This document shows, piece by piece, positions 1 through 64,000 of a DNA stretch of 64,000 bases. How positions within the stretch are numbered: position 1 is the stretch's first letter; each line of letters opens with the position of its first letter. Source of the stretch: Terriglobia bacterium (GTDB lineage: Bacteria; Acidobacteriota; Polarisedimenticolia; Polarisedimenticolales; JAIQFR01); the NCBI GenBank assembly GCA_963790465.1, contig CAWBOP010000029.1:10503-74502 (forward strand). The letters are read 5' to 3'. The position numbers and the translations under genes were made by a program. Under the pieces are notes generated by a model. The model saw only the letters and a program-made list of their open reading frames with translations. It did no database searches and was not told the DNA's origin.

Positions 1-1324
1 CGTACTTCCCGGCGACGCGCGCCACGTCCTCTCGGGTCACCTTCTCGATGTTGATCCGGTACTGCTCCAGGAAATTCGCCGGCAGCCCGTAGAAGGCGTA
101 GAGCATCTGCTGGTTCAGGATCTTCGCCTTCGAGTCGTAGTTGAACACGAACGAGTTGAGGATCGAGTCCTTCGCGCGCTTCATCTCCACGTCGTCCGGA
201 GGGTTGTCGATGATCCCAACGATCTCCGCCTTGACCGCCTCGACCCCTTGCGCCATCGTGGCCGACTTGGTCTGCAGGCCGGCGCGAAGGACGCCCGGAT
301 AGAGGTAGTCCGAACCGAGGCTCCCGGTCACGTTGTAGGCCAGCCCCTTCTTGGACCGGACGTTGCTGAACATCCGGCTCGCGAAGCTCCCCCCCAGGAC
401 CTCGTTCATCACCTGCACGGCGAAGTAGTCCGGGTTCTTCTTCTCGATCCCGAGGTGCCCCATGGTGACGTACGCCTGGTTGACGTCCGACTTCTCGATG
501 AAGTACACGCCGGGGTTCGGATCCTTGCGGAACGAAATCGGAGGAACCGGCAAAGGAGGCGATTTCTTCCAGTCGCCGAAGACCGCGCCGATCTTCTTCT
601 TCATCTCCTTGGAGTCGAAGTCGCCGCTAATCCCGAGGTACACGTTGTTGGGAACGTAGTACTTCTTGTGCCACTCCGAGAGGTCTTCCCGGGTGACGGC
701 GGCGATGGTGGCGTACTCCTCGATCCGGCCCAGAGCGGAGTCCTTGCCGTAAATCAGCCGCGGGAACTCGCGATACAGGATCCCCATCGCGTTGTCGTTG
801 CGGCGGGAGATGCCGGTGTTCGCCTGGACCTTGGCGAGGTCGAGCTTGTCCTGGGCGAACACCGGAGCGCGGAGCACCTCGGCGAAGACCTTGAACAACT
901 CGTCGAAGTTCTCCTTGAGGCAGTTCATGTTCGCGCCGCCGGAATCGTCGCCGATGCCGGTCTCGATGGAGGCCGCGCGGTTCGCGAGGAAGTCGTCCAA
1001 CTCGTCGCCGGTCATGGACGGAATCCCGCCGGTTCGTTGGACCGTGCCGACGAGCCCCGCGAGGCCGGTCTTTTCCGCCGGCTCCCAGGCGGAGCCGGTG
1101 CGGATATTCGCGTTGACCTGGATCAGCGGCAGCTCGTGGTCCTCCATCAGGAACACGGTCATGCCGTTCTTGAGAACGTAGATCTCCGGCTTCTCGATCT
1201 TGAACTCGGGAAGCACGGGGTACTTGATCTCCTTGTAGTTCCGGACCTGGGCCGCCGCCGGAACGGCCAGGAACGCGGCGAAGACCGCCGCGGCGATCGC
1301 GACACGGAAGCGCGTGGTGCTCAT
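1..1324 (-). CDS. M16 family peptidase, non-catalytic partner subunit (runs off window start)
   Basis: Manual translation of minus strand: signal peptide MSTTRFRVAIAAAVFAAFLAVPAAA, then LKNGMTVFLMEDHELPLI...EPAEKTGLAGLVG; no HxxEH; directly downstream of catalytic M16 gene. Absent from ORF track because incomplete. Confidence 0.85.
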   Translation of the reverse strand, partial: MSTTRFRVAIAAAVFAAFLAVPAAAQVRNYKEIKYPVLPEFKIEKPEIYVLKNGMTVFLMEDHELPLIQVNANIRTGSAWEPAEKTGLAGLVGTVQRTGGIPSMTGDELDDFLANRAASIETGIGDDSGGANMNCLKENFDELFKVFAEVLRAPVFAQDKLDLAKVQANTGISRRNDNAMGILYREFPRLIYGKDSALGRIEEYATIAAVTREDLSEWHKKYYVPNNVYLGISGDFDSKEMKKKIGAVFGDWKKSPPLPVPPISFRKDPNPGVYFIEKSDVNQAYVTMGHLGIEKKNPDYFAVQVMNEVLGGSFASRMFSNVRSKKGLAYNVTGSLGSDYLYPGVLRAGLQTKSATMAQGVEAVKAEIVGIIDNPPDDVEMKRAKDSILNSFVFNYDSKAKILNQQMLYAFYGLPANFLEQYRINIEKVTREDVARVAGKY

Positions 1325-1337
1325 GTTCCGCCCTCCC

Positions 1338-2861
1338 CTAGTTCTTCGCCGACGGGGAGTCGGTGTTCACGATCATCCCCACGGTCCGGTTGGTCGGGAC
1401 GAAGGTCGCCTGCGCCACGCGCCGGATGTCCTCCTTCGTCACCTTGTCGATCTTCTCCACGGCTTGGAACAGCTCGCGCCAGTCGCCGTAGAGCGACTGA
1501 TGGGTCGCGAGTGCTCCGGCGATCCCCTGGTTCGACTGGAGTCCCCGGATCAGGTCGGCTTTCGCCCGGGTCTTGACCCGCTTCAGCTCGTCGTCCGCCA
1601 CCGGCTCGCTCTTGAGTTTCTCGATCTCCTCGCGGATCGCCTTCTGCACCTCGTCGTTCGTGTGGCCGGGAGTCGGGATCGCGAAGAACAGCATCAGGCT
1701 CGGGTACTTCCTGCCGGGGAAGCCGGACATCGCCATCGCCTGGGCGGCGATCTTCTTGTCGCGAACCAGGCTGCGATAGAGCCGCGAGGAGCGGCCCGAG
1801 GACAGGACGTCGGAGATCGCCGAGTAGACCGCGTCGTCCGGGTCGGTCGTGGACGGCCGGTGGTATCCCTCGACGTAGATCGGCTGGGCCTTGTCGGGGA
1901 GCGACACCGTCTTCTCGGCGATCTGCTTCGGCTCCTCGGTGCGAAGCGCGGGAGGCCGGGGCGCCGCGGGAAGCCGGCCGAAGTACTTCTCGAGGATCGG
2001 AAGGATCTCGGCCGCCTTGACGTCGCCCGCGATCGCGATGACCAGGTTGCTGGGGACGTAGTAGGTCCGGCGGAACCGATCGGCGTCCTCGCGGGAGAAC
2101 GACGCGAGGTCGCTCATGTAGCCGACCACCGGTTGATGGTAGGGGTGCGCCTGGAACGCGACGGAGGAGAACTGCTCGATGAGCCGTCCGATCGGCTGGC
2201 TCTCGGTCCTGAGCCGCCGTTCCTCCATGATGACGTCGCGCTCCTTGTAGAACTCGCGGAACACCGGGTCGAGGAACCGCTCGGACTCGAGGTGCGCCCA
2301 CAACTCAACCTTGTTGGCGGGGAGCGAGTAGAAGTACACGGTCTGGTCCGCGCTGGTGCCGGCGTTCATGCCGACCCCCCCCTCGCGGTCGATGATCTCG
2401 CCGAACTCGTTCTTGACGATGAACTTGTCCGCCGCCTCCTGGGCGTCCTTCCAGGCCTTCTTGAGCTCGTCGAGCTTCGCCGGGTCCGTCCCGCCGATCT
2501 TTTGCCGCGCCCCGTCGTAGGCGTGGTACGCCTCGTCAACCTTCTGGAGCGCTTTCTGCTCGGCCGGCCAGTCGTTGGTCCCGATCGTCGTGGTCCCCTT
2601 GAAGGCCAGGTGCTCGAACATGTGGGCCATCCCGGTGATCCCGGGGACCTCCTGCGCCGCCCCCACTCCCGCGTACGTGAAGAAGGAGACCACCGGGGCC
2701 TCGGGACGTTCGTAGATCAGGAACGTCAGCCCGTTCGCCAGCTTGTGCTCGGTCACCTTCTTCTCGAAAGAGGCCAGGCCCTGCGCGGTCGCGGGGAGTG
2801 CCGCAAGCGCCAGGACGCAGGCCGCGATCCAGAAGACCCGCGAATACATCCTTGGCTTCAT
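1338..2861 (-). CDS. M16 family zinc peptidase (pitrilysin-like), secreted
   Basis: GMAHMFEHLAFKGT (HxxEH), NAGTSADQTVY, ERDVIMEERR; signal peptide after ATG 2861. Confidence 0.92.
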   Translation of the reverse strand: MKPRMYSRVFWIAACVLALAALPATAQGLASFEKKVTEHKLANGLTFLIYERPEAPVVSFFTYAGVGAAQEVPGITGMAHMFEHLAFKGTTTIGTNDWPAEQKALQKVDEAYHAYDGARQKIGGTDPAKLDELKKAWKDAQEAADKFIVKNEFGEIIDREGGVGMNAGTSADQTVYFYSLPANKVELWAHLESERFLDPVFREFYKERDVIMEERRLRTESQPIGRLIEQFSSVAFQAHPYHQPVVGYMSDLASFSREDADRFRRTYYVPSNLVIAIAGDVKAAEILPILEKYFGRLPAAPRPPALRTEEPKQIAEKTVSLPDKAQPIYVEGYHRPSTTDPDDAVYSAISDVLSSGRSSRLYRSLVRDKKIAAQAMAMSGFPGRKYPSLMLFFAIPTPGHTNDEVQKAIREEIEKLKSEPVADDELKRVKTRAKADLIRGLQSNQGIAGALATHQSLYGDWRELFQAVEKIDKVTKEDIRRVAQATFVPTNRTVGMIVNTDSPSAKN

Positions 2862-3000
2862 ACCTACCTCGCACGCCGACCCGTAGCCCTCCTTGCGAGG
2901 GCTCCCTCGGCCGGCGGTTCGATCCGTTTGAAAAAGGAAGTCTACGCCAAAAGGACCGGCGCGCGAACCTCGTTTCGACCCCATAATGGGGGAGGGGAAC

Positions 3001-3696
3001 ATGCTGTTCCGGCCTGCACCTCGATTCGAGGGCCTCCCCGCCGAGGCGTTCGAGGCCTTTGCGATTCCGGACCGCGAGAAGCGGCGCGGGGCGATCCTCG
3101 CGGGTTTTCACCCGGCTCTCAAGCTCCTCGGGGAGGATCTGCTCGAGTTCTTGACGCCGCTCACCCGCGCTCCGCTCCACGCGCACCTTCCCCGCCTCGA
3201 CTGGCCCGCGGGATACCAGCCGTTCTGCACCTGGCTCGCGATCTCGCATGAGGCGCACGGCTACCAATCGGCGCCCCAGCTCAATGTCGGCGTCCACCGG
3301 GACCACCTGGCGGTGCGTCTCGCCTGGGACACGGCCTCCGCCGGCTTCGGGCGGTTCGAGTTCCTGTGCCGGCATGGCGGCCTCGGACGGGCGCTGGCGG
3401 AGACGGCGCGGGGACAAGGGCTCGAGTTCCGGGTCTACGCCGCGGCCCCGTGGCCCGCAGGGTCGCGGCGCGTGTTCGAGTCCGCCACGGACTGGGCCGG
3501 GTCGTTCGACGAGGTGCGCCGTCGCGGGGTGTGGTGGGAGATCGGCGCTCGCTACGATCTGCCGACCGCCGCCGACAGCGTGGCCGGAGGGCGTCTCGTG
3601 GACGAGGCTGCCCGGATCTTCACCGCGCTCCTCCCGCACCTGGACCGGATCGTGGGGATCTCGCCCGACGCGAAGCGCGGGACCGAGGCGAAGTAG
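3001..3696 (+). CDS. DUF1054/YktB-like protein
   Basis: FEGLPAEAFEAFAIPD...HPALKLLG...TWLAIS...GYQSAPQLNVGV resembles the YktB pattern from memory; GGAGG SD upstream. Confidence 0.55.
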   Translation: MLFRPAPRFEGLPAEAFEAFAIPDREKRRGAILAGFHPALKLLGEDLLEFLTPLTRAPLHAHLPRLDWPAGYQPFCTWLAISHEAHGYQSAPQLNVGVHRDHLAVRLAWDTASAGFGRFEFLCRHGGLGRALAETARGQGLEFRVYAAAPWPAGSRRVFESATDWAGSFDEVRRRGVWWEIGARYDLPTAADSVAGGRLVDEAARIFTALLPHLDRIVGISPDAKRGTEAK

Positions 3697-3755
3697 AGTG
3701 GAAGTAGAGTGGGGGAGCGCAGTCGTATCCGGATCCACGGCATAGGAGCACGGTC

Positions 3756-4727
3756 ATGTCGAGATTCCCGGCCTTCGCTCTCTTCGTCTCCATGGCGATC
3801 GCATCCGCCTCCTGCCGCAGCGGCGCGGATCCTTCGCTCATCGTCGCGTCGGGTCACGTGGAGGCGACGGACGTTCGGATCTCCACGAAGGTCGGAGGGA
3901 AGCTCGAGTCCTTTCCGATCCGCGAGGGGGACCGCGTCGCGGTCGGCCAGGAACTGGCCCGGATCGACACGACGGACATCGCGCTCGCCCTCGACCAGGC
4001 CAAGGCCGACCGCGGCCAGGCCGACGCGGAGCTCAGGCTGCGCGTCGCCGGCTCGCGGAAGGAGGATGTCGCCGAGGCGGAGGCGCAGGTGTCGCTCGGG
4101 CAGGCCGACCTCGTCGGCGCGCAGAGGGACCTCGACCGGCTGCAGGGACTGCTCGACGCCGGCTCGGGGACGACGAAGTCTCGGGACGACGCGCTGACGC
4201 GGCGCGACGGCGCCGGAGCGCGGCTCGACGCCGCGCGGGAAACCCTCCTCAAGCTTCGGGCCGGCTCCCGTCCGGAGGAGATCGACGCCGCGCGTGCCCG
4301 TCTCGCCGCGTCCGACGCGCGCATCGCGCAGCTCGAGCAGCAGAGAAAGGACGCGGTCATCACCAGTCCTCTCGCCGGCGTCGTGACGGAGAAGATCGCG
4401 GAGCAGGGAGAGCTTCTTCCCGCCGGCGCGCGGCTGTGCGTGATCACCGACCTCGGCGACGCGTGGCTCACCGTTTACGTCGCCGAGACCGACCTCGCCC
4501 GGATCCGGATCGGCCAGGACGCCGAGGTGGCGACCGACGACGGACAGAGTCGGCAGGGGAAGGTGACGTTCATCGCGTCGCGGGCCGAGTTCACGCCGAA
4601 GAACGTCCAGACCCGCGACGAGCGGGTGAAGCTGGTCTACCGGGTCAAGGTCGCTCTCGAGAACGCGGACGGCCTGTTCAAGCCCGGGATGCCGGCGGAG
4701 GCGCGTCTCCGCGCGGCCATCCGATGA
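3756..4727 (+). CDS. HlyD/YbhG-type efflux periplasmic adaptor
   Basis: ASGHVEAT, coiled coil, AEFTPKNVQTRDER, KPGMPAE. Confidence 0.93.
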   Translation: MSRFPAFALFVSMAIASASCRSGADPSLIVASGHVEATDVRISTKVGGKLESFPIREGDRVAVGQELARIDTTDIALALDQAKADRGQADAELRLRVAGSRKEDVAEAEAQVSLGQADLVGAQRDLDRLQGLLDAGSGTTKSRDDALTRRDGAGARLDAARETLLKLRAGSRPEEIDAARARLAASDARIAQLEQQRKDAVITSPLAGVVTEKIAEQGELLPAGARLCVITDLGDAWLTVYVAETDLARIRIGQDAEVATDDGQSRQGKVTFIASRAEFTPKNVQTRDERVKLVYRVKVALENADGLFKPGMPAEARLRAAIR

Positions 4728-5699
4728 CCGATCCGGCCCCGACGATCTCCCTCGACGGGGCGGTGCGCCGCTTCGGCGGCCTGACCGCGGTGAACGCGGT
4801 GTCGTTCGAGGTCCGCCGCGGCGAGATGTTCGGGCTCATCGGGCCCGACGGCGCCGGGAAGACCACGACGCTTCGAATGGTCCTCGGTCTCCTCGCGCCC
4901 GACGCCGGGACGGTCCGGACCTTCGGCCTCGATCCGGTCCGCCACGCGCGCGACCTGTCGAGCCGAATCGGCTACCTCTCACAGCGGTTCTCGCTCTACG
5001 GCGATCTCTCGGTGGACGAGAACGTCGCCTTCTTCGCCGAGATCCACGACGTCCGCGGGTGGAAGCCGCGCCGCGACGAGCTGCTCGACACGCTGCGTCT
5101 CACCCCGTTCCGGGAGCGGCTCGCCGAGCGGCTCTCGGGCGGCATGAAGCAGAAGCTCGCCCTCGCGTGCAACCTCGATCCACACGCCGGAGCTGCTCGT
5201 GCTCGACGAGCCGACCACCGGCGTCGATCCGGTCTCGCGGAGGGACTTCTGGAAGATCCTGGCCGGACTACAGCGAGACGGGATCACGATCCTGCTCACG
5301 ACGCCGTACCTCGACGAGGCGGAGCGGTGCCGCCGCGTCGCGCTCATGAGCCGGGGGCGGCTGCTGACCGTGGACGAGCCCGACGCGCTCCGGACCGTGT
5401 CGGGCGCCGCCATCGTCGAGGTGATCGCTTCTCCTCGGCGGCGGGCGGCGGACGCTCTCGCGGCGATCGCGGGGGTTGCCGACGTCGAGTCGTTCGGCGA
5501 GCGGCTCCACGCCACGCTTTCCGGCGTGGATCCCCGCGCGGCGGCCGGCGCGGCGCGCCGGATCGCCGGCGAACTCGCCGCCGCCGGGATCGACGTGGAA
5601 TCGGTCCGGCCCACGATCCCTTCGCTCGAGGACGTCTTCATCGCACGGATACGCGCCGCCGAGGCCGAGGCGGGCGCGAGTGGAGAGGTGCCCCGATGA
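4724..5699 (+). CDS. ABC transporter ATP-binding protein (+1 frameshift near 5175)
   Basis: GPDGAGKTT and LSGGMKQKL in one frame; IHTPELLVLDEPTTGVDP in the next frame; removing one base restores the ORF. Confidence 0.85.
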
Positions 5700-7072
5700 G
5701 CCGCTCGATCGCCCGCACGCTGATGCTGTGGCTCGCGGTCCTGCCCGCGCTCGCGTCGCCGCCGGCGGAACCTGCCGGCGCGGCGGCGACAGGGTACGAA
5801 GAGGCGCCGACTGAAACCGCCATGAGTCCTGCGCTGCGCCTCACCCTCGCCGAGGCCATCGCGCGGGCGCGGGAGCAGTCGCCGAGAATCGCCCAGCTGC
5901 GCGCGCTCGAGACCGCAGCCGGCGCGGGGCTGGCCGGCGCGCGAGCGCAACGAATCCCCTCGGTCGACCTGACCGCCGGCTACACGCGCAACTCGGACGT
6001 CCCGGAATTCGCGCTGCCGCCCCCGATCGGCCGCACGATCTTCCCCAATATCCCGGACAGCTGGAGAACCCGCCTCGGGGTGACGGCACCGATCTACACC
6101 GGTGGCCGGATCGAACACGGGATCGAATCGGCCGCACACGAGCGCGAGGGGGCTGCCAGGGACGTCGAGACCGGCGTGGACGATCTCGTCCTCGAGACGA
6201 CGTCGGTCTACTGGTCCATCGTCACCGCCCGGGAGAGCGCCCGCGTGCTGAAGGAGGCGCTTTCGGCGTTCGACGCCCACCTCGCCGACGCGAGGAACCG
6301 GGAGCAATTCGGAATGGCGGCGCGCAACGAGGTGCTGGCGGTCGAGGTGGAGCGCGACCGGGCGGACCTGTTCCGCCTCGAGGCGGACAACGCCGTCGAG
6401 TTCGGGAACGCGAACCTCGTCCGTCTGCTCGGCCTTTCGCCCGGGTCCCGCGTCGAAACGACGGAGCCGCTCGTCGCTCCGGACGTCCTGCCCGAGGACC
6501 TCGAGAAACTGATCCAGTCGGCGCTGGCGGCGCGCCCCGAGCGGAGGGCGCTCGGCGCGAGGCTCGCCGCAGCCGAGGCGAGGACGGCCGCGCAGCGCGC
6601 CTCCCGGTCCCCGCAGGTCAACGCGTCCGCGGCTTACGATTACGCGAACCCGAACTCGAGGATCCTGCCGCCCGAGGCGGAGTGGAAGGCGACCTGGAAC
6701 GTCGGGGTCGGCCTCTCCTTCAACGTCTTCGACGGCGGGCGGACGTTGGCGGCCGTCGCGCAGTCGGCGGCGCAAACGGACGCTATCCGCAGGCAGCTTG
6801 ACGATCTCGACCGGCGAATCCGCCTCGACGTGACCGCGCGAGCGCTCGACGTGAGGACGGCGCTCGGCGCCGTGGAGGTCGCGTCGCGGAGCCTCGTATC
6901 CGCCACGGAAAACCGGCGCGTCACTTCCGACCGCTACAAGGAGGGAGTCGGCCTCTCGTCGGAGCTTCTCGACGCCGAGGCCGGCCTGCTGCGGGCCGGG
7001 CTCGACCGGACCGCGATGCTCGCGCGGCTGAGGGTCGCGCTCGCGAGTCTCGATCGGGCGGCCGGGAGATAG
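5696..7072 (+). CDS. TolC family outer membrane efflux protein
   Basis: Signal peptide, LTLAEAIARA, APIYTGGR, VFDGGRT, RYKEG; ATGA overlap with upstream gene. Confidence 0.9.
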   Translation: MSRSIARTLMLWLAVLPALASPPAEPAGAAATGYEEAPTETAMSPALRLTLAEAIARAREQSPRIAQLRALETAAGAGLAGARAQRIPSVDLTAGYTRNSDVPEFALPPPIGRTIFPNIPDSWRTRLGVTAPIYTGGRIEHGIESAAHEREGAARDVETGVDDLVLETTSVYWSIVTARESARVLKEALSAFDAHLADARNREQFGMAARNEVLAVEVERDRADLFRLEADNAVEFGNANLVRLLGLSPGSRVETTEPLVAPDVLPEDLEKLIQSALAARPERRALGARLAAAEARTAAQRASRSPQVNASAAYDYANPNSRILPPEAEWKATWNVGVGLSFNVFDGGRTLAAVAQSAAQTDAIRRQLDDLDRRIRLDVTARALDVRTALGAVEVASRSLVSATENRRVTSDRYKEGVGLSSELLDAEAGLLRAGLDRTAMLARLRVALASLDRAAGR

Positions 7073-7074
7073 CG

Positions 7075-8029
7075 ATGCCCCGTGCGCTCGAAGTTCGTGG
7101 GCTCACGAGGCGTTTCGGCGCGTTCACCGCCGTGGACGGTCTCACGTTCGACGTGGAGGCAGGGGAGGTGTTCGGCCTCCTCGGCAGCAATGGCGCCGGA
7201 AAATCCACCGCGATCCGGATGCTCGTGGGGCTGCTGACGCCCAGCGCAGGCATCGCCTCGGTGCTCGGGGTCGACGTCGGAAAGGACCCGGAGGGGGTGA
7301 AGCGGCGGATCGGCTACATGACGCAGCGGTTCAGCCTCTACGACGATCTCACGGTGAGAGAGAACCTGCGGTTCTTCGGCGGCGTGTACGGCCTCGCGGG
7401 AGAGGTGGCCGCGGAGAGCGCGGCGACCGCGGTCGCGATGGCCGGGCTCGAAGGGAAGGAAGACCTGTTGACCGGTTCCCTTGCCGGCGGCTTCAAGCAG
7501 CGGCTCGCCCTCGCCTGCGCGGTGCTGCACCGGCCGAAACTCGTGTTCCTCGACGAGCCGACCGGCGGGGTGGACCCGATCTCCCGCCGGCGGTTCTGGA
7601 GGCTGATCGACGCGATGGCGGGGGAGGGGGTCACGGTGATCGTGACCACCCACTACCTGGACGAGGCGGAGCACTGCGCGCGGATCGCGCTCATGCACGC
7701 GGGACGGCTCGTCGCCCTCGGGAGCGTGCGGGAGCTCAAGGAGGTGTTCGCCGGACGCGCGGTGATCGAGGTGAGCGCGCCGAGAGTTTCTCGACGCCTA
7801 CCGCCGGCTCGAGGGGGAGGCGTGGGCGCTCGAAACCTCGGTGTTCGGGACGCGGCTCCACGTCGTGGTGGACGATGCCGAGGAAGGGCGGCGGCGGATC
7901 CTCGGTACGCTCGAGCGCGACGGCAACACCCCGGCCGCCGCGGAGCGGATCGTGCCGTCTCTCGAGGACGTGTTCATCCACACCATCGAGCGCGAGGAGG
8001 CGAGGCGCGCGGCGGGGAGCGCCCGGTGA
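7075..8029 (+). CDS. ABC transporter ATP-binding protein (+1 frameshift near 7787)
   Basis: GSNGAGKST, LDEPTGGVDP; C-terminal PSLEDVFI lies in the shifted frame. Confidence 0.85.
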
Positions 8030-9145
8030 GGAAGATCTGGGCGGTCTCGGTGAAGGAACTGCGGCAGGCGTCGCGCGACCCGTTCGAGCCTCCTGCTCCT
8101 CCTCGGCATGCCGGCGATGATGCTTCTCCTCTACGGCTACGCGGTGAACTTCGACGTGCGGCACGTCCGGCTCGCCCTCCTGGACCGGGACCGGAGCGCC
8201 GCGAGCCGCGATCTCATCGCCGCGTTCGTGAACTCGACCTACTTCGATCTCGTCGCGGACCTCCCCGCCGGCGCCGACCTCGATCGGGTGTGCCAGCGTC
8301 GCATCGCGAAGGCGATCCTGGTGATCCCCGAACGGTACGCGGACGACCTGGCCGCGGGGCGGACGGCGAAGGTTCAGTTGATCCTCGATGGGAGCGACGC
8401 CAACACGGCCACCACCGTTCTCGGCTACGCGTCGGGTCTCGTCGCGGCGGCGAACGCCGCGCTCGCGCGCGAGGGGACGGGAGGGACGATCGATGCCGTG
8501 CCGATCGGCTACGAGCCGCGGGTCTGGTACAACCCGGAGCTGCAATCGACCCTGTTCCTGGTTCCGGGGCTCATCGGCTTCATCATGATGGTCACCGCCG
8601 TGCTGTCCACCGCCCTCTCCGTGGTGCGGGAGAAGGAGCGGGGGACGATGGAGCAGCTTCGCGTGACGTCTCTTCGTCCCGGCGAGCTCATCGTCGGGAA
8701 GACGCTCCCCTATCTCGGCATCTCGCTCGCGGCCACCGCCGTGATCCTCGTCGCGGCGAGGCTCCTCTTCGGGCTGGCGGTGCGCGGCTCGTACCTCGAT
8801 CTGTTCCTCGCCACCCTCCTCTACCTGATCGGCGCGCTCGGGTGGGGGCTGCTCGTGTCGAGCTTCGCGGGGTCGCAGGCGATGGCGTTCCAGATCGGCG
8901 TGCTGAGCTCGATGCTCCCCGCGATCTTCCTTTCGGGGTTCATCTTCACGATCCGCTCGATGCCGCTCCCGCTCCAGGCGATCACGCGGATCGTCCCGGC
9001 CCGGTACTACCTGGTGATCCTCCGCGGGGTGATCCTCAAGGGGGCCGGCCTGGGAGCGTACCTCCCCGAGCTGGGGTTCCTCGCGCTCTTCGCCTCGGGA
9101 GTCCTGGGGATCGCCTGGGTCCGGCTGGTCCGGCGGGAGGTGTGA
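8026..9145 (+). CDS. ABC-2 permease, YbhS-like (+1 frameshift near 8085)
   Basis: VRKIWAVSVKELRQASRDP, then shifted SLLLLLGMP...WYNPEL...REKERGTMEQL. Confidence 0.85.
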
Positions 9146-10278
9146 CCGTGCGCGTCCTCCTCCACGTCATCGTCAAGGAATTCATCCAGCTCCGCCGGGA
9201 CAAGAAGATGATCCCCGCGCTCGTGATCGGTCCGATCATGCAACTTCTGGCGCTCGGCTACGCGGCGAACATGGACGTGAAGGAAATCCCGCTTCTGCTG
9301 GTGGACCAGGACCGGACGCGGGCGAGCCGCGCGCTTCTCGACCGTTTCGAGGGGTCCGGATACTTCCGCCTCACGGGGACCGAGGACCGGGTGGGCGCCG
9401 TCGAGCCTTGGCTCGTGGGGGGGAAGGCCCAGGTCGCCCTGGTCATCGGCGCGGGATACGGCGAGGCGGTGGCCGCCGGCCGCGCGCCGAAGGTCCAGGT
9501 CATCGCCGACGGGAGCGATGCCAACTCGGCGGTCGTCGGCCTCGGCTACGCTTCGAGAATCGTCGCCGCGGCGGGTGCCGAGATGGCGGCGGGCCGGAGG
9601 GAGGCGGCGGGAATCGCGCCGGTGGCGGTGGGCGGCATCGAGATGGTCCCGCGGGTCTGGTACAACCCGGACCTCACGACGCGCTGGTTCTACATTCCAG
9701 CGATCCTGGCGATGACCCTCATGCTGATCACCATGATCCTCCCGTCGGTGGCGGTGGTCCGGGAAAAGGAGATCGGCACGCTGGAGCAGCTGAGCGTTAC
9801 GCCGGTCCGCCCCTGGCAGATGATCCTCGGCAAGCTGTTCCCGTTCGCGGCGATCGGGATGCTCGACTTGGTCCTGGTCTCGGCGCTCGTCGTGTTCCTC
9901 TTCCGGGTGCCGCTCCGGGGCTCGTTCCTCCTGCTGGCGCTGCTGACCGTGCCGTTTCTGATGACGACCCTCGGCCTCGGCCTCTTCGTGTCCGCGCTGG
10001 TGCGCACGCAGCAGCAGGCGATGATGACGTCCGCATTCGTGTTCATGATGCCGATGATCCTGCTCTCGGGGCTGATCTTCCCGATCGAGAACATGCCCGC
10101 CGCGATCCAGTACGGGACCGTCGTGATCCCGCTGCGGTACTACAACCTCATCGTCCGTGGGATCTTCCTGAAAGGTTCCGGGATCGACGTGCTCTGGCCG
10201 GAGGCCGCGATCCTCACCGGGATCGGGATCCTGGTGCTTGCCTTGGCCTCGATGAGGTTCCGCAAGAACCTGGACTGA
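9142..10278 (+). CDS. ABC-2 permease, YbhR-like
   Basis: KEFIQLRRD, WYNPDL, REKEIGTLEQL, LSGLIFPIENMP. Confidence 0.92.
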   Translation: MTVRVLLHVIVKEFIQLRRDKKMIPALVIGPIMQLLALGYAANMDVKEIPLLLVDQDRTRASRALLDRFEGSGYFRLTGTEDRVGAVEPWLVGGKAQVALVIGAGYGEAVAAGRAPKVQVIADGSDANSAVVGLGYASRIVAAAGAEMAAGRREAAGIAPVAVGGIEMVPRVWYNPDLTTRWFYIPAILAMTLMLITMILPSVAVVREKEIGTLEQLSVTPVRPWQMILGKLFPFAAIGMLDLVLVSALVVFLFRVPLRGSFLLLALLTVPFLMTTLGLGLFVSALVRTQQQAMMTSAFVFMMPMILLSGLIFPIENMPAAIQYGTVVIPLRYYNLIVRGIFLKGSGIDVLWPEAAILTGIGILVLALASMRFRKNLD

Positions 10279-10352
10279 AAGGCCGCCGGGCCGGGTGCGC
10301 TCCGGAGCGGGGCGGCCGCGGCGGCTCTCCGCCTCCGGATTCCGCAATGGAA

Positions 10353-10452
10353 ACCTCACGTAAGCACGGCAGTCCTCTGCCTTGCTTGCGTGAGGTCGCC
10401 GCCACCGTTCGCAGGGATCGGAGGACCGATCTCTGCGAACGGTGGTTGCTTT
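10353..10452 (+). other. Twin long hairpins; second is followed by a T-rich tract (terminator-like)
   Basis: 20-bp stem with TCCT loop (10353-10396) and 21-bp stem with AGGA loop (10401-10446), then TGCTTTT. Confidence 0.6.
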
Positions 10453-10492
10453 TGGCAATCCCGACCCGAGCGGGGTTTCGACTCCGGACTCT

Positions 10493-10535
10493 TAACCCGG
10501 ATCCTTCATGAAGAACCTACTGAGACCGCGTATCG
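10493..10535. repeat. Partial copy (left end) of MITE-like repeat
   Basis: TAACCCGGATCCTTCATGAAGAACCTACTGAGACCGCGTATCG matches the start of 58516-58696. Confidence 0.7.
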
Positions 10536-10712
10536 GAACACGCTCCCTGGGACCGTCTCCTGCGCTCGGTCCGTCTCGGACACCTCGTGTACGTGCGCTG
10601 AGCCGTCCTGTACCCCTGCTCGGAAGCGCGGTATATTTCCGGCCGGCGGGAGCCCGGCGGGTCTCGCCGTGCCGGAGATGCCATGCGGGGGAAGCGGCGG
10701 CGGTCGAGGGGG

Positions 10713-11111
10713 ATGCTCAGCGGGATGATCAAGTCTTCCAGGGAATCCCCCTACAAGAAGAAGTCCATCGGGAAAAAGATCGGGTTCTGGATCGGCGCGA
10801 CCGCCATCGTCGCCGCGAGCGTGGCCGTACTGGCCGGCCTGCTGTTCATGGTGATCAACCCCGACCTCGGCGTGATCAAGAAAGAGGGAGACTTCGAGGT
10901 GGCCGAGGTCAGGCAGACCGCCACGGGGTTCCTCGCCGAAGAGAAGGCGGTCGCGGCCGCGTGGATCACGATCGAGCGGCAGAGGGTCCAGATCCCCCTC
11001 AGGGCCGACAACCGGGCCGGTGTCGAGCCCAAGAAGATCCTCCACGTCAATTACACGTTCACCCCCCGCCTGGGTCTGGTGAAGGTCGAAGGCTGGACTC
11101 TCAAGCCGTAG
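10713..11111 (+). CDS. Hypothetical single-pass membrane protein
   Basis: Basic N-terminus plus one TM helix; codon usage typical of real genes here; start uncertain. Confidence 0.65.
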   Translation: MLSGMIKSSRESPYKKKSIGKKIGFWIGATAIVAASVAVLAGLLFMVINPDLGVIKKEGDFEVAEVRQTATGFLAEEKAVAAAWITIERQRVQIPLRADNRAGVEPKKILHVNYTFTPRLGLVKVEGWTLKP

Positions 11112-11193
11112 GCGGCGGGTCCCGCCGGCCTCCTGGAACCTCCGGGCCTTGCCGGCCGTACCATTCGCCTGAACACAACCGATGGAGGCGACC

Positions 11194-12150
11194 ATGGCAC
11201 GACGCCCTTGCGCGCTGCGACTGGCCGGGTTTTCGATGCTCGTCCTTCTGCTTGCCCTTCCCGCCGCCGCGGGAAGCCGGATCGAGAAGAGCCTGACCCT
11301 TGCCCCCGGCGGCAAGCTGGTCGTGAACGCCGAGGCGGGAGGCATCTCGGTCACCGGGAGCGACGAGCCCGGCGCCCGCATTGTTGTCACCTCGACCTCG
11401 GACGATCTCGAGAAGCGCTACAAGTTGGAGTTCGAGGAAGCGCCTGGCGAGGTGCGCGTCACCGGCAAGAAGGCCGATCGCGGCTGGACTCGCGGCCTTT
11501 CGGTCCACTTCGAAATCCGTGTCCCGAAAGCGACCGGTCTCTCTCTCCGTACGTCGGGAGGTTCCATGGAGGTGTCCGCTGTCGAAGGGACGGTCGCCGT
11601 GAACACGTCCGGCGGCTCGATCTCGATCGTGGAGTTGGTAGGGAACCTCAAGGCGAATACGTCGGGTGGAAGCATCTCGCTCCGACAGGTCAAGGGGAGC
11701 GCCGTCGTGGAGACCTCCGGCGGGAGCATCGAGGCCTCCTCGATCGTGGGTCCGCTCGACGCCCACACGAGCGGCGGCCACGTCGAGGTCGTGGACGTAT
11801 CCGGCGACGCGGTGCTGCGCACGTCCGGCGGCTCGATCCAGGCGAAGAACGCCGGCGGCCGCGTGATGGCCGAGACGTCCGGCGGCTCCGTCGACGTGTC
11901 GTTCGCGCGGGGAAACACCCGGGGGGGCGACCTCGAGACCTCGGCCGGCTCGGTTCACGTGACGGTGGACGCCGCCGCGAATCTCACGGTGGACGCCAGC
12001 ACCTCCGCCGGCCGGATCTCGACCGATTTCCCGCTTCAGGTCACCGGCACCATCGGCAGCTCGAGCGTGCGCGGGACGATCGGCAAGGGAGGCGAGGCGC
12101 TCAGGATCCGCACCTCCGCGGGATTGATCGAGCTGAAGGCCTTGAAGTAG
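11194..12150 (+). CDS. DUF4097 family beta-strand repeat protein, secreted
   Basis: Signal peptide; repeated TSGGSI units. Confidence 0.88.
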   Translation: MARRPCALRLAGFSMLVLLLALPAAAGSRIEKSLTLAPGGKLVVNAEAGGISVTGSDEPGARIVVTSTSDDLEKRYKLEFEEAPGEVRVTGKKADRGWTRGLSVHFEIRVPKATGLSLRTSGGSMEVSAVEGTVAVNTSGGSISIVELVGNLKANTSGGSISLRQVKGSAVVETSGGSIEASSIVGPLDAHTSGGHVEVVDVSGDAVLRTSGGSIQAKNAGGRVMAETSGGSVDVSFARGNTRGGDLETSAGSVHVTVDAAANLTVDASTSAGRISTDFPLQVTGTIGSSSVRGTIGKGGEALRIRTSAGLIELKALK

Positions 12151-12282
12151 GGAGCGGGTGATCCAACCCATCTGAAGGTGTCCCTTCGCGGCGCGATCCG
12201 CGCGGGAAGTTCCAGACGGCGCAGGGCGTCCACTCGCACGGATCGACGCATTGCGTTCCCGCGACGGACAGGAAGATAATCC

Positions 12283-12511
12283 CGCTCTTTGCCGAAATGT
12301 GTAGACCGTCGTGGATCCAAGCTGCCCTCGCCAGTCGAGCCCGGGCAGTAGCCTTCTGAACCTTGAGGATCAGATACTTGTGGTCTCGGTAACCTCGCCC
12401 GCGTCGGATCATCGAGCGGATGTTTCCGTTGATCGCCTCGACGACTCCGAAGGGCACTTTGTGATGACAGTAGGCGAGGATCCCATCGAGATGGCGTTGA
12501 AGCGCCCCCAT
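12283..12511 (-). mobile_element. ISL3-family transposase C-terminal remnant
   Basis: HLDGILAY...VEAINGNIRSMIRRGRGYRD matches the ISL3 C-terminal signature; possible right end ...GGCAAAGAGC. Confidence 0.75.
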
Positions 12512-12624
12512 GAGCTTCCATTGGCCTCCCTCGATCGGCGCCTCCGTACGGCGGCGGCCGCGGCCGCTCTCAGGGTGCTGTGAGGTTCCCAGGATCTCGC
12601 GCTTGCACGGAAGGAAGGTGCCTC

Positions 12625-13125
12625 ATGGCCTTGAGCCTCGCCAGGATGGAGACGCCGGTGGGGGCGCTGCTGCTGTTCGCGGCGGACGGGTCGCTCTGCG
12701 GCCTGGCGTTCGAGGACCGGTGCGGCGGGCTCAAGAAACATCTGAACCGTCGGTTCGGCGGCCAGGTGATCGAGGAGGAGGCGGACCCGGCGGGGGCGGT
12801 CTCGCGGTTGACGGCGTACTTTGCGGGCGACCTCGACGCCATCGACGGCATCCACGCGGCCCCGGGCGGCACGCCGTTCCAGCAGGAAGTCTGGCGGGCG
12901 CTCCGGCGTGTCCCGGCCGGCCGCACGGTTTCGTACTCCGATCTGGCCGGGCTCTCGGGTCACCCGGACGCGGTCCGTGCGGTGGGTCTCGCGAACGCTC
13001 GCAATCCGGTGGCGATCGTGATCCCCTGTCACCGCGTCATCGGCGCCGATGGGTCCCTGACCGGCTACGGTGGCGGTCTCGAGCGCAAGGCCTGGCTCCT
13101 GCGCCATGAGGGGGGTCTGCTCTGA
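12625..13125 (+). CDS. ogt: Methylated-DNA--protein-cysteine methyltransferase
   Basis: GTPFQQEVW, RAVGLANARNP, IPCHRVIG, GYGGG. Confidence 0.93.
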   Translation: MALSLARMETPVGALLLFAADGSLCGLAFEDRCGGLKKHLNRRFGGQVIEEEADPAGAVSRLTAYFAGDLDAIDGIHAAPGGTPFQQEVWRALRRVPAGRTVSYSDLAGLSGHPDAVRAVGLANARNPVAIVIPCHRVIGADGSLTGYGGGLERKAWLLRHEGGLL

Positions 13126-13246
13126 TCGCGGGTGGCCGCGGACCGATCTCGGCATCCTGGCGGGTCGTCGCGTACGCCGGTGACGCCGCGGGGGGGATCC
13201 GCATCTCGAAGAGAGGAGCCGCCGGACGGCGGCCGGAGGAGCGAGC

Positions 13247-13636
13247 ATGGAGATGACGATCGAGTTTCCCGGCGGGGACCGGGTGGATGCCGTCTTCGCA
13301 GGGCTAGAGGTCGCGACGAGCCAGGACGGTTCCGGGCCCTCTCCTTTCGATCTGTTTCTCGCGTCCATCGGGACCTGCGCGGGGTTCTACGTGTTGAGGT
13401 TCTGCCGCCAGCGCGGGATCCCGACCGAGAACCTCCGGATCCGCCAGCGCGCGATCGCCGGTCCCGTCAGCAAGATGATCGAGAAGATCGAGCTCGAGAT
13501 CGAGTTGCCTCCCGGATTCCCCGAAACGTACCGCGAGGCGGTGATCCGCTCCGCGCAGCTCTGTGCCGTCAAGAAGCACCTCGAAAGCCCGCCCCGGATC
13601 GAGGTGCGAGCGGTCCCGGCCGGTGACGCCGCCTGA
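13247..13636 (+). CDS. OsmC family protein
   Basis: PSPFDLFLASIGTCAG ... LCAVKKHL. Confidence 0.88.
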   Translation: MEMTIEFPGGDRVDAVFAGLEVATSQDGSGPSPFDLFLASIGTCAGFYVLRFCRQRGIPTENLRIRQRAIAGPVSKMIEKIELEIELPPGFPETYREAVIRSAQLCAVKKHLESPPRIEVRAVPAGDAA

Positions 13637-13675
13637 ATCGCCGTCGTTGACCGGCCGGACCCGACCACGCGCATA

Positions 13676-14230
13676 ATGGACCGCGATCGGAGCGATCCCG
13701 TGAGCGCCACGCCCACACCCAGGTCCGTCAAGGCGATCGGTTGGAGCTGCGTGGCGTTCGGCGCCTTTCTCCTGTGGGCCGCCGGCCTGTCGTTGCTCGT
13801 CTGGCTCCTGCTGCCGCAGGCGCTCGACCCCGCCGTGTCCGCACTCGGCTCCGAGTTGCCTCTCATGCGCTGGATTCGCGCCCACTGGACGGCGTACGCC
13901 CTCGCTCAGGGGGTTCTGGGAATCGCTCACGTCGCCGTCGGCGTCGGCTTCGTGAAACTGCGGGAGTGGGGGCGCGTATCGCTGGAGTCGATCTGCTGGT
14001 TGTTCCTCGCGGGGACGTTCGTTTCCACCTGGATGTGGGGAGTGGGGCCCTCCTTGGCGGGTGGCGATTCTCGGGAACCGCCTTCGATACTGTGGACGGT
14101 CGCCGGTTGGCTGTTCGTCGTCGCGCAGGTCGTGGGGCTGGCGCTGCTTCTTAGCTTCCTGCGCCGCAAGGCGACCCGGGCCGTCTTCGCCGGCGCGCGG
14201 CTCCGCGCGCCAACGGACCGAGGGATGTAA
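13676..14230 (+). CDS. Hypothetical membrane protein (about 4 TM)
   Basis: Four hydrophobic segments; GVGFVKLREWGR. Confidence 0.6.
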   Translation: MDRDRSDPVSATPTPRSVKAIGWSCVAFGAFLLWAAGLSLLVWLLLPQALDPAVSALGSELPLMRWIRAHWTAYALAQGVLGIAHVAVGVGFVKLREWGRVSLESICWLFLAGTFVSTWMWGVGPSLAGGDSREPPSILWTVAGWLFVVAQVVGLALLLSFLRRKATRAVFAGARLRAPTDRGM

Positions 14231-14430
14231 CGACCGTCCAGGACACGGCCTCCTTTCGCGAACGTTGCGTCCGAGCAAACCCGCCGTTGCGGCCGGGCAA
14301 CATATCCGGCGCGAACCGGCGGCGACGGGTCGCAATGCGCGTACTTTCCCCTTCGCAAGGGGGCGCGCGACGCCCCGCCGTTGCCGGATCTCAACGGCAC
14401 GTGCCGCGCCATGTTCCTGAGGGGAAGCCG

Positions 14431-14510
14431 ATGGTCATCCTGGCGGTGGACGACGAGCCGTTCCTGGCTGAATTGATCCAGGAAGCCCTGGAGCGCGAAG
14501 GGCACATCGA
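14431..14510 (+). pseudogene. Response regulator receiver N-terminal fragment
   Basis: MVILAVDDEPFLAELIQEALEREGH after a GAGGGG SD; similarity ends abruptly before the repeat. Confidence 0.6.
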
Positions 14511-14556
14511 CGGTCTAAAATTTTGTGGGACTTCGAAACCGAGAAGACGGAACGCG

Positions 14557-14762
14557 AGCCCGGATTATTCCTGAAGAACCGTAGCGAGACCGACTTCGGC
14601 GAGTTCAGTCGAGCCGCGGAGATGCCCGTCATGCTTGGCGCTCGCAGGACCGAGGACCCGACGCGTACTGTACCGTACGTGGAGGGTCCGAGGCCCGAGA
14701 ACGCCGAGCAGGGCGGGCAGATACGCGGTCGCAGTAGGTTCTTCAGGAATAGTGCGGGCTAG
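14557..14762. repeat. MITE/REP-like element, inverted relative to the 58516-58696 copy
   Basis: Near-identical reverse complement of 58516-58696 with an extra ~24 bp; terminal inverted repeats. Confidence 0.85.
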
Positions 14763-15613
14763 AACAGCTGCCGGATCTCGGCGATCTCGTCCTCGATGTC
14801 CACCATGAGGGAGGCCATCTCGATGTCGGAGAGCTTGAGGCGGTCCACGCACGGGAGCTCGAGAAGCCGGAGGTGCGGATCGGGGTGCATGTGGGCCCCG
14901 ACCTTCCGCGCGACGGCACACGCTGCCTGCACCCGCGCCACCAGCAGATCCGTCGCCGCTGCCGCCGGATCGTGGTGTTGCCGGGCGACCCGGCAGACCG
15001 GCTCGGGGAGCTTCCAGAATTCCAGGACCTGGGTCCCCAGCTCGGCGTGAAGCAGATCCATCAGGCCCTCGACCACAGCCAGAGTCACTTGCGGATGTCC
15101 TTGCTGCTCGAGATAGTCCACCGCGCGCAGCGTGAGGAGCCGGCCGGCGTCGTGAAGGAGGCCCGCAAGAAACGCCTCCTCGGCGTCGCCGCTCCCGGTA
15201 CGGGCGATTCGCCTCGCGCAGATCGCGGTGGCGACCGCGTGGTCCCAGAGCGAGCGGAGGAGTTGCAGCCGGGCCGGGTCCGTACTGTGGAAGTTGCCTT
15301 TGTGAGCGACCACGACCACCACCGCACCGACCATCCTGAGGCCGAGTCTCACCACCGCCTGTCCGAGGTCGGTGACCGTCTGGAGGCCGCCGTACGCCGC
15401 GGAATTCGCGACGCGGATCACCGCCGCCGACACCGCCGCGTCGTTGCGGATCATGGCGGCGACCGCCTTCGCGTCGGCGTCTTCCGATTCGATCATCTTG
15501 CGGAGGCGAATCGTCAGCTCGGGAAGCGGTGGAAGCTCGACGGCTCCCGACGTGATGGCCGCGCGGACGTCGTCGGCTATCGAATGCGTGGCGGTCCCAG
15601 GCAACTCGATCAC
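14759..15613 (-). CDS. HDOD domain protein
   Basis: LPPLPE, VIRVANSAAY, AVVRLG, EAFLAGLLHDAG, HAELG, WKLPE. Confidence 0.92.
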   Translation of the reverse strand: MIELPGTATHSIADDVRAAITSGAVELPPLPELTIRLRKMIESEDADAKAVAAMIRNDAAVSAAVIRVANSAAYGGLQTVTDLGQAVVRLGLRMVGAVVVVVAHKGNFHSTDPARLQLLRSLWDHAVATAICARRIARTGSGDAEEAFLAGLLHDAGRLLTLRAVDYLEQQGHPQVTLAVVEGLMDLLHAELGTQVLEFWKLPEPVCRVARQHHDPAAAATDLLVARVQAACAVARKVGAHMHPDPHLRLLELPCVDRLKLSDIEMASLMVDIEDEIAEIRQLF

Positions 15614-17886
15614 GGCTTCCTCCCGAGCCAGTCCGCCTCGCGGAGCGCGGAGGGGGGGCGGGCGTTCTGGTCACGCGGCGCTCCGGTCACCACCTCCGAG
15701 AGGGTGGTGGCGCCCGAAATGGCTTTCAGGATCCCGTCCTCCTGGAGGGTCAGGAATCCTGGCAGCTTTCGTGCGAGCGCCCGCAGCACCTTGGAAGGGG
15801 AGCGGTCCAGGACCGCGTCTCGGAAATCGTCGTCGGGCAGAAGCACCTCGTGGATTCCCGTGCGTCCCTTGAATCCGCTCCCTCCGCACTTCGGGCAGCC
15901 GGCCCCCTCGACCAGGCCGAAGCCGTCGAAATCCGATCGCTCGAGGCCGAGGAATCTCAGATCCTCGCGGGAGGCCTCGGCCGGACGCCGGCAATCCGGG
16001 CAGATCCTTCGGACCAGCCGCTGGGCGACGATGGTGTTCATCGTCGAGGCGACCAGGAACGGCTCGATGCCGAGGTCGAGAAGGCGCGCCACCGCCCCGA
16101 CCGAGTCCTCGGTGTGGAGCGACGTGAACACCTTGTGTCCCGTGAGCGCCGATTCCACCGCCAGCCTCGACGTGAGGGGGTCGCGGATCTCGCCGACCAC
16201 GATCACGTCGGGATCCTGGCGGACCATTGCCCGCAGGGAGTCGGCGAACGTGGGTCCGGTCTTCTCGTTGACCGAGCACTGGGCGATCCCCTCGATCACA
16301 TACTCCACCGGATCCTCGCAGGTGATGACCTTGATGGACGGGTCGTTCACGTAATCCACGAACGAGTAGAGCGTCGTGGTCTTGCCGCTCCCGGTCGGGC
16401 CGGTGATGAGCACGAGACCGGTGGAGGAGCGCAGCACCACCTCGCGAAGGATCGAGAGGACCCCCGGCTCGAACCCCAGATGCTCCAGCGGGTGCAGGCC
16501 GCGCCGCCGGTCGAGGAGACGGAGCACGATGGTCTCGCCGAACATCGTGGCATAGATCGAGGCGCGGATGTCCACCTCGCGTCCCTCGACCTTGACGAAG
16601 ATCCTCCCGTCCTGGTGGAGACGCCGCTCTGCGATGTCCGCCCCAGCGAGGATCTTCAGGCGGGAGAGCACCTTGCCCGCGAATTCCGCCGGCAGATCGG
16701 TGAGGTTGCGCATCACTCCGTCCACCCGGATCCGGACGCGCACCTTGCCGTTCATCGGCTCGATGTGGAGGTCGCTGGCCCCCAGTTCGATGGAGCGGAG
16801 CAGCAGGTAGTCGACGATCTGGACCGCCCCCTCGCCGCTCTCGTCGGCCGCTGGCGTCTCCTGGATCTCCCGGTACTGAAGCGATGTGCCGGCGCCGGTC
16901 GCTCCCTCGTCGCGCAGCCGCTCGAGCGTGGCGAGCGCTTCGGCGATCCGCGCGGACGGGGCGGCGCAGGCGTTGACCTTGACGCCGTAGATCACCGCGA
17001 GGTCCGTGAGGAGCTGCCGGTTCAGCGGGTCGCTCACGACCACGGTCAGGGTGCCGTCGACGATTCGGAGCGGGAGCGCCCCGTTCTTCCTCAGGAACGG
17101 GATGGAGGTCTTCAAGAGCAGCGCCGTGTCCACGAGGCCGACCTCGGGATCGAGGAGCGGGATGTCGTGCTTCGCGGAGACCGCCTGGAGGTACTGTTCC
17201 TCGGTGACCAGGCCGCCATCCACGAGGAGCGACCTCTCCGGCCGCCCCGGCGTTTTCCTGTGGGCCTCCTGGTAGGCTGCGTATCCTTCCTCGGTCACGA
17301 AACCGTCTTCGCGGAGGATGGACACCAGGTCGAGCCGCGAGCGATGGAGCTTGCTGATCCGCTCGTACTCGGCCCGGGCGAGCTGCCCCAACTCGACCAG
17401 GACCTCTCCGATCGGCTTGGGCTTCTCGAGGCGCGCCGCGATCCGCCGTGCCCGCTCGATCTGCTCCGGCGACAGGGCCGCCTCCTGGCGCAGCAAGGCG
17501 ATCTCCCGCTCGAGCCGCCGCTCGCTGACGGCGTCGTGGAGGCATTCCCGAAGCTCGTCGGCGTCCCAGGGTTTCGTCAGGAAGCGCCGAACCTCCACCT
17601 GGTTCACCGCGGTCATCACCGTCTTCGAGTCGGACAGACCGGTGAGCATCATCCGGACCACGTCGGGATGGCGCTCGCGGACCTTGGCCAGGAGCTCGGC
17701 GCCGTTCATCCCCGGCATGGTCTGGTCCGAGACCACGACGTCGACCGGGCGGGTGGCGAGGAGTTCGAGAGCCTCGGGTCCTCCCGATGCGGTGAGCACC
17801 GTGAGCCCCTCGTCCTCCGCGAGCGTGCGCTCGATCGCCCTCAAAATGCCGGGCTCGTCGTCCACGAACAGGACCGTGCCCCTCAT
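15610..17886 (-). CDS. Receiver domain fused to GspE/PilB-family secretion/pilus ATPase
   Basis: REC (VDDE, SDQTMPGMNG, TKPW); degenerate MshEN-like segment; ASDLHIEP, GPTGSGKTT, EDPVE, DPDVIVVGEIRD, TGH...LHT, CPDC/CPKC. Confidence 0.9.
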   Translation of the reverse strand: MRGTVLFVDDEPGILRAIERTLAEDEGLTVLTASGGPEALELLATRPVDVVVSDQTMPGMNGAELLAKVRERHPDVVRMMLTGLSDSKTVMTAVNQVEVRRFLTKPWDADELRECLHDAVSERRLEREIALLRQEAALSPEQIERARRIAARLEKPKPIGEVLVELGQLARAEYERISKLHRSRLDLVSILREDGFVTEEGYAAYQEAHRKTPGRPERSLLVDGGLVTEEQYLQAVSAKHDIPLLDPEVGLVDTALLLKTSIPFLRKNGALPLRIVDGTLTVVVSDPLNRQLLTDLAVIYGVKVNACAAPSARIAEALATLERLRDEGATGAGTSLQYREIQETPAADESGEGAVQIVDYLLLRSIELGASDLHIEPMNGKVRVRIRVDGVMRNLTDLPAEFAGKVLSRLKILAGADIAERRLHQDGRIFVKVEGREVDIRASIYATMFGETIVLRLLDRRRGLHPLEHLGFEPGVLSILREVVLRSSTGLVLITGPTGSGKTTTLYSFVDYVNDPSIKVITCEDPVEYVIEGIAQCSVNEKTGPTFADSLRAMVRQDPDVIVVGEIRDPLTSRLAVESALTGHKVFTSLHTEDSVGAVARLLDLGIEPFLVASTMNTIVAQRLVRRICPDCRRPAEASREDLRFLGLERSDFDGFGLVEGAGCPKCGGSGFKGRTGIHEVLLPDDDFRDAVLDRSPSKVLRALARKLPGFLTLQEDGILKAISGATTLSEVVTGAPRDQNARPPSALREADWLGRKP

Positions 17887-19211
17887 CGTGCCGCCCCCGC
17901 GGATGCTTCGAGCGGCAGGAGCACCCGAAACGTGCTTCCGCTTCCGGCAGCAGACTCCGCCTCGAGGCTTCCACCGTGGCTCCGGACGATGTCGTTCGAA
18001 AGGGCGAGCCCGAGGCCGGTTCCCGTGCCGGTTGGCTTGGTCGTGAAAAAGGGCTCAAAAATCTTCGAGAGGAGTTCCGGCGAAATGCCGCAGCCGGTGT
18101 CCCGTACCTCGACGACCGCCATGCCGCCGCGGACCTCGGTCGAGACCGTGATCGTGCCCCTCTCCGGAATGGCCTGGGCGGCGTTGACCAGCAGGTTGGC
18201 GATCACCTGGTGGATCTCGCCGGGACGGCACAGGACGGGCGGCAGCTCGCTCAGGTCGCGCACCACCTCCGCCTTGTGCTTGATCGTGTTCCTGCAGATC
18301 AGAAGGGCGCTTTCGAGGCAGGCGTTGAGGTCGGTCGGCACCGGCTCGGTCTCGCTCATCCGGGACATCGTCTTGAGGGCCGACACGATCTCCCGGATCC
18401 TCCGCATCCCGTCCCGCGAGTCCTCGACGAGGGGAACGAGGTCCTTCCGGATGACGTCGATGCGCGCAGCGCGGCCGGCTTGCTGGATCCGCATCCTCGC
18501 GCCCTGGAGATCCCGCGGCTCGGCGGGGGCCTTCTCGATCTCGCCCAGGGAGTCGAGAAGGCCGAGCAGCCTCGTCGCGTACATATGAAGCGTGTCGAGG
18601 TTGGATTGCACGAAGGCGACGGGGTTGTTGATCTCGTGCCCGATGCCGGCCGCGAGGACGCCGATGCCCGCCAGCTTCTCCGACTGCAGAAGCCGCTGGT
18701 GCGCCTCCTCCAGCTGTCGGGTCCTCTCCCGAACCTCCTGTTCGAGGTGGGACTGGAGGTACTCGAGCCGCCGCCGCCGGTTCCACTCCATGACCATCTG
18801 AACGCCGTGGCGGTGAAGCTCATGAATGCTGACCGGCTTGGCCGCGAATCCCCAGTCCTCTTCCCGCCCGCGAAAGATGGGAACCAGCCGGTCGAGGATC
18901 TCGCTCCCGGCGCCGGAGATCACCGTGCAGGCCATCCTCGGATCGACGCGGACGACGCGGGCGATGGTCTCGATGCCGTCGAGATTCCCGGAGAGCATCA
19001 GGTCGAAGAACCCGCCGCAGAACGGCCGCTCGCTCGAGACCGCCTCCTCGACCGCCCGTAGGGCCGCTTGTCCCGTGGACGTGGCGGTCACCTCGATCCG
19101 GAGATCTCCCCCTTCCGGCGCGTGGATGACGATCTGGTCGAGGACGTCCCTGTAGAGGTCGAGAAGATCGGGCTCGTCCTCGACCACCAGGAGCCGTGTG
19201 GAACTCGTCAT
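17883..19211 (-). CDS. Cytoplasmic REC-HisKA-HATPase histidine kinase
   Basis: VVEDEPD, FDLML; H-box AGIGHEINNP; NLLVNAAQA, DTGCGI, PFFTTK, GTGLGL; no TM segment. Confidence 0.9.
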   Translation of the reverse strand: MTSSTRLLVVEDEPDLLDLYRDVLDQIVIHAPEGGDLRIEVTATSTGQAALRAVEEAVSSERPFCGGFFDLMLSGNLDGIETIARVVRVDPRMACTVISGAGSEILDRLVPIFRGREEDWGFAAKPVSIHELHRHGVQMVMEWNRRRRLEYLQSHLEQEVRERTRQLEEAHQRLLQSEKLAGIGVLAAGIGHEINNPVAFVQSNLDTLHMYATRLLGLLDSLGEIEKAPAEPRDLQGARMRIQQAGRAARIDVIRKDLVPLVEDSRDGMRRIREIVSALKTMSRMSETEPVPTDLNACLESALLICRNTIKHKAEVVRDLSELPPVLCRPGEIHQVIANLLVNAAQAIPERGTITVSTEVRGGMAVVEVRDTGCGISPELLSKIFEPFFTTKPTGTGTGLGLALSNDIVRSHGGSLEAESAAGSGSTFRVLLPLEASAGAAR

Positions 19212-19505
19212 GCGTCTCCCCGGATGCCCAGCAACGGCCGGAGTCTTGGCCCTGTGGCCCAATGGCCCGACCACCCCGGTTATCGGCCTGTTGGAACTCG
19301 ACTTGAGGCGTGGAGACGCGCCCGGCGCCGTATCCCGACGCCGAATTCCAGCATCTCCTATAGCAAGGAATTGCTCAGCCGTCACGCAGAAGGGAGTCTG
19401 CGAGAACGGCCGTGACGGGGCCTTCCGGCGCGCCTGCGGTATGATGCATCGCCGGGGTGGCGCGGCTCGCGGGGCGCATCCTGGCGGAGACGAAGCCGTG
19501 AGCGC

Positions 19506-19739
19506 GAAGCCCGCTCGATCCGCCTGATGACGAACAGCCCGTCCAAGATCGACCGACTCACCCGCTACGGGATTCCGGTGGGCGGCAGGATCCCCCATGT
19601 GATGCCCTCGAATCCGCACAACCGGTTCTACCTCGAGACCCAAGCCGGCCGCCCCGGCCACTGGCTCGACGTGTCCGGGAAGCGGCGCCTCGAGGAGCAG
19701 AGCGACCCCGCGCGGGTGGAGGGGATGCCCGAGGAATGA
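19506..19739 (+). pseudogene. GTP cyclohydrolase II (RibA) C-terminal fragment
   Basis: SIRLMTNSPSKIDRL..YGI.V..RIP....NPHNRFYLET....GH matches the RibA C-terminus; catalytic N-terminal part absent. Confidence 0.7.
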
Positions 19740-21133
19740 CCCAGGGCAGACCCGGCCCGAGACGGCCTGCCGCGCGGCTCGCGGCGGTAGCGGCGTGCCT
19801 GGCGCTGGCGTTCGGCGTTCCGGCGCTCGCCGACGTTTTCCGCATCCTGGACGAGGATCAGGAGGCCGCGCAGGCGCGCATCGACCTCGTCCAGCAGGCC
19901 CGCGTCTCCCTCGATGCCGAGTATTTCATCGTCGAGAACGACCAGGTATCGCGGGTCGGTCTCGCGCTGCTGCGCGATGCGGCCCGGCGCGGCGTGTCGG
20001 TGCGGCTGATCGTCGACGGCAGCTTCAACCGGATGTCGAAAGCGATCCAGGCGTACCTGGTGAGCCAGGGGGTCGAGATTCGGGAGTACCACCCGTTCCG
20101 GCTCACGAAACCCCGCTGGTGGACCCGCCGGCTGCACGACAAGCTCCTGGTGGCGGACGGCGCTCGGATGCTGACCGGCGGGCGCAACGTCGCGAACCCG
20201 TACTTCGGCTTCGGCGGGAGGAACTACGTCGACCGCGACGCCTTCGTCGCCGGCCGTGCGGCGGCGGACGCGCGGGCGTACTTTCACGATCTCTGGTACA
20301 GCGGGGAGGTGAGGGAAACGCGTCTCGGCGCCTTCGGCCTCTCGATCCTGTCCGCGGAGTGCGAGACGATCCCGCGGGAGGCGGAGCGGTGGCGCTGCGC
20401 CGAGAGGCGAAAGGTGGCCATCGAGGCGCACCACCGGGCGGAGCGTCTCCTGGACGAGGCGATGGTGGCGCTCCGGCTGGCGAGCTGGGTCCGCTACGAC
20501 ACCGGGACCGACTGGACCGCGGGAGAGCGCGACCTCGAGGATGTGAAATTCCTCCACGAGCCGGTGGGTCGCGCGGCGGACGCGCGGGGGATCGGCAACG
20601 AGTTGCTCGACCTGATGGGTTCCTCGTCCGCCTCGCTCACGATCGAATCCCCGTATCTCGTGCCGTCCCGGGCGTTCCTGCGCGCGCTCCGCGGCCTTCT
20701 CCGCCGCGGCGTGCACGTCAGGGTTTTGACGAACTCGCTGAACTCCACCGACAACCTCCTCGCGCAGGCCGGCTACGTCGGCCGGAAGCGGAAGCTCGTG
20801 CGGATGGGGGTGGAGATCTGGGAATTCCGCGGCCCCGAGTCCATGCACGCGAAGTCGGCGGTGATCGATGGCGAGACGGCGGTGGTGGGGACGTTCAACA
20901 TCGACCCGCGGTCCGAGTACTTGAACACCGAGCTGGCCGTGGTGGCGGTCGACACGGATCTCTCGGCCCGCCTTCGCGCGTCGATGGACGCCCACCTCTC
21001 CCGGGCGTTCCGGATCGGCAGCGACGGGAAGCCGGTCGGCGAGAGCCGAAAACACCCGGGCGTGTCGTGCCTCAAGCGCTTCAAGCTCGGCCTCCTTCGG
21101 CTGCTCGCTCCGTTCATCCAGAAGCAGCTGTGA
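19736..21133 (+). CDS. Phospholipase D family protein (ClsC/YmdC-like)
   Basis: Two HKD motifs, RRLHDKLLVADG and MHAKSAVIDG; GGRN; FNIDPRS. Confidence 0.9.
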   Translation: MTQGRPGPRRPAARLAAVAACLALAFGVPALADVFRILDEDQEAAQARIDLVQQARVSLDAEYFIVENDQVSRVGLALLRDAARRGVSVRLIVDGSFNRMSKAIQAYLVSQGVEIREYHPFRLTKPRWWTRRLHDKLLVADGARMLTGGRNVANPYFGFGGRNYVDRDAFVAGRAAADARAYFHDLWYSGEVRETRLGAFGLSILSAECETIPREAERWRCAERRKVAIEAHHRAERLLDEAMVALRLASWVRYDTGTDWTAGERDLEDVKFLHEPVGRAADARGIGNELLDLMGSSSASLTIESPYLVPSRAFLRALRGLLRRGVHVRVLTNSLNSTDNLLAQAGYVGRKRKLVRMGVEIWEFRGPESMHAKSAVIDGETAVVGTFNIDPRSEYLNTELAVVAVDTDLSARLRASMDAHLSRAFRIGSDGKPVGESRKHPGVSCLKRFKLGLLRLLAPFIQKQL

Positions 21134-21416
21134 GAGATTCCGTCATCCGGCAGCCGCGCGCGGACATCCCCCCGGGGCGCACCCCGAGCGCGAGGCTGAG
21201 CTTGGCGCTCGCGAAGTGCAGCACGGCGGCGACGAGGAGGTCGCTGCCGCGGCAAGCGCCACCTGGGTCGGCATGGCGGGAGCCCAAGGGGGCATTATTT
21301 CACCTCGAGCGGAGTGCCATGGATCTCGGCCGTCGCAGGGTCGCACTCTCTGCCGGGGCGGTCGGCGACCGGGACTCTTGCAGGATCCTCGGGCTGGAAA
21401 GGCTGGAAATCTCCTA

Positions 21417-21456
21417 TTGACTCGGGCACCTCGAGGAACGTATAAGGAAGTTATAC
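21417..21456 (+). promoter_or_regulatory. Sigma70-like promoter with palindromic operator over the -10
   Basis: TTGACT-18-TATAAG; inverted repeat GTATAA-N5-TTATAC at 21440-21456. Confidence 0.55.
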
Positions 21457-21474
21457 ACTCACGGGGTTAAGCAT

Positions 21475-21668
21475 ATGCCCCGAGGCGCTGGGTACGGTGG
21501 CGGAGCGTCCGACGCGGTTCGACGACACAACGTCGTCACGTCGAGCGGTAGTTTGCGCCTCGTTCGTCAAAGCGACATCTTCGCGTCGGCGGTGCGCGAG
21601 ATCCTCGAATCGAGCCCGCTCCGCGAGGCGGGTTCCCAGCCGCTCACCCTGTCGCAGTTCCGCCTGTC
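21475..21668 (+). pseudogene. Truncated MarR-like regulator N-terminus, in frame with the downstream ferredoxin
   Basis: IFASAVREILE...PLTLSQFRL resembles MarR helix 1-2; wHTH missing. Confidence 0.4.
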
Positions 21669-21723
21669 CCTGCCGAAAACGTCACCCGGCACACGCTCGC
21701 GCCCTCAGTCCGAAGGAGATCTC

Positions 21724-22068
21724 ATGAGACTCTGGCGAAAACCGCTCGACCTGGACCAGATCAAGATCCCGCACGGGGTGGTGCGCATCGTGGTCGACCG
21801 TTGCAAAGGGTGCGGCTTCTGCGTGGAGTACTGCCCGAAAGACGTTCTGGTGATGTCCGAGGAATTCAACCGCAAGGGGTATCACCCACCCGCGGTGGTC
21901 AAGAACGGGGAATGCGTCGCTTGCAACCTCTGCGAGATGATCTGCCCCGAGTTCGCGATCTACAGCGTGTTGCTGCCGGAAGCGGGGACGGTGGCCGCGG
22001 ACGAAGACCTGCCACGGGAAGCCGACCGGCTCGAACCCGATGAGCAGCGGAGGAGGGCGGTCTCGTGA
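21724..22068 (+). CDS. korD: 2-oxoacid:ferredoxin oxidoreductase delta subunit (2x4Fe-4S)
   Basis: CKGCGFCVEYCP, CVACNLCEMICPEFAI; AAGGAG SD. Confidence 0.88.
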   Translation: MRLWRKPLDLDQIKIPHGVVRIVVDRCKGCGFCVEYCPKDVLVMSEEFNRKGYHPPAVVKNGECVACNLCEMICPEFAIYSVLLPEAGTVAADEDLPREADRLEPDEQRRRAVS

Positions 22069-23222
22069 AAGCCGATTCGAGGGGCGTCCTGACCGGTACG
22101 CACTACCTGGACGGCGATTTTGCCTGCGGCGAGGGGGCGATGGCGGCGGGCTGCCGTTTCGTGGCCGGATACCCCATCACCCCTTCCACCGAGGTCGTCG
22201 AGCGCATCGCGCGCCGGTTCCCGATGATGGGGGGGCTCTTCGTGCAGATGGAGGACGAGATGGCCAGCATGGCGGCCGTCATCGGCGCGTCTTGGACCGG
22301 CACGAAGTCCATGACGGTGACCAGCGGTCCGGGTTTCAGCCTGATGATGGAGAACATCGGCCTGGCGGCGATGATGGAGACGCCGTGCGTGGTCGTGAAC
22401 GTCCAGCGGGGCGGCCCGTCCACGGGGCTCCCGACCATGGTGGGTCAGGCCGACATGATGCAGGCGCGCTGGGGCTCTCACGGCGACTACGAGCTCGTGG
22501 CGCTGTGCCCTCAGTCGCCGCAGGAGGCGTTCGAGCTGACGGTGGAGGCGTTCAATCTCTCCGAGCGATACAGGGTGCCCGCCCTGGTCATGATGGACGA
22601 GTGCGTCGGGCACATGACGGAGAAGGTTGTCATCCCCCCGGCCGACCGGATCGAGGTCGTGCCCCGCAAGCTCACGTCCAAGCCGACGGACGAGTTCCTG
22701 CCGTACCGGGTGAGCGGCGGGGACGTTCCGGAGTTCGCCCGGGCGGGAGACGGGTACAAGTTCCACGCGACGGGTCTGACGCACGACGAGCGCGGCTATC
22801 CGGTCATGAGCGCGGAGTTCCAGGAAATCTGCGTGCGCCGCCTGGTGGACAAGATCCGGCAGAACGCCGACCGGATCGTGCGCTTCGAAGAAGAAGGAAC
22901 GGACGGCGCGGACGTGGTCGTGGTGGCGTACGGGATCACCTCCCGTATTGCCCGCATGGCGGTCGAGCTGGCGCGAAAGAAGGGGGCTAAGGTCGGGATG
23001 CTGCGGCTGGTCGTGGTCTGGCCGTTCCCCGAGAAGCGAATCCGCGAGATCGCCGGCAGGGTCAAGGCCTTCGTGGTTCCGGAGATCAACTACGGCCAGA
23101 TCGTGCTGGAGGTGGAGCGTTGCGCGGCCGGACGCGCCGCCGCGATTCTCGTCCCCCACGGCGGCGGGGGCGTCCACGATCCCAAGGACATCTGCGAGAC
23201 GATCATGGGGGTGATCCGATGA
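22065..23222 (+). CDS. korA: 2-oxoacid:ferredoxin oxidoreductase alpha subunit
   Basis: GYPITPS, QMEDE, TSGPGFSLM, QRGGPSTGLPT. Confidence 0.93.
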   Translation: MKADSRGVLTGTHYLDGDFACGEGAMAAGCRFVAGYPITPSTEVVERIARRFPMMGGLFVQMEDEMASMAAVIGASWTGTKSMTVTSGPGFSLMMENIGLAAMMETPCVVVNVQRGGPSTGLPTMVGQADMMQARWGSHGDYELVALCPQSPQEAFELTVEAFNLSERYRVPALVMMDECVGHMTEKVVIPPADRIEVVPRKLTSKPTDEFLPYRVSGGDVPEFARAGDGYKFHATGLTHDERGYPVMSAEFQEICVRRLVDKIRQNADRIVRFEEEGTDGADVVVVAYGITSRIARMAVELARKKGAKVGMLRLVVVWPFPEKRIREIAGRVKAFVVPEINYGQIVLEVERCAAGRAAAILVPHGGGGVHDPKDICETIMGVIR

Positions 23223-24115
23223 GCTCCCTTCTCGAACGAGCCGAGGTTTCGCCGGAAGAGCATCCGATCGCTCCCTTCATCCGGATGGATCGGATGCCTC
23301 ACATCTGGTGCCCGACGTGTGGCATCGGCACGGTCGTCAAGTGCTACGCGACCGCACTCCAAGAAACCGGCGTCGACCTGAACAAGGCGGCGATCGTGTC
23401 CGGGATCGGGTGTACGGGCCGGGTGGCGGGTTACATGAAGCTCGACGGGTTCCACGCCACGCACGGCAGGGCGATCCCGTTCGCGACAGGGCTGAAGCTG
23501 GGACGGCCGGAGTTGCTCGTGACCGTCTTTTCCGGGGACGGTGACCTGGTGGGGATCGGCGGCAACCACTTCATCCACGCCGCCCGGCGCAACATGGACC
23601 TCCTGGTCATCCTCGTGAACAACTTCATCTACGGGATGACCGGCGGGCAGAACGCGCCCACGACTCCGCCGACCGCGAAGACCTCGACGATGCCCTTCGG
23701 GAATTTCGAGCGCGCCTTCAATCTCCCCCACCTCGCCGCGAGCTGCGGGGCCACCTACGTGGCGCGGTGGACCTGTCTGCACGTCCGGAGGCTCACGAAG
23801 TCGATCTCCGAGGCGCTTCAGCGCAAGGGGTTCCGGTTCATCGAGGTGATCACGCCGTGCTCCACGCTGTACGCGCGCCTCAACAAGCTGGGAACCGGCC
23901 TGAGCCTGATGCGGTTCTACCACGACAACGCTGAGATCCGCCACGGTGCCGATACCCGGGAGCTGGGCATCGGATACCAGGATCGCGTGGTCTGCGGCAA
24001 GTTCGTCGACGAGGAGCGCCCGACCTACCTCGACATGATGCACGACTACTACCGAAAAGTCCTGGGCGACAAGTACGTGCCGATGCCTCCGGAAGGAGGG
24101 ATGATCCATGGATAG
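23219..24115 (+). CDS. korB: 2-oxoacid:ferredoxin oxidoreductase beta subunit (TPP)
   Basis: WCPTCG, SGIGC, HGRA, GDGD, NNFIYGMTGGQ. Confidence 0.93.
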   Translation: MSSLLERAEVSPEEHPIAPFIRMDRMPHIWCPTCGIGTVVKCYATALQETGVDLNKAAIVSGIGCTGRVAGYMKLDGFHATHGRAIPFATGLKLGRPELLVTVFSGDGDLVGIGGNHFIHAARRNMDLLVILVNNFIYGMTGGQNAPTTPPTAKTSTMPFGNFERAFNLPHLAASCGATYVARWTCLHVRRLTKSISEALQRKGFRFIEVITPCSTLYARLNKLGTGLSLMRFYHDNAEIRHGADTRELGIGYQDRVVCGKFVDEERPTYLDMMHDYYRKVLGDKYVPMPPEGGMIHG

Positions 24116-24701
24116 GAAAGAAATCCGGGTCACGGGCTACGGTGGCCAGGGCGTGGTTCTCCTGAGTTATGTGATCGGCCGCGCCTGCGCGGTGCACGCC
24201 GGCATGCACGCCACGATGATCCAGAGCTTCGGTCCGGAGGCGCGCGGATCGGCATGCAGTGCGACGCTCGTGGTCTCGGACAGCGAGGTGCTCTACCCGT
24301 ACATCGCGCGTCCCGACATCTTCGTGGTCATGTCCGGCGAAGGGTACGAGAAGTACGCCGACGAGCTCAAGGACGGCGGCGTCCTGATCTACGAGAAGGA
24401 CCTGGTCCGACCGACCGTCAAAACGGGGCAGCGGGCCCACGGGATCCCCTCCACGCGGATCGCGGAGTCTCTCGGCCGCTCCATGGTTCAGAACATCGTG
24501 ATGCTGGGCTTCTTCTCAGCGATCACGCGTATCGTCTCCCTCGACCAGATCCGGGAGGCGGTCAAGGTATCGGTGCCGGCGGGAACCGAGGAGCTGAACG
24601 TCAAGGCCTTCGACGCCGGCTGGGCCCATTTCGAGGCGCCGGACGCAGAAGATTCGGCGGCCAGGACCGAGACGGTGGCCGCCACCTCGGGACCGCGGTG
24701 A
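24108..24701 (+). CDS. korC: 2-oxoacid:ferredoxin oxidoreductase gamma subunit
   Basis: [21 protein letters not shown]. Confidence 0.9.
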
Positions 24702-24733
24702 AATCCGACACAACTTTTCGGAGGCGCAGGAGC

Positions 24734-27700
24734 ATGGACGATTCATCGGCGCGAGACGGTGGGGGGCGGGGCATCGGCACGGAGAAGAGAGCGCTGGTCG
24801 TCGGCGGAGGCATCGCCGGGATCCAGGCGGCCCTGGACCTCGCCAGTGCCCGCATTCGCGTGACCCTGGTGGAGAAGTCGTCTTCGCTGGGCGGCCGCAT
24901 GGCCCAGTTGGACAAGACCTTCCCCACCATGGACTGCTCGATCTGAATCCTCGGCCCCAGGGCCATGGATGCCGGTCGGCATCCACTGATCGAGGTCGTC
25001 ACGCTGGCGGAAGTCGTCGGCTGCGAAGGCGAGCCGGGGGATTTCCGGGTTCGCATCCGGAGGACCCCTCGGTACGTGCGTGAGGACCTGTGCGTGGCGT
25101 GCGGGCTGTGCGTGGATGCCTGCCCCCAGGTCGGCGGCAACGAGTTCGACGTCGGGCTCAAGGCCCGCAAGGCGATCTACCGACCGTTTCCGCAGTCGGT
25201 TCCGGCGGCTTACGTGATCGATCGGGAGGCCTGTCTCAACGACCGGATCCTGGTTTGCGACCGCTGCTCGAGGGTGTGCGACGTCGGCGCCATCGATTTC
25301 GACATGACGCCCCGCGAGACGGTCGTCCGGGCGGGCGCCATTCTGGTCGCCGTGGGCTTCGAGGAATTCGACGCCCGGAAACTCGGCCACTACGGCTACG
25401 GTAGGCTCCCCGACGTCGTCACCAGTCTCGAATTCGAGAGGATGCTCAACGCCTCCGGGGTGACGCAGGGCCACGTCGTGCGGCCATCCGACAGGAAGAC
25501 CCCGAAGCGGATCGTGTTCATCCAGTGCGTGGGCGCCCGGGGGGAGGGCGGCCGCCCGTACTGCAGCCGCTTCTGCTGCATGAACGCGGTGAAGGACTCC
25601 ATGCTGGTGCGGCAGCACGATCCCGAGGTCGAGGACGTGACCATCCTCTACACCGACCTTCGCGCCTTCGGGAAGGGGTTCGACGATTTCGTGAAACGCG
25701 CCATGGACGAGAAGAGCGCCGAGTTCATCCGCGGCCGCCCCGCGAAGGTCGAGCGCGCCGCGGATGGGAACTCGCTGGAAGTCCTGGTCGAGGACACGCT
25801 GGCGCATCGCCAGCGCCGCATCGGCGCCGACCTCGTCGTGCTGTCCGTCGCCGCGTCGCCGAACGTCGGCGCGACGACGTTGGCCCGCACGCTTGGGATC
25901 GCCACCGACCGCTACGGCTTCGTCGCCCGCCGGGACCCCGCGGTTTCGGCGGTGGAGACCACGCGGGAGGGCATATTCGCCTGCGGCAGCGCGGTCGGCC
26001 CCCAGGTGATCCCGGACTGCGTCGCGCAGGCCTCGGCGGCGGCGGCCCGGGCCCAGCTTTTTTTCACCGGAGACCGAGTCGAGGAGCATGCGAGGCCCGT
26101 TCCGCCCCTCGACACTACCGGTCCGCCCCGGGTGGGCGTCCTCGTCTGCCGTTGCGGACTCAACATCGCCGGGGTTCTCGATGTCGAGGATCTCACGCGC
26201 TACGCCTCCTCCCTTCGGGGTGTCGTCGCCGCGGAGAACCAGCTGTTTGCCTGCTCGGCCGGGGGCCAAAACTCCCTCGTCGATCTCGTCCGGGACCACG
26301 GGCTCAACCGCCTCGTGATCGCCGCGTGCACGCCGCGGACCCACGAGCCCGTCTTCCGAGAGACCTGCGCGCGGATCGGCTTCAATCCCTACCTCCTCGA
26401 GATGGCCAACATCCGGGACCAGTGCGCGTGGGTCCACGCGAGGCACCCGCTCGCAGCCCAGGAAAAGGCGCGAACGCTGATCCGTATGGCCATCGCGCGG
26501 GCCCGCCACCTCGAGCCGCTCCACGAAGGCGAGTCGCCGATGACCCGGTCGGCGCTGGTCGTCGGCGGAGGGATCGCGGGGATCCAGGCTGCGACCGACC
26601 TCGCGGTCCAGGGGATCCCGGTGACCCTGGTCGAGAAGGAAAGTCGGCTCGGAGGCCGGCTCCGTGAGCCGAGCCTGAAGCACCTCTATCCCAACATGCG
26701 ACCGGCAGCCGAGGTTCTGGAGCAGAAGATCGCGCGTCTCGGGGAGAGCGGAGCCCGTGTTCTGCTGGAGACCGAGGTGGAGAACATCTCGGGTTTCGTG
26801 GGGTGCTTCGAGGCAACGCTCAAGGGGCGCTCCAGGGAGATCCTGCCCGTCGGGACCATCATTCTCGCGGTCGGCGCGGAGCTTTTCGACCCCCGGGGCG
26901 CCTACCGCTACGGCGAGCTTGAGAACGTGCTGACCAGCGAGGAGTTGGAGCGCGGGTTCTTCGAGGCCGGCGACGGACGGGTCGTGCGCGGCGAGCAGCC
27001 GGACAGTGCCGCGTTCATTCTGTGCGTCGGCTCCCGCGACCCGGACGGGTTCACCGGGTGCTCACGGTACTGTTGTCCGACGGCGATCAAGCAGGCCATT
27101 CAGCTCAGCCGGCGGGGGATCGATACCACGATCTTCTACCGCGACATCCGGACGATCTCGACGGGGGCGGAGGAGATGTACCGCGAGGCTCGAGAGTCGG
27201 GAGTGCTCTTCGTCCGGATCCCGCCGGGACGGAAACCCGAGGTCCTGGGCGAGGAACGGGCGCGGGCTATCCACTGCTTCGACGATCTGCTGGGGCGGGA
27301 GTTGGAAGTGCCGACGGACCTCGTGGTGCTCAGCGTCGGCATGAGACCGCGGCAGCCGGAGACGCAGCGGTTCCACGACATGCTCAAGGCCAGCCTCGGG
27401 CTCGACGGGTTCTTCCTCGAGCGTCATCCCGAGCTGGCGCCGGTGGAGACCGCGGTGGAGGGGTTGTTCCTCGCCGGAACGGTCCAGGGCCCCAAGGACA
27501 TCGTCGACTCCGTCGCCCAGGCCTCCGCTGCCGCGGCGAAGGCCTCGGTCTTCCTAGCCCACGACAAGGTGAGGCTCGATCCCGCGGTGGCTGCGGTGGA
27601 CGAGGCGAGATGCCGCGGGTGCGGCAGCTGCGTCGAGATCTGTCAGTTCCAGGCGCCCCGTCTCGCAGAGACCGCATCCGGCCTCTTCGCGGCGCACGTC

Positions 27701-27832
27701 AACGCGTCGCTTTGCAAGGGGTGCGGGACCTGCGCGAGCTGGTGCCCCTCGGGCGCCATCGCCTCGAGGCACTTCACCGACCGACAGGTGCACGCCATGA
27801 TCGACGCGTTCTTCGCCGAGGAGATCGCATGA
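24734..27832 (+). CDS. hdrA: Tandem (two-module) HdrA-like flavoprotein, selenoprotein with UGA at 24944-24946, ~1032 aa
   Basis: VVGGGIAG...[16 protein letters not shown] continues in frame into ORF 24965..27832; two FAD motifs, ferredoxin motifs, CSRFCC and CSRYCC. Confidence 0.9.
24966..24985 (+). promoter_or_regulatory. Bacterial SECIS-like hairpin
   Basis: TGGATGCC-GGTC-GGCATCCA, 19 nt after the in-frame UGA. Confidence 0.8.
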
Positions 27833-28308
27833 CGCGGCGCGCTTCGGAGAAGCGAGCCGCGGCGGAGCAGCCTCCCGTCGCGGCGGCCCCATGGAACCCG
27901 AGCATCGTCGTGTTTGCGTGCAACTGGTGCTCCTATGCGGGCGCGGACACCGCCGGCGTCTCCCGGATCCAGCACGAGCCGCATTTCCGCATGATCCGGG
28001 TGATGTGTTCGGGGCGCATCCAACCGGGTTTCGTGTTGCGCGCGTTCGAAAGAGGGGCCGATGGCGTGCTGGTCTCGGGGTGTCACTTCGGAGACTGCCA
28101 CTACGTGTTCGGCAACCACCGCGCGGTGGAGCAGTTCGAGAAGACGAAGAACGTCGTCCGCCTCCTGGGGCTCGAGAACGGACGGCTGCGGCTGGAGTGG
28201 ATCAGCGCGGCGGAAGGGCCCCGGTTCGCGGCGGTCATCAACGAGTTCACCGAGGTGGTGCGCAAGCTGGGCCCGAGCCCCTTCGCGGGTCATGGCAGGG
28301 CGGCGTGA
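27829..28308 (+). CDS. mvhD: MvhD-like 2Fe-2S subunit
   Basis: [35 protein letters not shown]. Confidence 0.92.
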   Translation: MTRRASEKRAAAEQPPVAAAPWNPSIVVFACNWCSYAGADTAGVSRIQHEPHFRMIRVMCSGRIQPGFVLRAFERGADGVLVSGCHFGDCHYVFGNHRAVEQFEKTKNVVRLLGLENGRLRLEWISAAEGPRFAAVINEFTEVVRKLGPSPFAGHGRAA

Positions 28309-29471
28309 GCGGGGAAGGAGCGAAGGTGATGCCGGAACTCGCCGAGGCGTCGAAGAGGACCCGGGCGTGGGCCTGCTACGATTGCGGGAAGTGCACCGCG
28401 TCCTGCCCGATCGCCCGGGCGGGCGGCGACTGCAGCCCGCGGCGAAACGTCCTTGCCATGAACCTCGGGGCGACCGGCGGGGAGCCGGCGAGCGCCAGCC
28501 TCTTCACCTGCCTCACCTGCTCACTCTGCGACCGGCGCTGCCCCGCCCAGGTCGCGTACACCGACCTCGTGCGGAGCCTCAGGGAGCACGCCTTCCGCGA
28601 AGGGGTGGAACCGGAATGCCCGCACGGCGGGGCTCTTCAGTCCGCCATGCGGATGATGGCCAGGGGGGGCACGCGCCAGGACAGAATGGGCTGGTTGGGC
28701 GGCGACCTCAAAACCCAGCCTGCGGCCGGAAAGGTGTTCTACTGGACCGGCTGCGCGATGTACTTCGACGCCTTCTTTCCCGACCTCGGCCTCTCCATCC
28801 TCGACGGTCCGCGGGCGGCCGTGCGCTCGATGAACAGGCTGGGTGTGGAGCCCGTGATCTCGCCGGCCGAGCGCTGCTGCGGGCACGATCTCCTGTGGAA
28901 CGGCGATCGCAACGCCTTCGACCTCCTGGCGAAGCACAACGTCGACCTGGTGGCGGGCAGCGGCGCCGACGTGCTTGTAACTTCGTGCGCCGAGTGCCTC
29001 CGAACGTGGAAGGCGGACTACGCGCCGCTCCTCGCGGGGAAGCCCTTGCGAATTCTCCACATCACCGAGTTCCTGCTCGAGCACTTGTCCGAGCTCGAAC
29101 TAAGATCCGACGCCGGGGGGCGGGTCACCTACCAGGACCCCTGCCGGCTCGGTCGTCACCTCGGAATCTACGATCCTCCCCGACGGCTTCTGCGGGAGTT
29201 GCCCGGGGTTGCCCTGGTGGAGATGGGGCGGACCGGCCCCGCGGCGATCTGCTGCGGCGGGGGGACCTGGTCCCACTGCGACGGCTTCGCCAAGAAGATC
29301 CAGGTGGAGCGTTTGCGCGAGGCCAAGGCGACGGGAGCGGATGTGCTGGTGACGGCGTGCCCGAAGTGCCAGATCCACTTCCGTTGCGCCATGAAGGACC
29401 CGATTCTCGGGGGGGAGATCGGCCTCAGAGTTCGCGACGTGGCCGAGCTCATCGCCGACGCGCTCGGCTAG
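28305..29471 (+). CDS. HdrD/GlpC-like Fe-S protein (2x4Fe-4S plus two CCG domains)
   Basis: [49 protein letters not shown]; start GTG 28305 or ATG 28329. Confidence 0.88.
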
Positions 29472-29511
29472 AGAGCCCAACTCGACGGGCTCGCGGAAAG
29501 GAGAACGATCG

Positions 29512-31959
29512 ATGGCTCTCAATGCGACCGCCGCCGACCTCCGCATAGGCGTTTTCGTCTGCGATTGCGGGCTGAACATCGCCGGCACCGTGGACTGCGC
29601 GGCGGTGGCCGAGTACGCGAACACGATGCCGGACGTGACCTGCGTGGTCCGGAACAAGTACACCTGCGCCGAACCGGGCCAACAGGAAATCAGGTCGGCG
29701 ATTCGCCAGCACAACCTGAACCGGGTTGTCGTCGCGTCGTGCACGCCGAGACAGCACGAGCCCACGTTCCGGCAGTGCGTGTTCGAGGCGGGCTTGAACC
29801 CGTACCTGATGGAGATGGCCAACCTGCGGGAGCACTGCTCCTGGGTCCACGCGGGCGACCGGGAGGGGGCGACGGAAAAGGCCAAGGACCTTGTCGCCTC
29901 GGCCGTCGCGCGCGCCCGCTTCCTCCAGCCCCAGGAGGAGATCACCGTGCCGGTCACGAAGGCGGTGCTGGTGATCGGCGGAGGGGTGGCGGGCATCGAG
30001 ACCGCCATCGAGCTGGCCGACGCGGGGCACAAGGTGATCCTGGTCGAGAAGGAGCCCTCCATCGGTGGGATCATGGCGCAGCTCGACAAGACCTATCCCA
30101 CGATGGACTGCTCGATATGAATCCTCGGGCCTAAGGCCATCGATGCCGGTCGGCATCGAAACATCGAGCTCCTGACGTACAGCGAAGTCGAGCAGGTTTC
30201 CGGCTTCATCGGGAATTTCAAGGCCACGATCCGCAAGAAGGCCCGATACGTCGATCCCAAGGCGTGCAACGGATGCGGCGAATGCGCGAAGGTGTGCCCC
30301 GTCGTCCGCCCGGACGAGTACCAGATGGGGCTGTCCTCACGGAAAGCCGTCTACATCCCGTTTCCCCAGGCGGTGCCCTGCTCCTACATCCTGAACATGG
30401 ACGACTGCCTCGGGAACAACCCGATCGCGTGCGGGAAGTGCGCGGAGGTGTGCGAGAAGCGCGCGATCGATTACGACGATCGCGCCGAGATTCTGACACG
30501 GGAGATCGGAGCCATCGTCGTGGCGATCGGCCTGGACGTCTACGATCCGACGGAGATGGATGAGTACGGCTACACCCGCTTCGAGAACGTCATCACGTCC
30601 ATGGAGTTCGAGCGTCTGATCTGCGCCGGCGGACCCACCGCGGGTCACTTCGTCCGCCCCAGCGACAACGTGCGCCCGAGGCGGATGGGCTTCATCCAGT
30701 GCGTCGGATCCAGGAACCCGAAGATCGGCCGGCCGTACTGCTCCAACATCTGCTGCATGAACACGGTGAAGGACACGCTGCTCCTCGCCGACCACTACCC
30801 CGACGTGGAGAACGTGGTGTTCTACCAGGACATCCGCGCATTCGGGAAATCCTTCGAGGACATGTACCAGAGGTCGAAGCAGGCCGGAACGCGCTACGTC
30901 CGGGGACTCCCGGGGGACATCGAGGAGGATCCCGGGACGAGGAACCTGGTCGTCACCGTGGAGAACACCACCACCGGAAGACTCGAGCGCCACGAGCTGG
31001 ACATGGTGGTCCTGTCGGTGGGAGTGGTGCCGCCGAAAGACCTCGCGAAGATCTCCTCGATGCTGACGCTCTCCAAGACCTCCGATGGGTTCTTCATGGA
31101 GACCCACCCGAAGCTGAAGCCGGTGGACGCGCCGACCCGTGGCATCTACTTCGCGGGATTCTGCGAGGCTCCCAAGGACATCAAGGACTCGGTCTGCCAG
31201 GCGGGCGCCGCGGCCTCCCGCGCGGGAGCCCTCCTCAACATCGGTCTAATCAAGATCGAGGCGATCACCAGTCGCATCGACGAGGTCGAGTGCAAGAAGT
31301 GCGGCCTCTGCGCCCCCATCTGCCCCTACGGGGCGATCGTCTGGAAGAAAGGCGAGGTGGCCACGGTCGTGGAGGCGGCGTGCGCGGGCTGCGGGGCGTG
31401 CGGCGCGACCTGTCAGTACGGCGCGATCACCATGCGGCACTTCACCGACGATCAGATCCTGGCGCAGGTGCACGCGATCCTCGCGGAGAGGCCGCAGGAC
31501 AAGGTCTTCGCCTTCGCCTGCAACTGGTGCTCGTACGCCGGCGGCGACATGGCGGGGATCTCCCGCGTCCAGTATCCGGCCACGAACCGCGTCGTGCGCA
31601 CGATGTGCTCCGCTCGCGTCTCGGAGGAGATGGTGGTGGAGGCATTCCGGGCCGGCGCGCCCGTGGTCCTTGTGTCGGGATGCCACTACGCGGACTGTCA
31701 CTACATCAACGCCAACCGGCAGACCGTGAAGCGCGTGCAACGTTTGTGGGACCGCTTGGAGAAGGTGGGGATCCGACCGGAACGGCTCCAGCTCGAGTGG
31801 ATCAGCGCCGCAGAGGGGCAGAAGTTCGCCAGCGTGATGCGCCGGATGGAGGAACTGAGAAAGACGGTCACCGCCGCCGAGATCGAGCACGCTCGGCAGG
31901 CATTGAAACTCAGGGCGGGCAAGGCAGCCGGCATCGCCGTGGGAGCGGCTCCGAGCTAG
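29512..31959 (+). CDS. hdrA: HdrA-MvhD fusion, selenoprotein with UGA at 30118-30120, ~815 aa
   Basis: IGVFVCDCG...IGGGVAG...[17 protein letters not shown] continues in frame into ORF 30292..31959; C-terminal FACNWCSY...GCHYADCHY. Confidence 0.9.
30140..30159 (+). promoter_or_regulatory. Bacterial SECIS-like hairpin
   Basis: TCGATGCC-GGTC-GGCATCGA, 19 nt after the in-frame UGA. Confidence 0.8.
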
Positions 31960-31976
31960 ACGATTCGGGGGATCGC

Positions 31977-32132
31977 ATGGGCACAGCCTCGGTCGAGACT
32001 TTTCGCTGCATGATGTGCGGCCACGAGTACCAGGAGCGGGTCGAGCCCGGCGAGGACAAGGAGCGCTCGTGCCCCAAATGCCGCTCGAACAGCATCCGCC
32101 ATCTCAAGAAGAAACGGTCGGAGAAGGAGTAA
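31977..32132 (+). CDS. Small zinc-ribbon/rubredoxin-like protein, 51 aa
   Basis: FRCMMCGHEY...CPKCRS; GGGGA SD; fills the gap in the operon. Confidence 0.75.
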   Translation: MGTASVETFRCMMCGHEYQERVEPGEDKERSCPKCRSNSIRHLKKKRSEKE

Positions 32133-32137
32133 AGCCG

Positions 32138-33568
32138 ATGCCAAGGACACGCTCGGCGAAGGAGGGACCGGTTCGGGTCGACTTCCGATTCCGCCGAGAG
32201 CTGGCCCGGAAGGTCGAGGGCAACCTGGCCAGCTTCTGCTACCAGTGTGGCGCATGCGTGGGGGACTGTCCCTCGACCACTTACGGCAGCGCGTTCAACC
32301 CCCGCGAGATCATGCTGAAAGTTCTCTACGGCTTGGGGGAGGAGCTGCTCGTCGAGGACTCGATCTTGTGGCAATGCTCCAACTGCTACAGCTGCCACGA
32401 GCGGTGTCCTCAGGGCGTCAAGCCGGTCGAGGTGATCGTTTCCCTCAAGAACATGCTTGCCGAGCGAGGACTGTACCCGGAGACGGTCAAAAAGGTCATC
32501 GACACCTTCGAGGCGACCGGCCGGACGACACCCTGGAGTCCCAGCGTCGATCGCCAGCGCGCAGCGTTCGGCCTGCCCCCCATGCGTCCGGTGCCGGTCG
32601 AGGAGATCCGGATGCTCCTCCAAGATCCCACGCCGGAAGCTGGGATCCTACGACCGGCCGCCCGAAACGACGGCGACGCGTTTCCCATCCATGGAGGCTC
32701 GAGGCGGTTCGCGTTCTTCCCGGGCTGCCTGATCCCGTCGAGGCACCCGTCGATGGAGTTCGCCATCCGCGAGACGCTCTCCCGGCTGAGCATCGAGATC
32801 GTGGAACTCGAGGGGGCGTCGTGCTGCCCGGATCCGATCTACTTCAAGTCGAAGGACAAGGTCTCGTGGCTCGCCGTGGCGGCCCGAAACCTGACGCTGG
32901 CCGAGGATCTGGGGCTCGATCTCTTCACCAACTGCTCCGGGTGCACCGCGACGCTGTCCGAGACGTATCACCTTCTCGACGACGACTCGCTGCGTGCCAG
33001 GGTCAATGGCCGCCTCAGGACGTGCGGCCGCGAATACTTGGGGACCAGCCGGGTCCGGCACGTCGTGACCCTCCTCCGGGACGTGGTCGGCTTCGACGCG
33101 GTTCGTGCATCGGTCGTGCGACCTCTCGAGGGCCTCAAGGTGGCGGTCCACTATGGCTGCCACCTGCTCAAGCCGAGCCGGATCATGCAGGTGGACGACC
33201 CCAACGATCCCGTCGTGCTGGAGAGGCTGGTCGCGGCACTGGGCGCTACGCCGGTCCGGCACCGCAATTGGTACCTCTGCTGCGGGAAGGCCTGCCAGTC
33301 GGAAGAGATTCCATCGAACATGATGCACGACCTGCTGAAAGCCGTGCAGGCCGAGCAGGCCGACCTCCTCTGCCTGATCTGTCCCACCTGCTTCGGCCAG
33401 TTCGACCACGGCCAGGCCAAGGTGTCGACTCGGTTCGGCGAGAACTTCAACACGCCGCCGGTGTACTTCTTTCAGCTCCTGGCGTTCGCGCAGGGCGTTC
33501 CCTACGACAAGCTCGGCTTCGAGCGACAGCGCTACAAGCCCGAGGTGCTGCGGCGTTTCGAGACCTGA
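32138..33568 (+). CDS. HdrC-HdrB fusion
   Basis: CYQCGACVGDCP, WQCSNCYSCHERCP; then FFPGC, SCCPDP, NCSGC, HYGCHLLKP, CCG, CPTCFGQFD. Confidence 0.9.
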   Translation: MPRTRSAKEGPVRVDFRFRRELARKVEGNLASFCYQCGACVGDCPSTTYGSAFNPREIMLKVLYGLGEELLVEDSILWQCSNCYSCHERCPQGVKPVEVIVSLKNMLAERGLYPETVKKVIDTFEATGRTTPWSPSVDRQRAAFGLPPMRPVPVEEIRMLLQDPTPEAGILRPAARNDGDAFPIHGGSRRFAFFPGCLIPSRHPSMEFAIRETLSRLSIEIVELEGASCCPDPIYFKSKDKVSWLAVAARNLTLAEDLGLDLFTNCSGCTATLSETYHLLDDDSLRARVNGRLRTCGREYLGTSRVRHVVTLLRDVVGFDAVRASVVRPLEGLKVAVHYGCHLLKPSRIMQVDDPNDPVVLERLVAALGATPVRHRNWYLCCGKACQSEEIPSNMMHDLLKAVQAEQADLLCLICPTCFGQFDHGQAKVSTRFGENFNTPPVYFFQLLAFAQGVPYDKLGFERQRYKPEVLRRFET

Positions 33569-33645
33569 CGGGAGCGATCGTCGGGGCAAACGCACACGCA
33601 GCTCCGATACCGGGTCCCCGGGGAATCCCGAGGCGTCGCGCCAGT

Positions 33646-34101
33646 TCAATCCAGGGGGGCCGGTCCCCCTTCCAGCGCGGTCAGGAACAACTCGTTCTCC
33701 CGTGTCTCGTGCCGGTGGAGCTCCGTGACGATCGATCGGACTTCGGCCGCGAGGGCCGTGACCGCACCGTCCGCGGCGGGCCTCGCCGCCAGCGACCCCA
33801 GGACCGCGTCCAGGCGGTCGAGATACCGACGATGGTCTCGCAGGAAGGTGACGCACTGCGCTGCTGCGTTGGGCCACGCGCGCTCGATGTCCTCGAAGAA
33901 TCCCGATCTCGTCTCCAAATCGAAGTGCGCTTCCAGGTCGGGCCTGAGGCTACCGATCCTCCGGGACAGGTCGTCGAGCCAAGCCCCGCGGGCCTCGGCC
34001 GAGGGGGTCGCCGCCGTCAGCCGTTCCAGTTCCGCGAGCTCCTTTCGAAGCTGCCTGTGCTCCTCCAGCACCTGTCGGGTCTCGTCGCCGTGGCTCGTCA
34101 T
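33646..34101 (-). CDS. Hemerythrin-like domain protein
   Basis: EEHRQL, HFDLE, DHRR, HRHETRENELF. Confidence 0.75.
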   Translation of the reverse strand: MTSHGDETRQVLEEHRQLRKELAELERLTAATPSAEARGAWLDDLSRRIGSLRPDLEAHFDLETRSGFFEDIERAWPNAAAQCVTFLRDHRRYLDRLDAVLGSLAARPAADGAVTALAAEVRSIVTELHRHETRENELFLTALEGGPAPLD

Positions 34102-34269
34102 GGTCGGGCTCCCGATGAAAACATGGCAGGCAGATTCGCGTGGCAAGGTTGGAATGCGCTTCTTCCGCCCGACGCTCCGGGCCTGACATCGCCCGCGGGT
34201 TTGCCCATCCCCCTCCCCCTGGTTTCCTACACGCTACGATACACCGCTTCGCGGCCGGCGGAGACCCCT

Positions 34270-37209
34270 TCAAAGTGCCACGAGCTCGTTCACCAGGGCA
34301 GCGGACTCCGCCATCCTGGCCTCGATGTCGGCGAACAGCTGGTGCGCCGCGTCGATGCCGTCGGGCGTGTACCCGAGAGTCCTCGCCGGCCCGTCCAGAC
34401 GGCTCCGCTCGATCTCGTCGGTGGCCGCAACGGCAACTCGATATGCCGAGCGGACCGAGACCAGGAAGTCGCTGATAGCCCCCAGGCTCTCGTACAGCGA
34501 AGCCCGTGAGGGGTCCCGCCTCGAGAGCTCGGGGAACACCTTGGCCTGCGACGAATCCCACACGCAGTGCCGCGCCTTCGCGATCGCCAGTGACAGGTCG
34601 ATCTCCCGCAGGCCGCCGGGCGTCTCTTTCAGATGGAGCATTCCCTTCGGGAGCGGATGGAACGCGCGCCGACGCTCGTCGATCTCCCGGGCGACCCTCG
34701 CCACGAACCGATCGGACCTCGCGAACACGAGAGGCCGCAGCGCTCTTGCTTCGAGCTGCTCCTCGATCCTCCGGCCGCCGACGACGATCCTCGAGCCCAG
34801 GACCTGGCAGCGATCCACGAAGACCTCGTCGTCGTCCTTCGAGAGCAACGCCACCAGTTCGTCGAACGTCGTGACGAAGCGGCGGAAGTGCTCCGCGAGA
34901 CGATACTGGGCGACGACCCCACGGCGGGCGATCTGGCGATTCATGAGCACGACCACCCGTTCGGCGAACTGCTGGTCCCCGGGATCGCTGGAGTCGATCA
35001 ATGCCAGAAGATCGTAGTCCTCGTCGTACGGCCGCCTCCGAGCGTTCCCTCCCGCGAGGAGAATTCCCAATCGCTCCCGTAGGGGAACCCACCCGCCCGC
35101 CTCGCGTGCCGCCTGGCGGAAGCAGAAGTCGAAGAGCCTGTCGAGGTAGGTCGCGGTGAGCTCGGAGAAACCCGCTCGCGCCTTGGCATCGGGCTCGCCG
35201 CGCAGGGTGCCCATCGCGATCCGCAGGAACTCGATGTCATAGAAATCTCCCAGCAGCCCTTTCTGTTCCTCCGCGTTCGGGTGCCGCTCGCTTGCCGCGA
35301 GCCGTCCGAGGGCGAGTGTCCTGAGGGTCGCATCGTCGGAGAGGGCGTCGACCGTGGCAGGATGACGCTCCGTCACCCGCGCGAGCACTCGAAGGATGTA
35401 GTGACTGCTCTGGCGGTGAACGCGGATCAGCGCCTGGAAGCTGTCCCTCGCCGCGGCGACCTCGGAATCCCCGATCGGCACGTCGCAGGCGGAGCCGAGC
35501 CGGTCGAGTCGCTCCGGCCCCAGCGTGAAGAGGAAGCGGTTCGCGAGAGCGGGGTACGAGCGAAACACCCGGGACAGCGCCCGGACGGTTTCTGGGAGCT
35601 GTGAGAGACGGGTCAGAAAGGCGTCGGAAATCTCTCCGGCGGGATCGGCCGGGCGTCCCACTCCGGAGCGTGTGGCCGCGAGGGTCAGGATTCTCAGAAA
35701 CGCGTAGGGAGCATCGCATCCCCAGTCCGCGTAAAGGAGGGCGAGGTCGCGGCGCTCGTGCTCGGACCGGCGGGCGAAGCTCCGTACGAATGCATCAAGC
35801 ATCGCCCCGTTGGGGGCGGAGAAGGCCTCGAGGAGGTCGTCATAGAACCGGACCCCCCAGAAGCCCCGCGCGGCGTCCACCAGCTTCTCCGCAAGCTCCG
35901 CCGCGAACTCCTCACGTGGAGCCGACGCCGCCCATCGCGAGAAGGGACCGTGTTCGGTGAGGTGGTGCGCGACCTCCTCCATCAGGACCGTCGCGACCGA
36001 GCGGGAGGCCTCCACCGCCTCGTGATAATGGACGAGGAGATGGCTGACCGCGTGAACCGGCCCCCAATCCCGGTAGCCGAGAGCAGCAGCGACGGCCGCG
36101 AGGTTCTCCACCGCTGCATCCCCCTCCACCGCCAGATCATCCTCCTGTGCTACCAGGAGTTGGACCGCGAGGCGGAAGGTCTCCAGGAAGATCCGCGCCT
36201 TTCTGAGGCGCGACAGCGGGCGCACGAGGTGGGGACGCCAGGAGATGAGCTCGTCGAACAGGTTCCCTTGCCGGGACGCGCCGATTCCCTCGATCGTGCT
36301 CAACGCGGTGACGAGGCCGAGGATCATGCGCAGGCCATCGTCCTTGGGGTTCACCCTGTCGCGGGGAAGCGGGCGCAGGAGGAGCGAGCGGGTCTCGCCG
36401 AGCAGGCCCCGCAGGTAGAGCTCGTGGCGTGAGTTGTCGCCTCGCGGCTCGAAGAAGTACTCCGCGGTGACCTCCTCCTGCAATTGCCGGAGAAGGTCGG
36501 GGTCCCCTGCGAGAAGCTCGGCGCGCAGGAGCTCCGTCACGACGACGCATCCGAGTTTCCCGGAGCGGAGCGCGCCTCGAAGCTCCCCGATGCCGACGCA
36601 GTAGCCGTCCGAGCCGACCTCTCCGGCGAGGTAGTTGTCGATGGGACTCGCGAACCGCAGGCACTGTGAGGCCAGTCGCCCCATGGCACGCTCCAGCTCC
36701 ACGCGATCGTCGCCTCCGACGTCGATCACCGCGACGTCGATGTCGTCCTGGTGCCCGCGCGTCCCGACGCTCAGCAACGCGAACCGCCCTGCTCCGGGCC
36801 TCATGACGGCTCTCAGGACGTGCCGGACGTACGTGGTGACCAGGAGCGAGAACTGCTCCTCGGCCCGGTTGACGAAGGCGTCATAGGATCGCAGCCGGTC
36901 CGGATCTTCCGCGAGATCGATGGCGAGCTGCTCGAGCGCTCGGGCGTTCTGGTGAAGGTATTGGACGCAGTAGTAGGTGCCGAGCAGGACCAGTTTCTCG
37001 TCCGGATCGCGGCCCGCGGCGGCGACGCGCTCGAAGTCCTCCGTCGGCGCGGGAGCGGTCCGATCAAGGTGGATGTTCGACAGCGTGCCCGCCGCCTCGA
37101 GGCGCGCCAACAGAAGCGGACCGTAACGTTCCACCGCCCGGAGATACTTGCGCGTCACGTTGCCCATCGGCCTGACGCGGCTGACGAGGCGTTGAAACGC
37201 GGGTTCCAT
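34270..37209 (-). CDS. Divergent GlnE-like tandem nucleotidyltransferase
   Basis: Two NT-like motifs (SVGTRGHQDDIDV, AGGNARRRPYDEDYDL) and HLKETPGGLREID; 979 aa. Confidence 0.6.
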   Translation of the reverse strand: MEPAFQRLVSRVRPMGNVTRKYLRAVERYGPLLLARLEAAGTLSNIHLDRTAPAPTEDFERVAAAGRDPDEKLVLLGTYYCVQYLHQNARALEQLAIDLAEDPDRLRSYDAFVNRAEEQFSLLVTTYVRHVLRAVMRPGAGRFALLSVGTRGHQDDIDVAVIDVGGDDRVELERAMGRLASQCLRFASPIDNYLAGEVGSDGYCVGIGELRGALRSGKLGCVVVTELLRAELLAGDPDLLRQLQEEVTAEYFFEPRGDNSRHELYLRGLLGETRSLLLRPLPRDRVNPKDDGLRMILGLVTALSTIEGIGASRQGNLFDELISWRPHLVRPLSRLRKARIFLETFRLAVQLLVAQEDDLAVEGDAAVENLAAVAAALGYRDWGPVHAVSHLLVHYHEAVEASRSVATVLMEEVAHHLTEHGPFSRWAASAPREEFAAELAEKLVDAARGFWGVRFYDDLLEAFSAPNGAMLDAFVRSFARRSEHERRDLALLYADWGCDAPYAFLRILTLAATRSGVGRPADPAGEISDAFLTRLSQLPETVRALSRVFRSYPALANRFLFTLGPERLDRLGSACDVPIGDSEVAAARDSFQALIRVHRQSSHYILRVLARVTERHPATVDALSDDATLRTLALGRLAASERHPNAEEQKGLLGDFYDIEFLRIAMGTLRGEPDAKARAGFSELTATYLDRLFDFCFRQAAREAGGWVPLRERLGILLAGGNARRRPYDEDYDLLALIDSSDPGDQQFAERVVVLMNRQIARRGVVAQYRLAEHFRRFVTTFDELVALLSKDDDEVFVDRCQVLGSRIVVGGRRIEEQLEARALRPLVFARSDRFVARVAREIDERRRAFHPLPKGMLHLKETPGGLREIDLSLAIAKARHCVWDSSQAKVFPELSRRDPSRASLYESLGAISDFLVSVRSAYRVAVAATDEIERSRLDGPARTLGYTPDGIDAAHQLFADIEARMAESAALVNELVAL

Positions 37210-37289
37210 GGGCCAGCAATCCTAACCGAAAGCCGCCATCGCGGGGCCGGCGGGAGAACCTGCAGGCGTCGGAACGACCTCGGGCGGGC

Positions 37290-37850
37290 TCACGGCGACG
37301 CGGCTTGATGGACCTCGCTTGCGAGGTCGAGCCCGAGGTGAAACGCCATGCGATTCAGATCCTCGGTGCCCTTCGGCACGCGAGCGAGGATCGCCTGCTC
37401 GGCGGCCTCCTCCGTCACCGCCTGCGAGAGGCGGACGATGAGGCCCAGCGCGACGATGTTGGCGACCACGGCCTTGCCGAGCCTCTCCCGGGCCAATCGC
37501 ACGAACGGGTAGCGGATCACCCGCCAGCTTCCCGCGGGGACCTGGGTCACGGAGTCGGAGTCCACGATCAGGACTCCTTCGGCCTTGAGCTCCGAGAGGT
37601 ACTTATTCAAGGCTTCCTGCGTCAGGGCGAGTAACAGGTCGATGTTCTCGGTCTTGGGGTAGTCGATCTCCCCGTCGGAGATGATCACGTCCGACTTGCT
37701 GGCGCCTCCTCGTGCCTCGGGGCCGTAGGACTGGCTCTGCGTGGCGTTGCGATCGTCGTAGATCGCGGCGGCCTCGGCGAGGATCTTCCCCGCCAGCACC
37801 AGTCCCTGGCCCCCTTCGCCGCTCAGCCGCAGCTCGTAGCGGAAACCCAT
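37290..37850 (-). CDS. korC: 2-oxoacid:ferredoxin oxidoreductase gamma subunit
   Basis: GEGGQG, SYGPEARGG, NIVALG. Confidence 0.92.
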   Translation of the reverse strand: MGFRYELRLSGEGGQGLVLAGKILAEAAAIYDDRNATQSQSYGPEARGGASKSDVIISDGEIDYPKTENIDLLLALTQEALNKYLSELKAEGVLIVDSDSVTQVPAGSWRVIRYPFVRLARERLGKAVVANIVALGLIVRLSQAVTEEAAEQAILARVPKGTEDLNRMAFHLGLDLASEVHQAASP

Positions 37851-37873
37851 GAGAACTTCTCCTTAGACCGCCG

Positions 37874-38704
37874 TCACGCGCGACCGGCGGGTGCCGGACC
37901 GCCGAGCTTCTTCACGAGCGCCGCGTACTGTTCGGTGTATTCCGGCTTGTTGACGTCCACGAACACCCCGGTCGCGATGGCGTTCTCGCGCTCCTCCTCG
38001 GGCAGTTCCTCGAGGCGTCCCTTGGAAACCGCGCGGTTCTTGAGATCGAGGACCATCCCCACCGGGTCCGCCGGCTTGTTGCGCCGGCCGTACGTGGTCG
38101 GGCAGGGGGTCATCACTTCGACCATCGAGAACCCCTTCTTGCGGATCGCCCGCTCGATCAGCTTGTCGAGAGCGAGCGGCTTCGCGACGGTCTCGCGGGC
38201 GACGAAGGACGCGCCCGCGCCGGTCGCGAGCGCCACGATGTCGAAGTTCGGCTCGAACGAGCCGAACGGCGCCGTGGACGCGCGCTTCCCCACGGGCGTG
38301 GCCGGGGACGCCTGCCCGCCGGTCATCCCGTAGATCCAGTTGTTGTAGAGCAGCACCGTGATGTCGATGTTCCGGCGCGCGGCATGGATGAAATGGTTGC
38401 CGCCGATCGCCGTGCCGTCGCCGTCCCCCGTCACGACGATGACCGTCATGTCGGGCCGGACCATCTTCACGCCGGTCGCGAACGTGATGGCGCGCCCGTG
38501 GGTCGTGTGCAAGGTGTTCACGTCGACGTATCCCGGGGTCCGGCTCGAGCAACCGATTCCCGAGACCATGCAGATCTCGTCGCGCGAAAGGCCCATCCGG
38601 TCCACCGCGCGCAGGATCGCCTTGAGGACGATCCCGTCGCCGCAGCCCGGGCACCAGATCAGCGGAAACTTGTCGAGACGGAGGTACTGATCGTAGTCGG
38701 TCAT
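37874..38704 (-). CDS. korB: 2-oxoacid:ferredoxin oxidoreductase beta subunit
   Basis: WCPGCG, SGIGCS, HGRA, GDGD, NNWIYGMTGGQ. Confidence 0.93.
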   Translation of the reverse strand: MTDYDQYLRLDKFPLIWCPGCGDGIVLKAILRAVDRMGLSRDEICMVSGIGCSSRTPGYVDVNTLHTTHGRAITFATGVKMVRPDMTVIVVTGDGDGTAIGGNHFIHAARRNIDITVLLYNNWIYGMTGGQASPATPVGKRASTAPFGSFEPNFDIVALATGAGASFVARETVAKPLALDKLIERAIRKKGFSMVEVMTPCPTTYGRRNKPADPVGMVLDLKNRAVSKGRLEELPEEERENAIATGVFVDVNKPEYTEQYAALVKKLGGPAPAGRA

Positions 38705-39870
38705 GGCTTCACGGAACGGCCGGAGGCCGCCTCCTCGATGAGTCCGAGAACCTGAGCCGGGCTGATCGGCAAGCCGTCCACGCGGCCGAACGAGATCACG
38801 GTGCACGCGCCCCGCACCGCCCACTCCACCTCGTGCGCCATCTGCCCGAGATTCATCTCCGGAACGACGATCGTTTTCACCCGCTGCCCGAGTTCTCGCA
38901 CCTCGGTGTCCGGGAACGGCCAGAGGGTGCGCGGCCGGAGCAACCCCACCCGGATCCCTTTCCCTCTCGCGTCGGACACCGCCTGGTGAGCCGCGCGGGA
39001 GACCGACCCGTAGGCGAACACCGCGATCTCGGCGTCGTCGCACCGCTCGCGAACCACCTCGACGATCGCGTCGCGGTGGCGGTCGATTTTCCAGCTGAGC
39101 CTTCGGTTCAGCAGGTCGATCTCTTTCGGATCGTTGGTGGGGAACCCGGTCTGATTGTGCGCGAGGCCGGTCACATGGAACCTGTACCCGCCGCGCCCGT
39201 ACGTCGCCATCGGCGGCACCCCGGACTCGGTGTGCCGGAAGGGGAGATACCGGTCGGGCGGCGCGTCCGGGCCGACGCGGTTCACGACCTCGACCCGATC
39301 CTGGAGCGTCACCTTCTCGTTGACGTGGCCGATGATCTCGTCGAGCAGGAGGATCACCGGGGTCCGGTACGCCTCCGACAGGTTGAAGGCCCGAACGGTC
39401 AGGTCGAACGTCTCCGCCACCGAGTTCGGGGCGAGGGCGATGATCGCGTGGTCGCCGTGGGTTCCCCACCGCGCCTGCATCACGTCCCCCTGCGCAGGCA
39501 TGGTGGGCAGGCCGGTGCTCGGCCCTCCGCGCTGCACGTTCACGATGACGCACGGGACCTCGGCCATGCAGGCGAAGCCGATATTCTCCTGCTTGAGGGA
39601 GAACCCTGGGCCGCTCGTGGCCGTCATGGCCTTCGCGCCCGCGAGGGCGGCGCCGATCACGGCGCCCATGGCGGCGATCTCGTCCTCCATCTGGATGAAC
39701 GCGCCGCCGCGCTCGGGCAGGAGGGTCACGAGCTCTTCGGCGATCTCGGAGGACGGAGTGATCGGGTAGCCCGCGAAGAACGTCAACCCGGCCGCCATCG
39801 CGCCCAGGGCGCACGCCTCGTTCCCGGACATCACCTGGACGCCGGAACGCGTCTCGCTTTTCGAACTCAT
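38701..39870 (-). CDS. korA: 2-oxoacid:ferredoxin oxidoreductase alpha subunit
   Basis: GNEA, GYPITPSSE, TSGPGFSLKQE, QRGGPSTG, PEMNLGQ. Confidence 0.93.
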   Translation of the reverse strand: MSSKSETRSGVQVMSGNEACALGAMAAGLTFFAGYPITPSSEIAEELVTLLPERGGAFIQMEDEIAAMGAVIGAALAGAKAMTATSGPGFSLKQENIGFACMAEVPCVIVNVQRGGPSTGLPTMPAQGDVMQARWGTHGDHAIIALAPNSVAETFDLTVRAFNLSEAYRTPVILLLDEIIGHVNEKVTLQDRVEVVNRVGPDAPPDRYLPFRHTESGVPPMATYGRGGYRFHVTGLAHNQTGFPTNDPKEIDLLNRRLSWKIDRHRDAIVEVVRERCDDAEIAVFAYGSVSRAAHQAVSDARGKGIRVGLLRPRTLWPFPDTEVRELGQRVKTIVVPEMNLGQMAHEVEWAVRGACTVISFGRVDGLPISPAQVLGLIEEAASGRSVKP

Positions 39871-40148
39871 CTCGACTCGCTTTCGGCCAAAGGCGGCCTC
39901 TCGTCGCTCTTCCTCACCTCGATGGCGAAGTCGGGGCAGATCGCCTCGCATTGAAGACAGCGGGTGCAGCGCTCGGCGTGGACGACCTGAGGAAGGAGGC
40001 CGTCCATCTTGAGCACGTCCCGATTGCAGTACTCGACGCAAAGGCCGCATCCCTTGCACCAGGAGACCTTCACGTCGATGACGGGATCGGCTTTTCCGCC
40101 GGGGGAGGGATTGTTCTCGACCCCGGGAACCGGCTCGGAACTCGGCAT
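39867..40148 (-). CDS. korD: 2-oxoacid:ferredoxin oxidoreductase delta subunit
   Basis: WCKGCGLCVEYC, CTRCLQCEAICPDFAI. Confidence 0.85.
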   Translation of the reverse strand: MPSSEPVPGVENNPSPGGKADPVIDVKVSWCKGCGLCVEYCNRDVLKMDGLLPQVVHAERCTRCLQCEAICPDFAIEVRKSDERPPLAESESR

Positions 40149-40363
40149 AATCGACCCTAGGGCAACGCGGCAAGTCGCTCCCGCTCCGTAGGCCTCGGCC
40201 CCCGGCACGAGCGCGCACCGCGCGCGGAGAAAACATGCCACGGAAACCGTGGAGAGTGCACGATAGCACGAACCCGATGACCGTCCCACGAGCGCATCGG
40301 TTCGCCGGTCGGTCGACGCGGGTACCCACGAGCGCCTCTTCGGAGTTGCGGACGGATCGAGCC

Positions 40364-40428
40364 TTGACAAGCCAGAGAGGCCGATACATATTGTCTACTG
40401 CATTGTTTAAATAGTTGAAATTGTTTAA
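40364..40428 (+). promoter_or_regulatory. Sigma70 promoter followed by three 9-bp tandem repeats
   Basis: TTGACA-17-CATATT; ATTGTTTAA/ATAGTTGAA/ATTGTTTAA at 40402-40428. Confidence 0.65.
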
Positions 40429-40438
40429 GGTAGAACGC

Positions 40439-41059
40439 ATGAATGACAAGTCGGTGTTCACGACGTTCGAGGCCGCGAAGCTCTGCCACGTTTCACCGCT
40501 CTCGATCATCAACTGGGTCAACGCGGGGCGCTTGCCGGCTTTCCGCACGCCGGGGGGCCATCGCCGGATTCGCAAGGAAGACCTCGCCCGTTTCATGCGG
40601 GACAGTGGGATTCCCGTCCCCGACACGCTGCGGGAAGGCTCCGGCCTGCACAAGGTCCTCGTCGTGGACGACGAGGCGAACATTCGCGACGTGATCGCGG
40701 AGCAACTGTCCGCGCGGTCCCCGGGGTACGAAGTCTTGACCGCCGCGGACGGTTTCGAGGCGGGGCGCCTCGTGGCGACGTTCCGGCCGGACGTCGTGCT
40801 GCTCGACCTCCGGATGCCGGGAATGGACGGGTTCCAGATCTGCCGCACGATCAAGGCCGACCCGGACTTCTCCAAGACCGCCGTGATCGCGATGACCGGC
40901 TACCACACGCCGGAAACCGAGGCGAGAATTCTCGAGTGCGGAGCGATTCGCTGCTTCGCGAAACCTGTCGAGCCTTCCGTCCTGGCCGCGTTCGTGGACT
41001 CGGTGCTCCAGCAAGGATCCGCGACACGACAGCGAAGGCGCAAGTCGGCTCGCGCCTGA
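40439..41059 (+). CDS. Xis/BldC-like HTH plus receiver domain regulator
   Basis: FTTFEAAKLCHVS...FRTPGGHRRI; VDDE, LLDLRMPGMDG, AKP. Confidence 0.9.
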   Translation: MNDKSVFTTFEAAKLCHVSPLSIINWVNAGRLPAFRTPGGHRRIRKEDLARFMRDSGIPVPDTLREGSGLHKVLVVDDEANIRDVIAEQLSARSPGYEVLTAADGFEAGRLVATFRPDVVLLDLRMPGMDGFQICRTIKADPDFSKTAVIAMTGYHTPETEARILECGAIRCFAKPVEPSVLAAFVDSVLQQGSATRQRRRKSARA

Positions 41060-41090
41060 TCGCGAGCCTGGGGCCGTCTCGCTTCATCGT

Positions 41091-42245
41091 CTACCGCAGG
41101 AAGCTCTCGAATTCGTCGGCGTGGGCCGCTCGCCGGGCCGCTTCCTCGCGCGTGACCGTGCCGGCCTTCACCAGACGGGCGAGCGAGTCGTCCATCGGGA
41201 TCATGCCGCTCGTCCGCCCCAGCGAGAGTTGCGCGGGGATCTGGTGATTCAGCCCGCGTCGGATGAGGTTGCGGATCGCATCGTTCGCCAGGAGCACCTC
41301 GACCGCCGGGACGCGCCCCGAGCCGCTCCGCCTCGGCAGCAGGTTCTGAAGGACGATGCCCGCGAGCGAAAGCGAGAGCTGAGCGCGGATCTGGAGCTGC
41401 TGGTCCTCCGGGAAGACGTCAACGATTCGGTCGAGCGTCTGGGCGACGGTCCCCGTGTGAAGGGTCGAAAGAACGAGGTGGCCGGTCTCGGCGGCGGTCA
41501 ACGCCATCGCCATCGTTTCCCGGTCGCGCATCTCTCCCACGAGGATGACGTCGGGGTCCTGTCTCAGGACGTGGCGCAGCGCCTCGTCGAAGGACGGCGT
41601 GTCGCGCCCGACCTCGAGCTGCTCGACGATGCTGGTGCCGTGGACGTGCACGTATTCGATCGGGTCCTCCACCGTGATCACGTGGGAATTGCGCGTCCGA
41701 TTCACGATGTCGACGATCGACGCGAGCGTCGTGGATTTCCCGCAACCGGTCGGGCCGCACAGCAGCACGAGTCCACGCTCGAGCGCGGCGAAGCGGCCGA
41801 CGATCGGCGGGAGCCCGAGCGATTCCAGGGTCGGAATCGTCGCCGGGAACACGCGGAGCGCGGCGGCGAGGGCCCCCTGCTGGACGTGGACGTTGCAGCG
41901 AAAGCGGCCGATTCCCGGACGATCGAAGCAGAAATCCGCCGACCTGCGCCGCTCGAGGATCTTCCCCCGGCGTTCATCGAGCACCTCGTGGATCAGGGTC
42001 CGCACGGCCTTCGCGTCGAGCACCTGGGGGTCGATGGCGAGGAGCCGACCGTCGACGCGAGCCGTGGCGGGTACCCCGGGCACCAGCAACAGATCGGATG
42101 CGTGGGTCTCCACGACTCGCGCAAGCAGCAGGTCGAGGCGGAGCGCGCCGGCGGAATCCCGCTCCACCGGAGGGAGCGAAACCTCGCCACTGAGCGAGTT
42201 GATCTCGCGGACAAGGCGGGAGAGCTGCTCGTCGAAGATCGGCAC
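41091..42245 (-). CDS. pilT: PilT/PilU family type IV pilus ATPase
   Basis: ASDLLL, GRFRCNV, GPTGCGKSTT, EDPIEY, GEMRD, AETGHLVLSTLHT, AIRNLIR. Confidence 0.9.
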   Translation of the reverse strand: MPIFDEQLSRLVREINSLSGEVSLPPVERDSAGALRLDLLLARVVETHASDLLLVPGVPATARVDGRLLAIDPQVLDAKAVRTLIHEVLDERRGKILERRRSADFCFDRPGIGRFRCNVHVQQGALAAALRVFPATIPTLESLGLPPIVGRFAALERGLVLLCGPTGCGKSTTLASIVDIVNRTRNSHVITVEDPIEYVHVHGTSIVEQLEVGRDTPSFDEALRHVLRQDPDVILVGEMRDRETMAMALTAAETGHLVLSTLHTGTVAQTLDRIVDVFPEDQQLQIRAQLSLSLAGIVLQNLLPRRSGSGRVPAVEVLLANDAIRNLIRRGLNHQIPAQLSLGRTSGMIPMDDSLARLVKAGTVTREEAARRAAHADEFESFLR

Positions 42246-42322
42246 GGGGGAGAATCTACTCCGGCGCGCCCCTTTTGTCCCGGGATTTTCTCGCCGCCGG
42301 CCGGACCCCAGGTATCCGGGGG

Positions 42323-43141
42323 TTACCGCGCTTGCACCCGGATCGCCTCGGTGTTCAGAAAGCATCGGGTGAACGCGGAATCGCATTCCACGAGGGTCTT
42401 GCGATCGTCGAAATCGACGACCAGCGTCACGATGGAGTCCTGCGGCACCGTCACCGTCACCGGCGCGAGCTCCACGTTCAGGGTGCCCGGTCCGATGACG
42501 ACCCGCGCCGTTTGGGAACAGGTATCGCCGATCCCGTCCTGATTCGCGTCCGCCTGGCCCGGATTCGGAACCCAGACGCAGTTGTCGATCGCGTCCGCCT
42601 CCCCGTCGCCGTCCCGGTCGGCGTCGACGACCGTTCCGGTCGTCACGTCGGCCACGGTGCACGCCACCCCCGTGCTGCCGTTGTCGGACAATTCCTGGCT
42701 GGAATTCGGCACGAGCGGGCAATTGTCCTCCTCGTTGCCGATCCCGTCGCCGTCGTAGTCCCCCGTCGCCGGAAGGCTCGGTCTGAACGCGCGGCGCGCC
42801 TCCATGTTGGAGATCGCGAGATGGATGGTCACCGTCCGCTGCTGGCTCGCGCCGAGCACGAGGCTCGATCCTCCGCACGCGGCCTGCAAGGAGGTGCCCG
42901 CCAGAACGTTATACGTGTAGGCGCAAGGACTGACCCCGAGAAACTCGTACGAGCCGAACCCCTCGACATCCGCGCTGGCCGATTGAAACGTCCAGCGAAC
43001 GACTTGATTCGCCGGAGCCAGCGCGCTCTGCAGGTTGATGCCGGAGTCCACCACCGTCAGCGAGATGCTGCCGCTGGCGGGAAAAACGTTCTTCGACGAG
43101 GAGCACCCGCACAGGCCGACGACGAGCAGCAGGGCGACCAT
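42323..43141 (-). CDS. Lipoprotein with thrombospondin type 3 repeats
   Basis: [10 protein letters not shown] lipobox; [26 protein letters not shown]; start may be GTG ~43192. Confidence 0.75.
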
Positions 43142-43191
43142 GGACGGAATGCAGCGGTGGTCGAACTCGGTCCGACTTCGGATCCCAGGCA

Positions 43192-43920
43192 CTAGGGCAC
43201 CTGGAACGTGATCGCCGGCGCGAGATCGGCGGCCACGAACAAACCAACCGCCGCCTTGCGCGCCTCTACGGGGTTGCTGTTCGGGCCGACGCAGGTCGCC
43301 AGCGCTTCGAGGAGCGGCGTGATCAGGTCGCCACGCGCCACGATCCGCAGTACCGTGGAGGCACCCGGCCGGATCTCGACCACCGGTGGGTCCGGCACGA
43401 GGATCGTCATGGGCTCGCTCGAATCGACCTGAATCGTTAGAGCGCTCAGATCCAGCGGGACATACCACGGGGCGATGTCGTCGCCCAGGTTCTCCGAAAT
43501 GGTGCACAGATCGGCATCCGCCGGCGGCCGGCTGTCCTCGGTACTCAACTGGAAGGCGGTCACCACGATCGAGATGACCTGGTAGGTGCCGCCGGCCACC
43601 GTGACCGAGGCGATCGACTGCGGTCCGGCGGTGCTCACGTCGACCACGGTATTCCGGGGGAGAATCTGCAGGGGCTCCGTGCCGAGGGAGACGGAGTTGT
43701 TCGAGTCCACGGGGCGGAACGTGACGGAGGAGAAGGAGGCCTTCGCCCAGACGAACGGTGGTTTCGAGTCGGCCCGCTCTCCGACGGCAGGCTCCATGGA
43801 CAACTGCAACTCGAGTTGACCGTTGGATGGGGCGAGCACTTTGCCGCCGGTGCAGCCGAAACCGGCCAGGATCGGCAGCAGCGCCGACGCGACACCCACA
43901 AACCGCCAGTTGAGCTTCAT
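43192..43920 (-). CDS. Hypothetical lipoprotein (beta-rich)
   Basis: MKLNWRF...LAGFGC lipobox. Confidence 0.7.
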
Positions 43921-43996
43921 GGAGTACGCCCCCTTCGGAGAACCTTGACTCCGCTTCGAGCCGTCAAAATACCGCTTTTCGACGGCGGAGTTGAAA

Positions 43997-44025
43997 ACTA
44001 TAGTCGAAGTCCTGCGGTGAGACAA
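43997..44025 (-). promoter_or_regulatory. Sigma70-like promoter of lipoprotein genes
   Basis: TTGTCT-17-TATAGT on the minus strand. Confidence 0.55.
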
Positions 44026-44109
44026 CCGCATTGGGGGCGCCCACGAAACGTCAACGCGGAAACGGAATCCGTCCCGAGCCGCCGGACCCTGCCCCCGGTC
44101 CTGCGTGCG

Positions 44110-47100
44110 CTACGGGCAGTCCGCGGCCGGGAGGCGCTCGTTTCCACCGCTCGCGACGCCGTACGTACCGGACCCGCAGAGGTTCTGCCCGCGAACGAGG
44201 TAGTAGTACCCGGCGCCCGGCGCGGGATTGGGCTGAGTATCGTCCCGGCCGGTCTCCGTCTCGTCGTTGAAAAGGCAGGTGGCTCCGCTCGTTCCCTGGC
44301 CCGACCGCAGGTCCGCGATCTGGCCCCCGGCGAGGTCGTACCGCGACGCCTGGTCCGTTGCCGTCCAGCTCAGCGTCGGGGATACCCGGTTCACCCGGAG
44401 CCCCTGAACCTCCGCGGGGACGGACCAAGCCGTAGCATCGCGCGGAGCGCAATCGGTCTCGTTCGGAGCGCCGTCGCCGTCGATGTCCGGATCGCATGCG
44501 TCGCCGAGGCCGTCCCCGTCGAGATCCGCCTGATCGGAGTTCGCAAGGCTCGCGCAGTTGTCGCAGATATCCCCGACGCCGTCGGCGTCCGCATCGATCT
44601 GCGTCGGGTTGGCCACCGACGGGCAGTTGTCGCAGGCATCGCCCAGGCCGTCGAGGTCCACGTCCTGCTGGGTCGGGTTGGCCACAGACGGACAGTTGTC
44701 GGCCACGCAGGTGTTGCCGGGGAAGCCCGGATTACCGAAGCCGTCGCCGTCGGTGTCGGTGCACGTGTCGCACGCGTCACCCAGGCCGTCCGCGTCGGTG
44801 TCGGTCTGCGTCGGATTGGCCACCGACGGACAGTTGTCCGTCGCGCAGCTGTTGGCCGGGAAGCCCGGATTGCCGAAGCCGTCGCCGTCGGTGTCGGTGC
44901 ACGTGTCGCACGCGTCGCCGAGACCGTCGTGATCCGCGTCCTGCTGGCCCGGATTCGAGGCGGACACGCAGTTGTCGCAGATGTCCCCCACGCCGTCGGC
45001 GTCCGCATCGATCTGCGTCGGGTTCGCGCTCAGGGGACAGTTGTCGCACAGGTCGCCCGCGCCGTCGCTGTCGCCGTCCGCCTGATCCGGGTTAACCGCC
45101 GAAACGCAGTTGTCGCAAACTTGGCCGATCCAGTCCCCGTCGCCATCCGCCTGGTCCGCGTTCGCGGTCAACGGGCAGTTGTCGCCGAGGTCCTTGATCC
45201 CGTCGCCGTCCCCGTCGCGCGAGGCGGCGGGGCAGGCAACAGCGGGGAAGTGGTTCTGACCGTAGTTGTCCTTGCCGGTGGCGCTCTCGCCGCACGAGTT
45301 CTTCGCGCTCATCACGTAGTAATAGACGGTGCCCGCCGGCGGCGTGCTCGGATCGTTGGCCTCGGTGCCGGGCAGCTCGCCGCCGAAGCAGACCTCGTTG
45401 TACGAGAACGCCTGGCCCGGAGCGATCGTCCCGCGGTACAGGTTCGAGACGTGTCCCTGGACGCCCCGCAACCACTCGAGTTGCCCGCCATCGCTCTTGT
45501 CGAGCCTCAAAGTGTCACCGATCGGCCCGGGAAGGGCCGACGTTCCCCGATTCAGGGGAGCGCAGTCCTGCGCGTCGGGCACGCCGTCGTTGTCGTCGTC
45601 CGGGTCGAGCCAGTTCGGAATCCCGTCGTTGTCGAAGTCCGGGGAAAACTCGTACGCCCCCATGTCCACCACGGGGCCGCCGACGTAGTCTCCGTCCTGA
45701 GGACGCGGCGCGCCGTCCCGGTCGTCGGAAGCGCCGTTCACGTTCTCGCCGACGTCGATCACCGGACTCGCCGGCGTCAGGTGGTAGTCCCCGTTGGCGC
45801 GATTCACGAACAGCGGGTCCACCGAGATGTTGCCGTCCACGCCGATGTAGCTCGAATCGGTCTTCCCACCGTCGACGTTGTCCGGAGTGTTACCGAAGAG
45901 GTCGTTGTACCGGACCACGGGATTGGATTCGTAAACGTAGAGGCCTCCGCCCGAGGACGCCTGGATCGCGACGTTGAACGCGAATACGTTGTTCGCCAGC
46001 GTCGGAACGTCCAACGTTCCATACTGCTCGATGTAGAATCCTCCGCCGTAGTCCGCCGTGTTGTCCGCGACCGTGTTGTTCCGGAAAAGGAGCAGCGTCG
46101 AGGCGGTGTGGCCCCCGCCGCCGTACGGCGCGTCGTTCGCGGTAATGACGTTGTTCTCCGCGGTTCCGACACCGCTCTGCATCTCGGTGCCGTCGTAGTA
46201 ACCGCCCGATTGCAAGCCGCCCGCCAAGATACCGGCGGTGTTTCCCTGGATCAGGTTCTTCGAGACCACGGAGGTCCCCGCCACGATCTTGCTGTACATC
46301 GCAATGGCGCCGCCGCCGGCGTACTGATTCGTGGTGAGGCGATTGCCGGCGCGGTTGTTGCGGATCGTGTTGCTGTCGATGAGGGACGCCGCGTCGGTCC
46401 CGATGTAGATGCCACCCCCGGCACCTATGGACGGCCTACCCGACGTCCCCGCCGGCGGGTCGGCCACGTTCCCTTCGATCAGATTTCTCGTGATCACGGG
46501 CCTCGACGGGAGTTGCCCCCCGCCGATGTTGCTGTTGGCGTAAATCCCGGCCCCGTAAAAATAGTCCGTCGTCGTTGCGGATATCGTGTTCCCGACGATC
46601 TCGTTCCGGGTGATCGTCGGCGAACTGTTCCCCCACACGAAGATCCCCCCACCCACGGCGAAGATGTCCGTGCCTGACGTGATGTAGTAGCCCGTGCCGC
46701 CGACGATGTGAAACCCCTCGATCCGGTCGGCGGTCGTGGGCCCCACGCCGCTGATCGAGGTGGCCTGCACGGCGCAGCAGGAGGTGGTCGCGGTGTTGAG
46801 GGTGCAGTCCGAAAGGAAGCAAGGCTGGCCGGCGGCATTGATCGTCGTCACCGAAGGCCCGTCGGTCGAGACGACGCTGATTCCCTGGAACATCCTGATG
46901 GCCTGGGTGTAGGTCCCGGGGAGCACCAGCACGGTCCCCCCCGCCGGGACGTTGTTCTTCAGACGGCAGATGCCGTCCTGGATCTTGCAATAGGGGTTGG
47001 ACGAGCTGCCGTCACCCGGCCCGGGGCAGTTCGCAGAGCTTACATACACCGTCTCCTGCGCGACGGCGAACGTGAGGGAAGCGATCAGGGTCAGAACCGC

Positions 47101-47133
47101 GAACGCTCCGACGCGTCCAGTCGCGAGTTGCAT
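44110..47133 (-). CDS. Secreted right-handed beta-helix / TSP3-repeat protein, copy 1
   Basis: Signal peptide, GGGI/GNT parallel beta-helix repeats, VDMGAYEF, many DxDGDGxGDxCDNCP repeats, C-terminal [11 protein letters not shown]...CP. Confidence 0.88.
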
Positions 47134-50100
47134 CGCTTCATCACCCGGCTGTTGCCACCCCGAAGGGTTCTAGAAATAGGGATAACGCCCCCTTTTCATA
47201 TACGGTGATCGGGTCGATGCGACAAGCGCCAATTGCGACTCGCGGTTTCGAAAACGAACTCCGTGCCGCGAGTTTCCAGAAACCGGCCTGCGGCGATCAG
47301 GGGCAGTCCGCGGCCGGGAGGCGCTCGTTCCCACCGCTCGCGACGCCGTACGTACCGGACCCGCAGAGGTTCTGCCCGCGAACGAGGTAGTAGTACCCGG
47401 CGCCCGGCGCGGGATTGGGCTGAGTATCGTCCCGGCCGGTCTCCGTCTCGTCGTTGAAAAGGCAGGTGGCTCCGCTCGTTCCCTGGCCCGACCGCAGGTC
47501 CGCGATCTGGCCCCCGGCGAGGTCGTACCGCGACGCCTGGTCCGTTGCCGTCCAGCTCAGCGTCGGGGATACCCGGTTCACCCGGAGCCCCTGAACCTCC
47601 GCGGGGACGGACCAAGCCGTGGCATCGCGCGGAGCGCAATCGGTCTCGTTCGGAGCGCCGTCGCCGTCGATGTCCGGATCGCATGCGTCGCCGAGGCCGT
47701 CCCCGTCGAGATCCGCCTGATCGGAGTTCGCAAGGCTCGCGCAGTTGTCGCAGATATCCCCGACGCCGTCGGCGTCCGCATCGATCTGCGTCGGGTTGGC
47801 CACCGACGGGCAGTTGTCGCAGGCATCGCCCAGGCCGTCGAGGTCCACGTCCTGCTGGGTCGGGTTGGCCACCGACGGACAGTTGTCGGCCACGCATGTG
47901 TTGCCGGGGAAGCCCGGATTACCGAAGCCGTCGCCGTCGGTGTCGGTGCACGTGTCGCACGCGTCACCCAGGCCGTCCGCGTCGGTGTCGGTCTGCGTCG
48001 GATTGGCCACCGACGGACAGTTGTCCGTCGCGCAACTGTTGGCCGGGAAGCCCGGATTGCCGAAGCCGTCGCCGTCGGTGTCGGTGCACGTGTCGCACGC
48101 GTCGCCGAGACCGTCGTGATCCGCGTCCTGCTGGCCCGGATTCGAGGCGGACACGCAGTTGTCGCAGATGTCCCCCACGCCGTCGGCGTCCGCATCGATC
48201 TGCGTCGGGTTCGCGCTCAGAGGACAGTTGTCGCACAGGTCGCCCGCGCCGTCGCTGTCGCCGTCCGCCTGATCCGGGTTGACCGCCGAAACGCAGTTGT
48301 CGCAAACTTGGCCGATCCAGTCCCCGTCGCCATCCGCCTGGTCCGCGTTCGCGGTCAACGGGCAGTTGTCGCCGAGGTCCTTGATCCCGTCGCCGTCCCC
48401 GTCGCGCGAGGCGGCGGGGCAGGCAACAGCGGGGAAGTGGTCCTGACCGTAGTTGTCCTTGCCGGTGGCGCTCTCGCCGCACGAGTTTTCCGCGCTCATC
48501 ACGTAGTAATAGACGGTGCCCGCCGGCGGCGTGCTCGCATCGTTGACCTCGGTGCCGGGCAGCTCGCCGCCGAAGCAGACCTCGTTGTACGAGAACGCCT
48601 GGCCCGGGGCGATCGTTCCGCGATACAGGTTCGAGACGTGTCCCTGGACGCCCCGCAACCACTCGAGTTGCCCGCCCCCGCTCTTGTCGAGCCTCAAAGT
48701 GTCACCGATCGGCCCGGGAAGGGCCGACGTCCCCCGATTCAGGGGAGCGCAGTCCTGCGCGTCGGGCACGCCGTCGTTGTCGTCGTCCGGGTCGAGCCAG
48801 TCCGGAATCCCGTCGTTGTCGAAGTCCGGCGAAAACTCGTACGCCCCCATGTCCACCACGGGGCCGCCGACGTAGTCTCCGTCCTGAGGACGCGGCGCGC
48901 CGTCCCGGTCGTCGGAAGCGCCGTTCACGTTCTCGCCGACGTCGATCACCGGACTCGCCGACGTCAGGTGGTAGTCCTTGTTGGTGTGATTCACGAACCG
49001 CGGGTCCACCGAGATGTTGCCGTTCACGCCGATGTAGCTCGAATCGGTCTTCCCACCGTCGACGTTGTCCGGAGTGTTACCGAAGAGGTCGTTGTACCGG
49101 ACCACGGGATTGATGGTTTCGTAAACGTAGAGGCCTCCGCCCGAGGAGGCCTGGATCGCGACGTTGAACGCGAATACGTTGTTCGCCAGCGTCGGAACGT
49201 CCAACGTTCCATCCTGCTCGATGTAGAACCCTCCGCCGTAGTCCGCCGTGTTGTCCGCGACCGTGTTGTTCCGGAAAAGGAGCAGCGTCGAGGCGGTGTG
49301 GCCCCCGCCGCCGTACGGCGCGTCGTTCGCGGTAATGACGTTGTTCTCCGCGGTTCCGACACCGCTCTGCATCTCGGTGCCGTCGTAGTAACCGCCCGAT
49401 TGCAAGCCGCCCGCCAAGATACCGGCGGTGTTTCCCTGGATCAGGTTCTTCGAGACCACGGAGGTCCCCGCCACGATCTTGCTGTACATCGCAATGGCGC
49501 CGCCGCCGGCGTACTGATTCGTGGTGAGGCGATTGCCGGCGCGGTTGTTGCGGATCGTGTTGCTGTCGATGAGGGACGCCGCGTCGGTCCCGATGTAGAT
49601 GCCACCCCCGGCACCTATGGACACCTTCGCCTTCGTCCCCGCCGGCGGGTCGGCCACGTTCCCTTCGATCAGATTTCTCGTGATCACGGGCCTCGACGGG
49701 AGCTGCCCCCCGCCGATGTTGCTGTTGGCGTAAATCCCGGCCCCGTAAAAATAGTCCGTCGTCGTTGCGGATATCATGTTCCCGACGATCTCGTTCCGGG
49801 TGATCGTCGGCGAACTGTTCCCCCACACGAAGATCCCCCCACCCACGGCGAAGATGTCCGTGCCTGACGTGATGTAGTAGCCCGTGCCGCCGACGATGTG
49901 AAACCCCTCGATCCGGTCGGCGGTCGTGGGTCCCACGCCGCTGATCGAGGTGGCCTGCACGGCGCAGCAGGAGGTGGTCGCGGTGTTGAGGGTGCAGTCC
50001 GAAAGGAAGCAAGGCTGGCCGGCGGCATTGATCGTCGTCACCGAAGGCCCGTCGGTCGAGACGACGCTGATTCCCTGGAACATCCTGATGGCCTGGGTGT

Positions 50101-50492
50101 AGGTCCCGGGGAGCACCAGCACGGTCCCCCCCGCCGGGACGTTGTTCTTCAGACGGCAGATGCCGTCCTGGATCTTGCAATAGGGGTTGGACGAGCTGCC
50201 GTCACCCGGCCCGGGGCAGTTCGCAGCGCTGACGTACACCGTCTGCTGCGCGACGGCGAACGTGAGGGAAGCGATCAAGGTCAGAACCGCGAATACTCCG
50301 ACGCGTCCAGTCGCGAGTCGCATCGCTTCACCACCTGGCTGTTGCCACCCCGAAGGGTTCTGGAAAAGGGATAGAGCCCCCGCTTTCATATACGGTGGTC
50401 GGGTCGATGCGACAAGCGGCAATTGCGACAGCGGCAATTGCGACTCGCGGTTTCGAAAACGAATTCCGTGCCGCGAGTTTCCAGAAACCGGC
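44111..50492. repeat. Head-to-tail tandem duplication, unit ~3.19 kb, including upstream region
   Basis: 44112-47288 aligns by eye to 47299-50492. Confidence 0.93.
47297..50323 (-). CDS. Secreted right-handed beta-helix / TSP3-repeat protein, copy 2
   Basis: Near-identical paralog of copy 1; start set by homology at ATG 50323. Confidence 0.88.
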
Positions 50493-50702
50493 CCGCGGCG
50501 TAAGACCCCATCGCCGAACCGCCCAAGAAGGCGGTGAGGATCGCGCTGGTGGCGAACAGCGTCGAGTCGAGGATGAGGATGAACTGGCGGAGTCACAAGA
50601 CCTCGTAAACGAGGCTCGTGGCTCCCGGAAGAAAAGAAGAAAAACAGCGCGTAGATCGCAGCACGGTGATGAGCGAACATCCGGATCACAGCGAAACCTC
50701 CA

Positions 50703-50740
50703 GAAAAGAAAACCGCCACCGCTCGAAGCGATGGCGGTTC
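50703..50740 (-). terminator. Intrinsic terminator
   Basis: Minus strand AACCGCCATCGC-TTCGA-GCGGTGGCGGTT then TTCTTTTC. Confidence 0.75.
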
Positions 50741-50807
50741 TCCGAGGTTTCCGCCGGAGCGGGTTCGCTATCGCGGCCAGAACCCGAGGACCGGCGTGAT
50801 GCGCGCC

Positions 50808-51248
50808 CTATTCCGGCTCGCTCACAGACTTTGCGCGATGCCTCTTCCGAATCTGGATGATCGGATCGGCCGCGCTAGCCTCCGGCGGCTCCACGGGGGC
50901 CGTGCCGACGATCTCGGATGCGAAGCTGGACACGAACGCGTCCATCTGCCCCTGGCTGAACGGAGCCTGCGGGTTGTTCGTCGTGACGTTCACGCCCAGA
51001 ACACCCGCGATCTGCGCGACCGTCCCCTCGTTCAGGGTGGCCGTCAGGTCCAGCGACGGAAGATTGACTCCCGCGACCTTCAGCGAAGCAGCAGCACTGT
51101 GGCCGTCGGTCGCCGGAAGGTTCTTCACCTGGGCGATCTGGGTCAGAAAATCACCCACGGTCACCTTGCCGGCAGCGTTCGCCGGGACAATTACTGCAAC
51201 CGCAATCAGAGCCATCAAAGCGATCCAAATCACTCTCTTCATAAACAT
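50808..51248 (-). CDS. Small secreted hypothetical protein
   Basis: GGAGG SD, signal peptide ending ANA-A; own promoter(s) and terminator. Confidence 0.8.
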   Translation of the reverse strand: MFMKRVIWIALMALIAVAVIVPANAAGKVTVGDFLTQIAQVKNLPATDGHSAAASLKVAGVNLPSLDLTATLNEGTVAQIAGVLGVNVTTNNPQAPFSQGQMDAFVSSFASEIVGTAPVEPPEASAADPIIQIRKRHRAKSVSEPE

Positions 51249-51495
51249 GACCTCCCCGCTCCGGGATCCTCCAGTTTTAGAAACCTCATAACAGCAAAGT
51301 GACCTACATATACGGTCAATCGCCACACCGTCAAGCCGTTTTTATCCGGGTGCGAGCGACTGAGCTTCCCACAATTTCATCAACTTTCGCTCTTCTTTCG
51401 TGCATCCCGTGCCGACCGGCCTCTGTTGCAAAGATCTCTATACGGTCAAGCGGTCCGATGGTCAAGGAAAGTTCTGCCTTTCGCCCCCGGTGCGA

Positions 51496-52458
51496 TCACG
51501 GCACCACCGGTTTCTCGGCCACGGTGATCTTTCGCGTCCTGACTTCCTTGAGGGGTTTGAAGTAGGGGCGCGCGGTCTGCTGAGTATTCGGCATTCTCGA
51601 GATCCGCTGAACGACATCCAGTCCGTCGACCACCTGGCCGAGAACCGTGGCCTGCCCGGTCCAGGTGGATTCGGGCCGCAGCATGATGAGGAACTGCGAC
51701 CCGTTCGTGGGGGGCGAAGGGCTGAGCGGTTTCATGAGAACGGTTCCGGCGACCACCGGCAGGCTGGACGGATCCTGGGGGTAGCGGAGCGGAGGCGTGC
51801 CGCTGCCGTCGCCCTGGGAGTCTCCCGCCACCACGAAGTGATCGGCGTGGACCTCGTGGAACGTCAGCCCGTCGTAGAACCCGGCGTTCGCCATGTCGAT
51901 GAACGCCTTGGTCGCGAGCGGCGCGGACTTCGAGAAGAACTCGACGAAGAACACGCCCTCTTCGGTTTCGACCCGAGCGCGATACGTCTTCGAAGGATCG
52001 TACTTGGGGATCACCCGCACCATGAGCGTCGGCGAGGACAGGCCGTCGGCGGTCCATCGGATCTCGTATTGCCCCGGTTGGGCCATGTCCGGAAAGACTT
52101 GCGTCAGGTCGATCACCGCGCTGTACGAGTACTTCGCCGCGAGCCGCTCGGGACGCGACGCCTCGCGGGTCTCCGGCTTCCCCGAGCGCTTCAACGCGGC
52201 GCCTCCCGAGAGGCGGACCTCGAGCCCGGCGGGCAGCGAGGTCTTGACCGGGTTCTGCACCTCGGCGTCCCCCTCGTTGCCGACGCCGACTCTCACCGCC
52301 AGCGGGTCCCCCGCGTAGTAGAGTTGCCGGGAAAGCTCCAGCGCTATCTTGACGGGTCCATCTTTCGCGGCGGCCTTCTCCGGGGTGGCCGCGCCTTCGG
52401 CCGCGGCCGCGAAAACGCCGAGCAAGATCACGGAAAGGAGTGCGAGCGTACGACGCAT
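51496..52458 (-). CDS. Cyclophilin-like protein with N-terminal Ig-like domain
   Basis: Signal peptide; GFYDGLTFH, NGSQFLI, TVLGQVVDGLDVV. Confidence 0.85.
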   Translation of the reverse strand: MRRTLALLSVILLGVFAAAAEGAATPEKAAAKDGPVKIALELSRQLYYAGDPLAVRVGVGNEGDAEVQNPVKTSLPAGLEVRLSGGAALKRSGKPETREASRPERLAAKYSYSAVIDLTQVFPDMAQPGQYEIRWTADGLSSPTLMVRVIPKYDPSKTYRARVETEEGVFFVEFFSKSAPLATKAFIDMANAGFYDGLTFHEVHADHFVVAGDSQGDGSGTPPLRYPQDPSSLPVVAGTVLMKPLSPSPPTNGSQFLIMLRPESTWTGQATVLGQVVDGLDVVQRISRMPNTQQTARPYFKPLKEVRTRKITVAEKPVVP

Positions 52459-52520
52459 GACCACCTCTCATCCGCCGCGGTGCGTGGGCCGACACCGCGT
52501 CGATTCAACCGAACAAAGCA

Positions 52521-53351
52521 TTATAGGCCGCGGCCGCCGGCACGGCCAAAGGAGCGGTCGTCCCGGAGCGTCCGAGCCCAAACCCCGACTCTTACCTCGG
52601 AGGCACCTTGCGACTTGAGAGCCGAGGCGCACGCTTCCGCGGTCGCGCCGGTCGTCATCACGTCGTCCACCAGCAGTACCCTGAGACCGCGCGCGCGAGG
52701 CGAAGCGCGAAACGCCGACCTCGTCGCGGCCCTTCTCCCTCGGACGTCGAGCCGCTTCGAGGCGCGCGCGCGAAAGAGCCGCCGGGTCAGAAGGCGGCCG
52801 CTGACGGGGAGCCCCAGCCCCGCGGCCACGGGGATCGCGATCTCGAGCGCGGCGTTGTAACCGCGGCGCAGCCGCGACCCGGCGTGCGCGGGCACGGGCG
52901 CCACGACATCGCAGCCGCGAGCGAACTCCGAGAGGCGGAGAACCTGAGCGAGCTGGCCGCCCAGCGCCCGCAGGACCTCGCGGCGCCCGCCGAACTTGGC
53001 GGCCAGGAGCATGCGGCGCGCCGTCCCGCCGTAGGCGACGGCCGCGCGCGCGGCATCGAAGGCGGGGGCCCGCCGGGCGCAGGCGGCGCACGTCCGGCGC
53101 TCGGCGGGGAGCAGATCGGTGGCGAGGGGCGCCGGCAGAGCGCACGACGGGCAGAGTGGCGCTCGCAGCGCCGTCATCTCCGCCCAGCATCCGAGGCAGG
53201 CGCCGAGCCGGTGCCGCGGGCCGAGCGGGCCGTGGCAGGCGAAGCAGCCGCCCGGGAAGAGAAACGAGAGCAGCGGGTGAGCCACCGCGCGATGGAAGCG
53301 CCTCGCGGCTCGAAGCCAGGCCGGAATGGACGCGGCAAACTCATCGTGCAA
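52521..53351 (-). CDS. comF: ComF family protein
   Basis: Double zinc ribbon, RRGYNAA, LLVDDVMTTGAT; start uncertain. Confidence 0.85.
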   Translation of the reverse strand: MHDEFAASIPAWLRAARRFHRAVAHPLLSFLFPGGCFACHGPLGPRHRLGACLGCWAEMTALRAPLCPSCALPAPLATDLLPAERRTCAACARRAPAFDAARAAVAYGGTARRMLLAAKFGGRREVLRALGGQLAQVLRLSEFARGCDVVAPVPAHAGSRLRRGYNAALEIAIPVAAGLGLPVSGRLLTRRLFRARASKRLDVRGRRAATRSAFRASPRARGLRVLLVDDVMTTGATAEACASALKSQGASEVRVGVWARTLRDDRSFGRAGGRGL

Positions 53352-53387
53352 CGGCGGCTCTCGAGAGGAGGCGGCGGGGGACCGGAA

Positions 53388-54758
53388 CTAGATTCGGGCG
53401 GTGTACACCGGCGCCGGAGGCAGCCCCAGTTCCTCGAGGGACAGCTCTTCCCGGAAATTGAGCTCGGTCGTGTTCCACTCCCCGCAGCCGGCGCAACGGT
53501 CGATCCACTCGATCGCGGTCTCGCCGCACGCTCGGCAACGGTACTCGAGCTCCACCAGCTCGGTGTCCTTGATCACCTTCCGATACTCGGCGGTGGCGTC
53601 GCGGAAATTCTTCCGCCGTTCGTGGATCCGGCCCAGGAGGTAGTGCAGCGTTGGCGCGTAGGACGCACGGCTCTCGAGCGACGAGAGAACGGCGAGCGCG
53701 TCGTCGAGCATCTCGAGCCGGAAATAGAGCTTGCCGAGGAAGAACCTCGCGAGCGTTTCCCGGCCGGTGCGGGAAGCGCACCGCTTGAGCGCCTCGATGG
53801 CGGCGAGAGGCTGCTCCCTTTGAAGAAAGTGGTCCTCGAGCAGGGTGAGGAATACCGGGTCGTTCGTGGACTCGAACGCGTGTTCCCAGGTCTCGACCGC
53901 CGCGGCGTCCTGCCCCTCCTGCCGCAGCGCTTCCCCGAGGAGCACGTGCGCGGGGATGAACCGGGGGGCGTCCTTCTGGAGTTTCCGGAGCGCGGCCGCG
54001 GCCTCCTTCGCGCGTCCGCCGCGGAGATGGTCCGCCGCCATCTCGTAGCGGATCCCCAGCCCGACGCGCGCGTCCACGGCATCGCGCGGGTCGCTCGCGT
54101 CGGAGTACTTCTCCACGCGTTCTTGCGCCTCGAGCGCCTTGCTCCAGCCGCGTTCCTTGATGTGGAGCGAGCGGAGCTTCCGCCAGGAGAGTACCGAGTG
54201 CTTCTTGAGGGCGATGATCTTCCCCAGGACCGCGCGCGCCCGGTCGAGATCCCCCTTGGCCTCGTGGTCTTCCACGAGGTCGTAGAGGGGGCGAGGGTCG
54301 TCCTCCTTCAGGTGGTGCGCCTTGCGGTGGTACTCGATCGCCTCGGCGTACTTCTCCTCGTGGCGGAGCACCTCGCCGATCTTCAGGAGCGTGTTGAAAT
54401 GCCGGCTGTCGCGTTCCAGAACGGCCCGGAAATGGCGAAGCGCCTCTTCTCGGCGCCCCTCGAGCACCGCGGTCAGGCCGCGCGTGTACTCTTCCTCGAT
54501 CTCCTCGACACTCTTCGTGGCCTTGCGGCGGCGAGACCGCTCGAGCAGCATGCCGGCCTCGCGAGTCACGCCCGCGAGCACCGTGATCGCGACGCCGACC
54601 AGCAGGAAGACGAGGAGCGTGAGGCCGACGGGAAGGCGGGCGTCGCCCCAGAACTGGAACGGCTGCTCGAGGACCTCGCGGTTCGACACGAACAGCGACG
54701 AGGCGGCGTAGACCACCGCCACCGCCAGCAAAATGAACAGGAAGGTCCGTATTCTCAT
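53388..54758 (-). CDS. LapA/LapB-like TPR membrane protein with C-terminal rubredoxin-like motif
   Basis: Two N-terminal TM segments, TPR helices, YRCRACG...CAGCGEWNT. Confidence 0.8.
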   Translation of the reverse strand: MRIRTFLFILLAVAVVYAASSLFVSNREVLEQPFQFWGDARLPVGLTLLVFLLVGVAITVLAGVTREAGMLLERSRRRKATKSVEEIEEEYTRGLTAVLEGRREEALRHFRAVLERDSRHFNTLLKIGEVLRHEEKYAEAIEYHRKAHHLKEDDPRPLYDLVEDHEAKGDLDRARAVLGKIIALKKHSVLSWRKLRSLHIKERGWSKALEAQERVEKYSDASDPRDAVDARVGLGIRYEMAADHLRGGRAKEAAAALRKLQKDAPRFIPAHVLLGEALRQEGQDAAAVETWEHAFESTNDPVFLTLLEDHFLQREQPLAAIEALKRCASRTGRETLARFFLGKLYFRLEMLDDALAVLSSLESRASYAPTLHYLLGRIHERRKNFRDATAEYRKVIKDTELVELEYRCRACGETAIEWIDRCAGCGEWNTTELNFREELSLEELGLPPAPVYTARI

Positions 54759-54852
54759 GAAATCGGTTCCGGGCCGGCAACGGGGCCCCGGTCGGGCCGT
54801 TCGCTCGAGACCGGGGGAAGATTAATGCACGGTCCGGTGTGCGTCAAGAACA

Positions 54853-55317
54853 CTACTTGTGGTACGGCACGCCGCGGAGGATCGTCACCGCGCGGTAGAG
54901 CTGCTCCGCGACGAGGACGCGCGCGATCTCGTGGGGGAACGTAAGCGGCGACAGCGACCAGACCCGGTCCGCCTCCTCGAGAACCGTCCGGTGAAGGCCG
55001 AGCGGTCCTCCCAGCAGAAACGTCGCCGAGGGGTTCCACCACCGCTCCACGGCTCGGGCCAGCTCGGCGCTTTCCATGAGGCGGCCGCCCCGGTCCAGCG
55101 CCAGGACCGTCCCCGTGCCGGGCAGCGCGGCACGGAGCGCCGCCCCCTCGCGTTCCCGCACGTGCTCCTCCGAGTATTTCCCCGCGATTCGGACCTCGGG
55201 CACGGAGCGCGCTTCGTAGTCCACGCCGAAACTGCGGATCCGCTGGGCGTAGAGGTCGTGGAGGGCCGTGGCGGAACGGTCGCGAGGCTTGCCGACGGAG
55301 AGCAGGACGAATTTCAA
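54853..55317 (-). CDS. rlmH: 23S rRNA pseudouridine-1915 methyltransferase
   Basis: SVGK, ALDRGG, GGPLG, SLSPLTFPHEIARVLVAEQLYRA, PYHK; TTG start. Confidence 0.92.
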   Translation of the reverse strand: MKFVLLSVGKPRDRSATALHDLYAQRIRSFGVDYEARSVPEVRIAGKYSEEHVREREGAALRAALPGTGTVLALDRGGRLMESAELARAVERWWNPSATFLLGGPLGLHRTVLEEADRVWSLSPLTFPHEIARVLVAEQLYRAVTILRGVPYHK

Positions 55318-56291
55318 TCGCCGGCCCCGCTCGCGGGTTCCGGGGAGGCGCTCCCGGGCGCGAGACGCCCCCCCCCGCGCAACCGCTCGTGCAGGGTCTT
55401 GCGGTGAATGCCGAGGATGCGCGCCGCGGCGGATTTGTTGCCGCGCGTCCGGCGGAGCACCTCGTCGATGTACGCGGACTCGAGCTCGCCGAGGGACATC
55501 CCGGCCGCCGCGGCGGAGCGCAGCCCGAGCGGGCTCGCCAGGGAGACGCTGGCCGGAAGGTCCGGCGCGGCGATCGTCTCCGCCCGCGCGAGGATCGCGG
55601 CGGCTTCGATCGCGTGGGCCAGCTCCCGGACGTTGCCGGGCCATGCGTGCCGGAGGAGAACCTCGAGCGCCTCCGGTCCGAGCCGCCGTGGAGGAAGGCG
55701 GTGGCGCGCCACCGCCTCCTCGAGGAGCGCCTCCGCCAGCACCGGAATGTCGGCGCGACGCTCGCGCAGCGGCGGGAGCGCCAGACGGACGACGTCGAGC
55801 CGGTAGAAGAGGTCCTCGCGGAGCCTCCCCGTCGCGACGAGGCGCGCGGGGTCCTCGCGGGTCGACGCGAAGATCCGGATGTCCACCTCGAGGGTGCGGA
55901 TCCCTCCGAGCCGCTCGAACCGCTTTTCCTCGATCGCGCGGAGCACCTTCGCCTGGACCCCGGGGTCCAGTTCCTGGATCTCGTCCAGGTACAGCGTCCC
56001 GCCGCTCGCGCGCTCGAACCGGCCCGAGCGCTCCTGATGCGCGTCGGTGAACGCTCCGCGCTCGTGTCCGAAGAGGTCGCTCTCGAGAAGTTCGGCCGGC
56101 AAGTTCGCGCAGGGGACCTCGACGAACGGGCCGGCGGACCGCGGGCTCCTCTCGTGGAGGAACGCCGCCAGACGGTTCTTCCCGGTGCCGGACTCGCCGG
56201 TCAGCAGAACGCTCGCCTCGGATCGGGCGGCGCGATCCGCCAGGTCGAGGAGGTGCCGGAAGGCGGGGTCCCGTGTGTCGAAGTCCGGCAC
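55314..56291 (-). CDS. Sigma54-dependent activator (AAA+ and Fis HTH, no sensory domain)
   Basis: GESGTGK, ESDLFGHERGAFTDA, LYLDEI, WPGNVREL, GNKSAAARILGI. Confidence 0.9.
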   Translation of the reverse strand: MPDFDTRDPAFRHLLDLADRAARSEASVLLTGESGTGKNRLAAFLHERSPRSAGPFVEVPCANLPAELLESDLFGHERGAFTDAHQERSGRFERASGGTLYLDEIQELDPGVQAKVLRAIEEKRFERLGGIRTLEVDIRIFASTREDPARLVATGRLREDLFYRLDVVRLALPPLRERRADIPVLAEALLEEAVARHRLPPRRLGPEALEVLLRHAWPGNVRELAHAIEAAAILARAETIAAPDLPASVSLASPLGLRSAAAAGMSLGELESAYIDEVLRRTRGNKSAAARILGIHRKTLHERLRGGGRLAPGSASPEPASGAGD

Positions 56292-56312
56292 CGCGTCTCT
56301 CCGGTCCGGCGA

Positions 56313-56728
56313 TCAGCCGGACTTCGGCGTGCGCCGCCGACGGGGGCGCACGGCGGCGGGCGCTTCGGCCGGCGACGGCTCGCCGGCTTCCCTGCCCGAC
56401 AGGGGAAGGAGCGGCGCATCGCCCCAGAGGCGCTCGAGCCCGTAGTAAGCGCGCTTTTCCTCGATGAAAACGTGCACGACGAAATCGATGTAGTCGAGCA
56501 GGATCCACTCGGCGACGCGACGCCCCTCGACGTGGCCCGGCTTGCGCTTCAGATCCTTCGCGAGCCGCTCCTCGATCCCGTCCGCGATCGAGAGGGCGTG
56601 GCGGCCGGAGGTCGCGTGGCAGATGACGAAATAATCGGTGAAGACCTTGAGGAGCCGCAGGTCGAGAACCACGAGACCTTCCGCTTTCTTGTCTTCCGCG
56701 GCCTCGATGCAGAGGGCGATTTCCCTGG

Positions 56729-56732
<4 letters not shown>
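56313..56732 (-). CDS. rsfS: Ribosome silencing factor
   Basis: DKKAEGLVVLDL, TDYFVIC, WILLDYIDFVVHVF, YYGLERLWGDAP; probable CTG start. Confidence 0.9.
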
Positions 56733-58515
<1,783 letters not shown>

Positions 58516-58696
58516 CTAGCCCGGATACTTCATGAAGAACCTACTGCGACCGCGTATCGCCCGCCCTGCTCGGCGTTCGGGCCTCGGACCCTCCACGTAC
58601 GGTACAGTACGCGTCGGGTCCTCGGTCCTGCGAGCGCCAAGCATGACGGGCATCTCCGCGGTCTCGCTACGGTTCTTCATGAATTATCCGGGCTAG
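58516..58696. repeat. MITE/REP-like element, 181 bp, 26-bp terminal inverted repeats ending in CTAG
   Basis: CTAGCCCGGATACTTCATGAAGAACC ... GGTTCTTCATGAATTATCCGGGCTAG (1 mismatch). Confidence 0.88.
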
Positions 58697-58737
58697 CTCG
58701 GCGGGCGAGCTTCCTGCGGGAAGGCCCTGAATACACG

Positions 58738-58766
58738 AAAGGCCGGTCCGGGTAGCCGGACCGGCC
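58738..58766 (-). terminator. Hairpin terminator after rplU-rpmA
   Basis: 11-bp stem GGCCGGTCCGG/CCGGACCGGCC followed by TTT on the minus strand. Confidence 0.6.
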
Positions 58767-58784
58767 CACGGAGTCGGCGAAGCG

Positions 58785-59042
58785 TCACTCGCCCGGGACG
58801 ATGCTGACGAACCGTCCGAGCCGGCCCCGGTCCTGGTACTTGACGAGCCCGGACGCCATGGCGAACAGCGTGTCGTCCTTGCCGCGGCCGACGTTCTCGC
58901 CGGCCTGGATCGGGGTGCCGCGCTGCCGCACGAGGATCGTGCCCCCGTGAACCCGTTCGCCGGCGAACCGCTTGACCCCGAGCCGCTGCGCGTTCGAGTC
59001 GCGGCCGTTACGAGAACTTCCACCCGCCTTTTTGTGAGCCAT
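58785..59042 (-). CDS. rpmA: 50S ribosomal protein L27
   Basis: [16 protein letters not shown]. Confidence 0.98.
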
Positions 59043-59057
59043 GGCGACCTCCGGGAA

Positions 59058-59372
59058 TCAGGCTTCGATGGCGTCGATCTTGACCGCCGTGAAGCTCTGG
59101 CGGTGGCCCCAACGCTTGCGGTTGGAATTTTTCCTGTGCTTGAACAGGTAGCCGATCACCTTGGCGGTCCGCCCCTGGGCGACGACCGTCCCCATGACCC
59201 TGGCGCCGGTGACGGTGGGGGTTCCGATGCGGGCGGCTTCCCCTTCGCCGACCAGGAGCACGCGGTCGAAAACCACCGGCTCGCCGGCCTCCGTGGGAAG
59301 GGCCTCGACCTGCACGACGTCCCCCACCCGGACACGGTGCTGCTTACCGCCAGACTCGATCACGGCCATCAT
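59058..59372 (-). CDS. rplU: 50S ribosomal protein L21
   Basis: AVIESGGKQHRV...GHRQ. Confidence 0.96.
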   Translation of the reverse strand: MMAVIESGGKQHRVRVGDVVQVEALPTEAGEPVVFDRVLLVGEGEAARIGTPTVTGARVMGTVVAQGRTAKVIGYLFKHRKNSNRKRWGHRQSFTAVKIDAIEA

Positions 59373-59404
59373 GGATGGAACCTCCGAGAACATGCGAAAC
59401 CGAC

Positions 59405-59433
59405 ACTATAGACAGGGGTTCCGAGGGTGTCAA
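59405..59433 (-). promoter_or_regulatory. Sigma70 promoter of rplU
   Basis: TTGACA-17-TATAGT. Confidence 0.7.
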
Positions 59434-59447
59434 GGAACGCCTCGAGG

Positions 59448-60032
59448 CTACCGGCTGCGCAAGTCGAGCAGGACCGACTTGACGATCGCCTTCAAGGTGT
59501 CGAAGACGCCGAGGCCCCGGGTCGCCACGGCTTCGAAGACCGGCTCGTTCTTGATTCGAAGCGTCTGGGCCATCTGGGGGACCGGAACGGCGGTCGGAAG
59601 GTCGCGCTTGTTGAACTGGAGCACGTAGGGGACCTTCATGAGGTCGTACCCGTGCTCCTTGAGGTTTTCGGTCAGGTTGTGGATCGACTCCACGTTGGCG
59701 TCCATGCGGACCTCCTGCGAGTCCGCGACGAACACGACGCCGTCCACCCCCTTGAGGATCAGCTTCCGCGAGGCGTCGTAGAACACCTGGCCCGGGACGG
59801 TATAAAGGTGGAAGCGCGTCCTGAACCCGCGGATCGACCCGAACTCGATCGGAAGGAAGTCGAAGAAGAGGGTGCGATCGGTCTCGGTGGCCAGAGAGAT
59901 CAGCTTCCCCTTGGTGGCGTTCCCGGTCCGCTCGTACACGTACTGGATGTTCGTCGTCTTGCCGCCGAGGCCCGGGCCGTAGTAGACGATCTTGCAGTTG
60001 ATCTCTCGCGCGGCGTAGTTGATGAACGTCAT
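59448..60032 (-). CDS. mglA: MglA small GTPase
   Basis: [40 protein letters not shown]. Confidence 0.95.
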
Positions 60033-60156
60033 GAATAAACCGCGAGTCGACGGTCGCACGTCGAAGTTGTCGCGCCCACCGCCGGCGGCCGACCGCCGGG
60101 CGCCGGAAGGCGGGAGGCGCTCGACCGGATACGGATGATACTACGTCCGCGCAAGG

Positions 60157-60651
60157 TCAACTGAAGAGGGCGTCGATGTCCTCGTCGGTGATCTCCGCAA
60201 AAGGGGAAATTCCCCCGAAGGCCGCGGTCATGTGCGTTTCGGATCGGGCGACGATCTCGTCCATGATCGCCCCGAGTTCGACGGAAGCCTTCTTCACCCG
60301 GAGCCTCACGAGTCCGAGCGACGACCTGAGGTCGAAGAGTACGAGCAGGATCGCCTTCCCCGATATCACGTTGATGTGCAGGTTGTCGTGCTCGCCTTCG
60401 TGAAAGAGGATCGAGAACTCGCGCTCCCCGATCAACCTCGCCAGGCCGTCGGTCGCCGCGACGTTTCCCGCCGTGAGCGAGGCGAGGGAGGTCGCGTCGA
60501 TGGCCGCCAGATCGCCGGACAGGGCGATGTGCTGGCCGTTCTTGTCCAGCAGGAAACACAGCTTCGAGTTGGCGTCCTGGCGCAACCGCTCCAGCACCGC
60601 GACGATCCGCGCGTGATCGGCCTCGAACAGCACGAAGTCGGTTGCGGACAT
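60157..60651 (-). CDS. mglB: MglB roadblock/LC7 GAP
   Basis: DKNGQ, SLASLTAGNVAAT, LFHEGE, SSLGLVRLRVKKA. Confidence 0.95.
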   Translation of the reverse strand: MSATDFVLFEADHARIVAVLERLRQDANSKLCFLLDKNGQHIALSGDLAAIDATSLASLTAGNVAATDGLARLIGEREFSILFHEGEHDNLHINVISGKAILLVLFDLRSSLGLVRLRVKKASVELGAIMDEIVARSETHMTAAFGGISPFAEITDEDIDALFS

Positions 60652-60761
60652 GGGACCGGCGAAGCCTCCTCCCCCGGCGTACCCACCGGGCTGCGACGTT
60701 AATCTAGCGCCCCCCCTCCGGCCGAGGCAAGTCGGTCCTCGCCGGTCGCCGCCATCGGGGG

Positions 60762-61361
60762 TCAGTACTCCCGGCGCCCCTCGAAGGCCCGGGCAAGGGT
60801 GAGGTCGTCCGTGAACTCGAGGTCGGCGCCGGCCGGGAGCCCCTGGGCGAGACGCGTCACGGCGACCCCCAGAGGCTTGAGCAAGCGCGACAGGTACACC
60901 GCGGTGGCCTCCCCCTCGACGTTCGGGTTCGTGGCCAGGACCACTTCGCCGAACCCTTCACCGCGGGTTCTCTCGATCAACTCCCGGATTCGCAGATCGT
61001 CCGGACCGATGTCCTTGAGCGGTGAAAGCGCCCCGCCGAGGACGTGATAGAGGCCGCGGAAAACGCCGGAGCGTTCGAGCGCCGAGAGGTTGGCGGGTTC
61101 CTCGACCACGCAGACGATGGAGCGCTCCCGTCGCGGGTCGGAGCAGATCGGGCAGAGTTCCCCCTCGGCGACGTTGAAACAGACGGTGCAGGAGCGCAGC
61201 CGGTCGTGCAATTCAACGAGCGCCGCCGCGAGGGCGGCGGCCTCCTCCCGGGGCGCGCGGAGAAGGTGGTACGCAAGGCGCTGCGCCGTCTTTCGGCCGA
61301 TGCCGGGCAGCCTGCCGAGCTCCGCGATCAGCCGCTCGAGAGGCGGCGGCAGCGATTCCAC
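60762..61361 (-). CDS. recR: Recombination protein RecR
   Basis: LPGIGRKTAQRLA, zinc finger, NPNVEGEATA. Confidence 0.96.
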   Translation of the reverse strand: MESLPPPLERLIAELGRLPGIGRKTAQRLAYHLLRAPREEAAALAAALVELHDRLRSCTVCFNVAEGELCPICSDPRRERSIVCVVEEPANLSALERSGVFRGLYHVLGGALSPLKDIGPDDLRIRELIERTRGEGFGEVVLATNPNVEGEATAVYLSRLLKPLGVAVTRLAQGLPAGADLEFTDDLTLARAFEGRREY

Positions 61362-61368
61362 GACCGCC

Positions 61369-61668
61369 TCACCGCATTCCGGGGATCTTGAGGCCCGCGG
61401 TCATCCCCTGCGTCAAGCGCTCGACTTCCGCGTCCACCTTGCGTCCCGCCTCGTTCACCGCCGCGAGCACGAGGTCCTCGACCATGCCCGGGTCGTCGGG
61501 AGTGATCGCCTCCGGAGCGAGGTGGATCGACACGAGATGCTTCTTCCCGTTCATTCGGGCGGTCACGACGCCGCCACCCGCGGTCGCCTCGACCTCCAGA
61601 GTGTCGACCTCCGTCTGCAGCCGTTCCTGCATCTTCTGCAGGTCTTTCATCATCTTTCCCAGGTTCAT
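61369..61668 (-). CDS. ybaB: YbaB/EbfC nucleoid-associated protein
   Basis: AGGGVV, EDLVLAAVNEA; dnaX-ybaB-recR synteny. Confidence 0.94.
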   Translation of the reverse strand: MNLGKMMKDLQKMQERLQTEVDTLEVEATAGGGVVTARMNGKKHLVSIHLAPEAITPDDPGMVEDLVLAAVNEAGRKVDAEVERLTQGMTAGLKIPGMR

Positions 61669-63467
61669 GAGGACTCCTCCGGTTCGCCGGTTCGAGGATC
61701 CGCGGACTCCGCCGGCAGCGCCGCCTCGAGCGGGCGGATCTCGATCACCTGTGCCCCGAACTCGGACAGGAGCCTGCGGATCCCCGGCTCCGACCGTGCC
61801 CGCTCGAGCAGCGAGCCACCGTCCTCGCCGGCGGCCGGCGGGTCGAGGGGGGCGACGGCCTTCAGGGAAGGAGCCGGCGCCGGAAAAGGCCGCGAGCGCG
61901 CGGGACCGTCGGCGAGCGCCGCGGCGACCCCCTCGATCCTCACGTCGGCGGCCCCGCCGAGCGCCTCGCGCGCAAAGCCGCGCAGCGTCGCGAGGTTCTC
62001 CTCGCGCTCGACGACGCGACGGATCGCGTCCAGCGTCGGCGGATACGCGACGACCAGCCGGCCGCCGTCCAGCGTGATCGCCGCGGCTTGCGCGATCGCG
62101 GCGCCGAGCATCCCGCCCGCCGCGCGCGCTGCCGCGCGGAAACGCTCCACCGGGTCCTGGTCCCGCGGCGAGAGAGGGGGCGCGGCGAAGGGGTCTGCAG
62201 CGGAGCGCGCCGGGGGTGGCGCGGGAGGTTGCCCGGCGACCGGCTCGCTCACCGCGGGGTCACGGAGCGTTTTTTTTTGAGGCGGCGCCTGGGGCGGGGG
62301 AGGCGGGGGGCCGGGGGGCCTCCGTTCGGGAGCACCGCCGGGCGCCAGCGCGGCCAGCAGCTCCTCGATCGGCCTCACCGCACCGAGGCTCGCGAGGCGC
62401 ACGAGCGCGGACTCGAACAGGAAACGGGGCTGGCTCGATCCGCGCAGCCCCGGCTCGAGATCGGCAAGGATCTGGAATGCCCGGGAAAGGTCTTCCCGCG
62501 ACAACCCCGCCGCGGCCTCGGTCAGGGCCGAGGCCTCCTCGTTTCCGCGGGTCAAGAGGTCCTCCCTGTCCGGCAGGGTCCTGAGAAGGATCAGATCGCG
62601 CAGCACCGCGATCATTTCCCCCCAGAAATGAACGAGATCGTGTCCTTCCTCGACGAGCGCGTCCAGCCCGGAGAGCATCGCCGCCGCGTCCCGCGATGCG
62701 AGAGCGCGAACCATCCCGACGAGCGTCTCGGTCCTCACCGCGCCCAGCACTTGCAGCGCCTGCTCATCCTCGACGGTGTCGCCGCAGAAGGCCAGCACGC
62801 GCTCGAGCACCGAGAGGGAGTCCCGCACCGATCCCTCGCCCGCCCGCGCGATCCGGTCGAGCGACCGGTCCGAGATGCGGACCGCTCCGGCGTCGCACAC
62901 GGTTCTGAGGTGCGCGGCGAGCTCGCGCGGGGCGACGCGCCGGAACTCGAACACCTGGCAGCGGGAGAGGATCGTCGGCAGGAGTTTCTGAAGTTCCGTG
63001 GTCGCGAGGACGAACACCACCCCCGGCGGGGGCTCCTCGAGCGTCTTGAGGAGCGCGTTGACCGCCGATTTGGAAAGCATGTGCGCTTCGTCGAGGATCA
63101 ATATCTTGTGCCGGTCCCGGACGGGCGCGTAGGCGACGACCTCCTGAAGCTCCCGGATGTCGTCCACGCCGGTCCGGGAGGCGGCGTCCATCTCGAGCAC
63201 GTCCATCGATCGCCCCTCGGCGATCTCGCGGCAGGGTGCGCACTCGCCGCACGGGGTCGGGGTCGGTCCGCTCTCGCAGTTGAGGCACTTCGCGAGTATG
63301 CGGGCGACGGTGGTCTTGCCCGTCCCGCGGATTCCGGCGAAGACGAAAGCGTGCGCCAGACGGTTGGCTTCGATGGCGTTCCGGAGAGTCCGGGCGACGT
63401 GCTGCTGGCCGATCAGTTCTTCGAGCCTCTGGGGCCGCCACTTACGCGCCAGGACCTGGTACGTCAC
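61665..63467 (-). CDS. dnaX: DNA polymerase III subunit gamma/tau
   Basis: YQVLARKWRP, GIRGTGKTT, DEAHML, NALLKTLEEPP, SRC. Confidence 0.96.
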   Translation of the reverse strand: MTYQVLARKWRPQRLEELIGQQHVARTLRNAIEANRLAHAFVFAGIRGTGKTTVARILAKCLNCESGPTPTPCGECAPCREIAEGRSMDVLEMDAASRTGVDDIRELQEVVAYAPVRDRHKILILDEAHMLSKSAVNALLKTLEEPPPGVVFVLATTELQKLLPTILSRCQVFEFRRVAPRELAAHLRTVCDAGAVRISDRSLDRIARAGEGSVRDSLSVLERVLAFCGDTVEDEQALQVLGAVRTETLVGMVRALASRDAAAMLSGLDALVEEGHDLVHFWGEMIAVLRDLILLRTLPDREDLLTRGNEEASALTEAAAGLSREDLSRAFQILADLEPGLRGSSQPRFLFESALVRLASLGAVRPIEELLAALAPGGAPERRPPGPPPPPPQAPPQKKTLRDPAVSEPVAGQPPAPPPARSAADPFAAPPLSPRDQDPVERFRAAARAAGGMLGAAIAQAAAITLDGGRLVVAYPPTLDAIRRVVEREENLATLRGFAREALGGAADVRIEGVAAALADGPARSRPFPAPAPSLKAVAPLDPPAAGEDGGSLLERARSEPGIRRLLSEFGAQVIEIRPLEAALPAESADPRTGEPEESS

Positions 63468-63594
63468 GACATCCCGTCCCAACCGGCCGCATCGGCGGCC
63501 GAGCGTCCAGGGCAAGGGACCGAAAACCGGGTGAGGAGCGTCAGGTCGCCCGCTCCCGCTCCGGTCTCCGGCCCCCGCCTCCGGCCCCTCTGAT

Positions 63595-63697
63595 GGGGCC
63601 CAAGTTGACCTGCGGCACCTGCGGCCGCCCGCTTACCGTTGCTCCCTTCCGGGCCTGGCGGGGTTCACGGAACCGCAGTGCACAGGGCTCGGGCCCC
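63595..63697 (-). ncRNA. ffs: Signal recognition particle RNA (4.5S)
   Basis: GCCAGG-CCCGGAAGGG-AGCAAC domain IV motif; GGGGCCC/GGGCCCC closing stem; upstream of dnaX. Confidence 0.92.
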
Positions 63698-63726
63698 GCA
63701 ACTTTTCGTCGTCGAGTCTCACGTAT

Positions 63727-63816
63727 TGGCGGAGAGAGTGGGATTCGAACCCACGGTACGGTTTCCCGTACACACGCTTTCCAAGCGTGCACCTTCAGCC
63801 ACTCGGTCATCTCTCC
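63727..63816 (-). tRNA. tRNA-Ser(GGA)
   Basis: Cloverleaf, anticodon loop TT-GGA-AA, long variable arm, GTTCGAATC, 3' GCCA. Confidence 0.95.
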
Positions 63817-63901
63817 GCAACGGCTCCGGCGAATCGGGCTTCGCCGCTTTGGGGCCGGCGTGTCACGACCGGCCGCCGAGACTCGACTCGTCAAAACATC
63901 C

Positions 63902-63994
63902 TGGCGGAGAGGGTGGGATTCGAACCCACGTGCCTCCTCACGGAGACAAAGCGCTTTCGAGGCGCCCCCGTTACGACCACTTCGGTACCTCTCC
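63902..63994 (-). tRNA. tRNA-Ser(CGA)
   Basis: Anticodon loop CT-CGA-AA, long variable arm, GTTCGAATC, 3' GCCA. Confidence 0.95.
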
Positions 63995-64000
63995 GCATCC

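What the first reader, a model, noticed from the sequence alone, without database searches (positions are those of the whole stretch)
21724..33568. Candidate 2-oxoacid-driven Hdr electron-bifurcation system: OFOR operon joined to HdrA2-MvhD-HdrD-HdrA/MvhD-Zn ribbon-HdrCB
Seen: ten co-oriented genes with overlaps or gaps of about 40 bp or less behind one promoter-like site. No hydrogenase (MvhAG), formate dehydrogenase or FlxABC gene is in the cluster. Known: HdrABC-MvhD complexes normally take electrons from Mvh, Fdh or Flx and couple ferredoxin with a disulfide by flavin-based bifurcation. Inference: a four-subunit OFOR supplies low-potential electrons. Two separate CCG-type subunits (HdrD-like and HdrCB), each near its own HdrA/MvhD module, could link two different thiol/disulfide pools in a non-methanogen. 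I do not recall this architecture being characterised.
Basis: partly seen in the sequence, partly recalled or inferred. Interest (0 to 1): 0.75.

Follow-up and report, generated by a model that had tools for sequence, protein, structure and literature searches.

The report
OFOR wired to twin selenium Hdr modules
A ten-gene operon joins a 2-oxoacid:ferredoxin oxidoreductase to two selenocysteine-containing heterodisulfide-reductase-type electron-bifurcation modules; the same block recurs in many uncultured bacterial phyla and seems never to have been studied.

Summary
Ten co-oriented genes (21724-33568) encode KorDABC, a fused double HdrA, MvhD, an HdrD-like protein, an HdrA-MvhD fusion, a Zn ribbon and an HdrC-HdrB fusion. 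No promoter-like site was found.

KorA/B lie beside an HdrA-type gene in 60 of 63 related loci, and all ten genes are present in 37 of 63. These loci are MAGs labelled Acidobacteriota, Planctomycetota, Gemmatimonadota, Zixibacteria, Ignavibacteria and others. The block is an indel relative to a same-genus genome.

Natural fusions tie MvhD to HdrD, and the Zn ribbon to HdrA-MvhD. Double HdrA/MvhD/HdrD is a paralogue of the BamE/F/D core of class II benzoyl-CoA reductase, at 40% identity to a bam-like cluster. OFOR sits where BamBC sits, and an HdrA2B2C2-like module sits where BamGHI sits.

I read it as one redox unit that couples the 2-oxoacid/acyl-CoA+CO2 couple to thiol/disulfide-type sites. 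The direction, the substrates and physical docking are not shown. Mvh-like hydrogenases occur elsewhere in the genome. It is a new variant of a known kind.

The parts
21451..21666 (+). Remnant (about 70 codons) of a MarR-family regulator gene, in frame with the ORF that runs into korD
   Evidence: tblastn of the L010 MarR protein hits only G000:C29:31953-32168, which is window 21451-21666 (44% identity over 72 aa). An intact MarR gene lies directly upstream of korD in 19 of 63 loci.
21724..22068 (+). korD: OFOR delta subunit, 114 aa, two [4Fe-4S] motifs
   Evidence: Pfam Fer4/Fer4_7. Best NCBIfam hit is OGOR_delta, 66 bits, below the cut-off of 125. The 8 cluster cysteines are invariant in 31 of 31 orthologues.
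22065..23222 (+). korA: OFOR alpha subunit, 385 aa
   Evidence: Pfam POR_N and PFOR_II. Passes NCBIfam NF006412, 2-oxoacid:acceptor oxidoreductase alpha (561.6 bits, cut-off 411). Nearest solved chain is 1yd7_A, E 9e-112.
23219..24115 (+). korB: OFOR beta subunit (TPP-binding), 298 aa
   Evidence: Pfam TPP_enzyme_C. Nearest solved chain is the OGOR beta subunit 8ys5_C, E 1e-56.
24108..24701 (+). korC: OFOR gamma subunit, 197 aa
   Evidence: Pfam POR, E 5e-34.
24734..27832 (+). Fused, domain-permuted double HdrA (1032 aa, BamE-like). It consists of TrxR1 with an inserted ferredoxin domain and a Cys68-x-x-Sec71 motif, then an HdrA N-domain, then TrxR2 without insert or Sec, then a C-terminal ferredoxin domain.
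   Evidence: Read with TGA=U. Three stretches align to HdrA 5odc_A: 14-389 to 140-510, 464-597 to 3-136, and 846-1029 to 471-652. GxGxxG at 24 and 611; CCxxxxK Lys287 and Lys786. 40% identity to the double HdrA of a bamBCDEFGHI-like cluster.
24944..24983 (+). Sec codon TGA (24944-24946) and SECIS-like hairpin GAUGCC-GGUC-GGCAUC (24968-24983)
   Evidence: Fold. The hairpin is kept in 36 of 36 aligned sequences, with a compensatory CG to UA change in 3. The TGA is at this motif in every bacterial locus where the motif was found.
27829..28308 (+). mvhD: [2Fe-2S] adaptor, 159 aa
   Evidence: Pfam FlpD, E 2e-51. Matches 7bkb_F, E 3e-48. Fused to HdrD-like in L050, L052 and L063 and to the double HdrA in P0063.
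28329..29471 (+). HdrD-like subunit, 380 aa: two [4Fe-4S] motifs plus two complete CCG motifs
   Evidence: Pfam Fer4_17 and two CCG domains. CCG motifs at 142-223 and 272-347. The 8 + 10 cysteines are kept in 46-47 of 47 orthologues. Best NCBIfam hit is TfrB, 150.6 bits, below the cut-off of 385. Best solved chain is 9ojn_A.
29512..31959 (+). HdrA-MvhD fusion (815 aa, HdrA2-type) with Cys200-x-x-Sec203
   Evidence: Read with TGA=U. Passes NCBIfam NF040770, HdrA2 (1132.5 bits, cut-off 1100). Residues 10-656 align to 5odc_A 4-649, E 8e-238, and 662-778 align to MvhD 5odc_D.
30118..30157 (+). Second Sec codon TGA (30118-30120) and SECIS-like hairpin (30142-30157)
31977..32132 (+). Zn-ribbon protein, 51 aa, CxxC...CxxC (Cys 11, 14, 32, 35)
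   Evidence: Weak Pfam Zn_ribbon_8 and NCBIfam TIGR02605 hits, both below cut-off. It stays next to HdrA-MvhD when hdrCB moves. It is fused to the C-terminus of HdrA-MvhD in L065.
32138..33568 (+). HdrC-HdrB fusion, 476 aa: two [4Fe-4S] motifs plus two complete CCG motifs
   Evidence: Pfam Fer4_8 and two CCG domains. Residues 190-463 align to methanogen HdrB 8rvu_b, E 3e-69. Residues 15-152 align to HdrC. CCG motifs at 197-269 and 341-418.
33646..34146 (-). Hemerythrin-domain gene on the opposite strand. It lies inside the block that is absent from the same-genus genome.
   Evidence: Pfam Hemerythrin. A hemerythrin-domain ORF family (Pfam-checked on its L053 member) is present in 4 other loci. 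Indel mapped.

Best explanation
The block encodes one selenium-dependent, soluble redox unit. In it, a dedicated four-subunit 2-oxoacid:ferredoxin oxidoreductase (KorDABC) is coupled to two HdrA-type flavin-based electron-bifurcation modules.

**Module 1** is the permuted double HdrA, MvhD and HdrD-like. It is a paralogue of the BamE/BamF/BamD core of class II benzoyl-CoA reductase.

**Module 2** is the HdrA-MvhD fusion, the Zn ribbon and the HdrC-HdrB fusion. It is HdrA2B2C2-like and close to methanogen HdrABC.

**Inferred wiring.**
- The inserted ferredoxin domain of an HdrA flavin module passes low-potential electrons to or from KorD and KorABC. These occupy the genomic position that BamC-BamB holds in bam clusters.
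- The two CCG subunits, each with all cysteines for two non-cubane clusters, handle one or two thiol/disulfide-type high-potential couples.
- The MvhD [2Fe-2S] adaptors link the modules.

**Direction.** My preferred direction is about 55:45 over the reverse. Bifurcation pushes low-potential electrons into OFOR, so that it works as a 2-oxoacid synthase (acyl-CoA + CO2). This follows the examples of Hdr-Fmd/Fwd and BamBC. The system may well be reversible.

**Shown:** gene content, Sec decoding signals, conserved synteny, the fusions inside each Hdr module, and paralogy to a bam-like cluster.

**Inferred:** physical docking of OFOR, the direction, the substrates, and bifurcation itself.
For: **Conserved synteny.** The loci come from MAGs labelled as at least ten phyla.
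- KorA/B occur with an HdrA-type gene in 60 of 63 loci.
- All ten genes are present at 40% identity or more in 37 of 63 loci.
- The four Bathyarchaeia loci keep the HdrA-MvhD gene directly followed by korDABC.

**Operon structure.** Junctions are overlapping or 40 nt or shorter.

**Fusions.**
- MvhD-HdrD as one ORF in 3 loci.
- Double HdrA-FlpD in P0063.
- HdrA-MvhD-Zn ribbon in L065.

**Cofactor motifs.**
- HdrA-MvhD aligns end to end with solved HdrA and MvhD, E 8e-238.
- HdrCB aligns with HdrB and HdrC.
- All CCG cysteines are present, and are kept in 46-47 of 47 HdrD orthologues.
- The double HdrA maps as a permuted HdrA dimer with one CxxU site, matching the text description of BamE (preprint 10.64898/2026.04.10.717634, section 7).

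**Paralogy to a bam-like cluster.** A bamBCDEFGHI-like cluster in the same phylum has a double HdrA 40% identical over residues 21-1025. Its MvhD-like protein is 46% identical and its HdrD-like protein 30% identical. There the AOR (BamB-like) takes the place of Kor, and NuoE/F-like genes take the place of module 2.

**Sec decoding.**
- TGA with a conserved hairpin in 36 of 36 sequences.
- tRNA-Sec and SelA are present in the genome.

**The block behaves as a unit.** In the same-genus genome G264 the PLD-like and GlnD-like genes are about 200 bp apart, with no kor-hdr block between them.

**Published precedents.**
- korABCD interleaved with flxABCD-hdrABC, with a proposal of direct electron delivery to OGOR (PMC6315080, passages).
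- Hdr hard-wired to Fmd/Fwd (abstracts only, listing).
Against: - There is no evidence of physical contact between OFOR and Hdr.
  - A search for longer proteins containing KorD gave 13 hits. All are fusions to Kor beta or alpha subunits, none to HdrA or MvhD.
- OFORs normally use free ferredoxin, so co-regulation alone could explain the synteny.
- No mid-potential donor is encoded in the block.
  - F420 markers CofH and FrhB were not found.
  - Some related loci carry a GltD-like NAD(P)H module in place of the double HdrA (L070 and the Bathyarchaeia loci). This shows that the window version lacks an obvious input.
- The disulfide substrate is unknown. DsrC is present in only 24 of 50 cluster-bearing genomes.
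- Several features differ from Bam.
  - MvhD is short (159 aa) and has Cys, not Sec.
  - HdrD keeps the distal CCG cluster motif that most BamD proteins lose.
  - TrxR2 keeps the Lys where BamE has Gln (compared).
- ATP-citrate lyase was not found, but the control genomes were silent too, so that search says nothing.
- No transcript data exist, and no promoter was found.
- The genome is 89.8% complete.
Confidence: 0.5

Rival explanations
1. OFOR is the electron-input module. Oxidation of a 2-oxoacid (about -500 mV) feeds the Hdr modules. These reduce one or two disulfides. They possibly conserve the excess driving force by reducing a second low-potential acceptor (ferredoxin), or by linking two thiol pools.
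For: - The synteny and fusion evidence is the same as for the best explanation.
- M. acetivorans HdrA2B2C2 reduces heterodisulfide with reduced ferredoxin (PMC5296606, passages).
- No rTCA marker was found in this genome, although that search was uninformative.
- Judging by their labels, the organisms carrying the block look like sediment heterotrophs, for which 2-oxoacid oxidation is ordinary catabolism. That is my own reading, not tested here.
- A second OFOR operon lies next door.
Against: - Electrons at -500 mV need no bifurcating machinery to reduce a disulfide.
- In the two structurally known cases where an enzyme is wired to the inserted ferredoxin domain of an HdrA-type module (Fmd/Fwd and BamBC), that enzyme receives low-potential electrons (abstracts).
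- No candidate disulfide is encoded in the block, and DsrC is present in only 24 of 50 genomes.
Confidence: 0.35
2. There is no supercomplex. KorDABC and the two Hdr modules are separate enzymes that share a free ferredoxin pool. They are kept together only by co-regulation and co-transfer.
For: - No Kor-Hdr fusion appears among the 13 longer KorD-containing proteins.
- korC and hdrCB change position in some loci. korC lies behind hdrCB in L016, L019, L020 and L024. hdrCB lies upstream in L045, L048, L049 and L059-L062.
- OFORs are typically ferredoxin-dependent (established knowledge).
Against: - No ferredoxin gene is in the window block.
- Gene order is unusually rigid across phyla at 50-85% identity.
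- In the bam paralogue the enzyme in the equivalent position is a subunit of the complex.
Confidence: 0.25
3. The Hdr modules work with a conventional donor encoded elsewhere, such as an Mvh-type [NiFe] hydrogenase or a formate dehydrogenase. The adjacent kor genes are then only a ferredoxin sink or source.
For: - [NiFe] hydrogenase large-subunit genes lie on C23 (94260-96566) and C13 (182107-183634).
- NuoF-like genes lie on C1, C22 and C26.
- A molybdopterin fragment with a TGA lies at C29:853-1449.
- HdrABC and Mvh genes are often unlinked in methanogens (PMC6085437, passages).
Against: - Both hydrogenase loci have their own HdrA and MvhD genes beside them.
- None of the 63 related loci showed a hydrogenase or FDH among the recurrent neighbours. 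The recurrent extras were MarR, GNAT, hemerythrin, GlnD-like and a second OFOR.
Confidence: 0.1
4. It is part of a class II benzoyl-CoA (aryl-CoA) reductase, with its tungsten subunit encoded elsewhere.
For: The double HdrA/MvhD/HdrD set resembles BamE/F/D. One AFOR_N hit exists on contig C1.
Against: - The C1 hit is an AFOR_N-only ORF followed by NuoE/NuoF-like genes. No AFOR_C domain was detected.
- kor genes, not AOR genes, flank the double HdrA in 60 of 63 loci.
- A separate, complete bam-like cluster exists as a 40%-identical paralogue in another genome of the phylum.
- HdrD keeps the distal cluster motif that most BamD proteins lack.
Confidence: 0.03

Closest known systems
BamDEF core of class II benzoyl-CoA reductase, BamBCDEFGHI (Geobacter metallireducens; Appel et al., bioRxiv 2026, 10.64898/2026.04.10.717634; I read the abstract, sections 5, 7 and 9, and passages)
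   Same: - A fused HdrA dimer with one CxxC-type site next to the bifurcating flavin, seven [4Fe-4S] motifs and two FAD motifs.
- An MvhD-type adaptor.
- An HdrBC/HdrD-like fused CCG subunit.
- A low-potential catalytic enzyme with its own ferredoxin-like subunit encoded alongside.
- A second bifurcation-type module in the same operon.
- Measured here: 40%, 46% and 30% identity to the BamE-, BamF- and BamD-like proteins of a bam-like cluster.
   Different: - OFOR (KorDABC) replaces the tungsten enzyme BamBC.
- An HdrA-MvhD/HdrCB module replaces the NADH/ferredoxin module BamGHI.
- MvhD is short and has Cys, whereas BamF is more than 100 aa longer and has Sec19.
- The CxxC is CxxU here.
[quoted passage not shown]
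- TrxR2 keeps the Lys, where BamE has Gln768.
HdrA2B2C2 of Methanosarcina acetivorans (Yan, Wang & Ferry 2017, PMC5296606; passages read)
   Same: - HdrA fused to MvhD. The window protein passes NCBIfam NF040770.
- It is partnered with HdrB/HdrC-type proteins.
- It acts without a hydrogenase.
- It interacts with ferredoxin.
   Different: - Here HdrB and HdrC are fused, and a Zn ribbon is added.
- Here there is a Sec codon where solved methanogen HdrA has Cys; M. acetivorans HdrA2 itself was not compared.
- The F420 markers CofH and FrhB were not found in this genome.
- The organism is not a methanogen, so CoM-S-S-CoB is unlikely to be the substrate.
MvhAGD-HdrABC and Fdh/Vhu-Hdr-Fmd/Fwd complexes of methanogens (PDB 5odc, 7bkb, 8rvu, 9sfi)
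   Same: - HdrA, MvhD, HdrB and HdrC align over their full lengths with strong scores.
- The Sec lies at the Cys of DCSICIL.
- In the supercomplexes the low-potential branch is wired directly into a CO2-reducing enzyme (abstracts only).
   Different: - No hydrogenase or FDH is in the operon.
- There is an extra double-HdrA/HdrD module.
- OFOR replaces Fmd/Fwd.
korABCD + tfrAB interleaved with flxABCD-hdrABC in rTCA clusters of tubeworm symbionts and Thioflavicoccus mobilis (Rubin-Blum et al. 2019, PMC6315080; passages read)
   Same: A four-subunit OFOR is genetically embedded among hdr genes. The authors proposed that the complex shuttles electrons directly to OGOR.
   Different: - That system has the NADH module FlxABCD and sits among rTCA genes (acl, acn, idh, mdh).
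- The window has none of these. It has a double HdrA, an HdrD-like protein and an HdrA-MvhD fusion instead.
- Sequence relatedness between the two systems was not measured.
Fused and tandem HdrA genes of ANME archaea (Chadwick et al. 2022, PMC9012536; passages read)
   Same: A fusion of two HdrA units in which the N-terminal FeS domain and the Cys197 position are each retained by only one unit, implying a built-in heterodimer.
   Different: - The order is reversed here: the Cys/Sec-bearing unit comes first.
- The host is bacterial.
- The associated genes are kor genes rather than FrhB or methanogenesis genes.
Four-subunit 2-oxoacid:ferredoxin oxidoreductases (Pyrococcus 2-keto acid:Fd oxidoreductase, 1yd7; OGOR, 8ys5 and 6n2n)
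   Same: All four subunit families are present. KorA passes the NCBIfam equivalog. The best solved matches are 1yd7_A (9e-112) and 8ys5.
   Different: - Substrate specificity is unresolved, because the beta, gamma and delta subunits fall below the curated cut-offs.
- No characterised OFOR that I found is encoded inside an hdr operon of this kind.

Membership tests
Four-subunit OFOR (KorDABC/OorDABC type) | Alpha subunit with POR_N and PFOR_II domains | tested here: met
   Pfam 1e-70 and 2e-22. NCBIfam NF006412 scores 561.6, above the cut-off of 411.
Four-subunit OFOR (KorDABC/OorDABC type) | Beta (TPP-binding), gamma (POR) and delta (two [4Fe-4S]) subunits encoded together | tested here: met
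   Pfam TPP_enzyme_C, POR and Fer4 hits. The NCBIfam equivalogs for beta, gamma and delta are below their cut-offs, so the subfamily and substrate are open.
Four-subunit OFOR (KorDABC/OorDABC type) | Defined 2-oxoacid specificity (pyruvate, 2-oxoglutarate, branched-chain or aromatic) | not testable with these tools
   The nearest solved relatives are a Pyrococcus 2-keto acid enzyme and OGORs. No specificity residues were analysed.
HdrABC-MvhD type heterodisulfide reductase | HdrA with an FAD motif, N-terminal and C-terminal FeS domains, an inserted ferredoxin domain and the Cys197 position | tested here: met
   Residues 10-656 of the HdrA-MvhD fusion align to 5odc_A 4-649, E 8e-238. Sec lies at the Cys of DCSICIL.
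HdrABC-MvhD type heterodisulfide reductase | HdrB with two CCG motifs (10 Cys) and HdrC with two [4Fe-4S] motifs | tested here: met
   HdrCB motifs at 197-269 and 341-418, with Cys 34-44 and 80-90. Aligns to HdrB at E 3e-69 and to HdrC at E 4e-22. TIGR03288 scores 264.7, below the cut-off of 345.
HdrABC-MvhD type heterodisulfide reductase | Electron donor module (MvhAG, FdhAB, FlxABCD or MetFV) in the operon or known to bind | tested here: not met
   None is in the window. Mvh-like genes elsewhere have their own Hdr genes.
HdrABC-MvhD type heterodisulfide reductase | Reduces CoM-S-S-CoB | not tested
   CoM and CoB biosynthesis was not searched. The organism is a bacterium: the best Obg matches are Acidobacteriota.
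HdrA2B2C2 (M. acetivorans type) | HdrA fused to MvhD | tested here: met
   NF040770 scores 1132.5, above the cut-off of 1100, over residues 11-791.
HdrA2B2C2 (M. acetivorans type) | F420H2 as the bifurcation donor | tested here: inconclusive
   CofH (TIGR03551) and FrhB (PF04432) were not found in a genome that is 89.8% complete.
BamDEF module of class II benzoyl-CoA reductase | BamE: a fused HdrA dimer with a bifurcating TrxR1 and a second TrxR2 | tested here: met
   Domain map and motifs. 40% identity to the double HdrA of a bam-like cluster. The feature list is taken from the preprint text.
BamDEF module of class II benzoyl-CoA reductase | BamF: an elongated MvhD-like adaptor with Sec | tested here: not met
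   The window MvhD is 159 aa with Cys at 31, 34, 60, 85 and 90, and has no TGA. The bam-like cluster has a 312 aa homologue.
BamDEF module of class II benzoyl-CoA reductase | BamD: distal non-cubane cluster disrupted, heterodisulfide pocket blocked | tested here: not met
   All 10 CCG cysteines are present and are kept in 46-47 of 47 orthologues. The pocket residues were not examined.
BamDEF module of class II benzoyl-CoA reductase | Adjacent BamBC (tungsten AOR plus FeS subunit) and BamGHI (NuoEFG-like) | tested here: not met
   kor genes and hdrA-mvhD/hdrCB occupy these positions. The only AFOR_N hit in the genome is a partial ORF on C1.
FlxABCD-HdrABC | FlxABCD NAD(P)H dehydrogenase genes next to hdrABC | tested here: not met
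   No NAD(P)H-binding module is in the window cluster. GltD-like modules occur only in variant loci.
Bacterial selenoprotein (Sec-decoded TGA) | In-frame TGA at a conserved Cys position, a downstream hairpin, and Sec machinery in the genome | tested here: met
   Searches cover the TGA and hairpin. tRNA-Sec is at C13:110400-110497 and SelA at C13:23055-24149. SelB and SelD were not searched.

The most novel reading that the evidence does not exclude
This is a third natural design, after Hdr-Fmd/Fwd and the Bam complex, in which an HdrA-type bifurcating flavin is hard-wired to a low-potential carbon-converting enzyme. It would be a bifurcation-driven 2-oxoacid synthase. A dithiol oxidised at one CCG subunit supplies the electron pairs. 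One electron is lifted into OFOR for reductive carboxylation of an acyl-CoA. The other falls to a higher-potential disulfide or carrier at the second CCG subunit. Two serially coupled selenium-containing HdrA modules do the work. The block is horizontally mobile and is found in Acidobacteriota, Planctomycetota, Gemmatimonadota, Zixibacteria, Ignavibacteria and others. It would therefore be an unrecognised, widespread route of CO2 incorporation and anaplerosis in anoxic sediments.
Probability: 0.25. Interest if true: 0.85.

Novelty: new variant of a known kind. Interest (0 to 1): 0.7.

Why it matters
**An open question.** What HdrA-type modules do outside methanogens has long been unclear (as stated in PMC5296606 and PMC6085437, passages read).

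**A specific, testable case.** Here is a rigidly conserved operon with hundreds of relatives in species-level genomes: 603 matching stretches. In metagenome protein sets, 7995 of the 8000 scored candidates reach E 1e-50 or better, though these may include ordinary HdrA.

**Current annotation hides it.** Public annotations call the proteins only 'heterodisulfide reductase subunit A' or 'FAD-dependent oxidoreductase'. The gene calls are truncated at the Sec codon.

**Links to known structures.** It joins two structurally understood bifurcation cores, BamDEF-like and HdrABC-like, to an OFOR.

**Consequences.**
- If OFOR is wired directly, this extends the principle of modular, serially coupled bifurcation units to central carbon metabolism.
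- It could change how reduced-ferredoxin budgets, 2-oxoacid synthesis and selenium dependence are modelled for abundant uncultured sediment bacteria.
- It also gives a defined target for finding the non-methanogen 'heterodisulfide'.

Tried and rejected
**Transcripts.** The look-up of sequencing runs listed no RNA holder. Only small-share DNA runs were listed, and I did not lay them.

**Complex prediction.** I dropped it and did not spend the job on another pair, because natural fusions already answered the MvhD-HdrD and Zn-ribbon questions.

**Promoter scan.** No site was found.

**DsrC as the universal substrate.** Rejected as obligatory. It is present in 24 of 50 cluster-bearing genomes. This genome has a DsrC with both C-terminal cysteines but no NIR_SIR/DsrAB hit.

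**F420 as donor.** CofH and FrhB were not found.

**rTCA marker.** ATP-citrate lyase (PF16114) gave no hit, but it also gave none in any control genome, so the search is uninformative.

**KorD-Hdr fusion.** Among 13 longer proteins containing KorD, all were Kor fusions. This is weak negative evidence.

**BamB elsewhere in the genome.** Only an AFOR_N-only ORF was found.

**Rfam.** There is no family hit inside the cluster. The SECIS-like hairpin was found by folding instead.

**Literature.**
- Nine full-text searches were answered; one further search call failed on term format.
- I read passages of PMC9723716, PMC11316326, PMC6085437, PMC9304861, PMC9012536, PMC7886697 and 10.1101/2024.09.26.615249.
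- None described a kor + double-hdr cluster.
- Two likely relevant papers are not held and were not seen: the Appel et al. 2021 BBA review on HdrA(BC) modules, and Pereira et al. 2011 (my two guessed identifiers, tried in three calls, 62, 64 and 65, brought nothing). Either may mention such clusters.
- Supplements of the papers I read were not opened. Fig. S5 and Text S1 of PMC6315080 may bear on the kor-hdr proposal.

Full report
**1. What is in the sequence**

The window has about 67% G+C, so most long ORFs are shadows. Codon-position G+C and Pfam pick out ten co-oriented genes between 21724 and 33568:

| Gene | Coordinates |
|---|---|
| korD | 21724-22068 |
| korA | 22065-23222 |
| korB | 23219-24115 |
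| korC | 24108-24701 |
| double HdrA, 1032 codons | 24734-27832 |
| mvhD | 27829-28308 |
| HdrD-like | 28329-29471 |
| HdrA-MvhD fusion | 29512-31959 |
| Zn ribbon, 51 codons | 31977-32132 |
| HdrC-HdrB fusion | 32138-33568 |

- Junctions are overlaps of 4-8 nt or gaps of 5-40 nt.
- The window holds no hydrogenase, formate dehydrogenase or Flx-type gene.
- The consensus scan found no sigma-70-like promoter in 20900-34400, against 1.0 expected. It found one weak terminator-like site inside hdrCB. The operon is therefore inferred from spacing, not from signals.

**2.

- Both HdrA genes are broken under table 11 by a TGA inside TMDCSI-TGA-ILGP. This position aligns with the Cys of DCSICIL in solved HdrA.
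- Each TGA is followed, 22 nt later, by the hairpin GAUGCC-GGUC-GGCAUC.
- In an alignment of 36 such regions (2 from the window, 34 from other genomes) the hairpin is kept in 36 of 36. One pair changes CG to UA in 3 sequences, and the synonymous sites within it are frozen.
- In every bacterial related locus where the motif was found the codon is TGA. Only the four Bathyarchaeia loci have TGC or TGT.
- The genome has tRNA-Sec and SelA.
- Public gene calls for the double HdrA cover 92% of it. They start after the TGA and are named only 'heterodisulfide reductase subunit A/A2' or 'FAD-dependent oxidoreductase'.

**3. Conservation**

With the double HdrA as query, 603 stretches in the species-representative genome collection encode relatives. 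The best 80 gave 63 loci. I laid the ten window proteins on these loci by tblastn.

- All ten genes are present at 40% identity or more in 37 of 63 loci.
- KorA/B at 50% or more lie with an HdrA-type gene in 60 of 63. The three misses are contigs of 2.6-6 kb.
- Most incomplete loci end at a contig edge or have an HdrD that has drifted to 32-39% identity.
- The records are MAGs labelled Acidobacteriota, Planctomycetota (Phycisphaerae, Planctomycetales), Gemmatimonadota, Zixibacteria, Ignavibacteria, Eisenbacteria, Fermentibacteria, Cytophagia, 'Deltaproteobacteria', Ardenticatenia and Bathyarchaeia.
- These loci were chosen as the closest relatives of one gene, so the counts describe this orthologous group, not all HdrA genes.
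- Variants:
  - korC sits behind hdrCB in 4 loci.
  - hdrCB sits upstream in 8 loci by the rows (L045, L048, L049, L059-L062).
  - The Bathyarchaeia loci keep only HdrA-MvhD followed directly by korDABC.
  - In L070, and in a shared ORF family of L066-L070, a GltD-like NAD(P)H module fused to MvhD stands where the double HdrA would be. Only the L070 member was scanned with Pfam.

**4. The block is mobile or dispensable**

- In a 300-genome sample of the window's own phylum, a near-full-length orthologue (48% identity or more) appears in 10 genomes.
- The one same-genus genome (G264, 100% complete) and the eight same-order genomes lack it.
- In G264 the PLD-like gene (79% nucleotide identity to window 19515-21120) lies about 200 bp from the GlnD-like gene, followed by the second OFOR operon.
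- Window ~21130-34270 is therefore an indel. It spans the MarR remnant, the ten genes and the hemerythrin gene.
- The cluster proteins are 73-77% identical to those of MAGs labelled as other phyla. Obg of this genome is only 58-65% identical to its best matches, which are Acidobacteriota.
- The flank synteny with G264 also argues that contig C29 is correctly binned.

**5. Anatomy of the Hdr part**

*HdrA-MvhD fusion.*
- It aligns end to end with HdrA and MvhD of the solved methanogen complex (E 8e-238 and 4e-37).
- It passes NCBI's HdrA2 model.

*HdrCB.*
- It aligns with HdrB (E 3e-69) and HdrC.
- It has both CCG motifs.

*Double HdrA.* It maps onto HdrA in three pieces: 14-389 to 140-510, 464-597 to 3-136, and 846-1029 to 471-652. 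The domain order is:
- a TrxR-like flavin domain with the inserted ferredoxin domain and the Cys68-x-x-Sec71 site;
- then the HdrA N-terminal FeS domain;
- then a second, divergent flavin domain without insert or Sec;
- then the C-terminal ferredoxin domain.

Both flavin domains keep GxGxxG and the CCxxxxK lysine.

*HdrD-like protein.*
- It has 8 ferredoxin-type and 10 CCG cysteines, kept in 46-47 of 47 orthologues.

*Natural fusions that join the parts.*
- MvhD-HdrD as one ORF in L050, L052 and L063.
- Double HdrA-FlpD in P0063.
- HdrA-MvhD-Zn ribbon in L065.
- The Zn ribbon stays with HdrA-MvhD when hdrCB moves.

There are therefore two modules: (double HdrA + MvhD + HdrD) and (HdrA-MvhD + Zn ribbon + HdrCB).

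**6. Closest known system**

A 2026 preprint reports the cryo-EM structure of class II benzoyl-CoA reductase (I read the abstract, sections 5, 7 and 9, and passages). According to its text:
- BamE is a fused, domain-permuted HdrA dimer. It has a bifurcating FAD in TrxR1 (Lys280), a non-bifurcating FAD in TrxR2 (Gln768), clusters E1-E7 and a Cys59-Cys62 pair next to cluster E3.
- BamF is an elongated MvhD-like adaptor with Sec.
[quoted passage not shown] It passes electrons to ETF.
- The inserted ferredoxin domain wires the low-potential branch to BamC-BamB.
- BamGHI is a second, NADH/ferredoxin-confurcating input module.

The window's module 1 matches the BamE/F/D plan. I could not obtain Geobacter BamE. 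I did find a complete bamBCDEFGHI-like cluster in another genome of the same phylum (L181). Its gene order is AOR with AFOR_N and AFOR_C, a small ORF, HdrD-like, a double HdrA of 1028 aa, a 312 aa MvhD-like protein, NuoE-like, NuoF-like, and a Fer2/Fer4 protein. Its proteins are 40%, 46% and 30% identical to the window's double HdrA, MvhD and HdrD.

In the window's orthologous group, KorD-KorABC stand where BamC-BamB stand, and HdrA-MvhD/HdrCB stand where BamGHI stand.

Differences from Bam:
- a short MvhD with Cys;
- CxxU instead of CxxC;
- an intact distal CCG motif;
- Lys retained in TrxR2.

Other precedents:
- Fused HdrA units with complementary N-domain and Cys197 in ANME (PMC9012536).
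- korABCD interleaved with flxABCD-hdrABC in symbiont rTCA clusters, with the proposal of direct electron delivery to OGOR (PMC6315080).
- HdrA2B2C2 (PMC5296606).

**7. Rest of the genome (2.93 Mb, 29 contigs, 89.8% complete)**

- Two further Hdr loci exist. Each lies beside a [NiFe] hydrogenase large-subunit gene, on C23 and C13.
- A DsrC-family protein with both C-terminal cysteines is present, but there is no DsrAB-type hit.
- DsrC occurs in 24 of 50 cluster-bearing genomes, so it is not an obligatory partner.
- CofH and FrhB were not found.
- NuoF-like genes lie on C1, C22 and C26.
- The only AFOR_N hit is a partial ORF next to NuoE/F-like genes.

**8. How it most likely works**

*Shown:* gene content, cofactor motifs, Sec signals, synteny, intra-module fusions, and paralogy with a bam-like cluster.

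*Inferred:* OFOR is electrically coupled, probably docked through KorD, to the inserted ferredoxin domain of an HdrA flavin module. The CCG subunits act on thiol/disulfide-type substrates. The MvhD adaptors connect the modules.

*Direction.* I lean (about 55:45) to OFOR as the receiver of low-potential electrons, that is, a bifurcation-driven 2-oxoacid synthase. My reasons:
- In both structurally known cases, the enzyme wired to this port (Fmd/Fwd, BamBC) performs a reduction at or below ferredoxin potential.
- A -500 mV donor needs no bifurcation to reduce a disulfide.

*Against any docking:*
- There is no Kor-Hdr fusion among the 13 longer KorD-containing proteins.
- There are no transcripts.
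- No donor or substrate gene is in the block.

**9. Verdict**

- The conserved kor-hdr link is strongly supported.
- The mechanism is only partly inferable.
- I rate it a new variant of a known kind: an HdrA-type modular bifurcation complex with a new pairing of modules.
- It is widespread and, as far as nine full-text searches and the passages I read show, undescribed.
- Two relevant papers (Appel 2021, Pereira 2011) could not be seen.

Noticed in passing
window 34270-40875 (- strand): A second OFOR operon is followed by a 979 aa protein. The OFOR alpha passes NF006412 at 559 bits, and the gamma is at 37290-37850. The 979 aa protein has only a weak GlnD/GlnE-type nucleotidyltransferase-associated domain (PF08335, 2.6e-10; TIGR01693, 1e-13, far below cut-off). 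A GlnD-like gene with a weakly Kor-like gene beside it lies next to the kor-hdr block in 8 of the 63 related loci (L023, L041, L043, L045, L048, L051, L059, L060). The pair is also present in the same-genus genome that lacks the block. A nucleotidyltransferase tied to an OFOR is unexplained.
   Followed up: partly
window 21451-21666: Only about 70 codons of the MarR regulator remain, in frame with the korD ORF. This regulator precedes korD in 19 related loci. The operon may therefore have lost its repressor in this organism.
   Followed up: partly
L012:18926-19906 and 19 other loci: A GNAT acetyltransferase with a small N-terminal single-cluster ferredoxin-like region follows hdrCB in 20 of 63 loci. 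It is not found in the window's genome (tblastn).
   Followed up: partly
L022, L025, L041; protein P0075: An extra gene encodes a GltD-like NAD(P)H/FAD module fused to the part of the double HdrA from about residue 165 onward (1425 aa in P0075). Where present, it is inserted between the double HdrA and mvhD. Large open frames of 1476-1668 aa whose C-terminal part matches the double HdrA from about residue 160 onward also occur in the phylum sample; their N-terminal parts were not examined.
   Followed up: partly
G000:C23:94260-102226 and G000:C13:170550-183634: Two further Hdr/hydrogenase loci exist. C23 has a [NiFe] hydrogenase, MvhD, two HdrA-like genes and an FeS protein. C13 has a polyferredoxin, HdrA-like pieces split over several frames with in-frame TGAs, MvhD, an MvhG-like gene, a response-regulator/HdrC-like protein, an HdrB-like protein and a [NiFe] large subunit.
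   Followed up: partly
G000:C25:111200-111499 (L086): A DsrC-family protein ends in ...GACRIAGLPKPDGCV, so both redox cysteines are present. The genome shows no NIR_SIR (DsrAB-type) hit.
   Followed up: partly
G000:C1:14982-21232 (L178): An ORF with only the AFOR_N domain of aldehyde:ferredoxin oxidoreductases is followed, in the same frame after a TGA, by a NuoE-like [2Fe-2S] protein. After that come a NuoF-like protein, a 685 aa protein with a ThiS-like end, and a periplasmic binding-protein/permease pair.
   Followed up: partly
L181 (G290:C73:1-17065): A complete bamBCDEFGHI-like cluster, with enoyl-CoA hydratase, thiolase and CoA-transferase genes, lies in a genome of the same phylum as the window. 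This suggests class II aryl-CoA reductases in this phylum.
   Followed up: partly
proteins P0003-P0122: Public gene calls for the double HdrA family almost all start after the Sec codon (92% coverage, about 955-1000 aa). The family is systematically mis-annotated at its N-terminus.
   Followed up: no
window 44110-50767 (- strand): Two very large proteins (about 1020 and 1157 aa) carry right-handed beta-helix and thrombospondin type 3 repeats.
   Followed up: no
window 63595-63994 (- strand): A small SRP RNA and two tRNA genes lie at the window's end, next to dnaX and recR.
   Followed up: no
G000:C29:670-1449 (L085): A molybdopterin-oxidoreductase fragment with an in-frame TGA lies at the very start of the contig, about 9 kb upstream of the window. 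It could be a Sec-containing formate dehydrogenase cut by the contig end.
   Followed up: no

Follow-up and report, generated by a model that had tools for sequence, protein, structure and literature searches.

HdrA proteins carrying selenocysteine (Sec) have been described as a bacterial selenoprotein family since 2006; the reports list Deltaproteobacteria and Clostridia as carriers and name Syntrophobacter fumaroxidans, Syntrophus aciditrophicus and Desulfobacterium autotrophicum (PMC1794560, PMC13188914, PMC2702500). Fusions of two hdrA genes, mvhD and GlpC/HdrD-like neighbours, and operons with several Sec-Hdr genes are also already in print there (PMC1794560, PMC13188914, PMC2702500). Archaeal SECIS elements are described as lying in untranslated regions (PMC4489274). 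This family of selenoproteins and the way its UGA is recoded are both textbook matter, and the two genes presented here add members to a known family.

The window analysed is a 64,000-nt stretch of DNA from a Terriglobia bacterium (GCA_963790465.1 CAWBOP010000029.1:10503-74502), with positions counted from its first letter. Its source genome is a metagenome bin (2.93 Mb in 29 contigs, GC 67.6%, completeness 89.8%), so the assignment of the window and of the sel genes to one organism rests on binning. An hdrA-hdrA fusion gene at 24734–27832 (+) starts with ATG at 24734 and, with TGA read as Sec (U), encodes a protein of 1032 aa in which residue 71 is Sec. An hdrA-mvhD fusion gene of the HdrA2 type at 29512–31959 (+), with its ATG at 29512, encodes 815 aa, Sec being residue 203. 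The proposed Sec71 and Sec203 codons, 24944–24946 and 30118–30120 (both +), were placed by translation and by alignment to the solved HdrA 5odc_A. A first-pass annotation, made from the sequence alone, had noticed these in-frame TGAs, both in the context DKT(F/Y)PTMDCSI*ILGP, and expected products of about 1032 and 815 aa; the frames indeed stay open to 27832 and 31959 and give these lengths. Its suspicion that gene callers split both genes was also correct, since in public calls the two large redox enzymes are filed as four fragments (70 and 955 aa for hdrA-hdrA, 202 and 555 aa for hdrA-mvhD).

By profile and structure comparison, both predicted products (1032 and 815 aa) are HdrA-type proteins of full length. 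The hdrA-mvhD product (P0002) scores 1132.5 bits against NF040770 (HdrA2), above the curated cut-off of 1100, and covers profile positions 1–776 of 777; it aligns end to end with 5odc_A (E = 8e-238), while residues 662–778 match the MvhD chain 5odc_D. The hdrA-hdrA product (P0001) matches NF040770 in three stretches with 1033.6 bits (Pfam/NCBIfam profiles), under the 1100 cut-off, and 5odc_A likewise in three stretches (E = 5.6e-193). It begins with an HdrA core that has the CxxU motif; an N-domain-like segment comes next, then a second FAD module, in which CxxC is missing, and last, at the C-terminus, a ferredoxin domain. It is a rearranged double module and clearly homologous to HdrA.

In 5odc_A the residue aligned with U71, and likewise with U203, is Cys197; this is the second CxxC cysteine, as the first-pass annotation had proposed, and M. 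maripaludis HdrA is reported to have Sec197 at the same column, beside the FAD (PMC13518236). Among 42 loci from related genomes the column codon is TGA at 21 and TGC at 21, and homologues thus show only Cys or TGA at this position. A phylum sample of 401 genomes (source genome included) was used to score HdrA type and selA. The 19 best matches (59–99% identity, own genome included) each carry one TGA and the next best are Cys-type. Among the matches listed, selA is present in 22 of the 23 phylum-sample genomes with TGA-type HdrA, against a background of 300 of 401, and the exception (G288) is 69% complete.

Each UGA is followed by a SECIS-type hairpin. The one in hdrA-hdrA occupies 24966–24985 (+), with stem 24966–24973/24978–24985 (TGGATGCC/GGCATCCA) and a GGUC loop at 24974–24977; the one in hdrA-mvhD occupies 30140–30159 (+), with stem 30140–30147/30152–30159 (TCGATGCC/GGCATCGA) and a GGUC loop at 30148–30151. 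Both are perfect 8-bp stems placed exactly 19 nt past the TGA, just as first noted, and their loops begin 27 nt after the UGA, within the 16–37 nt window of bSECISearch. RNAfold recovers both (z = –1.99 and –2.84 for 52-nt stretches, values that are modest on their own), and the 16-nt core GATGYCGGTCGRCATC has two occurrences only in the 2.93-Mb genome, i.e. these hairpins.

The hairpin is not a chance structure, and the case for this comes from conservation. In an ortholog set of 80 named MAG loci the TGA-site pattern yields 135 sites in 79 loci, L149 being the sole named locus of the 80 without a match. A hairpin in the same register stands behind all 135 TGA sites, with 6–7 of 7 stem pairs formed in each, and its loop is GGTC at 133. 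The strongly covarying pair is C-G at 115 sites, U-A at 17, U.G at three and unpaired at none; in its U-A state one substitution replaces Ala by Val and the other, CGG to CGA, is synonymous. In alignment A1 (40 TGA sites, 38 distinct rows) the hairpin is present at 36 sites, its core helix is paired in 94.7% of cells versus 23–49% for slid registers, and its covariation score was reached by 0 of 500 shuffles. Seven pairs are formed at 17 of 20 Sec-type sites versus none of 20 Cys-type sites, with mean MFE of –12.3 and –6.0 kcal/mol, respectively. This 135-site natural alignment of one SECIS type, with its C-G/U.G/U-A series, is usable for a covariance model.

Two details of the first description of the hairpins have to be revised. 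The 8-bp stem is real in both window copies, but its conserved part is 6–7 bp, the eighth (basal) pair being unpaired in 26 of the 38 distinct A1 rows. Selection on RNA structure had been argued from a G-C to C-G swap between the two copies. The structure does covary, but at the C-G/U-A pair with its U.G intermediates; the swap itself lies at the weakest conserved pair, where named orthologues with C show 37 C.C mismatches against four compensated C-G pairs. Two other structures predicted by RNAfold for the window copies were not retained: a small second hairpin (GGCC...GGCC), missing from most orthologues, and an outer helix (columns 7–10 with 48–51, 84.9% of cells paired), left out of the element because it coincides with the conserved codons for ILG and IE and shows little covariation. 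An Rfam scan of 20000–36000 at E ≤ 10 returned no bacterial SECIS and no other credible family.

The 64-kb window holds no sel gene, as first stated, and no tRNA-Sec, its tRNAs being two tRNA-Ser only. A search of the genome for Sec machinery, suggested at the outset, recovered tRNA-Sec(UCA), selA and selD, while selB is present but frameshifted in the assembly. The single tRNA-Sec (G000:C13:110400-110497; RF01852, 71 bits versus a cut-off of 47; called SeC by ARAGORN) has a UCA anticodon, an 8-bp acceptor stem, a 5-bp T stem and a long variable arm, and is the only UCA tRNA among 47 in the genome. selA scores 517 bits (cut-off 267.9) and selD 369.4 bits (cut-off 125), and selD itself contains an in-frame TGA (context GUASK). 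selB matches profile positions 2–577 of 581 in two pieces (175.7 + 128.9 bits) lying in different frames, and is the only SelB-type gene above EF-Tu-like matches. An FdhA-like fragment with UGA in an ARVUHGP context (G000:C29:1141) was set aside as support, because it lies at a contig end, seems to have a different composition and has no continuous frame beyond about C29:1500.

On this evidence we consider it highly probable that both hdrA genes are genuine bacterial selenoprotein genes whose UGA would be read as Sec via SECIS and SelB. Against it count the selB frameshift, the absence of an Rfam match, the departures of the hairpin from fdhF (no bulged U, later loop), the P0001 score under its cut-off and the reliance on binning. 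The frameshift also suggests a different and improbable account, namely that the Sec system has just been lost and the hdrA genes are decaying, non-functional relics that end at the UGA. Should the strain truly have the frameshift, Sec would not be inserted and the two hdrA genes would stop there; the assembly has selB split between two frames, and X4, the only sequencing run with identical pieces of the locus, has the site of the extra base outside its coverage. However, the +1 shift comes from one base inserted where TTTT meets CC, near L012:1909, and both selB halves are open and well conserved. Exactly that base is absent from contigs in two other runs, X1 and X2, which represent relatives since they are only about 94–97% identical (in the runs at this locus ≤0.21 of sampled words matched, and contigs are mostly relatives at 90–95% identity). 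Among the runs listed for the selB locus, none is of RNA. Moreover, selA, selD (itself with a UGA) and tRNA-Sec are intact, as are both hdrA frames and both hairpins.

Still less probable is that UGA is translated as cysteine by a Cys-charged tRNA with a UCA anticodon and a SelB-like factor, the arrangement of the selC*-type system reportedly found by Mukai and co-workers. Cys occupies the column in half of the homologues and therefore would function in the protein, but the sole UCA tRNA has the shape of a bacterial tRNA-Sec (8/5 stems, long variable arm, 71 bits with RF01852), in which the long variable arm is a Ser identity element; selA and selD, required solely for selenium, are present and intact, and SelB-type genes above the EF-Tu-like matches number one. 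That the TGAs are sequencing or assembly errors or ordinary nonsense mutations is barely conceivable: the genome is a metagenome bin with one probable indel error elsewhere (selB), but this genome alone has the same codon at this column in two paralogues, and 79 of the 80 independent named assemblies have it too (135 sites), as do 18 other phylum-sample genomes, always with the hairpin downstream. Genome-wide reassignment of TGA to sense (as in code 4 or 25) has two open frames in its favour, nothing more, and is just as negligible, since TGA is the stop of 26 of the 39 coding-like ORFs in the window, hdrA-hdrA among them, in a GC-rich (67.6%) genome.

With Sec as the preferred reading, decoding would start when the UGA at 24944 or 30118 reaches the ribosomal A site. 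The mRNA hairpin 19–20 nt downstream (6–8 bp stem, GGUC apical loop) would then bind the C-terminal domain of SelB, and Sec-tRNASec(UCA), made by SerRS, SelA and SelD, would be delivered by SelB.GTP. Insertion of Sec would let translation go on to the 1032-aa HdrA-HdrA (Sec71) and the 815-aa HdrA-MvhD (Sec203), with Sec presumably taking the place of the second CxxC Cys, adjoining the bifurcating FAD of HdrA. Both HdrA proteins, together with MvhD, the HdrD-like protein and HdrCB, probably form flavin-based electron-bifurcating complexes.

Directly upstream of hdrA-hdrA lie four subunit genes of a 2-oxoacid:ferredoxin oxidoreductase (OFOR) at 21475–24701 (+): delta at 21475–22068, alpha at 22065–23222 (NF006412, 561.6 bits versus a cut-off of 411), beta at about 23120–24115 and gamma at 24108–24701. 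A stand-alone mvhD (FlpD; 27829–28308, +, 159 aa; PF02662, 173 bits) has Cys (CNWC), not Sec, and its ATG and the hdrA-hdrA stop TGA share bases (ATGA). It is followed by a gene at 28332–29471 (+) for a 379-aa HdrD/GlpC/TfrB-like Fe-S protein with two CCG domains and without in-frame TGA. Beyond hdrA-mvhD, an hdrC-hdrB fusion at 32015–33568 (+) comprises an HdrC part (residues 74–192) and an HdrB part (232–507); it scores 264 bits with TIGR03288 and 98 bits with TIGR03290, each under its own cut-off, and its true start may be further downstream. No hydrogenase or formylmethanofuran dehydrogenase genes stand beside the HdrA genes, OFOR being there instead.

This OFOR-Hdr synteny is preserved at other loci, and recurrence of the complete cluster at 66–87% identity under many phylum labels is the less ordinary aspect of our results. 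The closest relatives of both HdrA copies are labelled Acidobacteriota, Planctomycetota and Gemmatimonadota, and bacteria with such relatives now join the Sec-HdrA carriers. In our literature search we found no paper on Sec-HdrA carriers under these three labels and nothing specific on such a cluster, whether beside an OFOR or in Acidobacteriota or Planctomycetota. One can speculate, with considerable doubt, that the ~12-kb cluster (four OFOR genes, hdrA-hdrA(Sec), mvhD, hdrD-like, hdrA-mvhD(Sec), hdrCB) is an uncharacterised, horizontally mobile, selenium-dependent electron-bifurcation module, coupling 2-oxoacid oxidation and ferredoxin to reduction of some disulfide. Sediment bacteria filed under at least 12 phylum labels might have acquired it along with the SECIS hairpins inside its ORFs, and it would work only in recipients already decoding Sec. 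The same fragmented filing likely affects many orthologous MAG loci, and because of such gene calls two intact HdrA-type flavoproteins, with the selenium they require, are missing from metabolic reconstructions of these sediment bacteria.

Among known systems, the fdhF SECIS of E. coli and Salmonella resembles our hairpins in placement, directly after the UGA and within the ORF, and it has the GGUC apical loop, as first recognised (PMC4489274). As described there, fdhF has a bulged U in the upper stem and a loop starting 18 nt after the UGA, whereas both stems here are perfect helices without a bulged U, with 7–8 uninterrupted base pairs and the loop start at 27 nt (PMC4489274); the bulge may be specific to enterobacterial SelB. 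For HdrA2B2C2 of Methanosarcina acetivorans, in which HdrA2 is an HdrA-MvhD fusion (NF040770), the likeness lies in P0002, which exceeds the cut-off of this model along its entire length, and in the hdrC/hdrB homologues that come after it. In M. acetivorans HdrA2 the Sec site is a Cys; hdrC and hdrB are fused in our locus, and the host is a bacterium. The Sec-HdrA of Methanococcales (M. maripaludis; the Cys form solved as 5odc_A is from M. thermolithotrophicus) has the same fold, domain order and CxxU/CxxC column by the FAD, but here the hairpin is of bacterial type within the ORF and HdrA has either MvhD or a second HdrA module as its fusion partner. In the published accounts, operons of the bacterial Sec-HdrA family (NF040770, CxxU) often have FrhD/MvhD and GlpC as selenoproteins and are followed by hydrogenase genes, whereas here mvhD and the HdrD-like gene encode Cys and the neighbour is OFOR; the selenoprotein family itself, the hdrA-hdrA fusion, the mvhD and GlpC/HdrD-like neighbours and the presence of more than one Sec-Hdr gene are what our locus shares with them.

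Two genes of the window carry an in-frame TGA (24944-24946 and 30118-30120), and with this codon translated as U both are open throughout: 24734-27832 gives a 1032-residue hdrA-hdrA product with Sec at position 71, and 29512-31959 an 815-residue hdrA-mvhD product with Sec at position 203. These uninterrupted translations bear out the first-pass annotation, which had proposed hidden in-frame TGAs with the HdrA frame going on beyond them. The 815-residue protein aligns along the full length of HdrA as solved from Methanothermococcus thermolithotrophicus (5odc_A, E = 8e-238) and, over its last 120 residues, with the MvhD chain in that complex; it passes the NCBIfam model NF040770 (HdrA2) with 1132.5 bits at a cut-off of 1100. 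The 1032-residue protein stays under that cut-off (1033.6 bits); since its HdrA matches come in three stretches, namely a core (14-389), an N-domain-like part (464-597) and a C-terminal part (846-1029), it is, judging by these alignments, a rearranged double HdrA module. Aligned to 5odc_A, U71 and U203 both fall on Cys197, so UGA does occupy the second Cys position of the HdrA motif, as had been claimed. According to a passage of PMC13518236, HdrA of M. maripaludis has Sec197 at this place, paired with a Cys and located between FAD and cluster A3. Gene callers have indeed broken up both genes: the public protein collection holds, for one contig, four separate entries that are in exact sequence pieces of the two, 24734-24943 (70 aa) and 24965-27829 (955 aa) for hdrA-hdrA and 30292-31956 (555 aa) and 29512-30117 (202 aa) for hdrA-mvhD. 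The finding is a useful annotation repair.

Both genes lie in a same-strand cluster in which a four-subunit 2-oxoacid:ferredoxin oxidoreductase (OFOR, 21475-24701) is followed by hdrA-hdrA, a stand-alone mvhD (27829-28308), a gene for an HdrD/GlpC-like CCG protein (28332-29471), hdrA-mvhD and an hdrC-hdrB fusion (32015-33568); genes past 33568 are on the opposite strand. Neither mvhD nor the HdrD-like gene has an in-frame TGA. The mvhD ATG overlaps the TGA stop of hdrA-hdrA as ATGA (27829-27832), which suggests translational coupling of the two; this TGA is a true stop, just 2.9 kb downstream of the recoded one on the same mRNA. A second OFOR gamma-subunit gene on the opposite strand (37290-37850, -) points to a further 2-oxoacid oxidoreductase locus nearby. 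The order OFOR gamma, hdrA-hdrA, mvhD, hdrD-like, hdrA-mvhD, hdrCB is kept in most of 80 named MAG loci with relatives of the 815-residue protein (L095-L174): mvhD is present in 80, the HdrD-like gene in 73, hdrA-hdrA in 65, hdrCB in 64 and OFOR gamma in 56, many of the absences falling at contig ends. Literature searches, judged from listings, returned no paper on an OFOR-Hdr cluster of this kind.

Homologues carry either UGA or Cys at the recoded column: 42 loci, collected from relatives and a sample of 401 genomes of the phylum, divide into 21 with TGA and 21 with TGC. When a 191-aa piece around the site was searched against the phylum sample, the 19 best matches, own genome included, had 59-99% identity and one TGA each, and the next best were of the Cys type. 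Searches of three more genomes from the window's genus found no Sec-type HdrA copy, the best HdrA matches there having at most 47% identity and no stops.

Nineteen bases past each TGA stands a perfect 8-bp inverted repeat around GGTC, with stems at 24966-24973/24978-24985 in hdrA-hdrA and 30140-30147/30152-30159 in hdrA-mvhD; both hairpins had been pointed out before, and RNAfold recovers both. The 52-nt stretches reach z-scores of no more than -1.99 and -2.84, too modest for folding energy to make the case by itself. Beyond these two sites the 16-nt hairpin core was not found in the 2.93-Mb genome. In a gapless alignment of 40 TGA sites the seven core pairs are formed in 94.7% of cells, and the eighth, at the base of the stem, is open in 26 of the 38 distinct rows. 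One variable pair, C-G in both window copies (24972/24979 and 30146/30153), is C-G in 22 rows, U-A in 13 and other in 3. None of 500 shuffles reached the covariation score, with the caveat that related sequences may outscore shuffles even where no structure exists; with the register slid, 23-49% of cells pair. A stronger argument for apparent RNA-level selection on the hairpin comes from the 80 named MAG loci, 79 of which have 135 TGA sites by pattern search (no match in L149). At all 135 sites 6 or 7 of the 7 stem pairs form, the loop is GGTC in 133, and the variable pair is C-G in 115, U-A in 17, U.G in 3 and unpaired in 0. Where the pair is U-A, an Ala-to-Val replacement goes together with a silent change of an Arg codon from CGG to CGA, a combination that protein-level constraint would not call for. 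Four Cys paralogues in the named loci form just 3-4 of 7 pairs, and in the first set all seven are formed at 17 of 20 Sec-type versus 0 of 20 Cys-type distinct sites. The G-C/C-G swap between the two genes, which the first-pass annotation took as covariation, concerns a weak pair (G-C 30, C-G 3, other 5 in the alignment; C.C in 37 named orthologues, and in just 4 the C-G of the window's second copy), whereas covariation is strong at another pair. A Sec-HdrA subgroup with the context ST*ILAPKMVEFGRH (L042, L087, L089, L090) does not fit the GGUC hairpin in register; in one fold an 8-bp hairpin with the loop AGUU forms at a shifted position, and this may be a second SECIS variant of the family.

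As for the decoding machinery, the genome has one tRNA-Sec (71 bits versus a gathering score of 47; UCA anticodon; 98 nt) with acceptor and T stems of 8 and 5 bp and a long variable arm, and it alone among the 47 tRNAs has that anticodon. Also present are selA (517 bits) and selD (369 bits), the latter itself with a TGA in frame (SCAGUASKMGP); selB is matched in two frames. Two neighbouring tRNA-Ser genes of the window, GGA and CGA (63727-63994, -), match the tRNA-Sec model below threshold, an effect of their long variable arms. Phylum-sample genomes with a TGA-type HdrA, among the matches listed, have selA in 22 of 23 cases against a background of 300 of 401, a weak test since the genomes are related to one another, and one that takes in G088, G187 and G063, flagged unpublished. 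The sole exception, G288, is 69% complete.

The selB gene (contig C13, 60713-62558; positions 1483-3385 of its extracted locus) matches profile positions 2-133 and 139-577 in different frames, the break being one extra base at a TTTT-CC junction (locus position 1909). This locus was compared with Logan contigs from four metagenome runs on sediment. One run gave a 1167-nt contig with 66 differences and exactly one base missing at 1909, and another two 143-nt contigs with 4-5 differences and the same base missing; these contigs come from relatives, about 94-97% identical, so near relatives have a one-frame selB. Pieces from a third run show 0 differences, none of them spanning 1909. An assembly indel is the simplest reading of the extra base. 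A reassigned genetic code is excluded, as 26 of the 39 coding-like ORFs in the window end in TGA. Taken from sequence, both UGAs very probably encode Sec in the living organism, the main reservation being the selB frameshift in the assembly; the first-pass finding is real and was correctly interpreted.

Other loci of the genome deserve mention. Upstream of the window, the start of contig C29 carries a formate-dehydrogenase-like fragment (853-1500) with an in-frame TGA at 1141 in the classic ARVUHGP context; its GC looks lower and its frame is gone after about 1500, so that either a gene remnant or a chimeric end of the contig may be at hand. A further HdrA/MvhD-like region (C13, 173507-175888) has its matches spread over several frames, one or two TGAs within the matching pieces and no GGTC hairpin of the described type; it could be a decayed paralogue or yet another recoded gene. 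Contig C23 (96737-101800) carries a Cys-type hdrA/hdrA/mvhD cluster with 39% identity to the 815-residue protein and a TAG in one piece.

The best 80 relatives of this protein in a species-level genome collection share 67-86% identity with it over the best segment and are labelled as 12 phyla: Acidobacteriota (23), Planctomycetota (20), Gemmatimonadota (7), Eiseniibacteriota (5), Zixiibacteriota (3) and others, three closed chromosomes among them. In a FastTree of 79 proteins phylum labels are interleaved, and the starred branches call for no fewer than 4 changes for Acidobacteriota and as many for Planctomycetota; the neighbour of the window protein is a record labelled Acidobacteria (support 92, not starred). 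Together with the three congeneric genomes, this patchy pattern looks like horizontal transfer, of which interleaving is not proof since labels are the submitters' and bins can contain foreign contigs.

Transfer between archaea and Deltaproteobacteria was proposed for Sec-HdrA in a part of PMC1794560, which also lists HdrA among 25 bacterial selenoprotein families, with 16 genes, 7 of them of Syntrophobacter fumaroxidans, and describes fusions of hdrA to hdrA as well as operons that have several selenoproteins together with FrhD/MvhD and GlpC. An entry of a 2026 review gives HdrA as CxxU under NF040770 (PMC13188914), and Desulfobacterium autotrophicum is described in a passage of PMC2702500 as having several Sec-Hdr proteins co-located with mvhD. 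In the E. coli fdhF SECIS the GGUC loop and bulged U18 are functionally important, according to a section of PMC4489274, and the loop matches that of both window hairpins, as had been noted at first; unlike the fdhF element, these have no bulge and hold the loop nine nucleotides further from UGA. Both genes belong to a long-known selenoprotein family with the standard bacterial recoding mechanism.
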